In this document: in pieces, positions 1 to 51,124 of the stretch
How positions within the stretch are numbered: position 1 is the stretch's first letter
Layout: every line of letters starts with the position of its first letter
Assembly: GCA_044352465.1 (NCBI GenBank)
Contig: JBILDU010000008.1
Location: forward strand, 1 to 51,124
Direction: 5' to 3'
From: Bdellovibrionota bacterium
Lineage (GTDB): Bacteria; Bdellovibrionota_C; UBA2361
DNA length: 51,124 nt
The notes under the pieces: generated by a model
Seen by the model: only the letters and a program-made list of their open reading frames with translations
Told to the model about the DNA's origin: nothing
Databases searched by the model: none
Translations under genes and position numbers: made by a program

Positions 1-303
1 GGGGCCGAATAAGTATTCTAGCGGTGGAAGCAAAATATCACCTGGGGCGGACGAGTGGGCATATCTCTGAAAGAAGAGCGAAGGTGTCTTCGCGATTGGC
101 TCATTTTCAATTCCATCTGGGTAGTGGAGTCTTAAGACAAGGATTTTTCTGCGATTTTCCGCACGCTACCCGCGATTGAGCCGATTTGGTTGGCGCTTCA
201 GCTTACAACCCGCCCCCCAAATCGGTTTAATCCGGCAACGTGCCTGATTCTTAACCGAAGTTTCTCGACCTAGCCCTCACGTAGGGCTCCTAAGGAGAGT
301 GTC

Positions 304-819
304 ATGCGCAACATGACCAAGTCGGCTTTTGTGTTGGTGGTTCTCGGTTCCATGGTCCTCACCGGCTGTGGTGTGTCGCGGGCGTTCACGGAGGCGAAGG
401 AGGCGGTTTCGGTCGCTTTCACCTCTTCGACGCCCACCGAGCAGCTCGACAAGTACGAGCAGGAGGTGAACGCCGCGTACCCCGCGACGAGCATCTCGAT
501 CGCGGACGACAAGACGAAGCAGCGCATCTCGGCGGACAAGGCGATCAAGCGGAACTCGGCTCTCATCGTGAAGTGTGATCAGCTTCTCGAGAAGATGCCG
601 CCCCGTAACGTCGAGAAAAACGACGCCGCGGAGCTCCAGGAACGGGAGAACATCGAGAGCCGTCGCGCCGTGTACCTCGCTTCTCTCAAGGAAGTGTGCA
701 CGAAGGCGAAGACGGATCAACTCGCGGTGTCGCTCCCGACCGGACCGAAGTTCCTGCCCCGTGATCACGAAGCGTATGCAACGCTCCGTGACACCCCGAC
801 CACTGCCTCATCGCAGTGA
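304..819 (+). CDS. Hypothetical lipoprotein
   Basis: AAGGAG RBS upstream; hydrophobic N-terminus ending in lipobox LTGC; helical charged body; strongly GC3-biased codons. Confidence 0.75.
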   Translation: MRNMTKSAFVLVVLGSMVLTGCGVSRAFTEAKEAVSVAFTSSTPTEQLDKYEQEVNAAYPATSISIADDKTKQRISADKAIKRNSALIVKCDQLLEKMPPRNVEKNDAAELQERENIESRRAVYLASLKEVCTKAKTDQLAVSLPTGPKFLPRDHEAYATLRDTPTTASSQ

Positions 820-1065
820 CGTGGTGAGGTAGGCTGTGGACCCTGGGAGCGACTTTGTTAAGAATCCGCTGAGGATTTAACGAATGTTCTCTCTCTGGGC
901 TCCACTCCCTACCTTTCCCCTTACTCACCTCTCGTACCCTCAACTTCCGCGTCATCACGGTAGGCGGTATCACAAACTGATAGTCCATGCGGTAGTTTTT
1001 TCATCTCCCCAAAAAGTTTAGCGGGCGAGATACCAGCACGGCCACGATAGCCGCGCAGATAGCCA

Positions 1066-1101
1066 AGCCCAAAGGCGGACCAGACAAAAAACTGGTGCTC
1101 C
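1066..1101 (-). repeat. Degenerate dispersed intergenic repeat, copy A
   Basis: Reverse complement of 1071..1091 (TTTTTTGTCTGGTCCGCCTTT) matches 32755..32775 (TTTTTTGTCTGGTTCACCTTT) at 19/21; both are preceded by GGAGCAC and followed by GGGCT. Confidence 0.5.
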
Positions 1102-1283
1102 CCCCACAGCGGATGGTCTTCCTTTCACCACATTGCTCGAGGCGATAACTCACTAGCTCGACTCGTTTTCGGGAATATTTCGGGAACTCTGACTAAAAAC
1201 ACCCTATTTTTGGGAACACTGCCCCCACTCGAATAAAGCTGACATTCACTCTCTTTTTGGTGTAGCGTTCCCCCGAGGCAGCG

Positions 1284-3512
1284 ATGTTTTCCGCCCCAAA
1301 TTTTAAGTCTTCAGTTGAATCTGCGCCCCGCACCGTCACTGATACTCTGGTGAGCTGGGCTCGAGCCGGTCTTCTCGCGCTCCCCCTTTCGGGCTGTGCA
1401 GGGCTCGCACACGACTCCTTACACCCCCGCGAGTCGGTAGTTTCTCTCGCCCAGGATACACCGGAGCAGCGTTTTACCCCGCCCGCTGGCTTCACCCTTG
1501 TCGGAATCGATTACCGGGATGGTATCGTGATGCCCCGCTTCAGTCCGACGGCTTCTGCCACCGAACCATTCTCCCCCGCTGAGATAGAGCGACTTCATCA
1601 GCTACTCTCCCCCGACGCAGCGCTGCGGTGCCTTGCCTTAAAGGAAATCACGACAAACTACCAACCCCGGCTCGAGCCGGCCCTCATCGGCATGCTCCTG
1701 CACGAACACGAAGGAGCTCTCGCAAAGCGCGCAACCGAGATTTTGCGACAGCGGTGCGGTTCCCAAGGAATAGTGATCCTGTGTGACGAAATTCAGAGAG
1801 TCCGCGGTCAGGATCTCGAGCGATGTCTCGAGATCCTCTCCCAAAATCCAAGTAATGAGATCGCTCAAGCTTTTCTGCGTGCCATCCGTACAAGCGAGTT
1901 CGGAGAGAAAGAAGCTCGGGACGAGGGAATGATACTTGGTAAAACGCTCGTCACCATGGCGCCCTTTGGGTATCCGCTCATCCATGAACTACTGACCGAT
2001 AAGGAACCAGCGATGCGCTTGGCGGCTGCAGTCTCGCTTGCATCGATCAGCGACACCGAAGCCCTCCCCGTGCTCCTACACTTTAGTTCGAGCCAAGACT
2101 TTAATTACCGCCTTGAGGCTCTCGCGGCCCTCAGTAAATACCCCAACCATCCCGAAATACTCCTCCCTCTTGAAAAAGCGCTCACCGAACGAGACTTCGC
2201 ATCCACGGCGCTTTTCACCCTGACAGAGGTCGGATCTCCCGGATTCAGAGTGCTCGCGCCTTACGCGGACCCCGAATACTTCAGACTGACCAATGTTGAG
2301 CGCCTTGGAAGAAACCCCTACCTCCCCGGCATTTCGTACGGCGAAGTCGTGGCAGCTCTAGTCCAATGCCACGATCTCCAGACGATCGACGCCTCAAATC
2401 GGCCACACTATCTGTTCGACAAAATCGGTGACATCGGAGTCCAAAAGCTCCTGGACGACCTCGAACACGAGCAGCTTCGACCGGGGGCGCAGGAAGGATT
2501 CCTCGCCCTCGGCGAAAGTGTCCATCGGTATATCCCCGCCCTCCTCATGAAGACCTCCGCCAAGCCTCTTCTGCTTAATTACCCCGTGGAGACCTTAGCG
2601 TTAGAACTCGCGCCTTACCTTCAAAACGAGGCCCCCTCGTCGCTCACTATCGAAGCTTGTGCGCTTCTCTCTGAGGGCATTCGCCGTCCGATTAAGGCTA
2701 GCGCCCGCGGTGAAGCCCTTCAAACTGTTATTGATCTGTATCCAAATGCCCTCTGGCTACGCCACCTCCTGGGACTCGTCTGGCAGGAGGACTGCGATGG
2801 AGAGTGGGTTTGCGAGGCCCTCGTGCCGAGGGCCTCGAACGCATGGGCATGCAGCATTGTCGAGGAGATTAACGCTGCTCTCACCGTGGGGATCGACGTG
2901 CCCCTTCGTTGGAATCGGGATAATCTGGCCGAGATCGTCCGCAACCGCACGGCGACCGAGTTCGATGGCCGGCCGATTGCAACTATGATCTATGCCGAGG
3001 CGGACTACAACGGCGCATTCGGGGCACATAACCCGATCGTCGAAGCGCTCACCCGTAATGGCTATTGCGTCATGTACTACGACGAAAGCACCGACCTCGG
3101 TGTTATGCGCGCCCTCAAGGATTCAGTCACTCGCCCCGGGTCAAAAAGTATACAACCCGCTGCACTCATCATTTTTGGCGCTCACTCGAGCCGCACCGAG
3201 ATGATCTTTGGACGGAAATCCTCCGCCGAGGCTAAAATTACCCCCGAAGACCAAGCCATGATTACCAAAGAGCTTGGTGACTATACCCTAGGCCACAACG
3301 GACAAGTGATCCTTATCGCCTGCAGTGCAGGCGAGGGGCGGGAGAAAAATGAAAATATCGCCAATATGATGCGTCAGATATTCACTCACGCAAAAGAGGG
3401 GGGTATCTGGTCAACTGAGATACCGGACAACGTGCGCAGCGTTACCTTTGACGCCACGACAAGGGAACTCATCGACGTGCAATTTATTCGTGGAAGGATC
3501 TATCGCCGTTGA
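1284..3512 (+). CDS. HEAT-repeat putative lipoprotein with C-terminal clan-CD (caspase/CHAT/DUF4347-like) domain
   Basis: 742-aa ORF; LSGC lipobox (C38); HEAT-like repeats (LLTDKEPAMRLAAAVSLASI, SQDFNYRLEALAALSK); C-terminal DYNGAF...IIFGAHS...VILIACSAG. Confidence 0.6.
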   Translation: MFSAPNFKSSVESAPRTVTDTLVSWARAGLLALPLSGCAGLAHDSLHPRESVVSLAQDTPEQRFTPPAGFTLVGIDYRDGIVMPRFSPTASATEPFSPAEIERLHQLLSPDAALRCLALKEITTNYQPRLEPALIGMLLHEHEGALAKRATEILRQRCGSQGIVILCDEIQRVRGQDLERCLEILSQNPSNEIAQAFLRAIRTSEFGEKEARDEGMILGKTLVTMAPFGYPLIHELLTDKEPAMRLAAAVSLASISDTEALPVLLHFSSSQDFNYRLEALAALSKYPNHPEILLPLEKALTERDFASTALFTLTEVGSPGFRVLAPYADPEYFRLTNVERLGRNPYLPGISYGEVVAALVQCHDLQTIDASNRPHYLFDKIGDIGVQKLLDDLEHEQLRPGAQEGFLALGESVHRYIPALLMKTSAKPLLLNYPVETLALELAPYLQNEAPSSLTIEACALLSEGIRRPIKASARGEALQTVIDLYPNALWLRHLLGLVWQEDCDGEWVCEALVPRASNAWACSIVEEINAALTVGIDVPLRWNRDNLAEIVRNRTATEFDGRPIATMIYAEADYNGAFGAHNPIVEALTRNGYCVMYYDESTDLGVMRALKDSVTRPGSKSIQPAALIIFGAHSSRTEMIFGRKSSAEAKITPEDQAMITKELGDYTLGHNGQVILIACSAGEGREKNENIANMMRQIFTHAKEGGIWSTEIPDNVRSVTFDATTRELIDVQFIRGRIYRR

Positions 3513-3709
3513 ATTTTTCTTACCCGCAGAGCGGTGATGGATAAACGAGAGCTCCGAGCGCAAACCACCGTCATTTTCAGCCGATCGCTCAATTACCGTT
3601 TAGGCCACATTATCCCCTGAAGCGTTCTCTGGGTTGAGCGGCGGCCTTTTCTTCAACCAGTCCTCAAGGAATCAGGACGGTATCTAAGATATCGATTTAC
3701 CGACACAGC

Positions 3710-3747
3710 AAAAAAAGACCGGCAGGTGAATCGCTTCACCTGCCGGT
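3710..3747 (-). terminator. Strong intrinsic terminator (minus strand)
   Basis: Perfect 13-bp stem ACCGGCAGGTGAA/TTCACCTGCCGGT; GCGA (GNRA) loop on the minus strand; followed by CTTTTTTT. Confidence 0.8.
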
Positions 3748-4434
3748 TGTGGGCCGTATTCCCGATTACCGCTCCGTTTGACGTTTTGGGGAACGGGGTG
3801 TGGAGCGGCGGCCCTTACGCCGACAGATTGCCCCCCTCGGCGCACGGGAAAGTTTTTGGGTTTTTCGGTAAGGTTTTCATGCTCATCGCCGGGCCCACCG
3901 CATCCTGCGATACGCTGTCTTTCGTCTGCCGACTTGCCTGACTGAGACCGGATGAGACAAACATAAAAACCTTTTGGGTTTGGGTTTGGGTTTTTGAAAT
4001 CACGGCCCGCCATTCCATCGGCTGCAGCAACGTGTTTCTAATATCTGTTATCACGTACCAGTTCCAAATGTGACTCCCAAACCTGAAGATTAATTATAAA
4101 AGTTGCAATGCCTTAATTACACTACTTATTTTATCTGCGTTTTCGGGCGAGCTTGGGTAGCGACTGATTCGATCTGCGTATTTTGCGATAATTTAACGGG
4201 CAAAAACAGGGACCGCACGGAGAAGAGTAGCACCGCGAGCGACGCCTCAAAGAGGCCCGGTTTCAAAACTTTCGCCGCTTAGAGGGCGTGCGCCGCCTGA
4301 AAGCCTTAAGCCGTTCGCTCAGGCGAAAAGAGCTCGTATGCCGACCGACGAATTCGCTATCAGGTCAAAGAACTTTCTCGTCAGAGCACCAGAGCAATAG
4401 GCTTTATTGCGCTCCGCGCATCTCGAAAGGGGGA

Positions 4435-5577
4435 CTACCCGAACATCTCTTTTACTTTATCGAAAAAACTTTTCGATTCAGCCACGAGATCCTCCGCCTC
4501 TACGTCACGCAGCTCTTTCAACATCTTCTTATGTTTTTCGGAGATCTTCTTGGGGACTTTGATAACAACCCGGACATGTTGATCGCCGCGACTATTCGAA
4601 CCGATAACCTGAACACCCCGATTTTTGAGTCGAAAGATCTTCCCCGACGTTGTACCGGCGGGAATCTTCATCTTCACTCGCCCCTCAAGAGTTGGCACCT
4701 CGATCTCATCGCCCAAGGCTGCAGTGGTATAAGCGATCGGCACTTCGCAGATCAACTCGCTCTCTTGCCGCTCAAAAATCGGATGGGGCTTCACCCCGAT
4801 CTGAACGTAGAGATCCCCGCTCGGTCCGCCGAGTGAGCCAGGCTCCCCCTCTCCCCGCAGCTTCAGACGTTGCCCGTTATCGATCCCGGCCGGGATCTTC
4901 ACACTGAGCGTGCTCTCCGCGAGCCGCGAACCTGAGCCAGAGCAATCGACGCAGCGCGCCTTGATCGTCTCCCCCCGCCCGTTACACACATGACAGGTAC
5001 GCGCGATCGTAAAGAATCCTTGCTGCATCCGCACCTGGCCAGCCCCGCCGCACTGATTACACCGCTCTGGAGTTGAACCGGGAGCAGCGCCGCTCCCCTC
5101 ACAGGTCTGGCACGGCGTACGGCGACCAAGCTTAATCTGCTTCTCCGCACCAAAGATCGCCTCCTCAAAAGAGATCTCTAGGTCGTAACGAAGATCGTTC
5201 CCGGCCCTTCCACGAGCGCGTCGTCCCCCGCCACTGGATCCCGCAGCCCCACCGAAAAAGGAGCTAAACAGATCGCCGAAGACATCCTCAAAACCGGAGA
5301 AATCACCACCGAAGCCTTGGAATCCACCACCAAACCCCCCGGCTCCCTGCTCAAACGCAGCGTGCCCAAATTGATCGTACTTGGTTCGATTTTCCGGGTC
5401 GCTGAGGATCGAGTATGCCTCGGTAGCTTCCTTGAACTTATCCTCAGCTTCTTTGTTCCCTGGGTTCCGATCGGGGTGAAACTGGAGCGCCTTCTTGCGG
5501 TATGCTTTCTTAATCTCGTCGGTGCTCGCGCCGCGCTCGACTCCTAAAACCTCGTAGCAATCCCGTTTATTCGCCAT
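4435..5577 (-). CDS. dnaJ: Chaperone DnaJ
   Basis: J domain with HPD, G/F-rich region, four CxxCxGxG repeats, C-terminal domain. Confidence 0.98.
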
Positions 5578-5648
5578 ACATCAACCGCTGATTACTCTCG
5601 AGGAGGCCGTCACCTTGCTCAGACCTCGAACTGATACACACATTACTC

Positions 5649-5683
5649 AAAAAGCGGCGGCCCCGCTACCGCGTGACCACCGC
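5649..5683 (-). terminator. Intrinsic terminator/attenuator between dnaK and dnaJ
   Basis: Minus-strand GC hairpin GCGGTGGTC...GGCCGCCGC (with G-U pairs) followed by TTTTT. Confidence 0.55.
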
Positions 5684-5709
5684 CTCCCGAGATACACCGT
5701 CGCACTCGC

Positions 5710-7641
5710 CTAACGTCCTGAGTTAACCTCTTCGAAGTCAGCATCGACAACGTCATCGGCTTTTTCCGCTTTCGCTTCAGCCCCCGTTGCTCCAGCGGCA
5801 CCACCATCGGCAGCAGCGCCAGCAGCACCAGCCGCCGTGGCTTTCTTGTACATCTCCTCTGAGAGCTTATGCGTCGCCTTCATCAGCGTCTCATAAGCTT
5901 CGTTAAGGGCGGAGGTCTCCTTACTCTCAAGCGCTTTCTTCGCTTCTTGTATCGCGGTGTCGACCTTGCCCTTTTCCTCAGCTCCGAGCGAATCACCGAG
6001 ATCGCCAAGCGACTTCTCGGTAGAGTAGATGAGACTATCGAGCTTATTGCGGGCTTCGATCGACTCACGCTTCTTTTTATCTTCCTCAGCGTGAATCTCC
6101 GCGTCTTTGACCATCTTCTTGATCTCATCCTCGGAAAGACCAGAGCTGGCGGTGATCTGAATCGACTGCTCTTTCTTCGTTCCGAGATCCTTCGCCGATA
6201 CGTGAACGATACCGTTTCCATCGATATCGAAGGTCACTTCAACTTGCGGCACTCCACGCGGCGCCGGCGGAATACCAACTAACTCAAATCGACCAAGGGT
6301 CTTGTTGTCCGACGCCATCTCGCGCTCGCCCTGGAGTACATGGATCGATACCGCGGGCTGGTTGTCCGACGCGGTCGAGAAGACCTGTGACTTGCGAGTC
6401 GGAATAGTCGTATTCTTGTCGATCAACTTCGTCATCACACCGCCGTACGTCTCGATACCGAGGCTGAGCGGAGTGACATCGAGGAGCAAGACGTCCTTGA
6501 CGTCTCCCTGGAGAACCCCGCCTTGAATCGCCGCGCCAACCGCGACCGCCTCATCGGGGTTCACATTCTTCGAGGGCTCTTTCCCAAAGATCTCTTTGAC
6601 CTTCTGCTGAACCGCCGGCATCCGGGTCATACCACCGACGAGAATCACCTCATCGATCTGGTCCGGCTTGAGGCCCGCATCTTTCAACGCAGTCTTACAA
6701 GGCTCAACGAGGCGGGAGATCAGATCAGAGCACAATGACTCATATTTTGCGCGGCTGATCTTTATGTTCAGGTGCTTCGGGCCGGACGAATCGGCCGTAA
6801 TGAACGGCAGATTGACGTCGGTCTCCATCGCGGTCGAGAGCTCGTGCTTCGCCTTCTCCGAGGCCTCCTTGAGCCGCTGAAGCGCCAGGGTATCTTTTCT
6901 CAGATCGATCCCCTGATCCTTCTTGAACTCCTCAGCCAAGAATTCGACGAGCTTGTGATCAAAATCCTCACCACCGAGATAGGTATCTCCGTTGGTCGAC
7001 TTGACCTCGAAAACACCATCACCGAGCTCTAAGATAGAAACGTCGAACGTACCACCGCCGAGGTCAAAAACCGCGATGGTCTTGTCGCCTTTTTTCTCCG
7101 CTCCATAAGCCAACGCCGCGGCGGTTGGCTCGTTGATGATCCGCTGTACGTTGAGTCCAGCGATCTTACCAGCATCCTTCGTCGCTTGCCGCTGTGCATC
7201 GTTAAAGTATGCCGGCACCGTGATGACAGCCTCCGTCACCTTCTCGCCGAGATAATCCTCAGCCGTTTGCTTCATCTTGGTGAGGATCATCGCCGAGACC
7301 TCTTGGGCGCTCTTTGCGTCCCCCTTGAGCTTCACCCAAGCGTCCCCGTTCGGAGCTTTCGATATCTCGTAAGGCAGAACGCCTTTCGCTTTGTCCACCT
7401 CCGGTGAGTCAAACTTCCGGCCAATCAGGCGCTTGACCGCAAAAATGGTGTTCTTGGGGTTCGTAACGGCCTGGCGCTTTGCCACCTGCCCAACGAGCCG
7501 CTCGCCCGAGTCGTTCACCGCAACCACCGAGGGGGTCGTGCGCGTTCCCTCGCTATTCGCGATAACGGTGGCCGAACCACCTTCCATAACCGCCACACAC
7601 GAGTTGGTCGTGCCGAGATCGATTCCGATAATCTTGCCCAT
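5710..7641 (-). CDS. dnaK: Chaperone DnaK (Hsp70)
   Basis: [27 protein letters not shown] motifs; C-terminal DADFEEV. Confidence 0.99.
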
Positions 7642-7874
7642 GATACTCCAATACCTGCTAAGTGAATTTAAATCAGCGAGCAGCTAACCCGATGTATTAA
7701 CAGGGGTTTATTTTCTGAAGACGTTTCAAACGTCCCGCTGCTCACCCATGAAAATAACGACGATTTCCGAAGAATCAAGCCCTTGGGGAAGGATTTATCG
7801 AAGAGCTTTAAAAAGGGCGCAGATGAGCCGTAAGGCGCCGAAACGACTGCCGGAGCGCTCACCAAAAATAAGCC

Positions 7875-8573
7875 TCACCCCTCGGTCGACGAGCCGCCCG
7901 GAGCACCCTCGCTACCAACATCGAGAGGCTCAGACGCCACAACCACTTCACCAGGGCGAAGGAGTTTATCCTTGTAGAAGTACGGCTTCTTTAGCTCTCC
8001 GACAACGGTCCCCGGTTTCGCGTTGGGAACAGCCATTCGGCTAATCGCCTTGTGCTTCACCGGGTCGAAATCGGCTCCCATCGCTGAGTCGGCGCGCACC
8101 TCCCACCGCCCGAGGGTATCAACGAACATCTTGTGAATGAGTTTGAGCCCCTCGCTTAACTTTTTTGGGTCGCTCTCAGCATGGTTTAAGGCAAGTTCCA
8201 AATTGTCAAGAACCTCGAGGAAGTCCCCAATAACTCGCTCCCCTTGGTACTTGATAAGTTCACTACGCTCTTTAAGGGCTCGCTTCTTGTAGTTCTCAAA
8301 ATCAGCGAGCGCCCGGAGATACTTATCTTTGTGGTCCGCCACCTCGGCCTGTAAGGCGCGCAACTGCGCTTCTCCGCCCCCATTATCACCCACGGCGGTC
8401 GAGCCCTCGTCGCCCCCGACCTCAGATGAGCCCGAATTCTCTCCGCCGTCGAACTTCGTAAAGTCTGCGTCACGCTCCTCGCCGTTCAGTGCGGCGTCCC
8501 GGTCTGCGGACTCAGGAGCCACCGTTCGGTCGTCACCCGTCGAAATCTTTATCTTTTTTCCACCGAGAATCAT
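7875..8573 (-). CDS. grpE: Nucleotide exchange factor GrpE
   Basis: YLRALADFENYKKR, FDPVKHKA, LLRPGEVVV; directly upstream of dnaK. Confidence 0.95.
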   Translation of the reverse strand: MILGGKKIKISTGDDRTVAPESADRDAALNGEERDADFTKFDGGENSGSSEVGGDEGSTAVGDNGGGEAQLRALQAEVADHKDKYLRALADFENYKKRALKERSELIKYQGERVIGDFLEVLDNLELALNHAESDPKKLSEGLKLIHKMFVDTLGRWEVRADSAMGADFDPVKHKAISRMAVPNAKPGTVVGELKKPYFYKDKLLRPGEVVVASEPLDVGSEGAPGGSSTEG

Positions 8574-8811
8574 CTCTCACCAAGCTTTTAAATATTACGT
8601 TTCTTAAAACGCCGCCCCGCACACCTAACGGTGATTGAGGCACGCCCCAAACACCGCAGGAAAGGGCTCAGCACACATCGCGAGCCCCCCGCCAAGAGGT
8701 AAGCCCCCTCAAAGGTCTTCCTCGCATGAAGCTTCACGGTAGCGCTCGATAGTTTATTACGGATATCGTGCTCCCAAACGGTCAAAGAGCTATAAACATT
8801 CAATTCAGTTT

Positions 8812-9456
8812 TTGCAACGTACCCCACACCTTCATCGGGTACTGGGAGCTTTTTCGGTGAGTTTCGAGGGAATTATTATCAAGATGCACCCATGTGGGGA
8901 GGCCGATATGGTACTTCGGGTGGTGCGCGCCGAAGGGGATAAAGTCTCTCTCCTCGCTAAAAATGCCCGTCGGAGCAAACGACGCTTCGGTTCGAGCTTT
9001 GACCTCTTCGATCGGGGACGTTTCGAAGCCGGCAAAGGACGAGGCGCACTTCTCCTCGTTCAATCGTTCATCCCGGGTCCGGCGTGGCGTTCGATGCGCA
9101 ACGACATCGAACGATACATCGCAGCAGCGGTTTTGTGTGAAGCTGCCGACTACCTCCTCCCCGAGGGAGTTGAGCCAGAAGGGCCCGCGAGCTACCTCAC
9201 CGTGATCGACGGCCTCCAAGCTATCGAGGATGCCGCCACCACCAAAGAGGCCCTCCGTGCGCTCTACCTTGCGGTAGCGAACCTCCTTTCGATCGCCGGC
9301 TTTCTGGACCAAACACTCACCCAGACTCCGAGCGCTCAATTTCTCCGACGCCTTCTCGACAACGTTGAACAGGTAACGGAAAGAAAGTTGCAAAGTCGCG
9401 AGTCTTTGGAGCAGATCTTAAATGGACTAAAATCACGCGAGGATTCCGCTCGATGA
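8812..9456 (+). CDS. recO: DNA repair protein RecO (short form; start uncertain, TTG)
   Basis: EGIII...GEAD.V....EGDKVSLLAKNARRSKRRFGSSFDLF OB-fold signature; no C4 zinc finger seen. Confidence 0.8.
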   Translation: MQRTPHLHRVLGAFSVSFEGIIIKMHPCGEADMVLRVVRAEGDKVSLLAKNARRSKRRFGSSFDLFDRGRFEAGKGRGALLLVQSFIPGPAWRSMRNDIERYIAAAVLCEAADYLLPEGVEPEGPASYLTVIDGLQAIEDAATTKEALRALYLAVANLLSIAGFLDQTLTQTPSAQFLRRLLDNVEQVTERKLQSRESLEQILNGLKSREDSAR

Positions 9457-11114
9457 ACCCATCCGTCAATTTCCCCTACCAGACCCCCACCGAATCACTC
9501 GCTGAGCTCGGCGCGAAGACGTTACAGCATCTCGGATGGCTCATCAGTTTTGATACTCAAAGCGATGAGAACAGCGCCTCGATACCGAGCACCCCCGGCC
9601 AGGGGAAACTCATCCAGGAGCTGGAGCGATTTTTTGCAGCGTTGGGACTCTCCGCCACCGTCGATTCAAATAGCAACCTCATCGTCATCCTGCCACCCTC
9701 ATCGGGCTTAGAAGACGCTCCGGCGATCGCCCTGATGGCACACGTCGACACCTCGGCGGGAACCTGTGCCATCGAACGGCTCATCGAGGTTCCCGAATGG
9801 AACGGCGAAGCGCTCGCATACCCGGAGAATCCTGCGCTCATCGTCGATTGCGCACGCTATCCCCATATCGAATGTCTCCGTGGCCAGACGATCATTCACG
9901 GCCCCGGAAAAGCACCTTACGGTCTCGACAATAAAGTAGGGCTCAGCGAGCTCATGTCCCTCGCTGAAACCCTGGTCGCTCACCCGGAGATACCGCACGG
10001 AGAGATCGTGCTCGGCTTTCGTCCCGACGAAGAGATCGGACGACATGCGACGGTGGCGAGTTTAGCTACGACGCTCGCGGAGCGCGGGGTTAGATTCGGC
10101 TGGACCGTCGATGGTTCGACCCCGTTCGAGATCAATACCTCGAATTTTAATGCTGCTCGGGCTGACGTCTTGTTACCAACCGAACCGCTCAACATTCCAC
10201 CATGCCCCTTCGCGCAAGAACTCACCATCGAGATCCGCGGCGTCGATACTCACGGTGCGACCGCCCACGAGGAAGGCTACCTCAACGCGGCGATCGTCTT
10301 CGCCCGAGTTTTTGAACGACTTGATCTTACCCAAGGGATTCTCCCGGTCGATTTCGACAGAACTCAGGGCAAAGAAACGACCGGAATCCTCAAGGCTCTC
10401 GTCATTGGAGACGAGGCGGCGGTAGTTGCCGAGGGAATCAAGCGACTCCTCACCGCACTCGAACTCGAAATTAGGGAGCACCGCTGGAAAGGTGCCGCAT
10501 TCTCCGTGCTCGAAACCCGCTCGGTGGATCTAGGCGATTCCACCGCCGCGCCCCGATACGACGACGGTGCGTGCGCCGTGGCGGTACACTTGAGCGCCCT
10601 ATTGCAGATGAGCTCGGTCTCCCCATTACTCTCCGAGGAATCCTCGGGCAACCAGGGGTATACGAATCCTCACTGGGTCAGCCGAACCCCCGAAGGGATG
10701 ATCGTCCGGTACCGCCTCCGTGATTTTGTGCCTCAGTTTTTAAAGCGACGTGGCGAAGATCTCGGGCGCATCTGCGAGCGCTTCGGGGGAAGCGTAACGA
10801 TCACCGATCAGTATGTCGATATGGGGCCGAGCCTTAAGGCTGCCCCCGAGCTTCTCGAGCTGCCCCTTCGGGCCTTTGCTCCACTCGCCGAGGCGACTCC
10901 GTTTAAGGCTTTTGAATGCCCGATTCGGGGGGGCACCGGGGTCGACGCATTTACCGATAATGGTGTGCTGATCGGAAATATCGGCACAGGGTATTACTTT
11001 CTCGAAAGCGCCAAAGAACTCACCACCAAAGAGCTCCTGGCACTCCACACCTGTTGGCTAATCAATCTTGTTCAAGCGGTCGTTCAAAAAGAGTCGTCGC
11101 CAAGCGTGGGATAG
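9453..11114 (+). CDS. Peptidase T-like M20 metallopeptidase (enlarged, divergent)
   Basis: FDTQSDE..SIPSTPGQ, AHVDTS, GLDNK, PDEEIG, TVDG, NFNAA, PIRGGT; ATGA overlap with recO. Confidence 0.8.
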   Translation: MNPSVNFPYQTPTESLAELGAKTLQHLGWLISFDTQSDENSASIPSTPGQGKLIQELERFFAALGLSATVDSNSNLIVILPPSSGLEDAPAIALMAHVDTSAGTCAIERLIEVPEWNGEALAYPENPALIVDCARYPHIECLRGQTIIHGPGKAPYGLDNKVGLSELMSLAETLVAHPEIPHGEIVLGFRPDEEIGRHATVASLATTLAERGVRFGWTVDGSTPFEINTSNFNAARADVLLPTEPLNIPPCPFAQELTIEIRGVDTHGATAHEEGYLNAAIVFARVFERLDLTQGILPVDFDRTQGKETTGILKALVIGDEAAVVAEGIKRLLTALELEIREHRWKGAAFSVLETRSVDLGDSTAAPRYDDGACAVAVHLSALLQMSSVSPLLSEESSGNQGYTNPHWVSRTPEGMIVRYRLRDFVPQFLKRRGEDLGRICERFGGSVTITDQYVDMGPSLKAAPELLELPLRAFAPLAEATPFKAFECPIRGGTGVDAFTDNGVLIGNIGTGYYFLESAKELTTKELLALHTCWLINLVQAVVQKESSPSVG

Positions 11115-11372
11115 GAAGCGCGCAGAACTCGTGGATCGTCTCGGGATAGGCTGTCCCCTTCAGAGGACTTATTCCGCGCCTCCGAGCGAAGCTAGGCGCC
11201 GCGGCGCTCCGCAGCGGTTGCAGCACAGCAACTCGGCTGCTTCAAAAAGCCTGCAGTCTTTCTAAAGGATGAGAAGCGCCTATTCACACGCCAGACAGTG
11301 AGTCTAAAACAGGGCAAATAAAACAGGACGAATAAATAGAGCTCAACTCCCGGACTGAGCGAGCTTTTTATC

Positions 11373-11723
11373 TCAATGACAGCCGCAGCCCGATCCGCAA
11401 CCGCCGCCACCGGAGCCCTTCTTCTCCTTCTTCGGAGAGTCACCACTCGAGGCTGCCGGCGCAGACGTATCAGCCGAAGACGCGGAGGTCGAACTCTTCG
11501 TCGACTTGGCGGTGCTGCTACTCGAAGAGGAGGAAGATGCGTAATCGGTCTTATACCAACCGGTGCCCTTCAGGTGGAATGCAGAAGCTGAAAGAATCCG
11601 CTTGGCCTTGCGCGGACAATCCTTAGCGGCACATTCGGGGTTCGCCTTCAGAGGCTTGTCGGAGGCTTTTTGAACGACCTCAAAAACACCACATTTGGGA
11701 CATTCGTATTCGTAAATCGGCAT
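11373..11723 (-). CDS. FmdB-family zinc-ribbon protein
   Basis: MPIYEYECPKC...C..DC...FHLKGTGWYKTDY; Ser-rich tail ending GCGSGCGCH. Confidence 0.9.
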   Translation of the reverse strand: MPIYEYECPKCGVFEVVQKASDKPLKANPECAAKDCPRKAKRILSASAFHLKGTGWYKTDYASSSSSSSSTAKSTKSSTSASSADTSAPAASSGDSPKKEKKGSGGGGCGSGCGCH

Positions 11724-11942
11724 AGCGCAATCTCTTAATAGCTGGGCCCGTTGAGAAGATATGGGCCCCCTTCGCCGAGGCCTTTCACCCGGCCGATGAC
11801 GGGAAACTATGAGTCATTCCGTCGCCCTGTGCAAGCCCCCTGAACCTCTCGAAAACGTGGCGCGCGGATATATATAAGCGCTGCGGCCACATACCCATCC
11901 GCGGGGGGTGAGCACGGCGAACGAGTCGCACACGATTTAGCG

Positions 11943-12248
11943 TCACGCCCCTAAGAGGGTGCGCGCGTACCCTTGGAGGATCCCCACCAGGGTTGTTTGA
12001 AGAAAATAGAGCACCAGGAGAAGAACGATCGGTGTAATATCGATTGAGCCACCTATCAGGGGGATAAAGCGGCGTAAAGGAGAGAGGAGCGGTTCGGTCG
12101 ACTGATTGAGAAACCGAACTATCGGATTATGCGGATCGGGGCTTACCCACGAGATAATCGCCCGGCCGATAACGAGATATACCATTATATTGAGCAGAAC
12201 GTACAAAACGTTCGCAAGACCAAGCAGAATATTCCCGAGTACGATCAC
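11943..12248 (-). CDS. yggT: YggT-family membrane protein
   Basis: RAIISWVSPDPHNPIVRFL..STEPLLSPLRRFIP..G.IDITPI. Confidence 0.92.
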   Translation of the reverse strand: MIVLGNILLGLANVLYVLLNIMVYLVIGRAIISWVSPDPHNPIVRFLNQSTEPLLSPLRRFIPLIGGSIDITPIVLLLVLYFLQTTLVGILQGYARTLLGA

Positions 12249-12299
12249 AGATTATTCCCTTTTTTTTGAAAGGCCCTTGGGAGCAATCCGCCCCCTCAG

Positions 12300-12668
12300 T
12301 CAACGGATAATATACCGAACCGGCCCATGAACGCGAGGCGTCAATTCCCCCGTGAACACGCCGATGACGGTGCACAGGCACACGGACGCGCCCTTGTACG
12401 ATGTGAACGTAAAATGGCTCGCCCACACCACGTTGGGTGTAATCGGACAGAGCTGTCCCAGGATGTTGGGATGGGAAAGCGGCTCCCTCTCCTCGTCCTG
12501 GCACTTCCGCGCGGCCTGAGAGCACCGTGCAGTCTTGAGCCAAAACCTGCGCATGACACGGGCTGCCCGCCTCGCGTTAAGAAGAGTCTTCCGTAGAGTC
12601 CTATCGACGTAGGCATTTCGGAATGGGGCAAAAGCGCAACGCTGCACCAGGTTAGGTGGAACCGACAA
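12300..12668 (-). pseudogene. Degenerate IS3-family transposase (OrfB) fragment
   Basis: Translation NARRAARVMRRFWLK...HPNILGQLCPITPNVVWASHFTF.SYKG..VCLCTVIGVFTGE follows the IS3 OrfB pattern NxKRVxRxMR...PNxVWxSDFTY...YLxxVIDxFTRE; first catalytic Asp reads His; rest of the DDE domain absent. Confidence 0.7.
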
Positions 12669-12736
12669 ATCGTTCGGTAAGTTTTTTTCCCTGAAAGAGG
12701 GCCGGGGGGCGGATTATTTCACCTCGATTAGTCCAC

Positions 12737-13048
12737 CTAGCTTCCACCGTCACCGAGGGAATCGATAACATCCTCTGGCGATACGATCTCAGTCACCCGA
12801 ACGCCGAATCTATCGTTAACGATCACCGCTTCGCCGCGGGCTATCAGCCGTCCGTTAAGGCGGATATCGAGGGGTTCGCCTGCCATTTTGTTGAGTTCGA
12901 GGACCCCGCCCGCTTTCAAACGTAAGAGATCCCGGATCGACATCTCGGTACGGGCAAACTCCACCGCGATCTTCATCGAAACATCGTGGAAGAACTCGAG
13001 CCCCGAGGGTGCCCCCGGCTTGCCCTGTTTCGCGTCAGTGGGTGCCAT
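12737..13048 (-). CDS. fliN: Flagellar motor switch protein FliN (SpoA domain)
   Basis: DVSMKIAVEFART.MSIRDLLRL..G.VLELNKMAGEPLDIRLNGRLIARGEAVIVNDRFGVRVTEI. Confidence 0.9.
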   Translation of the reverse strand: MAPTDAKQGKPGAPSGLEFFHDVSMKIAVEFARTEMSIRDLLRLKAGGVLELNKMAGEPLDIRLNGRLIARGEAVIVNDRFGVRVTEIVSPEDVIDSLGDGGS

Positions 13049-13141
13049 AATGCTCAGGAAGAAAAACCTTACCGAGCATTAAGATGAGTAAAGTAGTGAG
13101 AGTCGCTCAGTTTTTTTAGGAACTTCCTCAACCCCCTGTAT

Positions 13142-13858
13142 TTACGAAGCTTTTCGTTCACCAAAGAGCGCCGTGCCGAGTCGAACGGAGGTTGCGCCCT
13201 CAGCAATCGCGACCTCAAAGTCTTGCGACATCCCCATGCTGAGAGCGCTCCCGATTCCAACCGGCAACGCGCGCAGGAGGTCAGCCAACCTACGAAAATC
13301 AGGTCGTGCCTCCGCTGCGGTCTCATAGAAACGGGTGATAGTCATCACACCTTGGATGGAGAGATGGGACAACGTGCGCCCCTCTCCCTCGAGAAACTTC
13401 GCCACACTATCGGGGGTGAATCCCCCCTTCTGCTCATCCGCTGAGATATTGACCTGCAACAGCACCGCCTGAATTTTTCCGGTACGGAGCGCGGCAGCGT
13501 CGAGCACCCGCGCAAGCTCGGGGGAATCCACTGTCTCGATCACGTCGAAAAGCGCGACGGCATCCCGAGCTTTATTTTTTTGGAGCCGTCCAATGAAATG
13601 AACTTTGTCGGGACGCTCTGCCAGTTGGGGGGAGACGGCCCGATATTCCTGAACGTAATTCACCCCGATAACGGCGGGCTGAGCGCGCTCTCGACACCAA
13701 CGCACAAACGCGTCGATGGCGGCAGGTGCCTGCTTCTTGACGACCCCAACAACGGTGACACTATCGCGCGTCCGACCAGCAGTACGACACGCAGCTTCGA
13801 CAGCCGCTTCAACCGCAGCGAAGCGCGCCCGTAAGAGGGCGACATCTTGCTCACTCAT
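13142..13858 (-). CDS. yggS: YggS/PLPBP pyridoxal-phosphate homeostasis protein
   Basis: VVKKQ (PLP Lys), HFIGRLQKNK, LSMGMSQDFEVAIAEGATSVRLGTALFG. Confidence 0.95.
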   Translation of the reverse strand: MSEQDVALLRARFAAVEAAVEAACRTAGRTRDSVTVVGVVKKQAPAAIDAFVRWCRERAQPAVIGVNYVQEYRAVSPQLAERPDKVHFIGRLQKNKARDAVALFDVIETVDSPELARVLDAAALRTGKIQAVLLQVNISADEQKGGFTPDSVAKFLEGEGRTLSHLSIQGVMTITRFYETAAEARPDFRRLADLLRALPVGIGSALSMGMSQDFEVAIAEGATSVRLGTALFGERKAS

Positions 13859-14457
13859 ACCCCCGCAACCTCGATGACCCCCAGCCCCTCCAGCTCCGCC
13901 AATACCGCGGGGATATTCAAGCCGATCACGTTGGTCGGAGATCCCTCAACCGCAGACACAAGCCCCGCTCCGATCCCTTGGAGAGCGTAGCTCCCCGCTT
14001 TATCCAAGGGCTCACCGGTGGCTACGTAGGCACGTATTCGCGCCGCTGACATGCTCACCATCGTTACCCGCGAACGGTGCGACCGGGTCACCGTCATTCC
14101 CCGTTCGATATTGATGACGGCAAAAGCGCCCCACACTTCGTGGCTCCGACCTTGCATGGATTGAAGCATCGCTTCCGCATGCGCCGGACTCTCCGGTTTA
14201 CCGAGGATCTTTCCATCCAGCACCACGATAGTGTCTCCCCCCAGGACCCACGCCGTACGATGTTGCAGCGCTACCGCGCTCGCTTTCAGAGCTGCAAGAC
14301 GCTCCACCAGTTGCTGGGGCGCCTCTCCCGGCAACACCGCCTCATCGGTATGCGAGACAACAATCCGGGGCTGTAAACCACACGCCGCAAGAAGCTCGCG
14401 CCGTCGGGGCGAGCTCGAGGCGAGGACAAACTGCTGTTGTGGGGCGAGCCGATACAT
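13855..14457 (-). CDS. maf: Maf-family nucleoside triphosphate pyrophosphatase
   Basis: LASSSPRRRELL, GGDTIV, GKP, GEPLDKAGSYALQG. Confidence 0.95.
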   Translation of the reverse strand: MYRLAPQQQFVLASSSPRRRELLAACGLQPRIVVSHTDEAVLPGEAPQQLVERLAALKASAVALQHRTAWVLGGDTIVVLDGKILGKPESPAHAEAMLQSMQGRSHEVWGAFAVINIERGMTVTRSHRSRVTMVSMSAARIRAYVATGEPLDKAGSYALQGIGAGLVSAVEGSPTNVIGLNIPAVLAELEGLGVIEVAGV

Positions 14458-14876
14458 TATGTTGGACCGTTGGTTTTCTGTATCTCTATAAGAGCTTGGA
14501 GAAAAGTTTCAAGGAGTGTTGGGGCGTGTACGGCGATGGTCTGCGCCGCGCCCTCAGAGCGCGCCTCCAAAAACCAATCACGGCGCTCCGGCGATTCAAG
14601 TTGCACGATATCCCAGCCGCGTCGATCGATCTCCTCACGCACCTCGTCAACGGTCGGCACCACGAAGAAAAATCTTTGTTCGTTCTCAGCGAATTCACGC
14701 ACCGCCCCGGTGAGGAGGGAAACCACGCGCGCACTCGGTAGAAGACCGAATTCCTCGTAGCCAACATCCGCGAATCCCCGACCGATGCGTGCTCCGGGCA
14801 CCAGAGGAAACGCCACCCCGATCTTTTGAAGCTCAAAGCACCGATCGAGCACGGCGCGGTCAGACCAGAGCGTCAT
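14457..14876 (-). CDS. Hypothetical protein
   Basis: Fills the gap between guaB and maf with tight coupling (stop overlaps maf start); GGAG RBS. Confidence 0.7.
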   Translation of the reverse strand: MTLWSDRAVLDRCFELQKIGVAFPLVPGARIGRGFADVGYEEFGLLPSARVVSLLTGAVREFAENEQRFFFVVPTVDEVREEIDRRGWDIVQLESPERRDWFLEARSEGAAQTIAVHAPTLLETFLQALIEIQKTNGPT

Positions 14877-14882
14877 TGCGTC

Positions 14883-16394
14883 CTACTCCCGGTCGGTCGG
14901 AATACGGTCGAGCTGCTCAACCGTCGAAGTCCCACCTTCCACCAAGGTCATCTCCGATACTCGCGTCAGGCGCGCTTTCTCATGAAACTCTTTGACGCTC
15001 AGCGCGCCGACGTTACACATCGTCGCCTTTATCTTCGAGATCGACACGTCGACTTTGTCCGCCAAGGGCCCGCTATAGGGGACGTAGGCATCGACCCCTT
15101 CTTCAAAGATGAGCTCATCTTTGTCGCCCTGCTTGTAACGCTGCCAATTACGAGCCCGATTCGACCCCTCGCCCCAATAGGGCTTGTAGAGCCGCCCGCG
15201 ATAGGTAATTCGCTTGGTAGGGCTCTCCTCGGTCATGGCGAAGTATTTGCCCATCATAACGAAATCAGCCCCCATCGCGAGCGCGACGATGACCTGAGTG
15301 TCGTTGTTGAGACCACCGTCGGAGCAGATCGGAATATAAATACCGGTCTCTCTAAAATACTTGTCGCGCTCCGCCGCTATTTCGAGCACAGCCGAGCCTT
15401 GTCCTCGACCGATGCCTTTTTGCTCACGGGTAATGCAGATGGAGCCACCCCCAATACCCACTTTTACGAAATCAACCCCTGCCTCCTCGACGAGGTAGCG
15501 GAATCCCTCCGCGGTGACGATATTTCCCCCACCGATGGCGATCGAATCACCGAACTCTTTGCGGACGTATTTTATCCCCTCGGCCTGCCATTCGGAGTAG
15601 CCGTCGGATGAATCGAAACAGAGGCAGTCCGCCCCGGCATCGACGAGTGCCCGCGAACGTTCCTTAAAATCGTGGGTGTTGAGCGCTCCCCCAACAACGA
15701 GGCGCTTCTTCTCATCGGTGAGCTCATCGGGATTTGATTTGTGATCAAAGTAATCCCGCCGGAAAACGAGATATTTGAGGTTTCCGGCTTTATCAACGAC
15801 CGGTAAACACTCTTTTTTATTGAGCCATAACTTTTCGGTAGCTTCCTGAAGCGTCACACCTTCTACAGCAAGGACCAGCTTTTCCAGGGGGGTGTAGTAA
15901 TCTTTGACTGGCTTTGAAAGATCGTCTTTGAACTCCCAGAAATCCTTGCTCGTCAAAATCCCGAGGAGCTTCGAGTTTCGCCCACCATCAGCGGTAATTG
16001 CTATCGTTGAGTGACCGGTGCGCTGACGGAGCTTCAGCGCATCGTTCAGCGTCGCTGTAGGCGCCAGATTGGAGTCAGACTCCACGAAACCAGCTTTATG
16101 CTCCTTTACCCGCTTGATCATCGCCGCTTGCTCCTCGATCGACTGAGAGCAAAAGATGAAAGCGCATCCGCCTTTTCGCGCAAGCGCGATGGCGAGTTCG
16201 TCACCGGATACCGCCTGCATCGCCGCGGAGACGAAGGGGATATTGAGATGAATCCGCGGCTCGGTATCTTTTTTAAACCGCTGGAGCCCGACCCGCAGAT
16301 TCACATTCGCGGGAACGTGTTCGCGCCGTGTGAGTCCCGGAAGGAGGAGATATTCTGGAAAGGTCCGCGAAACATCGTCAACGATGATTGCCAC
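14883..16394 (-). CDS. guaB: IMP dehydrogenase with CBS domains
   Basis: SAAMQAV, KVGIGGGSICITRE (catalytic Cys), DGG, MMG, EEGV; GTG start. Confidence 0.95.
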   Translation of the reverse strand: MAIIVDDVSRTFPEYLLLPGLTRREHVPANVNLRVGLQRFKKDTEPRIHLNIPFVSAAMQAVSGDELAIALARKGGCAFIFCSQSIEEQAAMIKRVKEHKAGFVESDSNLAPTATLNDALKLRQRTGHSTIAITADGGRNSKLLGILTSKDFWEFKDDLSKPVKDYYTPLEKLVLAVEGVTLQEATEKLWLNKKECLPVVDKAGNLKYLVFRRDYFDHKSNPDELTDEKKRLVVGGALNTHDFKERSRALVDAGADCLCFDSSDGYSEWQAEGIKYVRKEFGDSIAIGGGNIVTAEGFRYLVEEAGVDFVKVGIGGGSICITREQKGIGRGQGSAVLEIAAERDKYFRETGIYIPICSDGGLNNDTQVIVALAMGADFVMMGKYFAMTEESPTKRITYRGRLYKPYWGEGSNRARNWQRYKQGDKDELIFEEGVDAYVPYSGPLADKVDVSISKIKATMCNVGALSVKEFHEKARLTRVSEMTLVEGGTSTVEQLDRIPTDRE

Positions 16395-16541
16395 GCACTA
16401 TGCCCTCCGGCGCTGGATGAAAGGGATAAAAGTTGGCGGATTGTATACGCCCTTTTCGGGTGAGGGGCAAGATTGCGATAACTCAGCATAAAATCTTGTT
16501 TTCTCAAGCTACCGAGCCCCTCTGCCGACCTATCACGGGCG

Positions 16542-18434
16542 ATGTTGCAACGCCTCGCCCTCCTGCTGAGCGCCCTTATGATTCACCGCACCGCCGGTGC
16601 GCAGGATGATGCCCCCCGCTACTTTGCTATCGGTTCCCCCACCCTGACCGAATTGTACGTTGACCCGATCAACGGAGACGACGACGCCTCCGGTCGATCC
16701 CCGGGAGACCCCTTGCAGACGCTCGATGCCGCGTGGCGCAAGATTCCGATGAACACACCGCTCTCGACGGGATTTCGAATTAACCTCGCCCCCGGAACCT
16801 ATCCTGAAAGCTCGCTCCCAAACTATCTTGAATCTCGGCACGGAACACTTGCCGCACCAATCATCATCCGCTCCACCGGGGGCGTCGGTGCAACGGTCCT
16901 GGCCGGCGATCTTAACGTCTTCGATTGCCGGTATCTCTATATTATTGGCGTCACCCTACGCCCCCAACCAGCAGGTGACGTATTTCACTGCGAACGGTGC
17001 AACCACATCCTCCTACGCGGTGCTACTTTTGACGGGGGTAACCGGATCGGTCAGGAGACGATTAAGATAAACCAATCGCAATACGTCTTTATAGAAAACA
17101 GTAACATCACCGGCGCAAGCGATAACGCGGTCGATTTCGTCGCCGTCCAGTACGGGCACCTTATCGGCAATCGTATCAGCAACGCGGGCGACTGGTGCGC
17201 CTATGTTAAAGGTGGTTCCGCGGCTATTCGGGTTGAAAACAACACGTTCTTTAACTGTGGTACGGGTGGATTTTCCGCTGGTCAGGGCACCGGTTTTGAA
17301 TTTATGGAGTCACCGTGGCTTCACTACGAGGCGTACGACATTAAGTTTTTTAACAATATCGTGCACGATACTGAGGGGGCTGCGATCGGTGTGAACGGCG
17401 GATTCAACGTCGTCATGGCGTTCAATACCTTCTACCGTGTCGGTAGTCGGAGTCACGGCATCGAGGTGGTTTTCGGTCTACGCTCGTGCGATGGCGACAC
17501 GGCGCGGTGCGCCGCCCATCGAGCGCTCGGTGGATGGGGGCTCAGCTCCGGCGAGGAACCGATTCCGAACCGAAACGTCTTCATCTACAACAACGTGCTC
17601 TATAACCCGACCGGGTTTCAGAGCACGTTTCAACACTTCGCTATCCAGCCCCCCCGGACACCGACGAGCGGATCGAATATTCCCACGCCGTCCCGCACCG
17701 ACACCAATTTACAGATTCGGGGTAACCTTATCTCGAACGGTCCAGCCGATCTGCTCCTTGGAGTCGAAGATACCGCAGCGTGTGTGGACTCCAACCCTAC
17801 CTGTAACGCGGTCCAACTACGTGGTGAAAATGCGATAAACACCGCGATTCCACACTTTAGCGACCCAGCGAGCGGTGATTTTCGACCGCTCGCCGGCGGA
17901 GCGATCTTCGAGCATGCGAGCGTGACAGTGCCCGACTTTACGAACACCGGGCGACCGGCGAGCCCGCTGGTTCCGGTGGGAAACTTGACGAATTTTTTCC
18001 CGGAGGACCGTGGCGGAATCCCCCGTACCACCACGAGCCCACCTGGGGCGTATGCACAAGCTGACTCACCGCTTGTTCGACCCAGCGATGATGGCGGGAT
18101 ACCAGAAACGCCGAACGATAGCGCACCGCTTACGCCACCCGCCGTTGCTATCACGGGCATTCGTGCCACCACATCGACGGGGCGCAGCTTCCGGATTCGC
18201 GTCTCCGCCCGGTGCTCAGATTCGGACGGGGCTATCGCCCAGGTCGCCGCAACGTTCACCTCGCGGGGGAGCCGGGTAAAGCGATTCATCCTCCAGCGGC
18301 GGGCACACTCGACCTACCGGGGGAGCATCATCATCCGAACGAAGGCGCGCCAGGGGGCCGTTATCGTTCGCGCTACCGATACCAGTGCGCTCGCCACCTC
18401 AAAACGCAAAACAGTCCGGCTGCCCACTCGGTGA
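16542..18434 (+). CDS. Secreted right-handed parallel beta-helix protein with C-terminal Ig-like domain
   Basis: Signal peptide; LYVDPINGDDDASG..P..TL..A..INLAPGTY start; repeated I.NN.F/I strands; GDFRPLAG; Pro-rich linker; basic beta-rich tail. Confidence 0.8.
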   Translation: MLQRLALLLSALMIHRTAGAQDDAPRYFAIGSPTLTELYVDPINGDDDASGRSPGDPLQTLDAAWRKIPMNTPLSTGFRINLAPGTYPESSLPNYLESRHGTLAAPIIIRSTGGVGATVLAGDLNVFDCRYLYIIGVTLRPQPAGDVFHCERCNHILLRGATFDGGNRIGQETIKINQSQYVFIENSNITGASDNAVDFVAVQYGHLIGNRISNAGDWCAYVKGGSAAIRVENNTFFNCGTGGFSAGQGTGFEFMESPWLHYEAYDIKFFNNIVHDTEGAAIGVNGGFNVVMAFNTFYRVGSRSHGIEVVFGLRSCDGDTARCAAHRALGGWGLSSGEEPIPNRNVFIYNNVLYNPTGFQSTFQHFAIQPPRTPTSGSNIPTPSRTDTNLQIRGNLISNGPADLLLGVEDTAACVDSNPTCNAVQLRGENAINTAIPHFSDPASGDFRPLAGGAIFEHASVTVPDFTNTGRPASPLVPVGNLTNFFPEDRGGIPRTTTSPPGAYAQADSPLVRPSDDGGIPETPNDSAPLTPPAVAITGIRATTSTGRSFRIRVSARCSDSDGAIAQVAATFTSRGSRVKRFILQRRAHSTYRGSIIIRTKARQGAVIVRATDTSALATSKRKTVRLPTR

Positions 18435-18479
18435 GTAGCGACTGTTTGCTTCTTTCGTAATCGGTTGAATAACAGCGCG

Positions 18480-19604
18480 CTACTGAACGACACCGCCCGC
18501 GCTCAAACTATCTTTTTGATGCGGTGGTGGATCGGTGTAAAGATTCGAGCGAGCATGGCGTCCCCCGACGGCGAAGCACGCGCCGTATATCGGCCCAATC
18601 GCAGCGGCATCTTTCAGCAATAACGCTGCGGGAATACTATCCAACCCCCCTGCCGAGAGAGGAAATGGCTCCGTCAGTCGCTCAATCCAGACAGCGCTCT
18701 CGATCGCTTGAAACTGACGGTGTCCCGCCGGCGTAAAGAGCTCAACCTCCGCGCGGATCGCCGCTCCTACTTTGTCAGGCTGCAACACCGGAACAAATTG
18801 GGGCGGGGAGACCGGTGAATAAGTGACGCCCACCGATGGATTTTGCGAGACCGTCTCATCGACTTGTTGGACTCCGCTCACGATATTCGGCGTGTGAACG
18901 ATGCGGGCGAGCGCTCTTGAGGGAATAATCCCACTCCGCATCCGCCCCTCAATCAAAGCTCGGGCAGAGAAGCGCCCGGCCTGGAGAGCGAACGGCTGCG
19001 CCAACGGTGATTCCACGACCTTCTTTTCTTTGCTCTTCGTGAGGATCTCCTCCGATTTTATCTGGGTGAGACAGAAGACGAGACCGAAGCCCTCATCTCC
19101 TTCGTTCATCGCCGGAGCGAAGACGGCGAGCTCACGCCCCTCTTCTAGTCTGAGGGCGATTCGCCGGACCGATGACGACGCCCGGGCAAAGCGCAGGCCA
19201 CCGAGGTACTCCCGACTGACCGGCTTCGCCGCACGGAGCCGTACCGCATCTTCTTCAACCAGGACCTCGATCTCCGTAGGAGGAGGGGGCGCGGTCTCTT
19301 TACTCGGCGCATCTTGTAACGGAACAAGGGTGAGACTAAACACCGCCACGGAGGTCTCACCGCTCACACTCGATCCCGACCAGACAAGACTCTTGCTCGG
19401 ATCAAGGACCACCCTTTTATCGAGGTGGGGCAACGTAAAAACACTACCTTGGCGCAAAGCTGTGACAAGCTCGGTTCGGGTTGCCGCGGGAAACTCCGGC
19501 TCAGCCAGAACTGTTGGCGTGGGCGGCGTGGCATCTTGAGCCACTACGGAGCTCGAAACTACGAGACCACACACAACGCCACCAACCCAACCGACTACTC
19601 TCAT
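18480..19604 (-). CDS. Hypothetical exported protein coupled to rodA
   Basis: Signal-peptide-like N-terminus (VVA|QD); ATGA overlap with the rodA stop. Confidence 0.65.
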   Translation of the reverse strand: MRVVGWVGGVVCGLVVSSSVVAQDATPPTPTVLAEPEFPAATRTELVTALRQGSVFTLPHLDKRVVLDPSKSLVWSGSSVSGETSVAVFSLTLVPLQDAPSKETAPPPPTEIEVLVEEDAVRLRAAKPVSREYLGGLRFARASSSVRRIALRLEEGRELAVFAPAMNEGDEGFGLVFCLTQIKSEEILTKSKEKKVVESPLAQPFALQAGRFSARALIEGRMRSGIIPSRALARIVHTPNIVSGVQQVDETVSQNPSVGVTYSPVSPPQFVPVLQPDKVGAAIRAEVELFTPAGHRQFQAIESAVWIERLTEPFPLSAGGLDSIPAALLLKDAAAIGPIYGACFAVGGRHARSNLYTDPPPHQKDSLSAGGVVQ

Positions 19605-20755
19605 ACGATTCCTCGCGGAGAAAAGAGGTACCGCCGCATACTCACCCCCAGAGCGATCCCGAGACCAACCATCGCCGAGACCATCGCCGAACCTCCATGA
19701 CTCAAGAGAGGTAGCGGAATTCCGACGACGGGGAGAAGTCCGATGACCATACCGACGTTGATAATGGTATGAAAAAACAGCACCGCCGTCACCCCCACGG
19801 TTATGATGCCTCCATACAGATCCTTACTACGGGAGACAACCCGCAGGAGCCGGTAGATCAGTAACACATACAGGAGCAAGACGACGAGGCACCCGAGAAA
19901 GCCCCACTCCTCAGCGACGACCGAGAAAACGAAATCGGTGGTGTGCTCAGGGAGGAACTCAAGTTGGGTCTGTGATCCTTGAAAATATCCCTTACCGAAG
20001 AGCCCCCCAGATCCGACCGCGATCTTCGATTGAATAATGTGATACCCACTCCCCCGCGGATCGGCATCAGGATTAAACAACGTCAGCACCCTCCGCTGCT
20101 GATACGGGTGCAGGGCGTGCCACGCTGGATACGCGACGGTGAGGAGGAGAAGGATACTCACCAGCAGGATCCGGGGGCGTACTCCCATAAAGAGAATCAT
20201 CGCGCCACCAACGATACCAACTGAAAGGGCGCTGCCAAGATCGGGCTGATCGATGATGAGCGCCATCGGCACCCCGACCATCAAGATGGGAGTGAGCAAC
20301 TGACGAAATGTATACCCCCCGGGTAGTGGCGGATTACGAGCGAGATAGCGACCTAGCGCCAGAATCAACCCAAGTTTCATCGGCTCGGCCGGTTGAAGAT
20401 TGAATCCCCCGAGCGATAACCATCGGCGTGACCCATTGACGACCACACCGAAGAGCAGCACCGCGATGAGGAGGAAGATGCAGACCCCATAGAAAACGTA
20501 GGCGTACCGATGCAACACCTGCGACGGGATGGCAAGCGAGACGAGCAGCACCACGAATCCGACCCCCAAGAAGAAAAGCTGCCGACCGAATGCGTGACTC
20601 TGCATCTCGATGGGGAGCCACGGGAATAAGCGGTAATGAGTATCGGGATCGTATCCGGCGCTGTACAGATTCATGAGCCCGAAAGCCGCTATGACGACAA
20701 CAGTCAAGAAGAGGCCCCAATCAAATTGGGCGATGGTACGGCGATCAATCTGCAT
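19601..20755 (-). CDS. rodA: Rod shape-determining SEDS protein RodA
   Basis: GSRRW, LQPAEPMK, QPDLG, GYHIIQSKIAVGSGG, FLPEHTTDFVF, GIPLPLLSHGGS; follows PBP2. Confidence 0.97.
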   Translation of the reverse strand: MQIDRRTIAQFDWGLFLTVVVIAAFGLMNLYSAGYDPDTHYRLFPWLPIEMQSHAFGRQLFFLGVGFVVLLVSLAIPSQVLHRYAYVFYGVCIFLLIAVLLFGVVVNGSRRWLSLGGFNLQPAEPMKLGLILALGRYLARNPPLPGGYTFRQLLTPILMVGVPMALIIDQPDLGSALSVGIVGGAMILFMGVRPRILLVSILLLLTVAYPAWHALHPYQQRRVLTLFNPDADPRGSGYHIIQSKIAVGSGGLFGKGYFQGSQTQLEFLPEHTTDFVFSVVAEEWGFLGCLVVLLLYVLLIYRLLRVVSRSKDLYGGIITVGVTAVLFFHTIINVGMVIGLLPVVGIPLPLLSHGGSAMVSAMVGLGIALGVSMRRYLFSPRGIV

Positions 20756-22601
20756 TTTCGCCCTCCGTCGGCGTGGGATCGGTGGTCACGGTTGCGGGGC
20801 CCGGGGCACCACGACGAAAAAATGCATCCATGACTGCCCGAACCACCGGTGCAGCGGCGGCACCACCGCCACCGCCGTTTTCAACCAGTGCAGCGACAAC
20901 GATCTGAGGGTCCTCTGCCGGTGCGAAGCCGACGAACCAGGCGTGATCTTGGAGATGAGCATGCCCCTTAGATTTTTCGAGGGAAACGACCTGGGCCGTA
21001 CCGGTCTTCCCCCCCACGGCGATGTTAAGATCATTCCCCAGGCGAGCTCGATGCCCGGTGCCGCGCGGATCGGCTACGACCCCCACCAGCGCATCGGTCA
21101 CCAGCTTACGAACTTTGGCGTCGACATTCATCGGTCGGCGCGCCTCCGCGGCTCCCGCTGTCGCCTCACGGTGGACCAGGCGCGGAGTCACCAAGAAGCC
21201 TCCGTTCACGAGCGCTGCGGTCGCATACGCCAGCTGTAGTGGTGTCGTCGTTACCGCCCCCTGACCGATCGCGACCGAAAGGGTCTCTCCGGGGAACCAT
21301 TTTTTGTTCGCCGGATTCTTAAAATAGGCGCGTTTCCATTCGGTCGAGGGAATAATCCCCCGCGCTTCCGTAATCAATTCAAGGCCCGTTGGTCGCCCCA
21401 GACCGAAGCGGAGCGCGTAATCATGAATCCGGTCCACCCCCAACCGTTGGCCGACGACGTAGTAATAGACATCGCACGACTGTACGAGTGAATCGTAGAG
21501 ATCGACCGCACCGTGCCCCGCATGCTTGTGGCACTTAAACGGACGTCCTCCAAAATTATAATATCCGGGGCAAAATATACGCTCCGTGGGATCGATGACC
21601 CGTTCCTGCAGTGCTGCCGCAGCCACCACCATCTTAAAAACTGAGCCGGGAGCAAAGGTGCCCTGAACCGCTCGATTCGTCATGCGCCGAGCCCGACCGG
21701 TGGTAAGCTCACGCCACGCCCCCGGATCAAGCTCAGAGGTAAAGAGATTCGGGTCGAACGCCGGTGCCGAGCTCAAGGCCAGCACCTCTCCGGTTTTCGG
21801 ACTGAGCGCGACCACCGCGCCAGCTTTTCCACGTAGCGCATCATCGGCCGCCCGTTGCGTGGGGAGATCGAGGGTCAACCGCACATCGTGCCCTGCGACC
21901 GCCGGCTCAAAGGAGGCGCCACCGATCCGACCACCGGTGGCGTTCACCACCACAAACTCGACCCCCCGTTTTCCCTGCAATTCCGGTTCAAGGGTTGATT
22001 CAACACCAAACTGCCCGATGACGTCACCCCGTCGATAATTCAAGTAGCGCTCACTGGCGAGTTGTTGCTGCGAGATCTCTCGGATATAGCCGAGCACATG
22101 GGCGGCGCTGTCGCCGTGCGGATAATCTCGCGTGGGAGTGACATTGACGACGATCCCCGGGAGCTCGTAGCGGTGAGCCATCACCCGTGCGACCCGTTCT
22201 CGATCAACATCTTTTAAGATTATCTTCGGCTCATATCGCCGACGCGCCCCTTCGGTACGCAGCCGCGCCTTGAGAGCATCCGGAGATTCCCCGACGAGCT
22301 CGGCCACCCGAGTCAGCACCGCCGCGGGATCGGGGCAGTCCTCAAGGACGAGCTCGATATTAAAAGCGGGACGATTTTTGACCAGCACGGCGCCGTTCCG
22401 ATCGAGGATTGCCCCTCGCGGCGGCGGAACAAACACCGCGCGCAAACGGTTATTCTCCGAACGCTCCCGATAGTGGGCGCCTCGAACAACCTGGAGATAC
22501 CATAAGGTAGCGACGATCAAGAGAAACGCGGTGCAGACGAGGGCAAACGCCACGCGCACCCGAAGATTGATATTCAATCCCCCTCTTTCAGCGCTCGGCA
22601 T
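20745..22601 (-). CDS. mrdA: Penicillin-binding protein 2
   Basis: PPPRGAILDRNG, PGSVFK (SxxK), QSCD, GKTGTAQ, DHAWF. Confidence 0.96.
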   Translation of the reverse strand: MPSAERGGLNINLRVRVAFALVCTAFLLIVATLWYLQVVRGAHYRERSENNRLRAVFVPPPRGAILDRNGAVLVKNRPAFNIELVLEDCPDPAAVLTRVAELVGESPDALKARLRTEGARRRYEPKIILKDVDRERVARVMAHRYELPGIVVNVTPTRDYPHGDSAAHVLGYIREISQQQLASERYLNYRRGDVIGQFGVESTLEPELQGKRGVEFVVVNATGGRIGGASFEPAVAGHDVRLTLDLPTQRAADDALRGKAGAVVALSPKTGEVLALSSAPAFDPNLFTSELDPGAWRELTTGRARRMTNRAVQGTFAPGSVFKMVVAAAALQERVIDPTERIFCPGYYNFGGRPFKCHKHAGHGAVDLYDSLVQSCDVYYYVVGQRLGVDRIHDYALRFGLGRPTGLELITEARGIIPSTEWKRAYFKNPANKKWFPGETLSVAIGQGAVTTTPLQLAYATAALVNGGFLVTPRLVHREATAGAAEARRPMNVDAKVRKLVTDALVGVVADPRGTGHRARLGNDLNIAVGGKTGTAQVVSLEKSKGHAHLQDHAWFVGFAPAEDPQIVVAALVENGGGGGAAAAPVVRAVMDAFFRRGAPGPATVTTDPTPTEGENAD

Positions 22602-22676
22602 AGCTCCTCAATCCCTTACCGTCCCGAGATACCGTTCCCTCAGGACAAAAAAACTCTCGGTATAACCTACCCGCAA

Positions 22677-23204
22677 TCATACGGCGGTCGACCGCAAACG
22701 ACCAGCCGACCCAGTCCGCGGCCGCGGAGCGAGGAGGGTACGGAGAAAAACGAAGAGAAACGGGGCCAGAAACCCATTGAGGAGCGCCTCCAAAAGAGAG
22801 AACGGCACCATCACCGTCACCGCTGGATGGAATTCATACACGAGGGTGAAATAAACGAGGTTGCTCACGATCGAACTAACGAGGGCTGCGATCATCACCG
22901 CGAGTGAAGACTCAACGAAGAGACGTTGCGACAAGGAAGCCAAGATGCCGAACGAAACGACGAACGCGCCCGCCCACGGCCCTACCAAAAGCCCATTCGC
23001 AAAATCAAGTTCCAAACCGAGAAGGAAAGCGAGGGTCGCGCCACGAAAAGACGCCTCAAAAAAACCAAGGAATACCACCAGTATCACTAAAAGATTGGGT
23101 ACTACCCAACTCGGACCGATCTCACGCAGCACCGTTCCTTGGATAAAAATGGCGATAAGTCCGAGAATAAGCACGAGTACCGAACGCCGATTGTCGAGCA
23201 TCAC
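22677..23204 (-). CDS. mreD: Rod shape-determining protein MreD
   Basis: Polytopic membrane protein with PNL and LGL.LD motifs, between mreC and mrdA. Confidence 0.88.
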   Translation of the reverse strand: MMLDNRRSVLVLILGLIAIFIQGTVLREIGPSWVVPNLLVILVVFLGFFEASFRGATLAFLLGLELDFANGLLVGPWAGAFVVSFGILASLSQRLFVESSLAVMIAALVSSIVSNLVYFTLVYEFHPAVTVMVPFSLLEALLNGFLAPFLFVFLRTLLAPRPRTGSAGRLRSTAV

Positions 23205-24049
23205 TTTTGCACCTCCCGCTTGAGTGCGCGCACAGGAGCTGGTGTCGTCACGACAAAAACATCCTCGATTGAGGAAAGCTCCACTGCGGGACGAATTGAG
23301 ATGGACCGGAAAAGCCCCCCATCCTCCCCGATCTCGGTGACCACCCCGAGCAGGAGACCTTTCGGATAGATACCATCGAGGCCCGAAGTGATTACCCGAT
23401 CCCCGATATTAACGGCGGCATCGCGGAGCACGAAACGCCAACGACACACCTCCTTGCCAGTCCCCTCGACGACCCCTTGAGCCCGACTGCCTTGAACGAT
23501 CGCATCGATTCCACTTGAATGATCGGTCATGAGGAGCACTATTGCAGTTGACGGACTTGCGCTCACGACATGGCCCACGACGCCATCGCCCACAAGCACC
23601 GGCATGCCACGGGAGATACCGTCTGAGGTCCCTCGATTTAAAGTGACCGTCTGCACCCAGTTAGTTGCGTCACGTCCCACAACCTGCGCGATAGCCCCTT
23701 TGAGCCGTGTCCGTTCGCCGACCCCAAGGAGTTCGCGCAACCGCTGATTCTCGCTCTCAATCTCGAGGAGCCGGGAGTTGGCCGCTTCGAGCGTCTGAAC
23801 CCGCTGCGTTAACTCCTGATTGGCTGCTTTGACCCCCACGAGTTCGAGGTAACTCGAATAGATACTTTTTACGGAGTTGCTCACGCCGCTTGTGACGGTG
23901 CGAAAAGGGCGCAGCCCCTCGCTCACGAGCGCTGCGCCATCAGAGACGACCTCTGGATTTCTGGCGCTATACGCCGAAAGCGCTAAGGCGCAAAGGAAGT
24001 AAAACAACGCGCCTCCCGCCACTTTCGCTCGCGAATCCAAGACGAGCAT
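23201..24049 (-). CDS. mreC: Rod shape-determining protein MreC
   Basis: TM segment plus coiled coil ENQRLRELL; NRGTSDG; GDRVITSGLDGIYPKGL. Confidence 0.95.
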   Translation of the reverse strand: MLVLDSRAKVAGGALFYFLCALALSAYSARNPEVVSDGAALVSEGLRPFRTVTSGVSNSVKSIYSSYLELVGVKAANQELTQRVQTLEAANSRLLEIESENQRLRELLGVGERTRLKGAIAQVVGRDATNWVQTVTLNRGTSDGISRGMPVLVGDGVVGHVVSASPSTAIVLLMTDHSSGIDAIVQGSRAQGVVEGTGKEVCRWRFVLRDAAVNIGDRVITSGLDGIYPKGLLLGVVTEIGEDGGLFRSISIRPAVELSSIEDVFVVTTPAPVRALKREVQK

Positions 24050-24103
24050 GCGCCCCTTACTTCGAAACCAGAACCGCTCGCATCATCCGCGAGCGCTACC
24101 ACA

Positions 24104-25195
<1,092 letters not shown>

Positions 25196-25399
25196 TCACA
25201 AGCACACCGCGCAGCTTTATCCGATGACTACCCACCGCCACACCGAAGAGGCTCTCAATAGTCGCGAATTTTTAGCGCGGAGACGCTACCACGAGATGGG
25301 CGTCGGAATCGCTAAAAATTATCACGCCCTCTCGAAAAAGCGCAACTCTTACTTTAACTTACTTGAAGAAAGATGCTCGAATCAGAGCCAGGGTTCGGC

Positions 25400-25774
25400 T
25401 TACGCCACCGCCTGAAGCGGATCGGACTGAGGCGCAGCTACCTGAAGCTGCACACGAACCCGCTCGGGAAACGCTGCAACGGCCTGCTCGTCCGCCTGAA
25501 TTTTGAGCTCGCGGATCCGCCCGAGCATAAAAGCGATCTGATCGTCTTGGGACAGCCCCCGGTCGACAAAAATAAACCGTTGGGGTGTGGCGTTTTGGTC
25601 GAAGGCCCGGCACATTCCGCTCACCACTTTCCACCCTGGACCGCGCTTCAACTTTTCGCGCCGAACGGCGTAGCCAGCGGCAGACAGAAGAGAGGACAAC
25701 CCCCTAAGAACGCTCTCTTTTTCAGGATCGCGCGAGACCGATTTAGATTTTTTAAGCGAGCGACTTCCGACCAT
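25400..25774 (-). CDS. Hypothetical protein
   Basis: Globular-looking ORF upstream of mreB (VRREKL.RGPGW...SGMCR...FVDRGL). Confidence 0.7.
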   Translation of the reverse strand: MVGSRSLKKSKSVSRDPEKESVLRGLSSLLSAAGYAVRREKLKRGPGWKVVSGMCRAFDQNATPQRFIFVDRGLSQDDQIAFMLGRIRELKIQADEQAVAAFPERVRVQLQVAAPQSDPLQAVA

Positions 25775-26053
25775 ACAAAAACCCCAGGCGGTTGGCTTGT
25801 TTTTAACTGTGTTTTTGATACTATACGCGGCCGCCCCGGGGTGTAAATACCGAGATTCGTTCGGTTCAAAACCTAATTAGCGGCGCTCGCTTGGCTTGCA
25901 AAAGCTTTGCTGGCGAAAACAGGCGACAGGCGCAGCGCTGGATACGCAGCTTGAAAAAAACGCTGCAAGCGATAACCGGTGGGGCTGCAAAGACGCCGAT
26001 TTTTAAGACTGATTTTTAAGATTCGTTAAGGATCTTTTTTTAAGGACCACGTC

Positions 26054-26503
26054 ATGTCATCCGAGAACGAGACCGCCACCCAGACCGCCGCGCCCCTTCC
26101 GACCGCCACGAACGGTGCGGCGATCGTGGCCGCGATCGAGCAATCGATCCTTCGCTCCGACATCCCGGATTTCCGGGCTGGCGACACCGTTAAGGTGCAC
26201 GCGAAGATCGTTGAAGGCTCAAAGGAGCGTATCCAGATATTTGAAGGGCTCGTGATTCGTCGCCAAAAGGGCAACACCCCGCGCGCGACCTTCACCGTCC
26301 GAAAACTCTCTTACAACATCGGCGTCGAGAGAACGTTCTTGCTCCACAGCCCCCGCATCGACAAGATCGAGCTGGTGAGCCGGGGTGAGGTGCGTCGCGC
26401 TCGGTTGTTCTACCTCCGCGACCTCCGCGGCAAATCCGCCCGCATCCGTAGCGAATTGGTCGAGGCGAGCGCGGCCCCAGCAGTAGCTGCTGCTGCTGAG
26501 TAG
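26054..26503 (+). CDS. rplS: 50S ribosomal protein L19
   Basis: [58 protein letters not shown]. Confidence 0.98.
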
Positions 26504-26551
26504 CATAAGCTGGCGGGGATCTGAGAAGGTCCCCGGCCTAAAAAGACCACG

Positions 26552-26579
26552 AAAAAGCCCCTTCAAAGGGGCTTTTTTT
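26552..26579. terminator. Bidirectional intrinsic terminator
   Basis: AAAAAGCCCCTT-CA-AAGGGGCTTTTTTT between convergent rplS and bactofilin genes. Confidence 0.85.
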
Positions 26580-26693
26580 ATTTCTCAACTTTTTTATTTC
26601 GCAACTCCGCAGAGTCAATTTTTACCGAGCTCTACAGGAGGGAGGCACCCGAGAAAAGCTTCCGAAGGTTAAGGGCGGAGGACTCTCCCCGTC

Positions 26694-27374
26694 CTATGAT
26701 TTCGCTCCCGGCACGCTACGCTGACTCGTCGAGCTCGTCGCGCCCTTCTCCTCAGCTTTGAACACAGGACTCCCCGCGCCACCCCCGCTAGGGGCTACGC
26801 CCTTGACGCTCTCTTTGGAAACTTCCACGGAGATACCCGAGCCACCCGTTGGAAGCTTCTCAGCTATCCGCCCCATGGAACAACGACCGTTAAACAAGCC
26901 CCCCTCCTCCATGGTGAAGATCGGCGCAGCAAAATCAGCCTCCAATCGCCCCCCTTGGAGAACCTCGATCCGGTCGTGGGCCACGACCTTTCCCCTCACG
27001 AGGCCGAGTACGATAAGACTCGCCACCTCAATATCACCTTCAACGGAGCCCCCCGCCCCCACGATAATCGCTTGGGAGGAGTAAATCTCACCGGAAAGCT
27101 TTCCATCGATGCGAACCGGGGTATCAAAACTCAACTTGCCTTGAATAACCGTTCCGGGTCCAAGAGCGGAGCGCAACTTCCCAAATCGGTCGAAACCGAC
27201 CTCAGCAGAGGGAGCAACACCGCCCTGCATCGCTGCCCCGGCTACCCGCGAGGCGAAGCTGTCCCCAGTCAAAGGCGAGGACACGGGCTGATTGCCGAGC
27301 GCTTTGGGCTCGGTCTCGAACGGTGCATTGGGCTTTTGAGACAACTCTTCAGCTTTTTTCTTAAAAAAGGACAC
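26694..27374 (-). CDS. Bactofilin (polymer-forming cytoskeletal protein)
   Basis: LGPGTVIQGKLSF...VRIDGKLSGEI...VEGDI...G.V.GKV...GRLEAD.....MEEGGLFNGRCSM; disordered flanks. Confidence 0.9.
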   Translation of the reverse strand: MSFFKKKAEELSQKPNAPFETEPKALGNQPVSSPLTGDSFASRVAGAAMQGGVAPSAEVGFDRFGKLRSALGPGTVIQGKLSFDTPVRIDGKLSGEIYSSQAIIVGAGGSVEGDIEVASLIVLGLVRGKVVAHDRIEVLQGGRLEADFAAPIFTMEEGGLFNGRCSMGRIAEKLPTGGSGISVEVSKESVKGVAPSGGGAGSPVFKAEEKGATSSTSQRSVPGAKS

Positions 27375-27751
27375 CCCGATACCCCTCCGTCAGCAGACAC
27401 CTAAACTTACTTCACGGCGTCGGCATCATAGCGATGCACGACGAATTAATCCACCGCAAACGCCGCCCTCCTGGGAAGACAACGAGGAAGCCCGGTAGGG
27501 CTCATGAGCTCCACAGACGGCGTCTCGCTCAACGTATGCCCGAGGCAAAGGCCCCCAGGCTCACTCGGCCCAAGCAGAACGAGAGGGGCGCACGCCGGTG
27601 CGGCGGTAAAACTATGAATAACCGGTTGTTAAGGGAGCTTACGGCTGTTAAATTATAAGGTAGACAAGGTGTTTTTGACCTCCGTTACAGCCTCTTACAA
27701 AAAGCACCCCTTTCGGTTTGTCGGTATCGGTTTAAGCGGCATCTTAAGAAC

Positions 27752-29191
27752 ATGGTTCCCGCCTCCTCGAATCACAACCGCTCACCTCGCTCCGCGGCAG
27801 CTCCCGGCTCCCGGGCCGAATTGCTGCCCGCTGGGCTCCGGCGATACCTTGCTCGAATCGCTGTCGTCGGATTTTTTGTTAGCACGGTAGCCGTCCCTAC
27901 CGCTTTTTTCCCAGGCGACGGGAGCGCCGCATCGCCGGATCGGCTGGTGCCGGCGGGGGACCGGAACTCCGGCCGGGTCAATCTCGCTCCCCACCGACTC
28001 CCTCAAAATCGCGCCGGGGAGGCTGGAGACCCCGACCTTCTCGAGTCGCCCCAAGGGGAGAGTGCCCCCACGGTAAGTCGGACCTATCCCGCCCCCAAAC
28101 TCGAGCCGGTGAATCTGGCCTTTCGGTCAAACGGAACCGTCCAAGTCGACAAGATGCCGGAGTTCTCAACGACCTTCGCAGGGAAGGTCGCAGGGATCTC
28201 CCCGCGGAACGACTTTGTCTTTTATTCGCTCGACCCAGACTTACAAAAATTCACCCAGGAACTACTCCGCAAGTCACGCGCCCCCCACGTGGCGGTCGTC
28301 GCGATGGAGCCGGATACCGGTAAGATCTTAGCGATAGCTGAGAAGTCGAATTCGATTGGAGATCTCTCTCTTCACACCGGATTTCCGGCCGCCTCGATCT
28401 TCAAGATTGTGACCGCCGCCGCCGCTCTGGAGGAAGGGAGCGTAGCCCCCGGTTCACAGATTCGCTTTCGCGGGGGCAATTACACCCTCAATCAGTGGAA
28501 CTACAATCCGATCCCTAAAAAAGATAGCCGATCGATGTCGCTGTATGAGGCGTTGGCGAAGTCCTGCAACCCGGTGTTTGGTCGGGTAGCTCTAAAGTAC
28601 CTCAGTCCCGATGTCCTACGCCAATATGCCGGATACTTCGGCTTTAACACGCCACTTGGGTTTGACTTCCCGCTGCCCCGAAGCGCCGCGGTCATCCCCG
28701 AATCCGACTACGAACTCAGCCGTACCGCCGCAGGTTTTGGCGACGTGAAGCTGAGCCCGATTCATGCGGCGACATTGATGGCGGGCGTTGCGAACGAGGG
28801 TATCCTGCCGCGCCCCTCGCTTATTGAGCGGGTGGTATCGCGGGATGGTGCCGTGATGTACCAGTCGCGCCCCTCATTCATTCAGCGACTCGTTCGTCCC
28901 GAAACCGCCGACTCACTCATGCGGATGATGGAATATACCACGACGATCGGGACGTCCCGCCGCGAGTTCATGAAGAAAAACCGCCCCGTTCTCCCCGGGA
29001 TACGGGTCGCGGCGAAAACCGGCACGTTGAGCGGAAAGAACCCCGTTGGGGTGAACAACTGGTTCGTTGCCGCGGCCCCGATCGAAAATCCCCGGATAGC
29101 GCTCTCCGTGATCGTCGTCAATCCGCAAGGGATCGACACCAAGGCGTCACACCTTGGCCGCCTGATTATCCAAAAGTATCTCGGTCGTTAA
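27752..29191 (+). CDS. Penicillin-binding protein, transpeptidase domain (start approximate)
   Basis: TM segment; AASIFK (SxxK), KSCN (SxN), AKTGT (KTG); no transglycosylase or full pedestal domain evident. Confidence 0.85.
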   Translation: MVPASSNHNRSPRSAAAPGSRAELLPAGLRRYLARIAVVGFFVSTVAVPTAFFPGDGSAASPDRLVPAGDRNSGRVNLAPHRLPQNRAGEAGDPDLLESPQGESAPTVSRTYPAPKLEPVNLAFRSNGTVQVDKMPEFSTTFAGKVAGISPRNDFVFYSLDPDLQKFTQELLRKSRAPHVAVVAMEPDTGKILAIAEKSNSIGDLSLHTGFPAASIFKIVTAAAALEEGSVAPGSQIRFRGGNYTLNQWNYNPIPKKDSRSMSLYEALAKSCNPVFGRVALKYLSPDVLRQYAGYFGFNTPLGFDFPLPRSAAVIPESDYELSRTAAGFGDVKLSPIHAATLMAGVANEGILPRPSLIERVVSRDGAVMYQSRPSFIQRLVRPETADSLMRMMEYTTTIGTSRREFMKKNRPVLPGIRVAAKTGTLSGKNPVGVNNWFVAAAPIENPRIALSVIVVNPQGIDTKASHLGRLIIQKYLGR

Positions 29192-29255
29192 CGCGGCCGC
29201 CCCTGCCGAATCTGCAGGTTGTGACGCGGCGCGCGACAGAAAGTTCTCGACTTGC

Positions 29256-31076
29256 TCACGGCGCACGCGGAAGCGCTATTGAAACGCTCGTCCCAGCGTC
29301 GCTCGAAGAGACCGTAATCTCCCCGCCGTGGCGACGCACGATCTCCTGCGCCATCGGAAGAGCCAATCCGTATCCATCCCCCCGGCCGGTCTTATGCTCA
29401 AAGATATCGCCGGTCGCTATCCCCGGGCCGTTATCGGAGATAGTAATAACACCCTGTGGGCGAGCGAGCGCCGTGGCATCGCCTGGGGCGATTTCATCTC
29501 GCACCGCAATCGTCACCACCCCGGCGTTTCGCCCTCCCAACGACTCAATTCCGTTTAGTCCAAGAGCAAAGAGGGCCTCAGCGAGGGCGAACTCATCGCC
29601 GAGAAGCCGCAGACTCGGCGGCCCTTCGAAGGTCACACCGACCCCCGGCGGAGCTATCGCGGCGAGCCGTTTGGTAAGATCCTGTCCAAGCGCGACCAGG
29701 TCGAGGGGATCGCGCCGAAGCTCACCGGGCCGCACATAGCCACGCAGCTTTCGACTGAGTGCCTCCCCCCGTTCGATAGACTGGGCGATAAGCGCCAAAG
29801 GCTGCTGAAAAGGGTTCTCTGCCGGAAAAGCCTTACGTACCCGTGCGTTGATGATGTCGAGACTCCCCTGGATCGCGCCCAAGAAATTATTGATATCGTG
29901 GCCGATCTTGGCCGAAACAGCACCGATCGACTCGAGGACCTGCGTATGAACTAAACGGTCCTTCGGATCGAAGGGCTTGGCCCGCGCTCCCCGCTCCCCA
30001 TCTACAGGGGCTATCGGTCCGGTCGTCGTGGTAATGTAATCAACCGCTCCGAGGAGATCGCTCGCCACATAATCGGGGGTGACATCGAACTTTTTATCCG
30101 TACCCCCGATGCCGGTGCGAACAAGAACTGCCCGACAACCCGCATTTTTAGCGAGCATTAAGTCGCCGGTCATATCCCCAACAACAAAGCTCCGATCGAG
30201 ATCGATGTTCAAATCACGCACCGCTCGATCGATAAACTCGGTCCCCGGCTTACGGCACCGACACCGGTCGTTATCGGTGTGCGGACAAAAATAAACTCGG
30301 TCAAAGGTCACACCGAAGGCACGCGCTTGCTTCAAAAGCTCCCGATTGAGGACAAAAAAATCTTCTTTCGAGAAGTACCCCATCCCGATACCGGGCTGGT
30401 TTGTCACCACGATCAGGGCAAATCCGTGTTCTTTGAGCCGCTTGAGCGCCTCAAGAGCTCCCGGAATTAATCGAAATTTCTCGACCTCGTGAATATATTC
30501 GACGTGCTCGTTCAGCGTCCCATCCCGATCGAGAAAGACCGCGGGACGGGGAGTGGGATAAGGCGAGGCAACCGACTCCGCGCTGTACCGCCCGACGACC
30601 CGTTCGATGATTCCCGTGGTGCCATGGCCATCCGCGAAAGGGACGAGAACGACCTTCCCACCGTACGACTCGACGATTCGAGCCGAGCTTAGCTTCGAAC
30701 GATCGTAATCCCCCGCCTTGAGATACACATCAGGCTTTAATATCTCGATGTTGGCGTTGTTGTTTTTCTCATCAAAGATAAAGACAAAGTCAACGCTGTG
30801 CAGTCCAGCAACCACTCGGGCGCGGTCACTCTCGGGGCAGATGGGACGAAGGTCGCCTTTATTCTCACACACCGACCGGTCGGAGTTTACGCCGACGACT
30901 AAGACGTCACACTCCCGCCGGGCGCTCTCGAGATACGCCACGTGTCCCGGATGCAGAATATCGAAGACACCAGAGGTAAAGCCGATCTTCGTCCCGGCGC
31001 TACGGAGAACCCGTAACCGGTCAGCGAGCGCTTCCCGTTCCTTTATCTTAGCTTCATGCAATGCCGCAGTATCCAT
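29256..31076 (-). CDS. Fusion: HldC/RfaE-II heptose-1-P adenylyltransferase + GmhB heptose-bisphosphate phosphatase + histidine kinase (HisKA-HATPase)
   Basis: GVFDILHPGH (H42), GVNSD..V...KG..RP; FLDRDGT (D183), VVTNQ, CPH...C.CRKPG, VGD; GHDINN (H393), LGLNGIES, ISDNGPGI, GYGLAL...IVRRHGG; single uninterrupted frame. Confidence 0.88.
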   Translation of the reverse strand: MDTAALHEAKIKEREALADRLRVLRSAGTKIGFTSGVFDILHPGHVAYLESARRECDVLVVGVNSDRSVCENKGDLRPICPESDRARVVAGLHSVDFVFIFDEKNNNANIEILKPDVYLKAGDYDRSKLSSARIVESYGGKVVLVPFADGHGTTGIIERVVGRYSAESVASPYPTPRPAVFLDRDGTLNEHVEYIHEVEKFRLIPGALEALKRLKEHGFALIVVTNQPGIGMGYFSKEDFFVLNRELLKQARAFGVTFDRVYFCPHTDNDRCRCRKPGTEFIDRAVRDLNIDLDRSFVVGDMTGDLMLAKNAGCRAVLVRTGIGGTDKKFDVTPDYVASDLLGAVDYITTTTGPIAPVDGERGARAKPFDPKDRLVHTQVLESIGAVSAKIGHDINNFLGAIQGSLDIINARVRKAFPAENPFQQPLALIAQSIERGEALSRKLRGYVRPGELRRDPLDLVALGQDLTKRLAAIAPPGVGVTFEGPPSLRLLGDEFALAEALFALGLNGIESLGGRNAGVVTIAVRDEIAPGDATALARPQGVITISDNGPGIATGDIFEHKTGRGDGYGLALPMAQEIVRRHGGEITVSSSDAGTSVSIALPRAP

Positions 31077-31549
31077 TGAGCGCCTTAAAGAGAGCTGCCA
31101 TTAAGAGAGCCGGTCGTACCCCGAGGCCGGGCTTATCCGATATAATATGCCGATAAAAAGTGCCCCACCGACTTTTTAACCGACCGGTGCGTACCTCCGT
31201 CATCGGTAGCCACCCTACGGGATTCCGACCTGAAAATTCCCGATGGGGCTATCATCGCGTGAGACGAGCGAGAGAACCACCGCTATGAAGTTCTGAGCAG
31301 TTTTCCATCTGCGGACCTCTTCAGCGGCCCCCTAGCGGCCTATAGAATGCCCTACCGTTACTTCAGTTGACAAGCCAACGTGGTTAGGACAAGGACAAAG
31401 TCCTCATCAACACCTCAATCAGACGGAAGGGTCGGCGTTCGATCGGCGACGCTGACAGCACCTTGAAAAGGGATGTTTTTTGAACTCCCGCAAAAATTGT
31501 GGTTGGTTAGAAGTCGTAACCCTTAAAAACCTTACTTCCCGAGATCCGG

Positions 31550-32683
31550 ATGATACAGCGCGACGTCATTAAATCACTCGAACACCTTATCGTGGAGGCG
31601 CTCCTCCCTCCTGAGGCGCGAACTCAGTACGCGGCGGGCGATATCGCCCATGCCATATTGAAGCCGTGCGCCGAGGCGATCGCACGGATGTCAGCGCGTT
31701 ATGTCTCCCGCACCGCCATCGCCCCTCTGTCGGTCGAGGAAGCGGTGGCCTACGCCCTCTACTACACCCCGGTAAACGCCGCAAAGATCTGGCACCTTCT
31801 TGGGCGCATCCCCCCTGAAGTCTGGAAGCGTCCTCATCTCACGATCCTCGACTACGGTTGCGGCCCCGCGACCGCCTCGCTCGCGGCTTCGTTCATGGCT
31901 CCTGCGGCGGAGTTCCTCGCAGTCGATACCGTTGGGCCGATGCGACAGGTGGCGCACCGACTCCTGGAGAGCCGCGCGCGCACGGCCCCGCTCCGTTGGA
32001 AAGTTGCCGAAGAATTCTCCGGCACATTTGATGTGATTATCGCGGCGAACGTGCTCAACGAGCTATCACCGCTCTCCGCGAGGAACCTGATTGATCGCTT
32101 TATCGGTGCGCTCTCTCCCGATGGGGTACTCCTAACGCTCGAACCAGCGCTCCTTGAGACCACCCGAAATCATATGGCGCTCCGTGATGAACTCCTCGCC
32201 CGCCATCACGGCGTTGTGCCTCTGTTTCCATGTACCCACTCCGCACCGTGTCCGATGTTATCTCTCTCCCCAACGGAATGGTGCCACGCGCCGCTCGTAT
32301 GGGAGGAACCACGCCTGTTACGCCAGCTCGATGAACTCACCGGATTTAACAAGCACCGGCCCAAATTTTCAGCGTTTATATTTACCCGCACCGACACCGC
32401 ACCGCCGGGCATTCGGATTGTGCGTGGAGCGGAAAAGACGAACCGGGGAGCCTCAGCTCTCGGCTGTGGACCCAATTTTTTTGGGGAGCTCACGCTTTTA
32501 AAACGGAACAAAACTGAGGAGAATCGAGTTTTTCTCAAAGTCGATACCTATGATCGCATTGAGGTGATCCCACCTCCACAGGCCGGACTGATTGAGGCTC
32601 ACGCACGGGTTGAAATCCGCGACGACGCACGTGCGGAGAAAAGTGCTGCGGTGGGGCTCTCAACGGATATCATCTCCCGATAA
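31550..32683 (+). CDS. Rsm22/METTL17-like SAM-dependent methyltransferase
   Basis: AYALYY.P.N, ILDYGCGPAT, DVIIAANVLNE, LEPA, PCTH.APCP...WCH. Confidence 0.75.
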   Translation: MIQRDVIKSLEHLIVEALLPPEARTQYAAGDIAHAILKPCAEAIARMSARYVSRTAIAPLSVEEAVAYALYYTPVNAAKIWHLLGRIPPEVWKRPHLTILDYGCGPATASLAASFMAPAAEFLAVDTVGPMRQVAHRLLESRARTAPLRWKVAEEFSGTFDVIIAANVLNELSPLSARNLIDRFIGALSPDGVLLTLEPALLETTRNHMALRDELLARHHGVVPLFPCTHSAPCPMLSLSPTEWCHAPLVWEEPRLLRQLDELTGFNKHRPKFSAFIFTRTDTAPPGIRIVRGAEKTNRGASALGCGPNFFGELTLLKRNKTEENRVFLKVDTYDRIEVIPPPQAGLIEAHARVEIRDDARAEKSAAVGLSTDIISR

Positions 32684-32713
32684 GCTTGATTTGCTCGTAT
32701 TCCGACAAGAAAA

Positions 32714-32744
32714 TTTTCTCACCTGAGGGTAGGCTCGGGGGTCG
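32714..32744 (+). repeat. Imperfect direct repeat, left copy (pairs with 36450..36480)
   Basis: TTTTCTCACCTGAGGGTAGGCTCGGGGGTCG vs TTTTCTCACCTGAGCGCACGTCCGGGGGCCG, 25/31 identical. Confidence 0.55.
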
Positions 32745-32756
32745 GAGCACAAGCTT

Positions 32757-32788
32757 TTTTGTCTGGTTCACCTTTTGTCTGGTTTACC
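32757..32788 (+). repeat. 16-bp tandem repeat (2 copies) within dispersed repeat copy B
   Basis: TTTTGTCTGGTTCACC followed by TTTTGTCTGGTTTACC (1 mismatch). Confidence 0.7.
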
Positions 32789-32806
32789 TTCGGGCTACGT
32801 TCGGCC

Positions 32807-34021
32807 TCATCGCGGAGGCTTGCCGGTCTCATTGGGGGCCGCGGCGATACTTGCAGCGCTGAGCGTCGCGCGATATCGCTCGGCGCAACCTTCCCACGAG
32901 CTCTCGGCTACATGGGCGTGCGCCACATCAACCATCTGTTGGTACCTCACTCGATCGCTGAGGAGCTCACCCAACCGCCGGGCGACAGCGGCAGAATCGT
33001 CGAGGGCGTCCAAGATTCCACTGACATTGTCTCGCACCAGCTCACGATGGGCCGGAATATCCGAGAGTACACACACGACTCGAGCCAGCATCGCCTCGAG
33101 CACTCCGTTCGGCCGCCCCTCGAATTCCGCCGCCGAGAGATAGGCCGCCGCCCCGGCGAGATAGCTCGAGATCTCCCGCGGGTCGACTAACCCCGCAAAT
33201 CGAACTCGATCGGTGACCCCCAAAATGCGCGCTCGCTCGACGAGTTCCGCGTGATATCCCGCTTCACCGATCCGACCGCACAGAACGAGGTCATAGTCGA
33301 TGAGCGCACCCGCCGCCAGGATATCGAAGAGCACGGCGATACGCTTGCGCGGGATGATCGACCCACAAAAGAGGAGGTACCGCCCCTTCCGTAGCCCGCG
33401 CTCAGTGAGAAAACGGAGCAGATCCTCGCGCGGAGGCGGGGTATAGGTGATCCCGTTATTGATTACCTCGGTCGATCGGGCAAGCTCAGGAATCGCAGCG
33501 ATCGCCTCCTCGCGTAAAGCTGCACTCACGGTGACGACGCGCCGAGCGTTCTTGAGGATTCGACCCGAGAGCCACGGGAAGACCCGTAGAAACTTGATAT
33601 CTCCTCCCCGCAATACGACGACGTAAGGGGTTCGTCTCGCCCAAAAGAGGAGGCCGGCGACCACTCCGGCAAAGAGCCAATTCGCTAGGATAACATCCGC
33701 CGTCTGCAACCGTCGCCCGGCCCGCCAGAGCATACCACAGAGCAGCCCCGGTATCTGGAGGATAAGCGCGGGGCGGGCGCGGATATTCGGCGCGATGCCA
33801 AGACCGAAGGCGAGCTGGCCACGCGCGCAGATGCCGTACCGATAGCGAGAGATCGTCACGGCTCCGCGCTGCTCGAGAGACGGCTCAGTCCCATCGGCGG
33901 GAACAATAACGGTGACCTCTTGATAATGAGGCGCCAGCTTCTCAACGAGGCGTTCCACAAAGATCCCCGCATCGTCCCCAAGCCACCGTGGATACGATGT
34001 TGTCAGAACGCCCAACTTCAT
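32807..34021 (-). CDS. GT4-family glycosyltransferase
   Basis: MKLGVLTTSYPR start overlapping the upstream stop (ATGA); PRKR; EGRPNGVLEAM (EX7E). Confidence 0.9.
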   Translation of the reverse strand: MKLGVLTTSYPRWLGDDAGIFVERLVEKLAPHYQEVTVIVPADGTEPSLEQRGAVTISRYRYGICARGQLAFGLGIAPNIRARPALILQIPGLLCGMLWRAGRRLQTADVILANWLFAGVVAGLLFWARRTPYVVVLRGGDIKFLRVFPWLSGRILKNARRVVTVSAALREEAIAAIPELARSTEVINNGITYTPPPREDLLRFLTERGLRKGRYLLFCGSIIPRKRIAVLFDILAAGALIDYDLVLCGRIGEAGYHAELVERARILGVTDRVRFAGLVDPREISSYLAGAAAYLSAAEFEGRPNGVLEAMLARVVCVLSDIPAHRELVRDNVSGILDALDDSAAVARRLGELLSDRVRYQQMVDVAHAHVAESSWEGCAERYRATLSAASIAAAPNETGKPPR

Positions 34022-35118
34022 TGGCGCACTCCCGGCAAAACTCCGAGACCACTGAGCACACCCTTCCACCGAGTAATGATTTTTTCAGGGTCAAACCGCA
34101 TCGCAACCTCTCGCGCATGCTCCCCTAAACGTTGGCGGAGAGCCTCATCCGACATGAGGGGACGGAGCGCCTCGGCGATTCCGCCCGTAAAAACGATCCC
34201 GCTTACCCCTGAGACGACGATATCCTTAATCGCTCCGGGGCAATCTCGCGCGACCACGGCCCTTCCCGCAGCCATCGCCTCACACAACGTATTAGGAAAC
34301 CCCTCATACTGGGATGAGAGGACAAAGATATCCGCTTCATGGAGACGCTGCGGAAGATCCGTTACCTCGCCCGGAAGGAATACCCGATCGCCGAGCCCCA
34401 GGACGCAGACAAGGTGTTCGAGGCGCACCCGTTCCGGTCCGGCTCCGTAGATGAAGAGATCCCAGTCCGGAAACTCCACCGTCAATCGAGCAAACTCGGT
34501 GATAAGTTCCGCAAAGCCTTTCTTTTCCACTAAACGGCCCGCACCACAGAGGATTCGCCGTTCCCGCGGAGAGGTAGGCGAGGATGCCGGAACGTGGAAG
34601 ATTGGATTCGGTATCGTTACTGCCCGATCCCGCAGCCGCGGGGGCAAAAGCGCGGCAAACCGATCGCTTTGCAACACAATTTTCCGGCTCAGTGAAAAAG
34701 CCAAAGGACGGAGCGCTCTTAAAATAAGTGACGGCCGGTGGAGTGTCAGATGATCGCGCACCGCAGTAACGACCGGAATTCCGGTACCGTAAAGTGCGAG
34801 CGGGGTCACCACATTCGCACCGGTGACGAACGTCATGGCTACCCCGACATGATGCTCCTGAATGAGACGGCGCAAGCGGAGAAGCCCGGCGCACCCTCCC
34901 CAGAGCCCGATTCTCCCTAACGGGCCGCACAGCACCGTCCGACGCACGACCCGGTCATCCAGGGGAAAAAAAGATGGCTCCGTAATACCATCAAGGGTAA
35001 TGAGGAGCACCCGCTCGCCCGCCGCAACCCAATCGTTGGCGAGCCAGGTAACGATGCGCTCAGCACCACCACACCGAAGAGAAGGGATGATCAGAGCTAT
35101 CGTCGTTAGGTGTTTCAT
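34018..35118 (-). CDS. GT4-family glycosyltransferase (AmsD/PglH-like)
   Basis: GGAER, IPNP, GRLVEKKGF, SQYEGFPNTLCEAMAAG. Confidence 0.92.
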   Translation of the reverse strand: MKHLTTIALIIPSLRCGGAERIVTWLANDWVAAGERVLLITLDGITEPSFFPLDDRVVRRTVLCGPLGRIGLWGGCAGLLRLRRLIQEHHVGVAMTFVTGANVVTPLALYGTGIPVVTAVRDHLTLHRPSLILRALRPLAFSLSRKIVLQSDRFAALLPPRLRDRAVTIPNPIFHVPASSPTSPRERRILCGAGRLVEKKGFAELITEFARLTVEFPDWDLFIYGAGPERVRLEHLVCVLGLGDRVFLPGEVTDLPQRLHEADIFVLSSQYEGFPNTLCEAMAAGRAVVARDCPGAIKDIVVSGVSGIVFTGGIAEALRPLMSDEALRQRLGEHAREVAMRFDPEKIITRWKGVLSGLGVLPGVRQ

Positions 35119-35230
35119 GGAGGACTACCTTCGAGCGCGTCACAACATAATCCCTGAGGGCGAAGACGGATCTATGTTGTTACCCGCTCTTACTCTAAAA
35201 TGGCTCCACCCCCCCCTTCAAGGACGGAGT

Positions 35231-36388
35231 ATGACAGTCCCCCACCGGATCGCATTTATTATCGACGCCCTCGTGCTCGGTGGCGCGCAGCGCTCGCTCG
35301 TTGCCCTTGCGAACGCCTTGGCCCACCGGGGCGCCGAGGTCCATCTGATCACGTTCGAAGCACCAGCCCCCCGCCCCCCCCAGCTTCGTCTCGCACCAGC
35401 GATTCAGCGACACGCTCTCGGAACCCACCCCAGAGAGTCTGCCCGCCTCCTGACCCCGCTGATGCTGCTACGTACGCACCGAGCGCTCCGTCGAACTATC
35501 CATAATCTCGCGCCGACCTGCGTGGTGAGCTTTCTCGATGAGGTGAACCTCATGACGCTGCTCGCCCTACCACGGGAGAGGACGACGCTACGGGTGATCG
35601 TCAGCGAACGCTCCTTTCCGGGAGTAAGTTTCAAAAAACGGTACGATCCCCTGGGGCTCCTCCCCTTCGTCGGTCGTGCGGCGCGTCGTTATCTCTATCC
35701 GCGCGCTGACTCGGTCATCACCTTAACGGAGCGAGGGGCGGAGTTCCTTCGCTCAGAGGGTCTCACCAACGTCGCCGTTATCCCGAATCCCGTCCCGCCC
35801 CCTCCTCCGGTTGAGCACCGGACCGAACCGGAACAGGTTATCGTGGCGCTCGGGCGACTCGCCCCCGAGAAGCGCTTTGATAGACTGATCGAGGCGTTCG
35901 CCGTCGTAGCGCCTCATTTTCCAGCTTGGAGGGTACGGATCTACGGTGAGGGTCCTCTCAGAGACGTGCTTACCCGCCACATAGAGCGGCGGCAACTCAC
36001 CGACCGAGTTACTCTCTGCGGTGCAAGCGCCGCACCGCATGAGGTGCTCGCCAGGCGTCCGGTCTTCGCCCTCACCTCCGATGTCGAGGGTTTCCCGGTC
36101 GCTCTCACTGAGGCCATGGCGAGTGGATGCGCCGTGGTTGCTACCGACTGCCCTACCGGTCCGGGAGAGCTCATTTCTCACGGAGAGGACGGCCTCCTCG
36201 TGCGCTCCCGTGACCCGCTGGTCTTTGCGGAAGCGCTCAGTGCAATAATGTCATCGGCGGCGCTGCGCCGCCGTCTCGGCGAATCCGCCCAACGGATCAC
36301 CGACCGCTTCCCCACCGATATGATTTTCGACAGGTGGTGGGTAGAGGTCTCCGCCCCACCGTTAAAGCGCGAGTGCTCCATTCAATAA
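35231..36388 (+). CDS. GT4-family glycosyltransferase (AmsD/PglH-like)
   Basis: ATG at 35231 with GGAG RBS; GGAQR, VSER, IPNP, GRLAPEKRFD, SDVEGFPVALTEAMASG. Confidence 0.9.
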   Translation: MTVPHRIAFIIDALVLGGAQRSLVALANALAHRGAEVHLITFEAPAPRPPQLRLAPAIQRHALGTHPRESARLLTPLMLLRTHRALRRTIHNLAPTCVVSFLDEVNLMTLLALPRERTTLRVIVSERSFPGVSFKKRYDPLGLLPFVGRAARRYLYPRADSVITLTERGAEFLRSEGLTNVAVIPNPVPPPPPVEHRTEPEQVIVALGRLAPEKRFDRLIEAFAVVAPHFPAWRVRIYGEGPLRDVLTRHIERRQLTDRVTLCGASAAPHEVLARRPVFALTSDVEGFPVALTEAMASGCAVVATDCPTGPGELISHGEDGLLVRSRDPLVFAEALSAIMSSAALRRRLGESAQRITDRFPTDMIFDRWWVEVSAPPLKRECSIQ

Positions 36389-36449
36389 GTTTCTAGCGCA
36401 GCAGGGCGTTATTTTTTCGCGGTGCGACCTCGTACTCCAACCGGAAAGT

Positions 36450-36480
36450 TTTTCTCACCTGAGCGCACGTCCGGGGGCCG
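36450..36480 (+). repeat. Imperfect direct repeat, right copy (pairs with 32714..32744)
   Basis: 25/31 identity to 32714..32744 including an exact 14-mer TTTTCTCACCTGAG. Confidence 0.55.
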
Positions 36481-36553
36481 CGTACGAGACGAAGTATCTT
36501 GTTGAGGCGGAGTTTTAGCCCCTTTTTGAAGCGGTATATTTTCCACCGTCTTA

Positions 36554-36562
36554 TGCTATAGT
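36554..36562 (+). promoter_or_regulatory. Possible extended -10 promoter element for galU
   Basis: TGCTATAGT about 35 nt upstream of the galU ATG. Confidence 0.35.
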
Positions 36563-36596
36563 CCGCCGGCGTAACATTTCTACCAAGGATAACGAC

Positions 36597-37472
36597 ATGG
36601 CCCCCCGCTCCCCCGTTCGAAAAGCTGTCATTCCGGCTGCAGGTCTCGGGACCCGCTTCCTCCCCGCAACGAAGTCTGTACCGAAAGAGCTCTTGCCGAT
36701 CGTCGATGTCCCTACGATTCAGTATATCGTTCAAGAGGTAGTCGACGCGGGAATCGAAACGGTTGTCCTGATTACCGGTAAAGGAAAGTCGAAAATCGTC
36801 GACCATTTCGATGTGTATCCAGAGCTCGAAGAGAAACTTGAGAGGGAAGGTAAAGCCGATCTCGTGGCGCGCCTACGCGAGACCACCAATATGGTCCACA
36901 TGGTATCGGTGCGCCAGGGCGTTCCCCGGGGCCTCGGCCATGCGGTGTTGTGCGCGAAAGAGGTAATCGGAGATGAGCCATTCGTCGTACTCCTCGGCGA
37001 TGACCTGGTCGATGCAAAAGTACCGTGCACGAAACAGATGATCGATGTCTACAATGAACATGGAAAATCGGTTGTAGCCCTCATGGAGGTCGCTGACAGC
37101 GATGTCCCTAAATTCGGTATCTGCGGCGGCAAAAAGATCTCAGACCGCATCACCGATATCAACGTCATGGTTGAGAAGCCGAAGCTCAGTGAGGCTCCCT
37201 CAAAAACAGCCATCGTCGGCCGGTACATCCTAACTCCCCGCATCTTCGATATCCTCGAGCAAACCGATCCGGGAAAGGGGGGCGAGATACAGCTCACCGA
37301 TGCGATGGCGCGACTCATGCGCGAGGAGGGATTCCTCGGGTATGAGTTCGAGGGACAACGCTATGATGCCGGTGATAAGTTCGGATTTCTCCAAGCAAAC
37401 ATCGCCTATGCCCTTAAACGACCCGATATCGCACCGAAGCTACGTGAGTATATGAAGTCTGTGTGCGCATGA
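36597..37472 (+). CDS. galU: UTP--glucose-1-phosphate uridylyltransferase
   Basis: KAVIPAAGLGTRFLPATKSVPKELLP, GLGHAV, LGDD, VEKP, GEIQLTDA. Confidence 0.96.
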   Translation: MAPRSPVRKAVIPAAGLGTRFLPATKSVPKELLPIVDVPTIQYIVQEVVDAGIETVVLITGKGKSKIVDHFDVYPELEEKLEREGKADLVARLRETTNMVHMVSVRQGVPRGLGHAVLCAKEVIGDEPFVVLLGDDLVDAKVPCTKQMIDVYNEHGKSVVALMEVADSDVPKFGICGGKKISDRITDINVMVEKPKLSEAPSKTAIVGRYILTPRIFDILEQTDPGKGGEIQLTDAMARLMREEGFLGYEFEGQRYDAGDKFGFLQANIAYALKRPDIAPKLREYMKSVCA

Positions 37473-37756
37473 GCATGGAAGAGGGCGGCTCGCCGCTCTA
37501 CAAATACGTCCCGCTCTGGGTGCGTGAGTACGGCATGAGCGGGGCTACCGATCAGCAGGCTGTTGGAACTTTCATCGACTGCGAAACTCGCGAAGCGGTG
37601 ACAGGACTACAAAACGAGCTTATCGCCATCGCAAAGGGGAGATACAAGAACGAGGTTTTCGATCTCCTCGTTGGAATTAATCGGCGGGCGAAGTACACCT
37701 CGTACGAGGACTGGGCTAAGTTGATGCTGCAGTGGATCGCAGCCCACAAAGGGTAA
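37469..37756 (+). CDS. Small hypothetical protein (weak CdiI-like resemblance)
   Basis: ATGA overlap with the galU stop; helical 95-aa product. Confidence 0.7.
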   Translation: MSMEEGGSPLYKYVPLWVREYGMSGATDQQAVGTFIDCETREAVTGLQNELIAIAKGRYKNEVFDLLVGINRRAKYTSYEDWAKLMLQWIAAHKG

Positions 37757-37777
37757 GACGACCTCGTTTCGGAGATC

Positions 37778-38569
37778 CTATTTCTTCCTTTTCTGGGCGC
37801 GGCTCTCCTCCCGAAATGTCCGGTGGTGAGCGGAGATCACTTCAAGCACCTCCTCAGGCGTATCAACGATAGTAACTCCATCGAAATCCTTCGCGCTCAT
37901 CAGCCCTCGCTCAAGTGGGAACGCGCGCATCCACTCGATGATTCCGGTCCAATATTTCCTGTCCATGAGGACTATCGGGCGAGGCTCGATATGCCGGACT
38001 TGGAGAAGTTGCCAGGTAAAGAAGAGCTCCAACAAGGTTCCGATCCCCCCTGGGGTAATGATGACCGCATTCGAAAGACGCATAAAATCGTCGAGCCGCG
38101 ACGAGAAGCGATGGTGGTGTCGCTTCACATCAAGGTGCATGTTCGGCTCAGGCTCAAAGTCGAGCTCGATTGAGATACCGAAAGAGAGGCTCTTCGTTTT
38201 CTTCTCGTCTTGACCGAGCTTGGCACCTTTATTTGCAGCCTCCATAAGGCCCGGACCACCACCGGTTAGGATGTCGATGTTTTCCCACGCGAGGTAACGA
38301 GCCAAGGTAAAAACCTGCTCGTAAGCTGAGGAATCCGGCTTGATTCTGGCGCTTCCGAATATACAGACTCGATAGAACCGACTTTCCTCAAGTTCACGCA
38401 GCTCCTGTTCAAGCATAATGGCGCGGTGATGCAGTGCGGTGAGCCGCTCATCCAGGTGCCGACGGCGCGCCCCCCGGGATGTGATCTTACCTTTCGTCGC
38501 GATGTCTGACTTGACGGTGGGAGCTTTAACCGACTTACTTTTCGCTACCTGTTTTTTGGAATTTCGCAT
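37778..38569 (-). CDS. LOG-family nucleotide phosphoribohydrolase (TIGR00730-like)
   Basis: IFGSAR, TGGGPGLMEAANKGA, PGGIGTLLE; basic N-terminal extension. Confidence 0.92.
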   Translation of the reverse strand: MRNSKKQVAKSKSVKAPTVKSDIATKGKITSRGARRRHLDERLTALHHRAIMLEQELRELEESRFYRVCIFGSARIKPDSSAYEQVFTLARYLAWENIDILTGGGPGLMEAANKGAKLGQDEKKTKSLSFGISIELDFEPEPNMHLDVKRHHHRFSSRLDDFMRLSNAVIITPGGIGTLLELFFTWQLLQVRHIEPRPIVLMDRKYWTGIIEWMRAFPLERGLMSAKDFDGVTIVDTPEEVLEVISAHHRTFREESRAQKRKK

Positions 38570-38662
38570 TTTTGTTTACTTCCTCGATCTCGCTTCGAAG
38601 CGCTTGGCGTTGCACCATAAAGTATTGAAGAGAAGAACATCGCCGTCAATTGAGCGTGTTCC

Positions 38663-39079
38663 TTAACGAGCGTGAGCGCGGAGTCGCGGCAACTCAACGA
38701 CCGCTTCGACCTCCTCCGCTCGTTCCGTTTCCCGATGCTGGACAAGCTGCTCTGAGAGGAGAGAGGTCCAGTGCTCCCATCCCGAGAGACCTGAGCGTTC
38801 ATTAATCATATCGATAAGATGTTCCCGGGTATCACCGGGATGCGCATCACAGAGAGTTTGGAGCGACTGCTCAACAAAATGCATCGCTTTGATGATATCA
38901 ACGTAATGACTGGGTAAAATCGGAGATACCGGCCTCCGAGAAGTCCGCTGCTGGGCTCTTTTGAGAGCTTTAAGCAGCTCCGCCGCGGCCTGCTCAAGCT
39001 CGCTAATCTCCTGTTGGCGGACCGGGGTGCTATGGAGGCGGGGGTTATGATGGGGGTGAAAAAACCGGTAAATATCCAT
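38663..39079 (-). CDS. Hypothetical protein
   Basis: Likely start MDIYRFFHPHHNPRL at 39079; helical body. Confidence 0.65.
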   Translation of the reverse strand: MDIYRFFHPHHNPRLHSTPVRQQEISELEQAAAELLKALKRAQQRTSRRPVSPILPSHYVDIIKAMHFVEQSLQTLCDAHPGDTREHLIDMINERSGLSGWEHWTSLLSEQLVQHRETERAEEVEAVVELPRLRAHAR

Positions 39080-39302
39080 ACCGAACCGTTTGTCACTCAC
39101 GAAAATAACTAGAGCCTCTGCGCAACTCACCGGGCTAGGTACCCCCCTGGCGAGCTCTTTGAGCCGTAGTCGAGACGACAACACCAACAAACCCGCAACG
39201 ATATTAACCACCTGACTCGGCTTCCCACAACCCCCGTTCTCTCCGGCCCTTGGCACCCCCTCACCGATCGGCTACAACCAAGTGAACAGAGCTCCGATAC
39301 CG

Positions 39303-39641
39303 ATGCATCTCTTCCTCTACACTATTTGGTTCCTCCTACCGCTCGCCTTCATCCTACTGGCCGTGTGGGGCACGCTAGAGCGACTCAGCAAGTCGGGTCG
39401 ACAACATGACGTTGGGAACTACCTCCGCCAAGCAGCGTTTCTACTCGTCGCTGCAGGGATAAGCCTAGCGATCGATCGTTACGTGCTGATTCCCCATCTT
39501 GAGGGGCAACTCCCGGAGTGGTTGCCGCTGGGGGTGATCGAGGTCGCGCTCTTCCCGGTCGTGCTCCTTGTGCTTGCTTCGACCGTCGGCCCCTCGAAAG
39601 ACATCGTCATCCCACCGAAATCGAGGCGCGGAGGGCGGTGA
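39303..39641 (+). CDS. Hypothetical membrane protein (3 TM)
   Basis: Three hydrophobic segments; stop overlaps the rnhB start. Confidence 0.7.
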   Translation: MHLFLYTIWFLLPLAFILLAVWGTLERLSKSGRQHDVGNYLRQAAFLLVAAGISLAIDRYVLIPHLEGQLPEWLPLGVIEVALFPVVLLVLASTVGPSKDIVIPPKSRRGGR

Positions 39642-40210
39642 TGCGTATCGCTGGGGTCGATGAAGTGGGACGGGGGCCTCTGGCAGGACCGGTCGTAGCT
39701 GCCGCGGTCGTATTCCCCGCCGGATACTCAAACCCACGCATTAAAGATTCAAAGCAACTTTCCGCGAGCGTGCGCGAAAACCTTGTCAAGGAGATCCACG
39801 CTGCGGCGCTCAGCTGGGCGATCGTATCGGTCGGACACGCGCGCATCGAGCGGATTAACATCCGCGAGGCCTCTCGCTTGGCGATGCGGCTCGCGGTCGA
39901 GCGCGTCGAGGCGGATCTTGTTCTGGTTGACGGTAACGTACCGATCGACATCGCGCTGCCCCAACGTACGGTCGTCCAAGGTGATCAAAAACACGTCGAA
40001 ATATCCGCCGCATCGATCTTGGCGAAAGTCTTTCGTGATGACCTTATGTGCCGCCTTGATCAAAAGTATCCGGGCTACGGGTTCGCGAATCACGCGGGCT
40101 ACGGCACCGTCGCTCACCGCACGGCGATCGCCCAGATCGGGCCGAGCCCGGTGCACCGGCGCTCGTTTCGAGGGGTCAAAGAGTATTGGGGCGCTTCGGC
40201 GGATTATTAA
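39641..40210 (+). CDS. rnhB: Ribonuclease HII
   Basis: AGVDEVGRGPLAGPVV, DSKQL, VDG, SAASILAKV.RD, H.GYGT..H, HRRSF. Confidence 0.97.
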   Translation: MRIAGVDEVGRGPLAGPVVAAAVVFPAGYSNPRIKDSKQLSASVRENLVKEIHAAALSWAIVSVGHARIERINIREASRLAMRLAVERVEADLVLVDGNVPIDIALPQRTVVQGDQKHVEISAASILAKVFRDDLMCRLDQKYPGYGFANHAGYGTVAHRTAIAQIGPSPVHRRSFRGVKEYWGASADY

Positions 40211-40712
40211 CTGGGGACGTCGTCGCGCTGGCTTATCGACTCACCGCCTTGCACCGACCAAACGGCTCGGTTTTTGGGGGGAGCAGCAGGTCGCACGTTT
40301 TCTTCGCCACCGTGGCTTTCGGATCCTCGATCGCAATTGGTCGCACCGCGCGGGGGAGATCGACATCGTCGGAATCCGCGGGGATACCCTCGTATTTATC
40401 GAGGTGAAGACCCGCCGCGTCAACACGAGCTCCACCTATGCACCGATCGACGCGATAACGGGGGAAAAGCAACAGCGTATCGGCAAACTGAGCCAGATAT
40501 ATGTTCGGGCCAAGACCCGCGCACTCCTTAAGCTCTCGCTCCGCCACATCCGTTACGACGTTGTTGGTATCGTGTACCGTGGACCGTGGTGCCAGCCTGA
40601 AATCATCCACTACCCCGACGCCTATCGCCCCGAGCTCCCCCTTTCACTACCAACGTCACGCAGGGCCCTCTCGGCGCGTCCCGCTCTCCATCCCTCGAAT
40701 CCCGTCCGGTAA
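40185..40712 (+). CDS. yraN: YraN-family (UPF0102) endonuclease; start uncertain
   Basis: LGFWGE..V.RFL..RGFRILDRNW....GEIDIV.....LVFIEVKTR...RYDVV; follows rnhB. Confidence 0.85.
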   Translation: MGALRRIINWGRRRAGLSTHRLAPTKRLGFWGEQQVARFLRHRGFRILDRNWSHRAGEIDIVGIRGDTLVFIEVKTRRVNTSSTYAPIDAITGEKQQRIGKLSQIYVRAKTRALLKLSLRHIRYDVVGIVYRGPWCQPEIIHYPDAYRPELPLSLPTSRRALSARPALHPSNPVR

Positions 40713-40931
40713 GCTTTTTCACTCGCCAGAGGAGTGGCGAGCGGGATACAAGCCCCCCCACATGCTTTTGGCGCCCCTCTCCTCGTCTCACGCCGGGGCA
40801 GCGGCGGCGAAATAAGAAACTGCTGTTGTGATTCAGATCACTCCGCGGCACAATGTCGAAGTGCTCTAATCTGACTTTTGAAGTCACCCCGCTTTTGAAT
40901 TCACCCTGCTTTTGAAGGCACCTCCAAACCT

Positions 40932-42971
40932 ATGTGCGGTCTCGTTGGTTTTCTCCAGACATCCCCCGGCGATCTCCAGGCAGCGCTCGCTCCGATGACC
41001 GCGGCTCTCTACCACCGCGGCCCCGATGACGGCGGTGGATGGGTGGATGAGTCGGTGCGACTCGCCCTGGGTCATCGTCGACTCGCGATACTCGACCTCT
41101 CCCCTGAAGGCCATCAGCCGATGACCTCCCCCTCAGGCCGGTTCGTTATCGTTTTTAACGGTGAGATCTATAACTTTGCTGAATTGAAGAACCTCCTCAG
41201 CCCGCGCTATCCCTTTCGGGGTGGCAGCGATACGGAGGTGATGCTCGCTGCTTTTGAGGAGTGGGGTGTGCGGCCAGCGCTCGAGCGCTTCGTCGGAATG
41301 TTCGCTTTCGCGGTATGGGATCGTCACGAGCGTGCTCTAACCCTCGCGCGTGATCGAATGGGTGAGAAACCGCTCTACTACGGCTGGAACAACGGGATGT
41401 TCCTCTTCGGTTCAGAGATCGGTGCTTTGCAGGCTCACCCTCGCTTTGACGCATCACTCGACCGCGGCGCTATCGGACTGCTGATGCGCCACGGCTACAT
41501 CCCGGCGCCTTTTTCGATCTATCGCGGGATATTTAAACTCCCCCCAGGTTCCTTCCTCACGATGGGACTCCACACTCTCTCGACCGCCCCCGACTCTTTT
41601 AGCCCCTCCGCGGACGACCGCGACGTCCGAGTTCAACCACAGCGCTACTGGTCGCTGCGTGAGGTAGCGGCGCGGGGGATCGCTCAGCGGAACAGGTACG
41701 ACGAAACTGAGGCGCTGACCGAACTGGAGCGACTCCTCCGCGACGCCGTCAAGCTTCAAATGGTGGCGGATGTTCCGCTGGGTGCCTTTCTCTCCGGTGG
41801 AATCGATTCATCTCTGGTGGTCGCCTTAATGCAGGCCCAGTCGACCTCTCCGATCAAAACCTTCTCGATCGGCTTTCACGAAGCCCGCTACAACGAGGCG
41901 AATCACGCCGCAAAAGTAGCCCAGCATCTCGGCACAAGCCACACCGAGCTCTATGTCACTCCCCAAGACGCCCTCGATGTAATCGAAAAAATTCCATCGA
42001 TCTACTCTGAGCCGTTCGCCGATTCATCCCAGATCCCCACCTACCTCGTGGCGCGCCTCGCCCGCCAGCACGTTACCGTCTCGCTTTCAGGGGACGGGGG
42101 TGACGAGCTCTTCGCCGGATACCCCCGCTACCTCTGGAGTAATCACCTCTGGGGCAAGGTCGGCTGGATCCCTAGCCCCGTGCGAAAACTAGGGGGCAAA
42201 GCCGTGCTCACGGTGCCGACGACGCAGTGGAACGGCTTCCACCACCTCCTGCGTCCGCTCTTGCCCCGAAGCCTCAGCTTTAAAGACCTTGGATCAAAGA
42301 TACACCGCGCGGCGCATCTCCTCGATATCGACTCCCGCGAGGAGCTCTATCGCTCCCTCCTCTCGTACGTCGATCGCCCGGAGGAGCTCGTCATCGATGG
42401 TGCCGTACCACCGACCGACCACCTCGCCCCACATCTTTGGCAGACGACTCCGAACTATTTTGACTACATGATGTTGTGCGATGGGGTGACGTACCTCCCC
42501 GACGATATACTCGTGAAGGTCGATCGTGCTGGTATGGCGGTTTCACTTGAATCAAGGATTCCGCTCCTTGAACACCGCGTTGTCGAGCATGCATGGCGGA
42601 TCCCATCAGAAAGCAAGGTGCGGGGCAACGTTACCAAGAGCCCCCTGCGTCACATCCTCTACAAGTATGTTCCGCGTGAGCTTATCGAGCGTCCCAAGAT
42701 GGGCTTTGGTATTCCGTTCGACGAATGGCTCCGGCGGGATCTCCGCCCATGGGCCGAGGAACTTCTCAGCGAGACCGCGCTTCAGGCTGATGGAATATTC
42801 ACACCGGCCTACATTCGGGAGCGCTGGACCGAGCACCTGACGGAACGGCGCAACAACAGCTACATCCTTTGGAACGTTCTGACCTTCCAAAGTTGGCTGC
42901 GGGCGCAACGCCCGACGATGTCGGGAGCCGCGGCGGTGCGAACTGAGTCAGCCGCCCCTCTCGGCGTTTGA
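40932..42971 (+). CDS. asnB: Asparagine synthase (glutamine-hydrolysing)-family amidotransferase, polysaccharide-associated type
   Basis: MCG, HRGPD, GHRRLAILDLS..GHQPM, FNGEIYN, FLSGGIDSS, LSGDGGDELF, RPKMGF. Confidence 0.93.
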   Translation: MCGLVGFLQTSPGDLQAALAPMTAALYHRGPDDGGGWVDESVRLALGHRRLAILDLSPEGHQPMTSPSGRFVIVFNGEIYNFAELKNLLSPRYPFRGGSDTEVMLAAFEEWGVRPALERFVGMFAFAVWDRHERALTLARDRMGEKPLYYGWNNGMFLFGSEIGALQAHPRFDASLDRGAIGLLMRHGYIPAPFSIYRGIFKLPPGSFLTMGLHTLSTAPDSFSPSADDRDVRVQPQRYWSLREVAARGIAQRNRYDETEALTELERLLRDAVKLQMVADVPLGAFLSGGIDSSLVVALMQAQSTSPIKTFSIGFHEARYNEANHAAKVAQHLGTSHTELYVTPQDALDVIEKIPSIYSEPFADSSQIPTYLVARLARQHVTVSLSGDGGDELFAGYPRYLWSNHLWGKVGWIPSPVRKLGGKAVLTVPTTQWNGFHHLLRPLLPRSLSFKDLGSKIHRAAHLLDIDSREELYRSLLSYVDRPEELVIDGAVPPTDHLAPHLWQTTPNYFDYMMLCDGVTYLPDDILVKVDRAGMAVSLESRIPLLEHRVVEHAWRIPSESKVRGNVTKSPLRHILYKYVPRELIERPKMGFGIPFDEWLRRDLRPWAEELLSETALQADGIFTPAYIRERWTEHLTERRNNSYILWNVLTFQSWLRAQRPTMSGAAAVRTESAAPLGV

Positions 42972-43190
42972 AAAACAGGGGGCGATTCAGCGGCTTAAAG
43001 CTCCTTCACGCCGTTTTAATGGGCCTCTAAATGTGATAGGAAAGGAGCGTCTAAAACGGCGCCACCCGTAGTCTCCGAACGGCCAGCAAAGTTCGATTCA
43101 ACGGCGACGCTGCACGCAAACTGAGCCCCATCATGGCTCGGTCCGCTCTACGGGGAGAGAGTAGCTCTCCGTTTTCGAAGGATATGAGGT

Positions 43191-44471
43191 ATGTCGACGA
43201 AGATAGGTGTCATCGGACTCGGTTATGTTGGGCTTCCCCTGGCTCTTGCATTCGCCCGTAAATTCCCCGGGACGGTCGGATTTGACATCAATGAGCACAA
43301 GATCGAACTGCTCAAAAAAGGTGTCGATGTGACGTCGGAGGGGCTCGAGGAGCAGATTCGCGCCTCATCGCTCAAAGTCACTGCAACCGCGCGCGATTTG
43401 GCTGAATGCAACTTCTTCGTGGTTGGGGTACCGACCCCGGTTGATCACGACCACCGCCCCGATCTTCAACCGGTGATCTCGGCATCAGAAATCGTCGGCG
43501 ACGTGCTCCGAAAAGGAAGCACCGTCGTGTTCGAATCGACGGTGTACCCCGGTGTCACCGAGGAGGTCTGTGGCCCGATCCTCGCGAAGCGCAGCGGCTT
43601 AAAGCAAGGAATAGATTTCAAACTCGGCTATTCCCCCGAGCGAATCAACCCCGGCGATAAAGAGCACACCCTTGAGACTATCCTCAAAGTCGTCTCAGGC
43701 GAAGACAGCGAGACCTTAGAGCTCGTGGCTGATATCTATGGCAAGGTCATCACCGCGGGAGTCTATAAAGCGCCGTCGATCAAAGTAGCCGAGGCGGCTA
43801 AAGTCATCGAAAATACCCAACGCGATCTCAACATCGCCCTCATGAACGAGCTCTCGCTCATCTTTGACCGGATGAATATTCGGACCAAAGACGTTCTTGA
43901 TGCAGCGAGCACCAAATGGAATTTTCTCCGTTTTTCTCCGGGACTCGTGGGAGGACATTGCATCGGCGTCGATCCGTACTATCTCACGACAAAGGCCGAG
44001 CAGCTCGGCTATCACCCCCAGGTGATCCTCGCGGGGCGGCGGATTAACGACGGCATGGGCACCTACGTGGCTCAGCGAATGGTGAAGCTAATGGTGAACG
44101 CCGGCCTGCCCACGAAGGGAGCGAAGGTGGGCATCCTGGGTCTCACCTTCAAAGAGAACGTCCATGACATTCGCAACAGCCGGGTCCCCGATATCATCAA
44201 GGAACTCCGCGAATTTGGGGTAATCCCACTCGTCTACGATCCCCTCGCCGACTCCCACCACACCATGGAGGAGTACGGACTCGCCCTCACGAGCTGGGAA
44301 GAGCTCAAGGACCTCGATGGGATCGTTTTTGCGGTGCCGCATAAACAGTTCTTATCGCTCGGAGCGAAGACGATCGCGACGAAGCTCCGCCCGAACGGGG
44401 TCTTCATCGATATAAAGTCGACGTTTGAGCGCCACGCACTCCCCCCAGGAATTCATTATTGGAGCCTCTAA
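43191..44471 (+). CDS. Nucleotide-sugar dehydrogenase (WbpO/TviB-like)
   Basis: GLGYVGLP, ESTVYPG, SPERINPG, ENTQRD.NIA, GGHCIGVDP. Confidence 0.92.
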   Translation: MSTKIGVIGLGYVGLPLALAFARKFPGTVGFDINEHKIELLKKGVDVTSEGLEEQIRASSLKVTATARDLAECNFFVVGVPTPVDHDHRPDLQPVISASEIVGDVLRKGSTVVFESTVYPGVTEEVCGPILAKRSGLKQGIDFKLGYSPERINPGDKEHTLETILKVVSGEDSETLELVADIYGKVITAGVYKAPSIKVAEAAKVIENTQRDLNIALMNELSLIFDRMNIRTKDVLDAASTKWNFLRFSPGLVGGHCIGVDPYYLTTKAEQLGYHPQVILAGRRINDGMGTYVAQRMVKLMVNAGLPTKGAKVGILGLTFKENVHDIRNSRVPDIIKELREFGVIPLVYDPLADSHHTMEEYGLALTSWEELKDLDGIVFAVPHKQFLSLGAKTIATKLRPNGVFIDIKSTFERHALPPGIHYWSL

Positions 44472-44474
44472 CGC

Positions 44475-45527
44475 ATGACTGAAGACCGCTACCTCGAAAC
44501 CGAGACCGCGCTCCGCGCCGCGCCGAAAACATGGCTCGTTACCGGTGCCGCGGGTTTTATCGGCTCGCACCTTACCGAGCGACTCCTCGCGCTTGGTCAG
44601 ACGGTCGTCGGGCTCGACAACTTCGCGACAGGCAAGGAGCGCAACCTTGACGCGGTGAAGGAATCGGTCGGCGCTCAGGCAGCCCAGCGATTTACCTTCA
44701 TCACCGGGGATATCCGCGATCTCGCGACGTGTCACCGCGGCTGTGGTGATGTTGACATCGTCCTTCATCAAGCCGCTCTCGGCTCAGTGCCCCGTTCGAT
44801 GAGCGATCCGCTGACGAGCCACGCAGTCAACGTCGACGGTTTTCTCAATATGCTGGTCGCTGCACGCGACGCTCGAGTCGGACGCTTTGTCTACGCGTCT
44901 TCAAGTTCGGTGTACGGGGACAGCATCGCTTCGCCGAAGCACGAAAAAGATACTGGCAAGGTGCTCTCGCCCTACGCGGCGACTAAAGCGATCAATGAGC
45001 TCTACGGGCGGCTCTGGTACGACGCCTACGGTCTCGAGACGATCGGACTACGATATTTTAACGTCTTTGGAGCCCGGCAAGACCCTGAGGGGCCGTACGC
45101 CGCGGTAATTCCTCGCTGGCTCGCCAATCTCTGTGCCGAAAAGCCGTGCATCATCTACGGGGATGGAACCACGAGCCGTGATTTCTGCTACATCGAAAAC
45201 GTCGTGCGCGCAAACATCCTCGCCGCTACCGCGAATGCCGGGATGGGCGAGGCGTTTAACGTAGCCTGCGGGGAAAAAACCTCGCTCAACGAGCTCTATA
45301 CCGCGCTGCGCCGAGGCGTTGAGGAGAAGCTCGGGAAAGCGCTCTTCGATGCGCAACATGAGGACTTCCGCGCAGGCGATATTAAGCATTCGCTGGCAGT
45401 CATCGAAAATGCAGAACGGCTGCTCGGCTACGCTCCCGCTATCAAGGTAGCCGAGGGATTGCGCCGCACAGTCGAAGCGTTTTTACGCGAGAGTTCAGCC
45501 GCCGCGCCCCTCGCGCGGCTCGCCTAA
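44475..45527 (+). CDS. UDP-N-acetylhexosamine 4-epimerase (WbpP/TviC-like SDR)
   Basis: TGAAGFIGS, HQAALGSVPRS, SSSSVYG, SPYAATK, RYFNVFG.RQDP.G.YAAVIP. Confidence 0.92.
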   Translation: MTEDRYLETETALRAAPKTWLVTGAAGFIGSHLTERLLALGQTVVGLDNFATGKERNLDAVKESVGAQAAQRFTFITGDIRDLATCHRGCGDVDIVLHQAALGSVPRSMSDPLTSHAVNVDGFLNMLVAARDARVGRFVYASSSSVYGDSIASPKHEKDTGKVLSPYAATKAINELYGRLWYDAYGLETIGLRYFNVFGARQDPEGPYAAVIPRWLANLCAEKPCIIYGDGTTSRDFCYIENVVRANILAATANAGMGEAFNVACGEKTSLNELYTALRRGVEEKLGKALFDAQHEDFRAGDIKHSLAVIENAERLLGYAPAIKVAEGLRRTVEAFLRESSAAAPLARLA

Positions 45528-45548
45528 CGGCAGATCACCGCAGTCCCC

Positions 45549-46478
45549 CTACTGTCGTGTTAACGTACCCGCAAAGGTGCCCTCACACTGGGCCGCGCCG
45601 AGGCAAACGACCTTCAGTGAGCCCGTCACGGCCGCGTCATCCGGAGAGGCATACTCAGCCGTCACCTCACCATCGATCCGACAGCCGAGCTTGCGCTGCG
45701 AGAAAGCGCCACCGAAACCGCTGCTGGTCGGTTGAAGCGCGGCGAACCCGAGTCGGGGGAGGTAAAAACGCACCGTGCGGTCACGTTGGAGCACCACCGC
45801 CCGCCCCTCTGCTCGAGCCGGCAGGAGGGGGCAACTACCGGAGGCGATCGCAAACTCCGCATCAAAAACACCGGAGATGAAGGTGGCTACGGCAGGACCC
45901 GCCGAGAGCGGCACCGCGCGAATAGAGATCCGGGCAGCTCGACCGGCGGAGATCGTTCGAGTACGCACCGCGGGGATAAAGGTGAAAGCGTCCTCGAAGG
46001 CAGTCAGAGAATGACGACCGGGTGGAAGATCCGAAACTCCGTAGATCCCGTTCGCATCGCTCTCTACCCCCCCAAAACCGGAGATATAGACCTCGACTCC
46101 GCTCTGCGGCACCCCCGCTCGATCGAGGATCCGACCTCGCACCGCGGTGCGGGTCGAAAGGGTGCCGATCTCAAAGTTGACGTTACCTAACCCGGTAGCC
46201 GGTACAACGACAGTACGACGAAACGGAGTCGCGACAAGACGAGAGGCGTTTGGGTAAGGCGTTACGGTGTACGTCCCTGGACCCGGAACGATCACCGAAA
46301 ATCGACCGGTCGAATCGGTGGAGATCGGTTTCTTTATCCCCGAAACGTAAAGTCGGATACGTTTGGCGGGCTTGCCACCTGAGGAAAATAGACCAGAGAG
46401 GGTCTGAGCTGCGACACCTTCTGAGAGGAGAAGACCACAGACAAGAGCGACACCGAGATATCTCACGAAGGCTATCAT
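45549..46478 (-). CDS. Secreted protein: two carboxypeptidase-regulatory-like domains plus a 4-Cys beta domain
   Basis: Signal peptide; TDSTGRF..GTYTVTP and VRGRILD..G.P..GV.V...SDANG.Y....LPPG; GGAGG RBS. Confidence 0.75.
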   Translation of the reverse strand: MIAFVRYLGVALVCGLLLSEGVAAQTLSGLFSSGGKPAKRIRLYVSGIKKPISTDSTGRFSVIVPGPGTYTVTPYPNASRLVATPFRRTVVVPATGLGNVNFEIGTLSTRTAVRGRILDRAGVPQSGVEVYISGFGGVESDANGIYGVSDLPPGRHSLTAFEDAFTFIPAVRTRTISAGRAARISIRAVPLSAGPAVATFISGVFDAEFAIASGSCPLLPARAEGRAVVLQRDRTVRFYLPRLGFAALQPTSSGFGGAFSQRKLGCRIDGEVTAEYASPDDAAVTGSLKVVCLGAAQCEGTFAGTLTRQ

Positions 46479-46486
46479 ATCCCCTC

Positions 46487-47050
46487 CTACTCCTTAGCGA
46501 GCGAACCACGGTAACGCGCCGAACAGAGGTTCGACTCACCGCACCCGTACGACATCACCGCATCGATCCCCGCACGTCTCCCTGCTTGAGGTGCGAGCGT
46601 TACGGTGGCTGTGCCCTTACAGGTCGGGGTGAACGGGGCATACGCCCCTTTGGCCCGATAGACCCGCCCCCGCCGTTGCCCGCGGAGCACGCCGTATCCC
46701 GGCACAGTCACCGCGATACGCCGGCCGGTAGTTTTAATAACAACCCGCCCTCGTAACGTCGCGGGAATCCCCGGACAGGAGGACCGCTTTCGTGAGATCA
46801 CCCCGCTCCATACATCGCTCACTTTTTTGCCAGCGAACGTCGCTGGAGCGGTAGCCGGCGCAACCTGCGCGAGGCCGTAGGATGAACATTCGCAACCGAA
46901 AGGGATATCAAACGGCCCACATCCGAAGAGGACGTTGTAGCAACATTGCGGGGGATTAAAGGGGCAATTAAAGCCACCACCGCACCCGGCGAGGAGCCCA
47001 CCGAGGAGAAAAAAGAATACCGCCTTCACCCACCTTTCCATGCTGGTCAT
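46487..47050 (-). CDS. Cys-rich putative lipoprotein with a 4-Cys beta domain
   Basis: Lipobox LLAGC; CPFNPPQCC...GC...GCEC segment; C-terminus homologous to the neighbouring gene; start 47050 or 47041. Confidence 0.7.
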   Translation of the reverse strand: MTSMERWVKAVFFFLLGGLLAGCGGGFNCPFNPPQCCYNVLFGCGPFDIPFGCECSSYGLAQVAPATAPATFAGKKVSDVWSGVISRKRSSCPGIPATLRGRVVIKTTGRRIAVTVPGYGVLRGQRRGRVYRAKGAYAPFTPTCKGTATVTLAPQAGRRAGIDAVMSYGCGESNLCSARYRGSLAKE

Positions 47051-47224
47051 TCTACCGCCCCACCAGGGGTAGTCAAAAAAGATTGGGAGATGCACCTCGT
47101 AGGTGGTCCGCCCTCTTTTCCACTATCCTCTTCGATACTTACCGGAGCAGAAAACAAACAGAGGCAGGGGATCTTCCTCGCTTCGGAGAGGATACCCCGA
47201 AAGATCTCCGCACGGTGACACCGA

Positions 47225-49309
47225 CTACTTGAGGGTCACTGTACACTCAGCCGGGATATCCACCTTCCCACCCACGGCGAAAAGCATCATCGTATGGCGC
47301 CTTGTTGAGATTCGCCGAGGCTGGCTCCTTTTTCCGCCGATCGTCCGAAAAGGTGCGGAGAATCGTCCAACAAATTCGACCTCTTTTAACCCGCGCCACC
47401 GCTCCTGGGCGGTGAGAAGAAATATGCGATATCCCTTGCGATGAAAGTAATCGTATAACGCCTGCCGACTCGCTGGTGTTGGGAAATCCTTGTAGTGAAA
47501 AGCGAAGGTCGCCCGCCGATACGTGAAACGGAGTGGGGTAACGAGGGGTGTTTCGGGGACCCCTCTCTTTTCGATAAAAAATATACTTCGCCCCACCGCC
47601 ATGCGATCGAGGCAGGCGACGAAGTTGTAAAACTCCAGCCCCTCGCGCAACGACAGACGAGTTACCGCTGACGGCAGTAGTGAGATCGAAACGATCAGAA
47701 AGTAGCCCCACCGAATGAGTGTCGCCCGACCCACATAACGCTTGGCAAATAGGTCAACCGCGACCGCACCGCAGATTATTCCGAGCGGAAGAAGTTCACT
47801 CGCGAGGTATCGCCCAAAATAGTAGAGGTACGGAGTTGCGAGCGGATAAAGCGAGAAGACCCCGAGAAACCCCGCCGCAAGCACGGCAACCGGCGCCACG
47901 ACCGCGCGCTGAAGACCGATGCGCCCGACCACGGGGAGCGCGAGAAGAAATGCGATCGCACCTCCGTAGGAGAGCATCACTGCAAGCGTGTGGAGCGACA
48001 GAAAACCGAGCGAGCCAAAGCCTAAGCCGACCATCTGCCACCGCGCGTCGAACCAGCGGTGACCGACGTAGGCGTCGGTAAAGCCGAGGAGATATCCTCG
48101 ATAAAGCGCGGAGGCGATAAGAGCCCCAACGAGGAGGAGCGTCACCCGAACTCCCCAGCGTAGCCCCCACCGTGCAGCTACCCGAGCGAGAGAGGGAATG
48201 GTGAGAAGGAGCACTCCACCGAGTCCCCAGATAAGCCCTAGGGCGAGAAAAAAATACTCACGCTGCGCCAGCATGGCGGGGGTAATCCCGAGCTTGCCTG
48301 TATAAATGCCGGTCGCATAATGGGGCGAGTAGGTGAGCCCCCAGGTAACGCTCAGGGCATACACCACGATAAAGCCAAGCCCCACCGCGATAGCAGAGCG
48401 ATCCCGTCGCTTCATCACGATCCAGAGAAGTGCTACCAGCAGAAGCGGCAGGGTTATAAAGCCGGTGATTCGGGTCAAAAAGAGACCACCGAGCGGCAGA
48501 ATCGAGAGATACCCCCTTTGCCCCACGAGGAGCGCCAGCGCTGCCATGAAGAAGAAGCCGGCAAGCCCCTCCGAAACCGGTGCGGTCCCGAAATAACTGA
48601 GGGTAGGGTTAGTCGCCAAGAGCGCTGCAGCGAGAAGTGTCGCTCCGTTTGAGCGGGAAAGCCGCCACGTCACGAGCGCCCCTCCAATGACGGTGAGGGT
48701 CGAGAAAACAGCGATGACAAGCCCCTGCCACTCTACTCCAAAGAGCCATTGACCGATCGCCAGCCACACCGGATTTAAAAAATAAAACTGGGGTAACCAC
48801 TCGTTCTTGTCGAAATCGCGGAGATAGGTTCCCGCCACAAGGTTCCCGTACCACGTCCCATCGGGAAGTTTATTGACGTGACGGATTGAGCGCTCAACGT
48901 AGTATTGGCGGAGTTCAGGATTATCGAGGAGCTCAGGAAGAAGCTCATCTTTGATGACAGCGGTCCCGTTATGGGCGAAGTAACTCGCGACGTTGAAATA
49001 GACCCCGGGGTCTTGTCCACCGTAAACATAGGGGGAAACGTTGAGGCGCAGGAGGAGCGCCAGAAGCGCTATCCCGAGGATGGAGAGCTCCAACCGATTA
49101 CAACGAAAGGTACGACGACAGCCCCAAGTCAGGAGCACCGCCGCAATCCCCGCTCCCCCCGCAACGACGAGGATATTAGATGGGGTAAAGATCGCCCGAT
49201 CAAGACACCATAACGCCCCAAACGAGAGAAGAGAGAGGAAAACCGCGAGGGTGAAAAAACACCCCTCGAGCATCCCCACCCCTTGATGGCCATCCTTTGT
49301 CCGTATCAT
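47225..49309 (-). CDS. GT-C superfamily (PMT/ArnT-like) membrane glycosyltransferase
   Basis: More than 12 hydrophobic segments; GQDPGVY acidic loop after an early TM; P.SE, LTR, RY motifs; soluble C-terminal domain. Confidence 0.7.
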   Translation of the reverse strand: MIRTKDGHQGVGMLEGCFFTLAVFLSLLSFGALWCLDRAIFTPSNILVVAGGAGIAAVLLTWGCRRTFRCNRLELSILGIALLALLLRLNVSPYVYGGQDPGVYFNVASYFAHNGTAVIKDELLPELLDNPELRQYYVERSIRHVNKLPDGTWYGNLVAGTYLRDFDKNEWLPQFYFLNPVWLAIGQWLFGVEWQGLVIAVFSTLTVIGGALVTWRLSRSNGATLLAAALLATNPTLSYFGTAPVSEGLAGFFFMAALALLVGQRGYLSILPLGGLFLTRITGFITLPLLLVALLWIVMKRRDRSAIAVGLGFIVVYALSVTWGLTYSPHYATGIYTGKLGITPAMLAQREYFFLALGLIWGLGGVLLLTIPSLARVAARWGLRWGVRVTLLLVGALIASALYRGYLLGFTDAYVGHRWFDARWQMVGLGFGSLGFLSLHTLAVMLSYGGAIAFLLALPVVGRIGLQRAVVAPVAVLAAGFLGVFSLYPLATPYLYYFGRYLASELLPLGIICGAVAVDLFAKRYVGRATLIRWGYFLIVSISLLPSAVTRLSLREGLEFYNFVACLDRMAVGRSIFFIEKRGVPETPLVTPLRFTYRRATFAFHYKDFPTPASRQALYDYFHRKGYRIFLLTAQERWRGLKEVEFVGRFSAPFRTIGGKRSQPRRISTRRHTMMLFAVGGKVDIPAECTVTLK

Positions 49310-49436
49310 TAACGTAAAGATACGCTATTTAAATCGCGATAGAAGCCCCCGACACGAACTTTACGCACCCAGCACGGTTGCCCAGTCCAAGGAGATAGTC
49401 TTCGCGATGGAGGGGCAGGGGCAAGGCCCCCTAAGC

Positions 49437-51110
49437 CTAAACCGCGCTCGTGCCGCGCTGCTCCATATGGGCCCTCAGGAAATCGTTCCGGACCTTCTCC
49501 CGCTGAGACCACGGGGACTCGATAAAATGCGGTTTGCCCTGCTCGTCTGTGTAGAAAGCGATCAGACGACCGGGATCGATCCCATCGATCGGTCCTGAGG
49601 CGTCCCACCCGTAGGCGATTCCTCCCTCGGTCATCAACCAGTCACCGCTCTGGAGATCCGCCGGTAAGCGGTGGGCTTGATCGGTCGCTATCGAGGGGAA
49701 CACATCGTTCGGTCGATTCGAGCTACCGTACACCATCTGCCCGACTTTCGGTCCCGCGTGATCGGCTCGTACCGGCATCAATTCATAGAAAGCATCGTCG
49801 TGATCGTTCCCCGAGAGAATGCCTTGCCGAGTGGCTGCCCACCGTACCGTCGTCGCACCGGTGAAATTCGCCTCTATTCCGGCGACAACCTGCGACATCA
49901 TGAAGCCTGCCGCCGCACAGGTCACCCGTCCCGGCTCAGCGGCAAGACACGCGGGCTGCCCGATCAGGCTTTCTATCGCATCACGAAAACTCGCCACCTC
50001 AGCCCCAATGCCGGCGAGAACTCGCTTCCCCGAGGTCTGCTGCTTCGTCGCCACCCGCTCGTCGCAGATTCCGCCACCGATGTTGTAATTCTCGACGACG
50101 ATCGGTTGCTCAAGTTCAAGCGCCATCTTTGTTAACTTGTACGCCGTCCGCAGGGCACGGGCGTAGTCCTTCTTATTGGTGCTCTGGGTACCTACGTGGA
50201 ATGCCCAGCCGAAGTTCTCAAAGCCCTTCGCGCGTGCTTCCGCGAGCAGCTCGATGACTTTACGTTTATCTTCGTCCGTCGCCACCGGCATTCCGAACTT
50301 CGCGCTCAAGTTCGCTACCACACTGGCACCGGTCGCCTTGTACCGGATAAAGATCACCACATCCTTGGCCAAACCAGCCGTAATAAGCCGGTCCAACTCC
50401 TGCACCGAGTCGATAGTGACTCCCCACGGGGATAACGTCGGATCAGCGACCAGTCGTAACGTCTCCGGCGTTTTATGGGGGTGCGATACGATGACATCCC
50501 TTGGTGAGACGCCCGCACCAGCGCTCATCCACATCTCACCGGCCGAAGCAGCGTCGTGTCCGAAACCGGTTGCCGCCTGACACATGAGCGCAATCGGATC
50601 ACAAAAAGTTTTGATCGGCAGAAAGATCTTATCGATGCCCGGGGGCCGATCGCCGAGACGCCGCTGGAGATCCGCCCGGGTTTCCCCTGGCCGTAGGAAA
50701 TCCACCTCGCGAAGGTAACGCCCCACGTTTCGCATCGTTGCCGCGTACGTTTGCAGATCGAGAAAAGTGATCGTACCGCTCGCGTCGGGGTTCTGCTCTA
50801 AAAACGCTTGCGCCACTCCCTGAAAGCGCGCGGTGCGGAGCGCATTATCGGTCGGCAGATGGCTCAGCGGCACCCCTCCCACCGTCGCGTGGCTATCGAT
50901 CTGGCGAATCGTCTCCCGAAAAAAATCTTTCAGCTCCTGCCCGTGGCTCTCCCAAAATCGACGCGCCGCCTCGAAATGGGGTGCTTGGAAGTCGGCCAGT
51001 GCCGACAGCGTGTACGGCACCGCAGTATCGAACTGATCGTGAATCACCAACTTCGCGGGGGGAATCTTATTAAAATCGGTTGCGCCATCGGTAAGGCGGG
51101 GGCCGTACAC
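49437..51110 (-). CDS. Fold-type III PLP enzyme of the Orn/Lys/Arg decarboxylase class, divergent; frame open to the window edge, so the true start may lie outside
   Basis: LPIKT (PLP Lys), DAASAGE, HPHKT, IDSVQEL, SAKFG, FHVGTQ, NIGGG, AEPGR. Confidence 0.8.
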   Translation of the reverse strand: MYGPRLTDGATDFNKIPPAKLVIHDQFDTAVPYTLSALADFQAPHFEAARRFWESHGQELKDFFRETIRQIDSHATVGGVPLSHLPTDNALRTARFQGVAQAFLEQNPDASGTITFLDLQTYAATMRNVGRYLREVDFLRPGETRADLQRRLGDRPPGIDKIFLPIKTFCDPIALMCQAATGFGHDAASAGEMWMSAGAGVSPRDVIVSHPHKTPETLRLVADPTLSPWGVTIDSVQELDRLITAGLAKDVVIFIRYKATGASVVANLSAKFGMPVATDEDKRKVIELLAEARAKGFENFGWAFHVGTQSTNKKDYARALRTAYKLTKMALELEQPIVVENYNIGGGICDERVATKQQTSGKRVLAGIGAEVASFRDAIESLIGQPACLAAEPGRVTCAAAGFMMSQVVAGIEANFTGATTVRWAATRQGILSGNDHDDAFYELMPVRADHAGPKVGQMVYGSSNRPNDVFPSIATDQAHRLPADLQSGDWLMTEGGIAYGWDASGPIDGIDPGRLIAFYTDEQGKPHFIESPWSQREKVRNDFLRAHMEQRGTSAV

Positions 51111-51124
51111 CGCGAGGAGGCACC

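Follow-up and report, generated by a model that had tools for sequence, protein, structure and literature searches.

Why should two enzymes of ADP-heptose synthesis end in the core of a histidine kinase, and what would such a coupling do? The question is raised by a single gene in the window, that is, the whole stretch of 51,124 nucleotides that was analysed, from an uncultured freshwater bacterium whose order has no cultured members. The LPS inner core receives its heptose from ADP-heptose, which is also a bacterial signature that is sensed by host immunity; to our knowledge, the regulation of its supply in bacteria is poorly known.

One open frame with three modules

The gene is a 606-aa open frame at 29256..31076 on the reverse strand, with its ATG at 31074-31076 and its TGA at 29256-29258, and the three modules that the initial annotation had read in it (HldC, GmhB and a kinase core) are all present with their motifs. 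The PBP gene at 27752-29191 (forward strand) is convergent with it and the methyltransferase gene at 31550-32683 (forward strand) divergent from it, and from these neighbours the fusion gene is probably monocistronic. A promoter and terminator scan of 29000-31700 gave signals that were no more frequent than in shuffled sequences.

An assembly chimera, or a frameshift masking two genes, might give rise to a frame of this kind, and some relatives do have split forms (see below). The probability of such an artifact is nonetheless negligible, as both module junctions are crossed by contigs that three other studies had assembled from their own runs: X6 spans 29271-30318 and X7 spans 29557-30772, both with 0 differences, and X9 spans 29181-31300 with 51 substitutions and no indel. 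In these contigs neither a misassembly nor a stop is seen at the junction around 29940-30050, where either had been thought conceivable. Moreover, a 99%-identical 606-aa protein is present on 2 contigs, and the same three modules are fused in the same-genus genome G001 (80% identity) and found in dozens of other assemblies. On the basis of the open frame and the bridging contigs we annotate the whole ORF as an HldC-GmhB-DHp/CA fusion.

The enzyme modules and their pathway

The first module (aa 24-160; 30597..31007, reverse strand) had been described as a nucleotidyltransferase of the RfaE domain II type with an HxGH motif, and in this HMM, motif and fold agree. The NCBIfam model rfaE_dom_II (TIGR02199) is by far its best-scoring family (E 5.9e-50, 168.9-170.3 bits), at a score that does not reach the equivalog cut-off of 181.5, and Pfam CTP_transf_like matches aa 34-128. 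The HxGH motif reads H42-P-G44-H45 (H42 at 30951-30953, H45 at 30942-30944), with both histidines kept in 81/81 of the family alignment; the second HldC motif, xSTT, is GTT here (S152G, in 10 of 156 rows). In Foldseek the module matches Burkholderia pseudomallei HldC (5xf2) with a TMt of 0.85-0.90 at 42-44% identity.

The second module (aa 177-350; 30027..30548, reverse strand) is of the GmhB type, a HAD-IIIA heptose 1,7-bisphosphate 7-phosphatase. It scores 167.5 bits (E 2.2e-49) against NF006506, under the cut-off of 178, and is above the cut-offs of both HAD-IIIA TIGR01656 (157.4 bits versus 84.15) and TIGR01662 (114.7 versus 44.6). The motifs attributed to this phosphatase (DRDG, TNQ, CxH...CxC and GD) could all be located: D183-R-D185-G, whose nucleophile D183 lies at 30528-30530, T225-N-Q, K276, G300-D301 and D305, with D183, D185, T225, K276, D301 and D305 present in 81/81 of the family alignment. 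In E. coli GmhB, Zn is bound by a CxH...CxC loop; the putative Zn loop of the fusion protein, C264-x-H266...C272-x-C274, is kept at its four positions in 144, 146, 143 and 152 of 156 rows, respectively. The Foldseek match with E. coli GmhB (3l8e) has a TMt of 0.88 at 36% identity. It is on scores just below the equivalog cut-offs, invariant catalytic motifs and folds matching E. coli GmhB and B. pseudomallei HldC that we identify the two enzymes.

The fusion gene carries the only rfaE_dom_II match and the only HAD-IIIA match in a genome that is 94.9% complete. It is true, as had been noticed, that the window holds neither gmhA nor a heptose kinase gene, and both occur elsewhere in the genome. 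HldA (rfaE_dom_I, 340.9 bits) is a separate frame on contig C21, adjoining two GT9 heptosyltransferases; HldD is present with 378.6 bits; and a GmhA-like gene scores above the cut-off of SIS_2 (87.2 bits) and, on the 118 aa submitted, 136.8 bits against TIGR00441, below its cut-off of 209.45. GmhA, HldA, HldD and the heptosyltransferases all lie on contigs other than the window's. With the sole HldC and the sole GmhB in one protein and the rest of the pathway on other contigs, the enzyme part would be a housekeeping one. The fusion gene is, as far as sequence can tell, the cell's only GmhB and HldC. Its product is predicted to convert heptose 1,7-bisphosphate into ADP-D,D-heptose, the final two reactions, and to supply an ADP-L,D-heptose and heptosyltransferase pathway whose other genes are all present elsewhere. 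The first module should thus be of the D-glycero-beta-D-manno-heptose 1-phosphate adenylyltransferase type, since it is the sole candidate for this adenylyl transfer in a genome that has GmhA, HldA, HldD and GT9 genes.

Fusion among ADP-heptose enzymes is in itself familiar from E. coli HldE (HldA-HldC, NF008454), and the HldC part of our protein aligns to HldE 320-471. However, HldE joins a PfkB heptose kinase to HldC, whereas the partners of HldC here are GmhB and a GHKL histidine-kinase core, with HldA separate on another contig and the PfkB heptose-7-phosphate kinase domain absent from the fusion polypeptide. The idea that the GHKL domain substitutes for the heptose kinase is ruled out by the PfkB-type HldA beside the heptosyltransferases. 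Closer to the fusion are two-domain HldC-GmhB proteins, with the same enzyme order and motifs and 48-59% identity but without the C-terminal DHp-CA; they are found in distant lineages too. Their public labels are 'HAD-IIIA family hydrolase' or 'rfaE ... nucleotidyltransferase chain/domain'.

A transmitter without a classical sensor

The kinase core had been recognized by the motifs GHDINN, N-box, DNGPG and GYGLAL, and these were all located, with HATPase_c above and HisKA below its Pfam cut-off. The DHp helical hairpin (aa 379-447; 29736..29942, reverse strand) is delimited by predicted helices at 371-416 and 424-446 and by alignment with the CckA structure 5idj; it carries the H-box GHDINN, in which the candidate acceptor H393 (29898-29900) aligns with the CckA H-box and is followed by D394 at +1 and N397 at +4. 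HisKA gives it 13.9 bits, where 26.9 is the cut-off. The CA domain, of the ATP-binding GHKL type (aa 456-603; 29268..29711, reverse strand), is assigned from the HATPase_c match at aa 493-605 (47.7 bits versus 26.4) and from its boxes: N508 (29553-29555) in the N-box, G1 D548-N-G-P-G (D548 at 29433-29435) and G2 G568-Y-G-L-A-L (G570 at 29367-29369). N508 is conserved in 81/81, D548 in 80/81 and G570 in 79/81, and in the AF2 model of the kinase part a helical hairpin is followed by an alpha/beta CA domain. Profile scan and hydropathy agree with the earlier statement that the protein has no TM segment, PAS/GAF or receiver domain: no such domain gave a profile match in the 606 aa, and the largest 19-residue Kyte-Doolittle mean is 1.25, with no TM segment.

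Two peculiarities had suggested a defective kinase. The ATP lid is indeed short, by 8 residues compared with most relatives (alignment gaps of 3 and 5), and the FxPFFSTK/F-box is absent; the alanine in G2, on the other hand, is no defect, as the family mostly has serine at this column (S 57, G 12, T 7 and A 3 of 81). Together with the low HisKA score and the loss of the module in many relatives, the lid might be taken to mean that the module is an inert remnant, a pseudokinase on its way to loss in what is simply a bifunctional GmhB/HldC enzyme. We consider this very unlikely: every catalytic residue is kept, the X9 variant has no indel across the gene in spite of its substitutions, and comparison of the window's kinase part (G000) with its same-genus orthologue in G001 gives a dN of 0.176 and a dS of 1.651, which is purifying selection and not neutral decay. 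From its retained residues we infer that the transmitter of the fusion protein works as a dimeric histidine kinase/phosphatase, or can at least bind ATP.

The nearest solved kinase core, in sequence (E 7e-12) as well as in fold (Foldseek rank 1, 28% identity), is the DHp-CA of CckA (5idj/5idm), with an H-box of the HDxNN type. CckA itself is a PAS hybrid kinase that is anchored in the membrane and carries a receiver; the fusion protein is without TM, PAS and receiver, and its lid is shorter. CckA is reported to be a bifunctional kinase/phosphatase with c-di-GMP as its switch (PMC5026420); the title of PDB entry 5idm places the c-di-GMP site at the CckA CA domain.

Enzyme and kinase are joined by an unconserved linker that is predicted to be disordered (aa 352-378; 29943..30023, reverse strand). 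The pLDDT is <50 at aa 359-375, and across 88 fused forms the linker is 22-43 aa long with a mean pairwise identity of 0.10-0.14. PAS and HAMP kinases have continuous signalling helices instead, and a linker that is both disordered and unconserved would make a poor allosteric conduit. A predicted complex of the enzyme part (aa 1-356) with the kinase part (366-606) gave an ipSAE of 0.00 twice, a value that is uninformative on docking either way.

As for a partner of the transmitter, the earlier observation that the window has no response regulator was borne out by a receiver profile scan, in which none of the 62 matches of the genome falls on the window's contig. Neither a response regulator nor an Hpt gene is present in the window, or at 12 related loci up to a distance of about 5 kb. 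Close paralogues of the kinase are absent from the genome, where it is most similar to hybrid kinases that are 27-31% identical.

Distribution of the enzyme-kinase linkage

We have followed the linkage through the one uncultured order to which the source belongs (91 genomes, 21 families). The two-domain HldC-GmhB (about 350 aa) occurs in every genome of the order with a match, and at least 27 of the 91 genomes have the kinase fused to it. In 4 genomes (G002, G003, G004 and G019) the kinase is instead a separate adjacent gene, a sensor-less one of 247-261 aa directly downstream of the HldC-GmhB gene, and the metagenome locus L143 has this split form too. A separate kinase gene in relatives had been set down beforehand as evidence against the fusion; such genes do exist, but the adjacency of the split forms is better read as support for a functional link, of the Rosetta-stone type, between the modules. 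Fused or adjacent, the linkage spans 5 of the 21 families. No kinase beside the enzyme gene was found in 24 related genomes checked, and the presence of the kinase on the enzyme tree needs at least 12 changes. The stand-alone kinases (247-262 aa) form seven clusters at 50% identity, two of them being the split kinases of G004 and G019, and all seven keep GHDxNN. Thus the coupling of heptose enzyme and kinase in this lineage is real and evolutionarily recurrent, and the kinase is an accessory specific to this lineage, which has long accompanied HldC-GmhB in the order but can be dispensed with.

A contig scan with the whole-protein alignment gave one three-domain locus (L013) among the best 80, which were mostly GmhB or HldC-GmhB. 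When metagenomes were scanned with the stand-alone kinases, using a generic H-box pattern, the best 80 included 3 loci of the family, one fused (L141), one split (L143) and one too short (L142), the remainder being ordinary kinases of at most 32% identity without the enzyme. Larger forms with an added receiver or HldA were looked for among the best 150 kinase-core relatives, and the 13 candidates scanned were ordinary PAS, GAF, Cache or CHASE (hybrid) kinases.

The nearest kinases from outside the order are small PAS-like cytoplasmic ones (P0123, P0126, P0128 and similar, uncharacterized proteins), none of which was found within it. Their DHp-CA is of one subfamily with that of the fusion protein (34% identity over 235 aa) and has the same DHp signature, GHDxNNxLG plus YVRPG. 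In these proteins of about 340-390 aa, however, a PAS-like N-terminus of about 110 aa replaces HldC-GmhB. That an enzyme stands where the nearest outside kinases have a PAS domain suggests that the enzyme module is the input or the anchor of the kinase.

It might be argued that the two parts are only co-expressed or tethered without allostery, a constitutive sensor-less kinase/phosphatase having its amount track an envelope-precursor gene and its stoichiometry or location fixed by the linkage. A flexible and unconserved linker, natural split forms and frequent gain and loss of the module would all fit, as would the faster evolution of the kinase part (mean identity in the His group 0.34-0.40, versus 0.57-0.59 for the enzyme part). 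We regard this as quite unlikely, since a linkage kept in 5 of 21 families implies more than chance co-expression, and the module is under purifying selection.

Loss of the acceptor histidine

The caveat that the module may be a pseudokinase turned out to be apt for the family, and less so for the protein that occasioned it: the acceptor histidine is missing in 41 of the 88 fused forms (R 17, A 15, G 3, K 2, Y 2, T 1 and Q 1), whereas the fusion protein and its six closest relatives keep it (7/7 of the clade). One genus includes species with His, with Tyr (G012, GYDFNT) and with Arg, as well as kinase-less ones. In the 41 His-less forms the ATP site and the hairpin are still conserved (N508 1.00, D548 0.98, G400, L403 and Q411 1.00), as is a large part of the DHp surface, although these forms are mostly one genus-level clade, so that the high conservation comes partly from relatedness. 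The one His-less pair tested (G097 versus G107) has a dN of 0.142 and a dS of 1.721, hence a dN/dS of about 0.08, indicating purifying selection. A kinase module that lacks its histidine in so many forms, yet keeps its ATP site and, in the pair tested, is under purifying selection, points to a family-wide function other than the canonical His phosphorelay; to judge from these alignments, what has been conserved family-wide is something other than phosphotransfer.

The pseudokinase DivL offers a parallel. Its C-terminal structure (4q20) is among the Foldseek fold matches, and some family members likewise lack the acceptor His, one of them with the Tyr that DivL has (G012, P0055), while the module is kept. 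DivL differs in having PAS domains rather than enzymes, and the window's protein still has its His. DivL is a reported precedent for reversed signalling, with the kinase module as input (PMC4211667). By analogy, the role of the DHp-CA could be purely regulatory: it would dimerize HldC-GmhB, bind an adenine nucleotide or, like DivL, a phosphorylated receiver, and thereby tune ADP-heptose synthesis, the output of ADP-heptose being what is regulated, with no need for transfer from H393. The variable acceptor site beside an unchanging ATP site and DHp, the low dN/dS of the His-less pair and the mixture of forms within one genus are in keeping with such a reversed flow. Nevertheless, the usual grammar of kinases puts the input N-terminal and the transmitter C-terminal, the H-box is complete in the window's protein and in all stand-alone forms, and the conservation of the His-less forms owes something to their relatedness; on balance, reversed flow is possible but doubtful.

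What the coupling may do

Beyond anatomy and distribution, every reading of the fusion is one that we infer. The reading towards which we tentatively incline, at rather less than even confidence, is that the enzyme module is the input or anchor of the kinase, and that the signal put out would depend on how much of the ADP-heptose-making enzyme there is or on what state it is in. The flexible linker would attach a cytoplasmic transmitter of the CckA/NtrB type to HldC-GmhB; the transmitter, with H393, D394, N397, N508, G1 and G2 all kept, would be competent as a kinase/phosphatase or at least in binding ATP, and would act on an unlinked receiver protein; and the enzyme module would fill the place that the PAS sensor has in the nearest outside kinases.

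The more specific proposal of the initial annotation, that the enzyme domains are the sensor of a phosphorelay, is partly supported by the recurrent link and the sensor position of the enzyme. Against it are the nature of the linker, the loss of the histidine, the 24 genomes without the module and the lack of a linked regulator; metabolite gating of a phosphorelay is a conjecture. In its full form, a transmitter with no classical sensor would be gated by a biosynthetic enzyme: binding of substrate or product to GmhB/HldC would decide between kinase and phosphatase output, or the product ADP-heptose would vie with adenine nucleotides for their pocket in the CA domain, and the flux of LPS-core precursor would be read by the phosphorelay. 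This we consider unlikely. A bolder variant starts from the likeness of HAD active-site chemistry to that of CheY: phosphoryl groups may pass back and forth between H393 and D183, the nucleophile of GmhB, the enzyme domain being the 'receiver'.

Trigger enzymes are metabolic enzymes that also serve a regulatory pathway as its sensor, and the known ones mostly target transcription factors or RNA. The fusion protein, with its enzyme module as kinase input, would in effect couple a trigger enzyme to a two-component transmitter. Concept papers on trigger enzymes and protein-activity sensing are PMC6978683 and PMC7083601. The initial annotation knew of no pathway-enzyme fusion that carries a kinase transmitter, and our literature search returned no description of the HldC-GmhB-histidine kinase architecture, nor of an enzyme covalently linked to a two-component transmitter.

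The natural link between enzyme and kinase, whether covalent or operonic, provides a handle both on feedback between envelope-precursor synthesis and signalling and on how an enzyme might serve a sensor-less transmitter as input. The family forms a compact natural series that, inside a single order and even a single genus, runs from an active-looking kinase through a His-less pseudokinase and a split gene to outright loss, and it is thus useful for studying how a kinase module is repurposed.

Architecture of the HldC-GmhB-kinase protein

The gene at 29256-31076 on the minus strand is one open frame of 606 amino acids. Profile searches place an HldC adenylyltransferase (rfaE domain II) at residues 24-160 (168.9 bits, below the cut-off of 181.5), GmhB at residues 177-350 (167.5 bits, below the cut-off of 178; the HAD-IIIA subfamily model gives 157.4 with a cut-off of 84.15) and a kinase core of the VirA/AtoS/CckA type at residues 373-606, on which Pfam HATPase_c scores 47.7 against a cut-off of 26.4 and HisKA 13.9, under its cut-off of 26.9. 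An AlphaFold2 model with 40 homologues as input (mean pLDDT 83, pTM 0.42) predicts three domains with confidence and the linkers between them (166-172 and 359-375) with low confidence; the third domain is a helical hairpin (371-416, 424-446) followed by an alpha/beta domain. Foldseek matched each module separately, to B. pseudomallei HldC (5xf2, TMt 0.85-0.90, 42-44% identity), E. coli GmhB (3l8e, TMt 0.88, 36%) and, at rank 1 for the kinase, the CckA DHp-CA module (5idj, 28%); none of the solved chains among the matches listed covers more than one module. We found no hydrophobic segment in the protein, and the profile search gave no match to PAS, GAF or receiver domains. All the motifs named in the initial annotation are present, and the shortened ATP lid it described is indeed 8 residues shorter between G1 and G2 than in most relatives; the alanine in G2 can no longer be called a defect, this column being mostly serine across the family. 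The second motif by which HldC binds its nucleotide (aa 150-154, about 30615-30629) is G-T-T in the window's clade, against S-T/S-T/S in the family; S152G occurs in 10 of 156 rows.

The domain junctions, where misassembly had initially been allowed for, are bridged by contigs from runs that belong to three other studies: those from X6 (29271-30318) and X7 (29557-30772) show 0 differences, and that from X9 (29181-31300) shows 51 substitutions and 0 indels. A 606-aa protein of 99% identity is on record from 2 contigs, and an 80%-identical orthologue with all three modules is encoded in G001, a genome from the same genus. There is thus virtually no chance that the fusion is an assembly artefact. 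In the short stretch that separates the converging PBP and fusion genes, the X9 contig, which comes from a strain 97-98% identical, is longer by about 60 bases: its record positions 785 to 845 map to window 29192 back to 29181.

Predicted function of HldC and GmhB

The catalytic residues of HldC and GmhB are invariant in 81/81 three-domain homologues. The window's contig (C162) belongs to a 3.13 Mb genome, 94.9% complete, in which the fusion is the sole rfaE_dom_II match and the sole HAD-IIIA match. Other pathway genes lie elsewhere: a PfkB-type HldA on contig C21 (340.9 bits, cut-off 345), following two GT9 heptosyltransferases; a GmhA-like gene on C107; and HldD on C159 (378.6 bits, above its cut-off). 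Since the genome has no second HldC or GmhB match and encodes these other steps, the enzyme part is predicted from sequence to be the housekeeping source of ADP-heptose. We also considered the GHKL domain as a substitute heptose kinase, which is not needed because HldA is encoded elsewhere.

Distribution and origin of the kinase

Our phylum set comprised 124 genomes, 91 of them (21 families) from the window's uncultured order. In the sister orders two genes encode HldC (about 160 aa) and GmhB (about 200 aa); in the window's order the two are fused in every genome giving a match. Full-length matches show the kinase to be fused in 25 genomes; G097 and G107 add two more, with frames of 591 and 592 aa and a diverged kinase, and G088 and G106 are fragmentary. 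The kinase is split off as the gene directly downstream in four genomes (G002, G003, G004 and G019) and at metagenome locus L143, the junction being an in-frame TGA in G003, a 10-nt gap in G004 and a 4-nt overlap in G019; fused and split forms together occur in 5 of the 21 families. No kinase gene was found flanking the enzyme gene in 24 genomes checked. The G003 locus (L096; C269:125-1507), in a genome of the window's family, has enzyme and kinase in the same frame with a single TGA between them, which may reflect a genuine split, read-through or an error in sequencing; its contig stops within the kinase.

In a FastTree phylogeny of the enzyme part (156 rows: 120 metagenome proteins, 35 genomes and the window), which has SH-like support only and several long branches flagged, kinase-bearing and kinase-less rows interleave, and kinase presence changes at least 12 times among rows of known state. 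When the kinase part by itself was searched against the whole library, stand-alone kinases of 247-262 aa were found in seven clusters at 50% identity, each of which retains GHDxNN and a lid of full length; the split kinases of G004 and G019 account for two of these clusters. The nearest kinases from outside the order are cytoplasmic and 340-390 aa long; they share the DHp signature, and their N-terminus, about 110 aa, is weakly PAS-like. Within the order these proteins match only the fused and split modules. More distant relatives are ordinary PAS/GAF/CHASE hybrid kinases, and the window's genome holds no close paralogue. The 7339-aa protein P0124, matched by the kinase query in 19 separate stretches (query residues 63-117), looks like a giant repeat protein with a short DHp-like segment. 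For the sequencing runs that contain the gene, the recorded source is lake water, freshwater or an unspecified metagenome, and the architecture is so far confined to one uncultured freshwater lineage.

Loss of the acceptor histidine

The kinase is dispensable and its acceptor histidine is often lost. Among 88 fused forms, the H393 column holds His in 47 and another residue in 41 (R 17, A 15, G 3, K 2, Y 2, T 1, Q 1), while the +1 position is D/E in 88/88 and the +4 position N/T in 77/88; N508, D548 and G570 are kept in 81, 80 and 79 of an 81-protein set. The His-less rows imply about 5 changes on the tree and fall mostly in one genus-level clade, a genus that also includes His-bearing, Tyr-bearing and kinase-less species. 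A role as phosphatase only, or in binding a receiver, would be consistent with the retention of the nucleotide site in His-less forms and of the +1 acidic and +4 N/T residues, which would serve the phosphatase reaction. It is also possible, if rather doubtful, that the kinase module works for the enzyme, whether by dimerising it, by sensing nucleotide or by sensing a receiver as DivL does. In two fused forms (G012, at L097/L108, and P0055) Tyr takes the place of the acceptor (GYDFNT), as it does in DivL, the Caulobacter pseudokinase; P0051, a 90%-cluster neighbour, has His there.

Rough Nei-Gojobori estimates, with dS saturated at 1.4-1.8 and hence rough ratios, gave for the His-less pair G097/G107 dN 0.142 and dS 1.721 in the kinase (enzyme: 0.054 and 1.444), and for genomes G000/G001 dN 0.176 and dS 1.651 (enzyme: 0.102 and 1.769). 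In the one His-less pair compared, these values point to purifying selection on the kinase module, not decay. The window's own clade (7 rows) keeps His throughout; an inert kinase remnant in the window's organism seems distinctly improbable. Evolution has been faster in the kinase than in the enzymes, and the linker, 22-43 aa long, shows next to no conservation (identity 0.10-0.14). Tethering of enzyme and kinase without allostery is a further, unlikely reading.

Genomic neighbourhood

The fusion gene is apparently monocistronic: a transpeptidase-type PBP gene converges on it from one side, and on the other an Rsm22-like methyltransferase gene points away from it. A stretch of mreB, rplS, bactofilin, PBP, HldC-GmhB, then methyltransferase, M48 peptidase, galU-like, LOG and RNase HII recurs in relatives. 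The window also carries mreBCD, PBP2 and rodA, a bactofilin, three GT4 glycosyltransferases, galU and TviB/TviC-like genes. Its cell-shape block (18480-29191: rodA, PBP2, mreD, mreC, mreB, rplS, bactofilin and an extra transpeptidase-only PBP) is conserved in the window's taxonomic order and adjoins the HldC-GmhB gene, as it does at the related loci L107, L108, L109, L111 and L113; envelope-glycan precursor supply is syntenic with the elongation machinery in several families of the order. Two GT4 frames on opposite strands, 34018-35118 (-) and 34862-36388 (+), share about 250 bases in the gene list; the true start of the latter is probably downstream of the overlap, because its Pfam match begins near residue 130-140. 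At 43191-45527, TviB-like (480 bits) and TviC-like (390 bits) genes, both under their equivalog cut-offs, adjoin asnB and suggest that a UDP-N-acetyl-aminouronic acid is made for use in a surface polysaccharide.

No receiver domain was found on the window's contig or within about 5 kb of 12 related loci; the genome has 62 receiver matches. We found no published description of the architecture in the literature searched, and public names are limited to 'HAD-IIIA family hydrolase', 'rfaE ... nucleotidyltransferase' and 'hypothetical'. All three modules come from known families, and an enzyme acting as sensor is a known concept. The coupling of HldC-GmhB to one kinase lineage is real and recurrent. 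As a tentative reading, the housekeeping enzyme part would occupy the sensor position of an active kinase/phosphatase, which would talk to an unlinked receiver.
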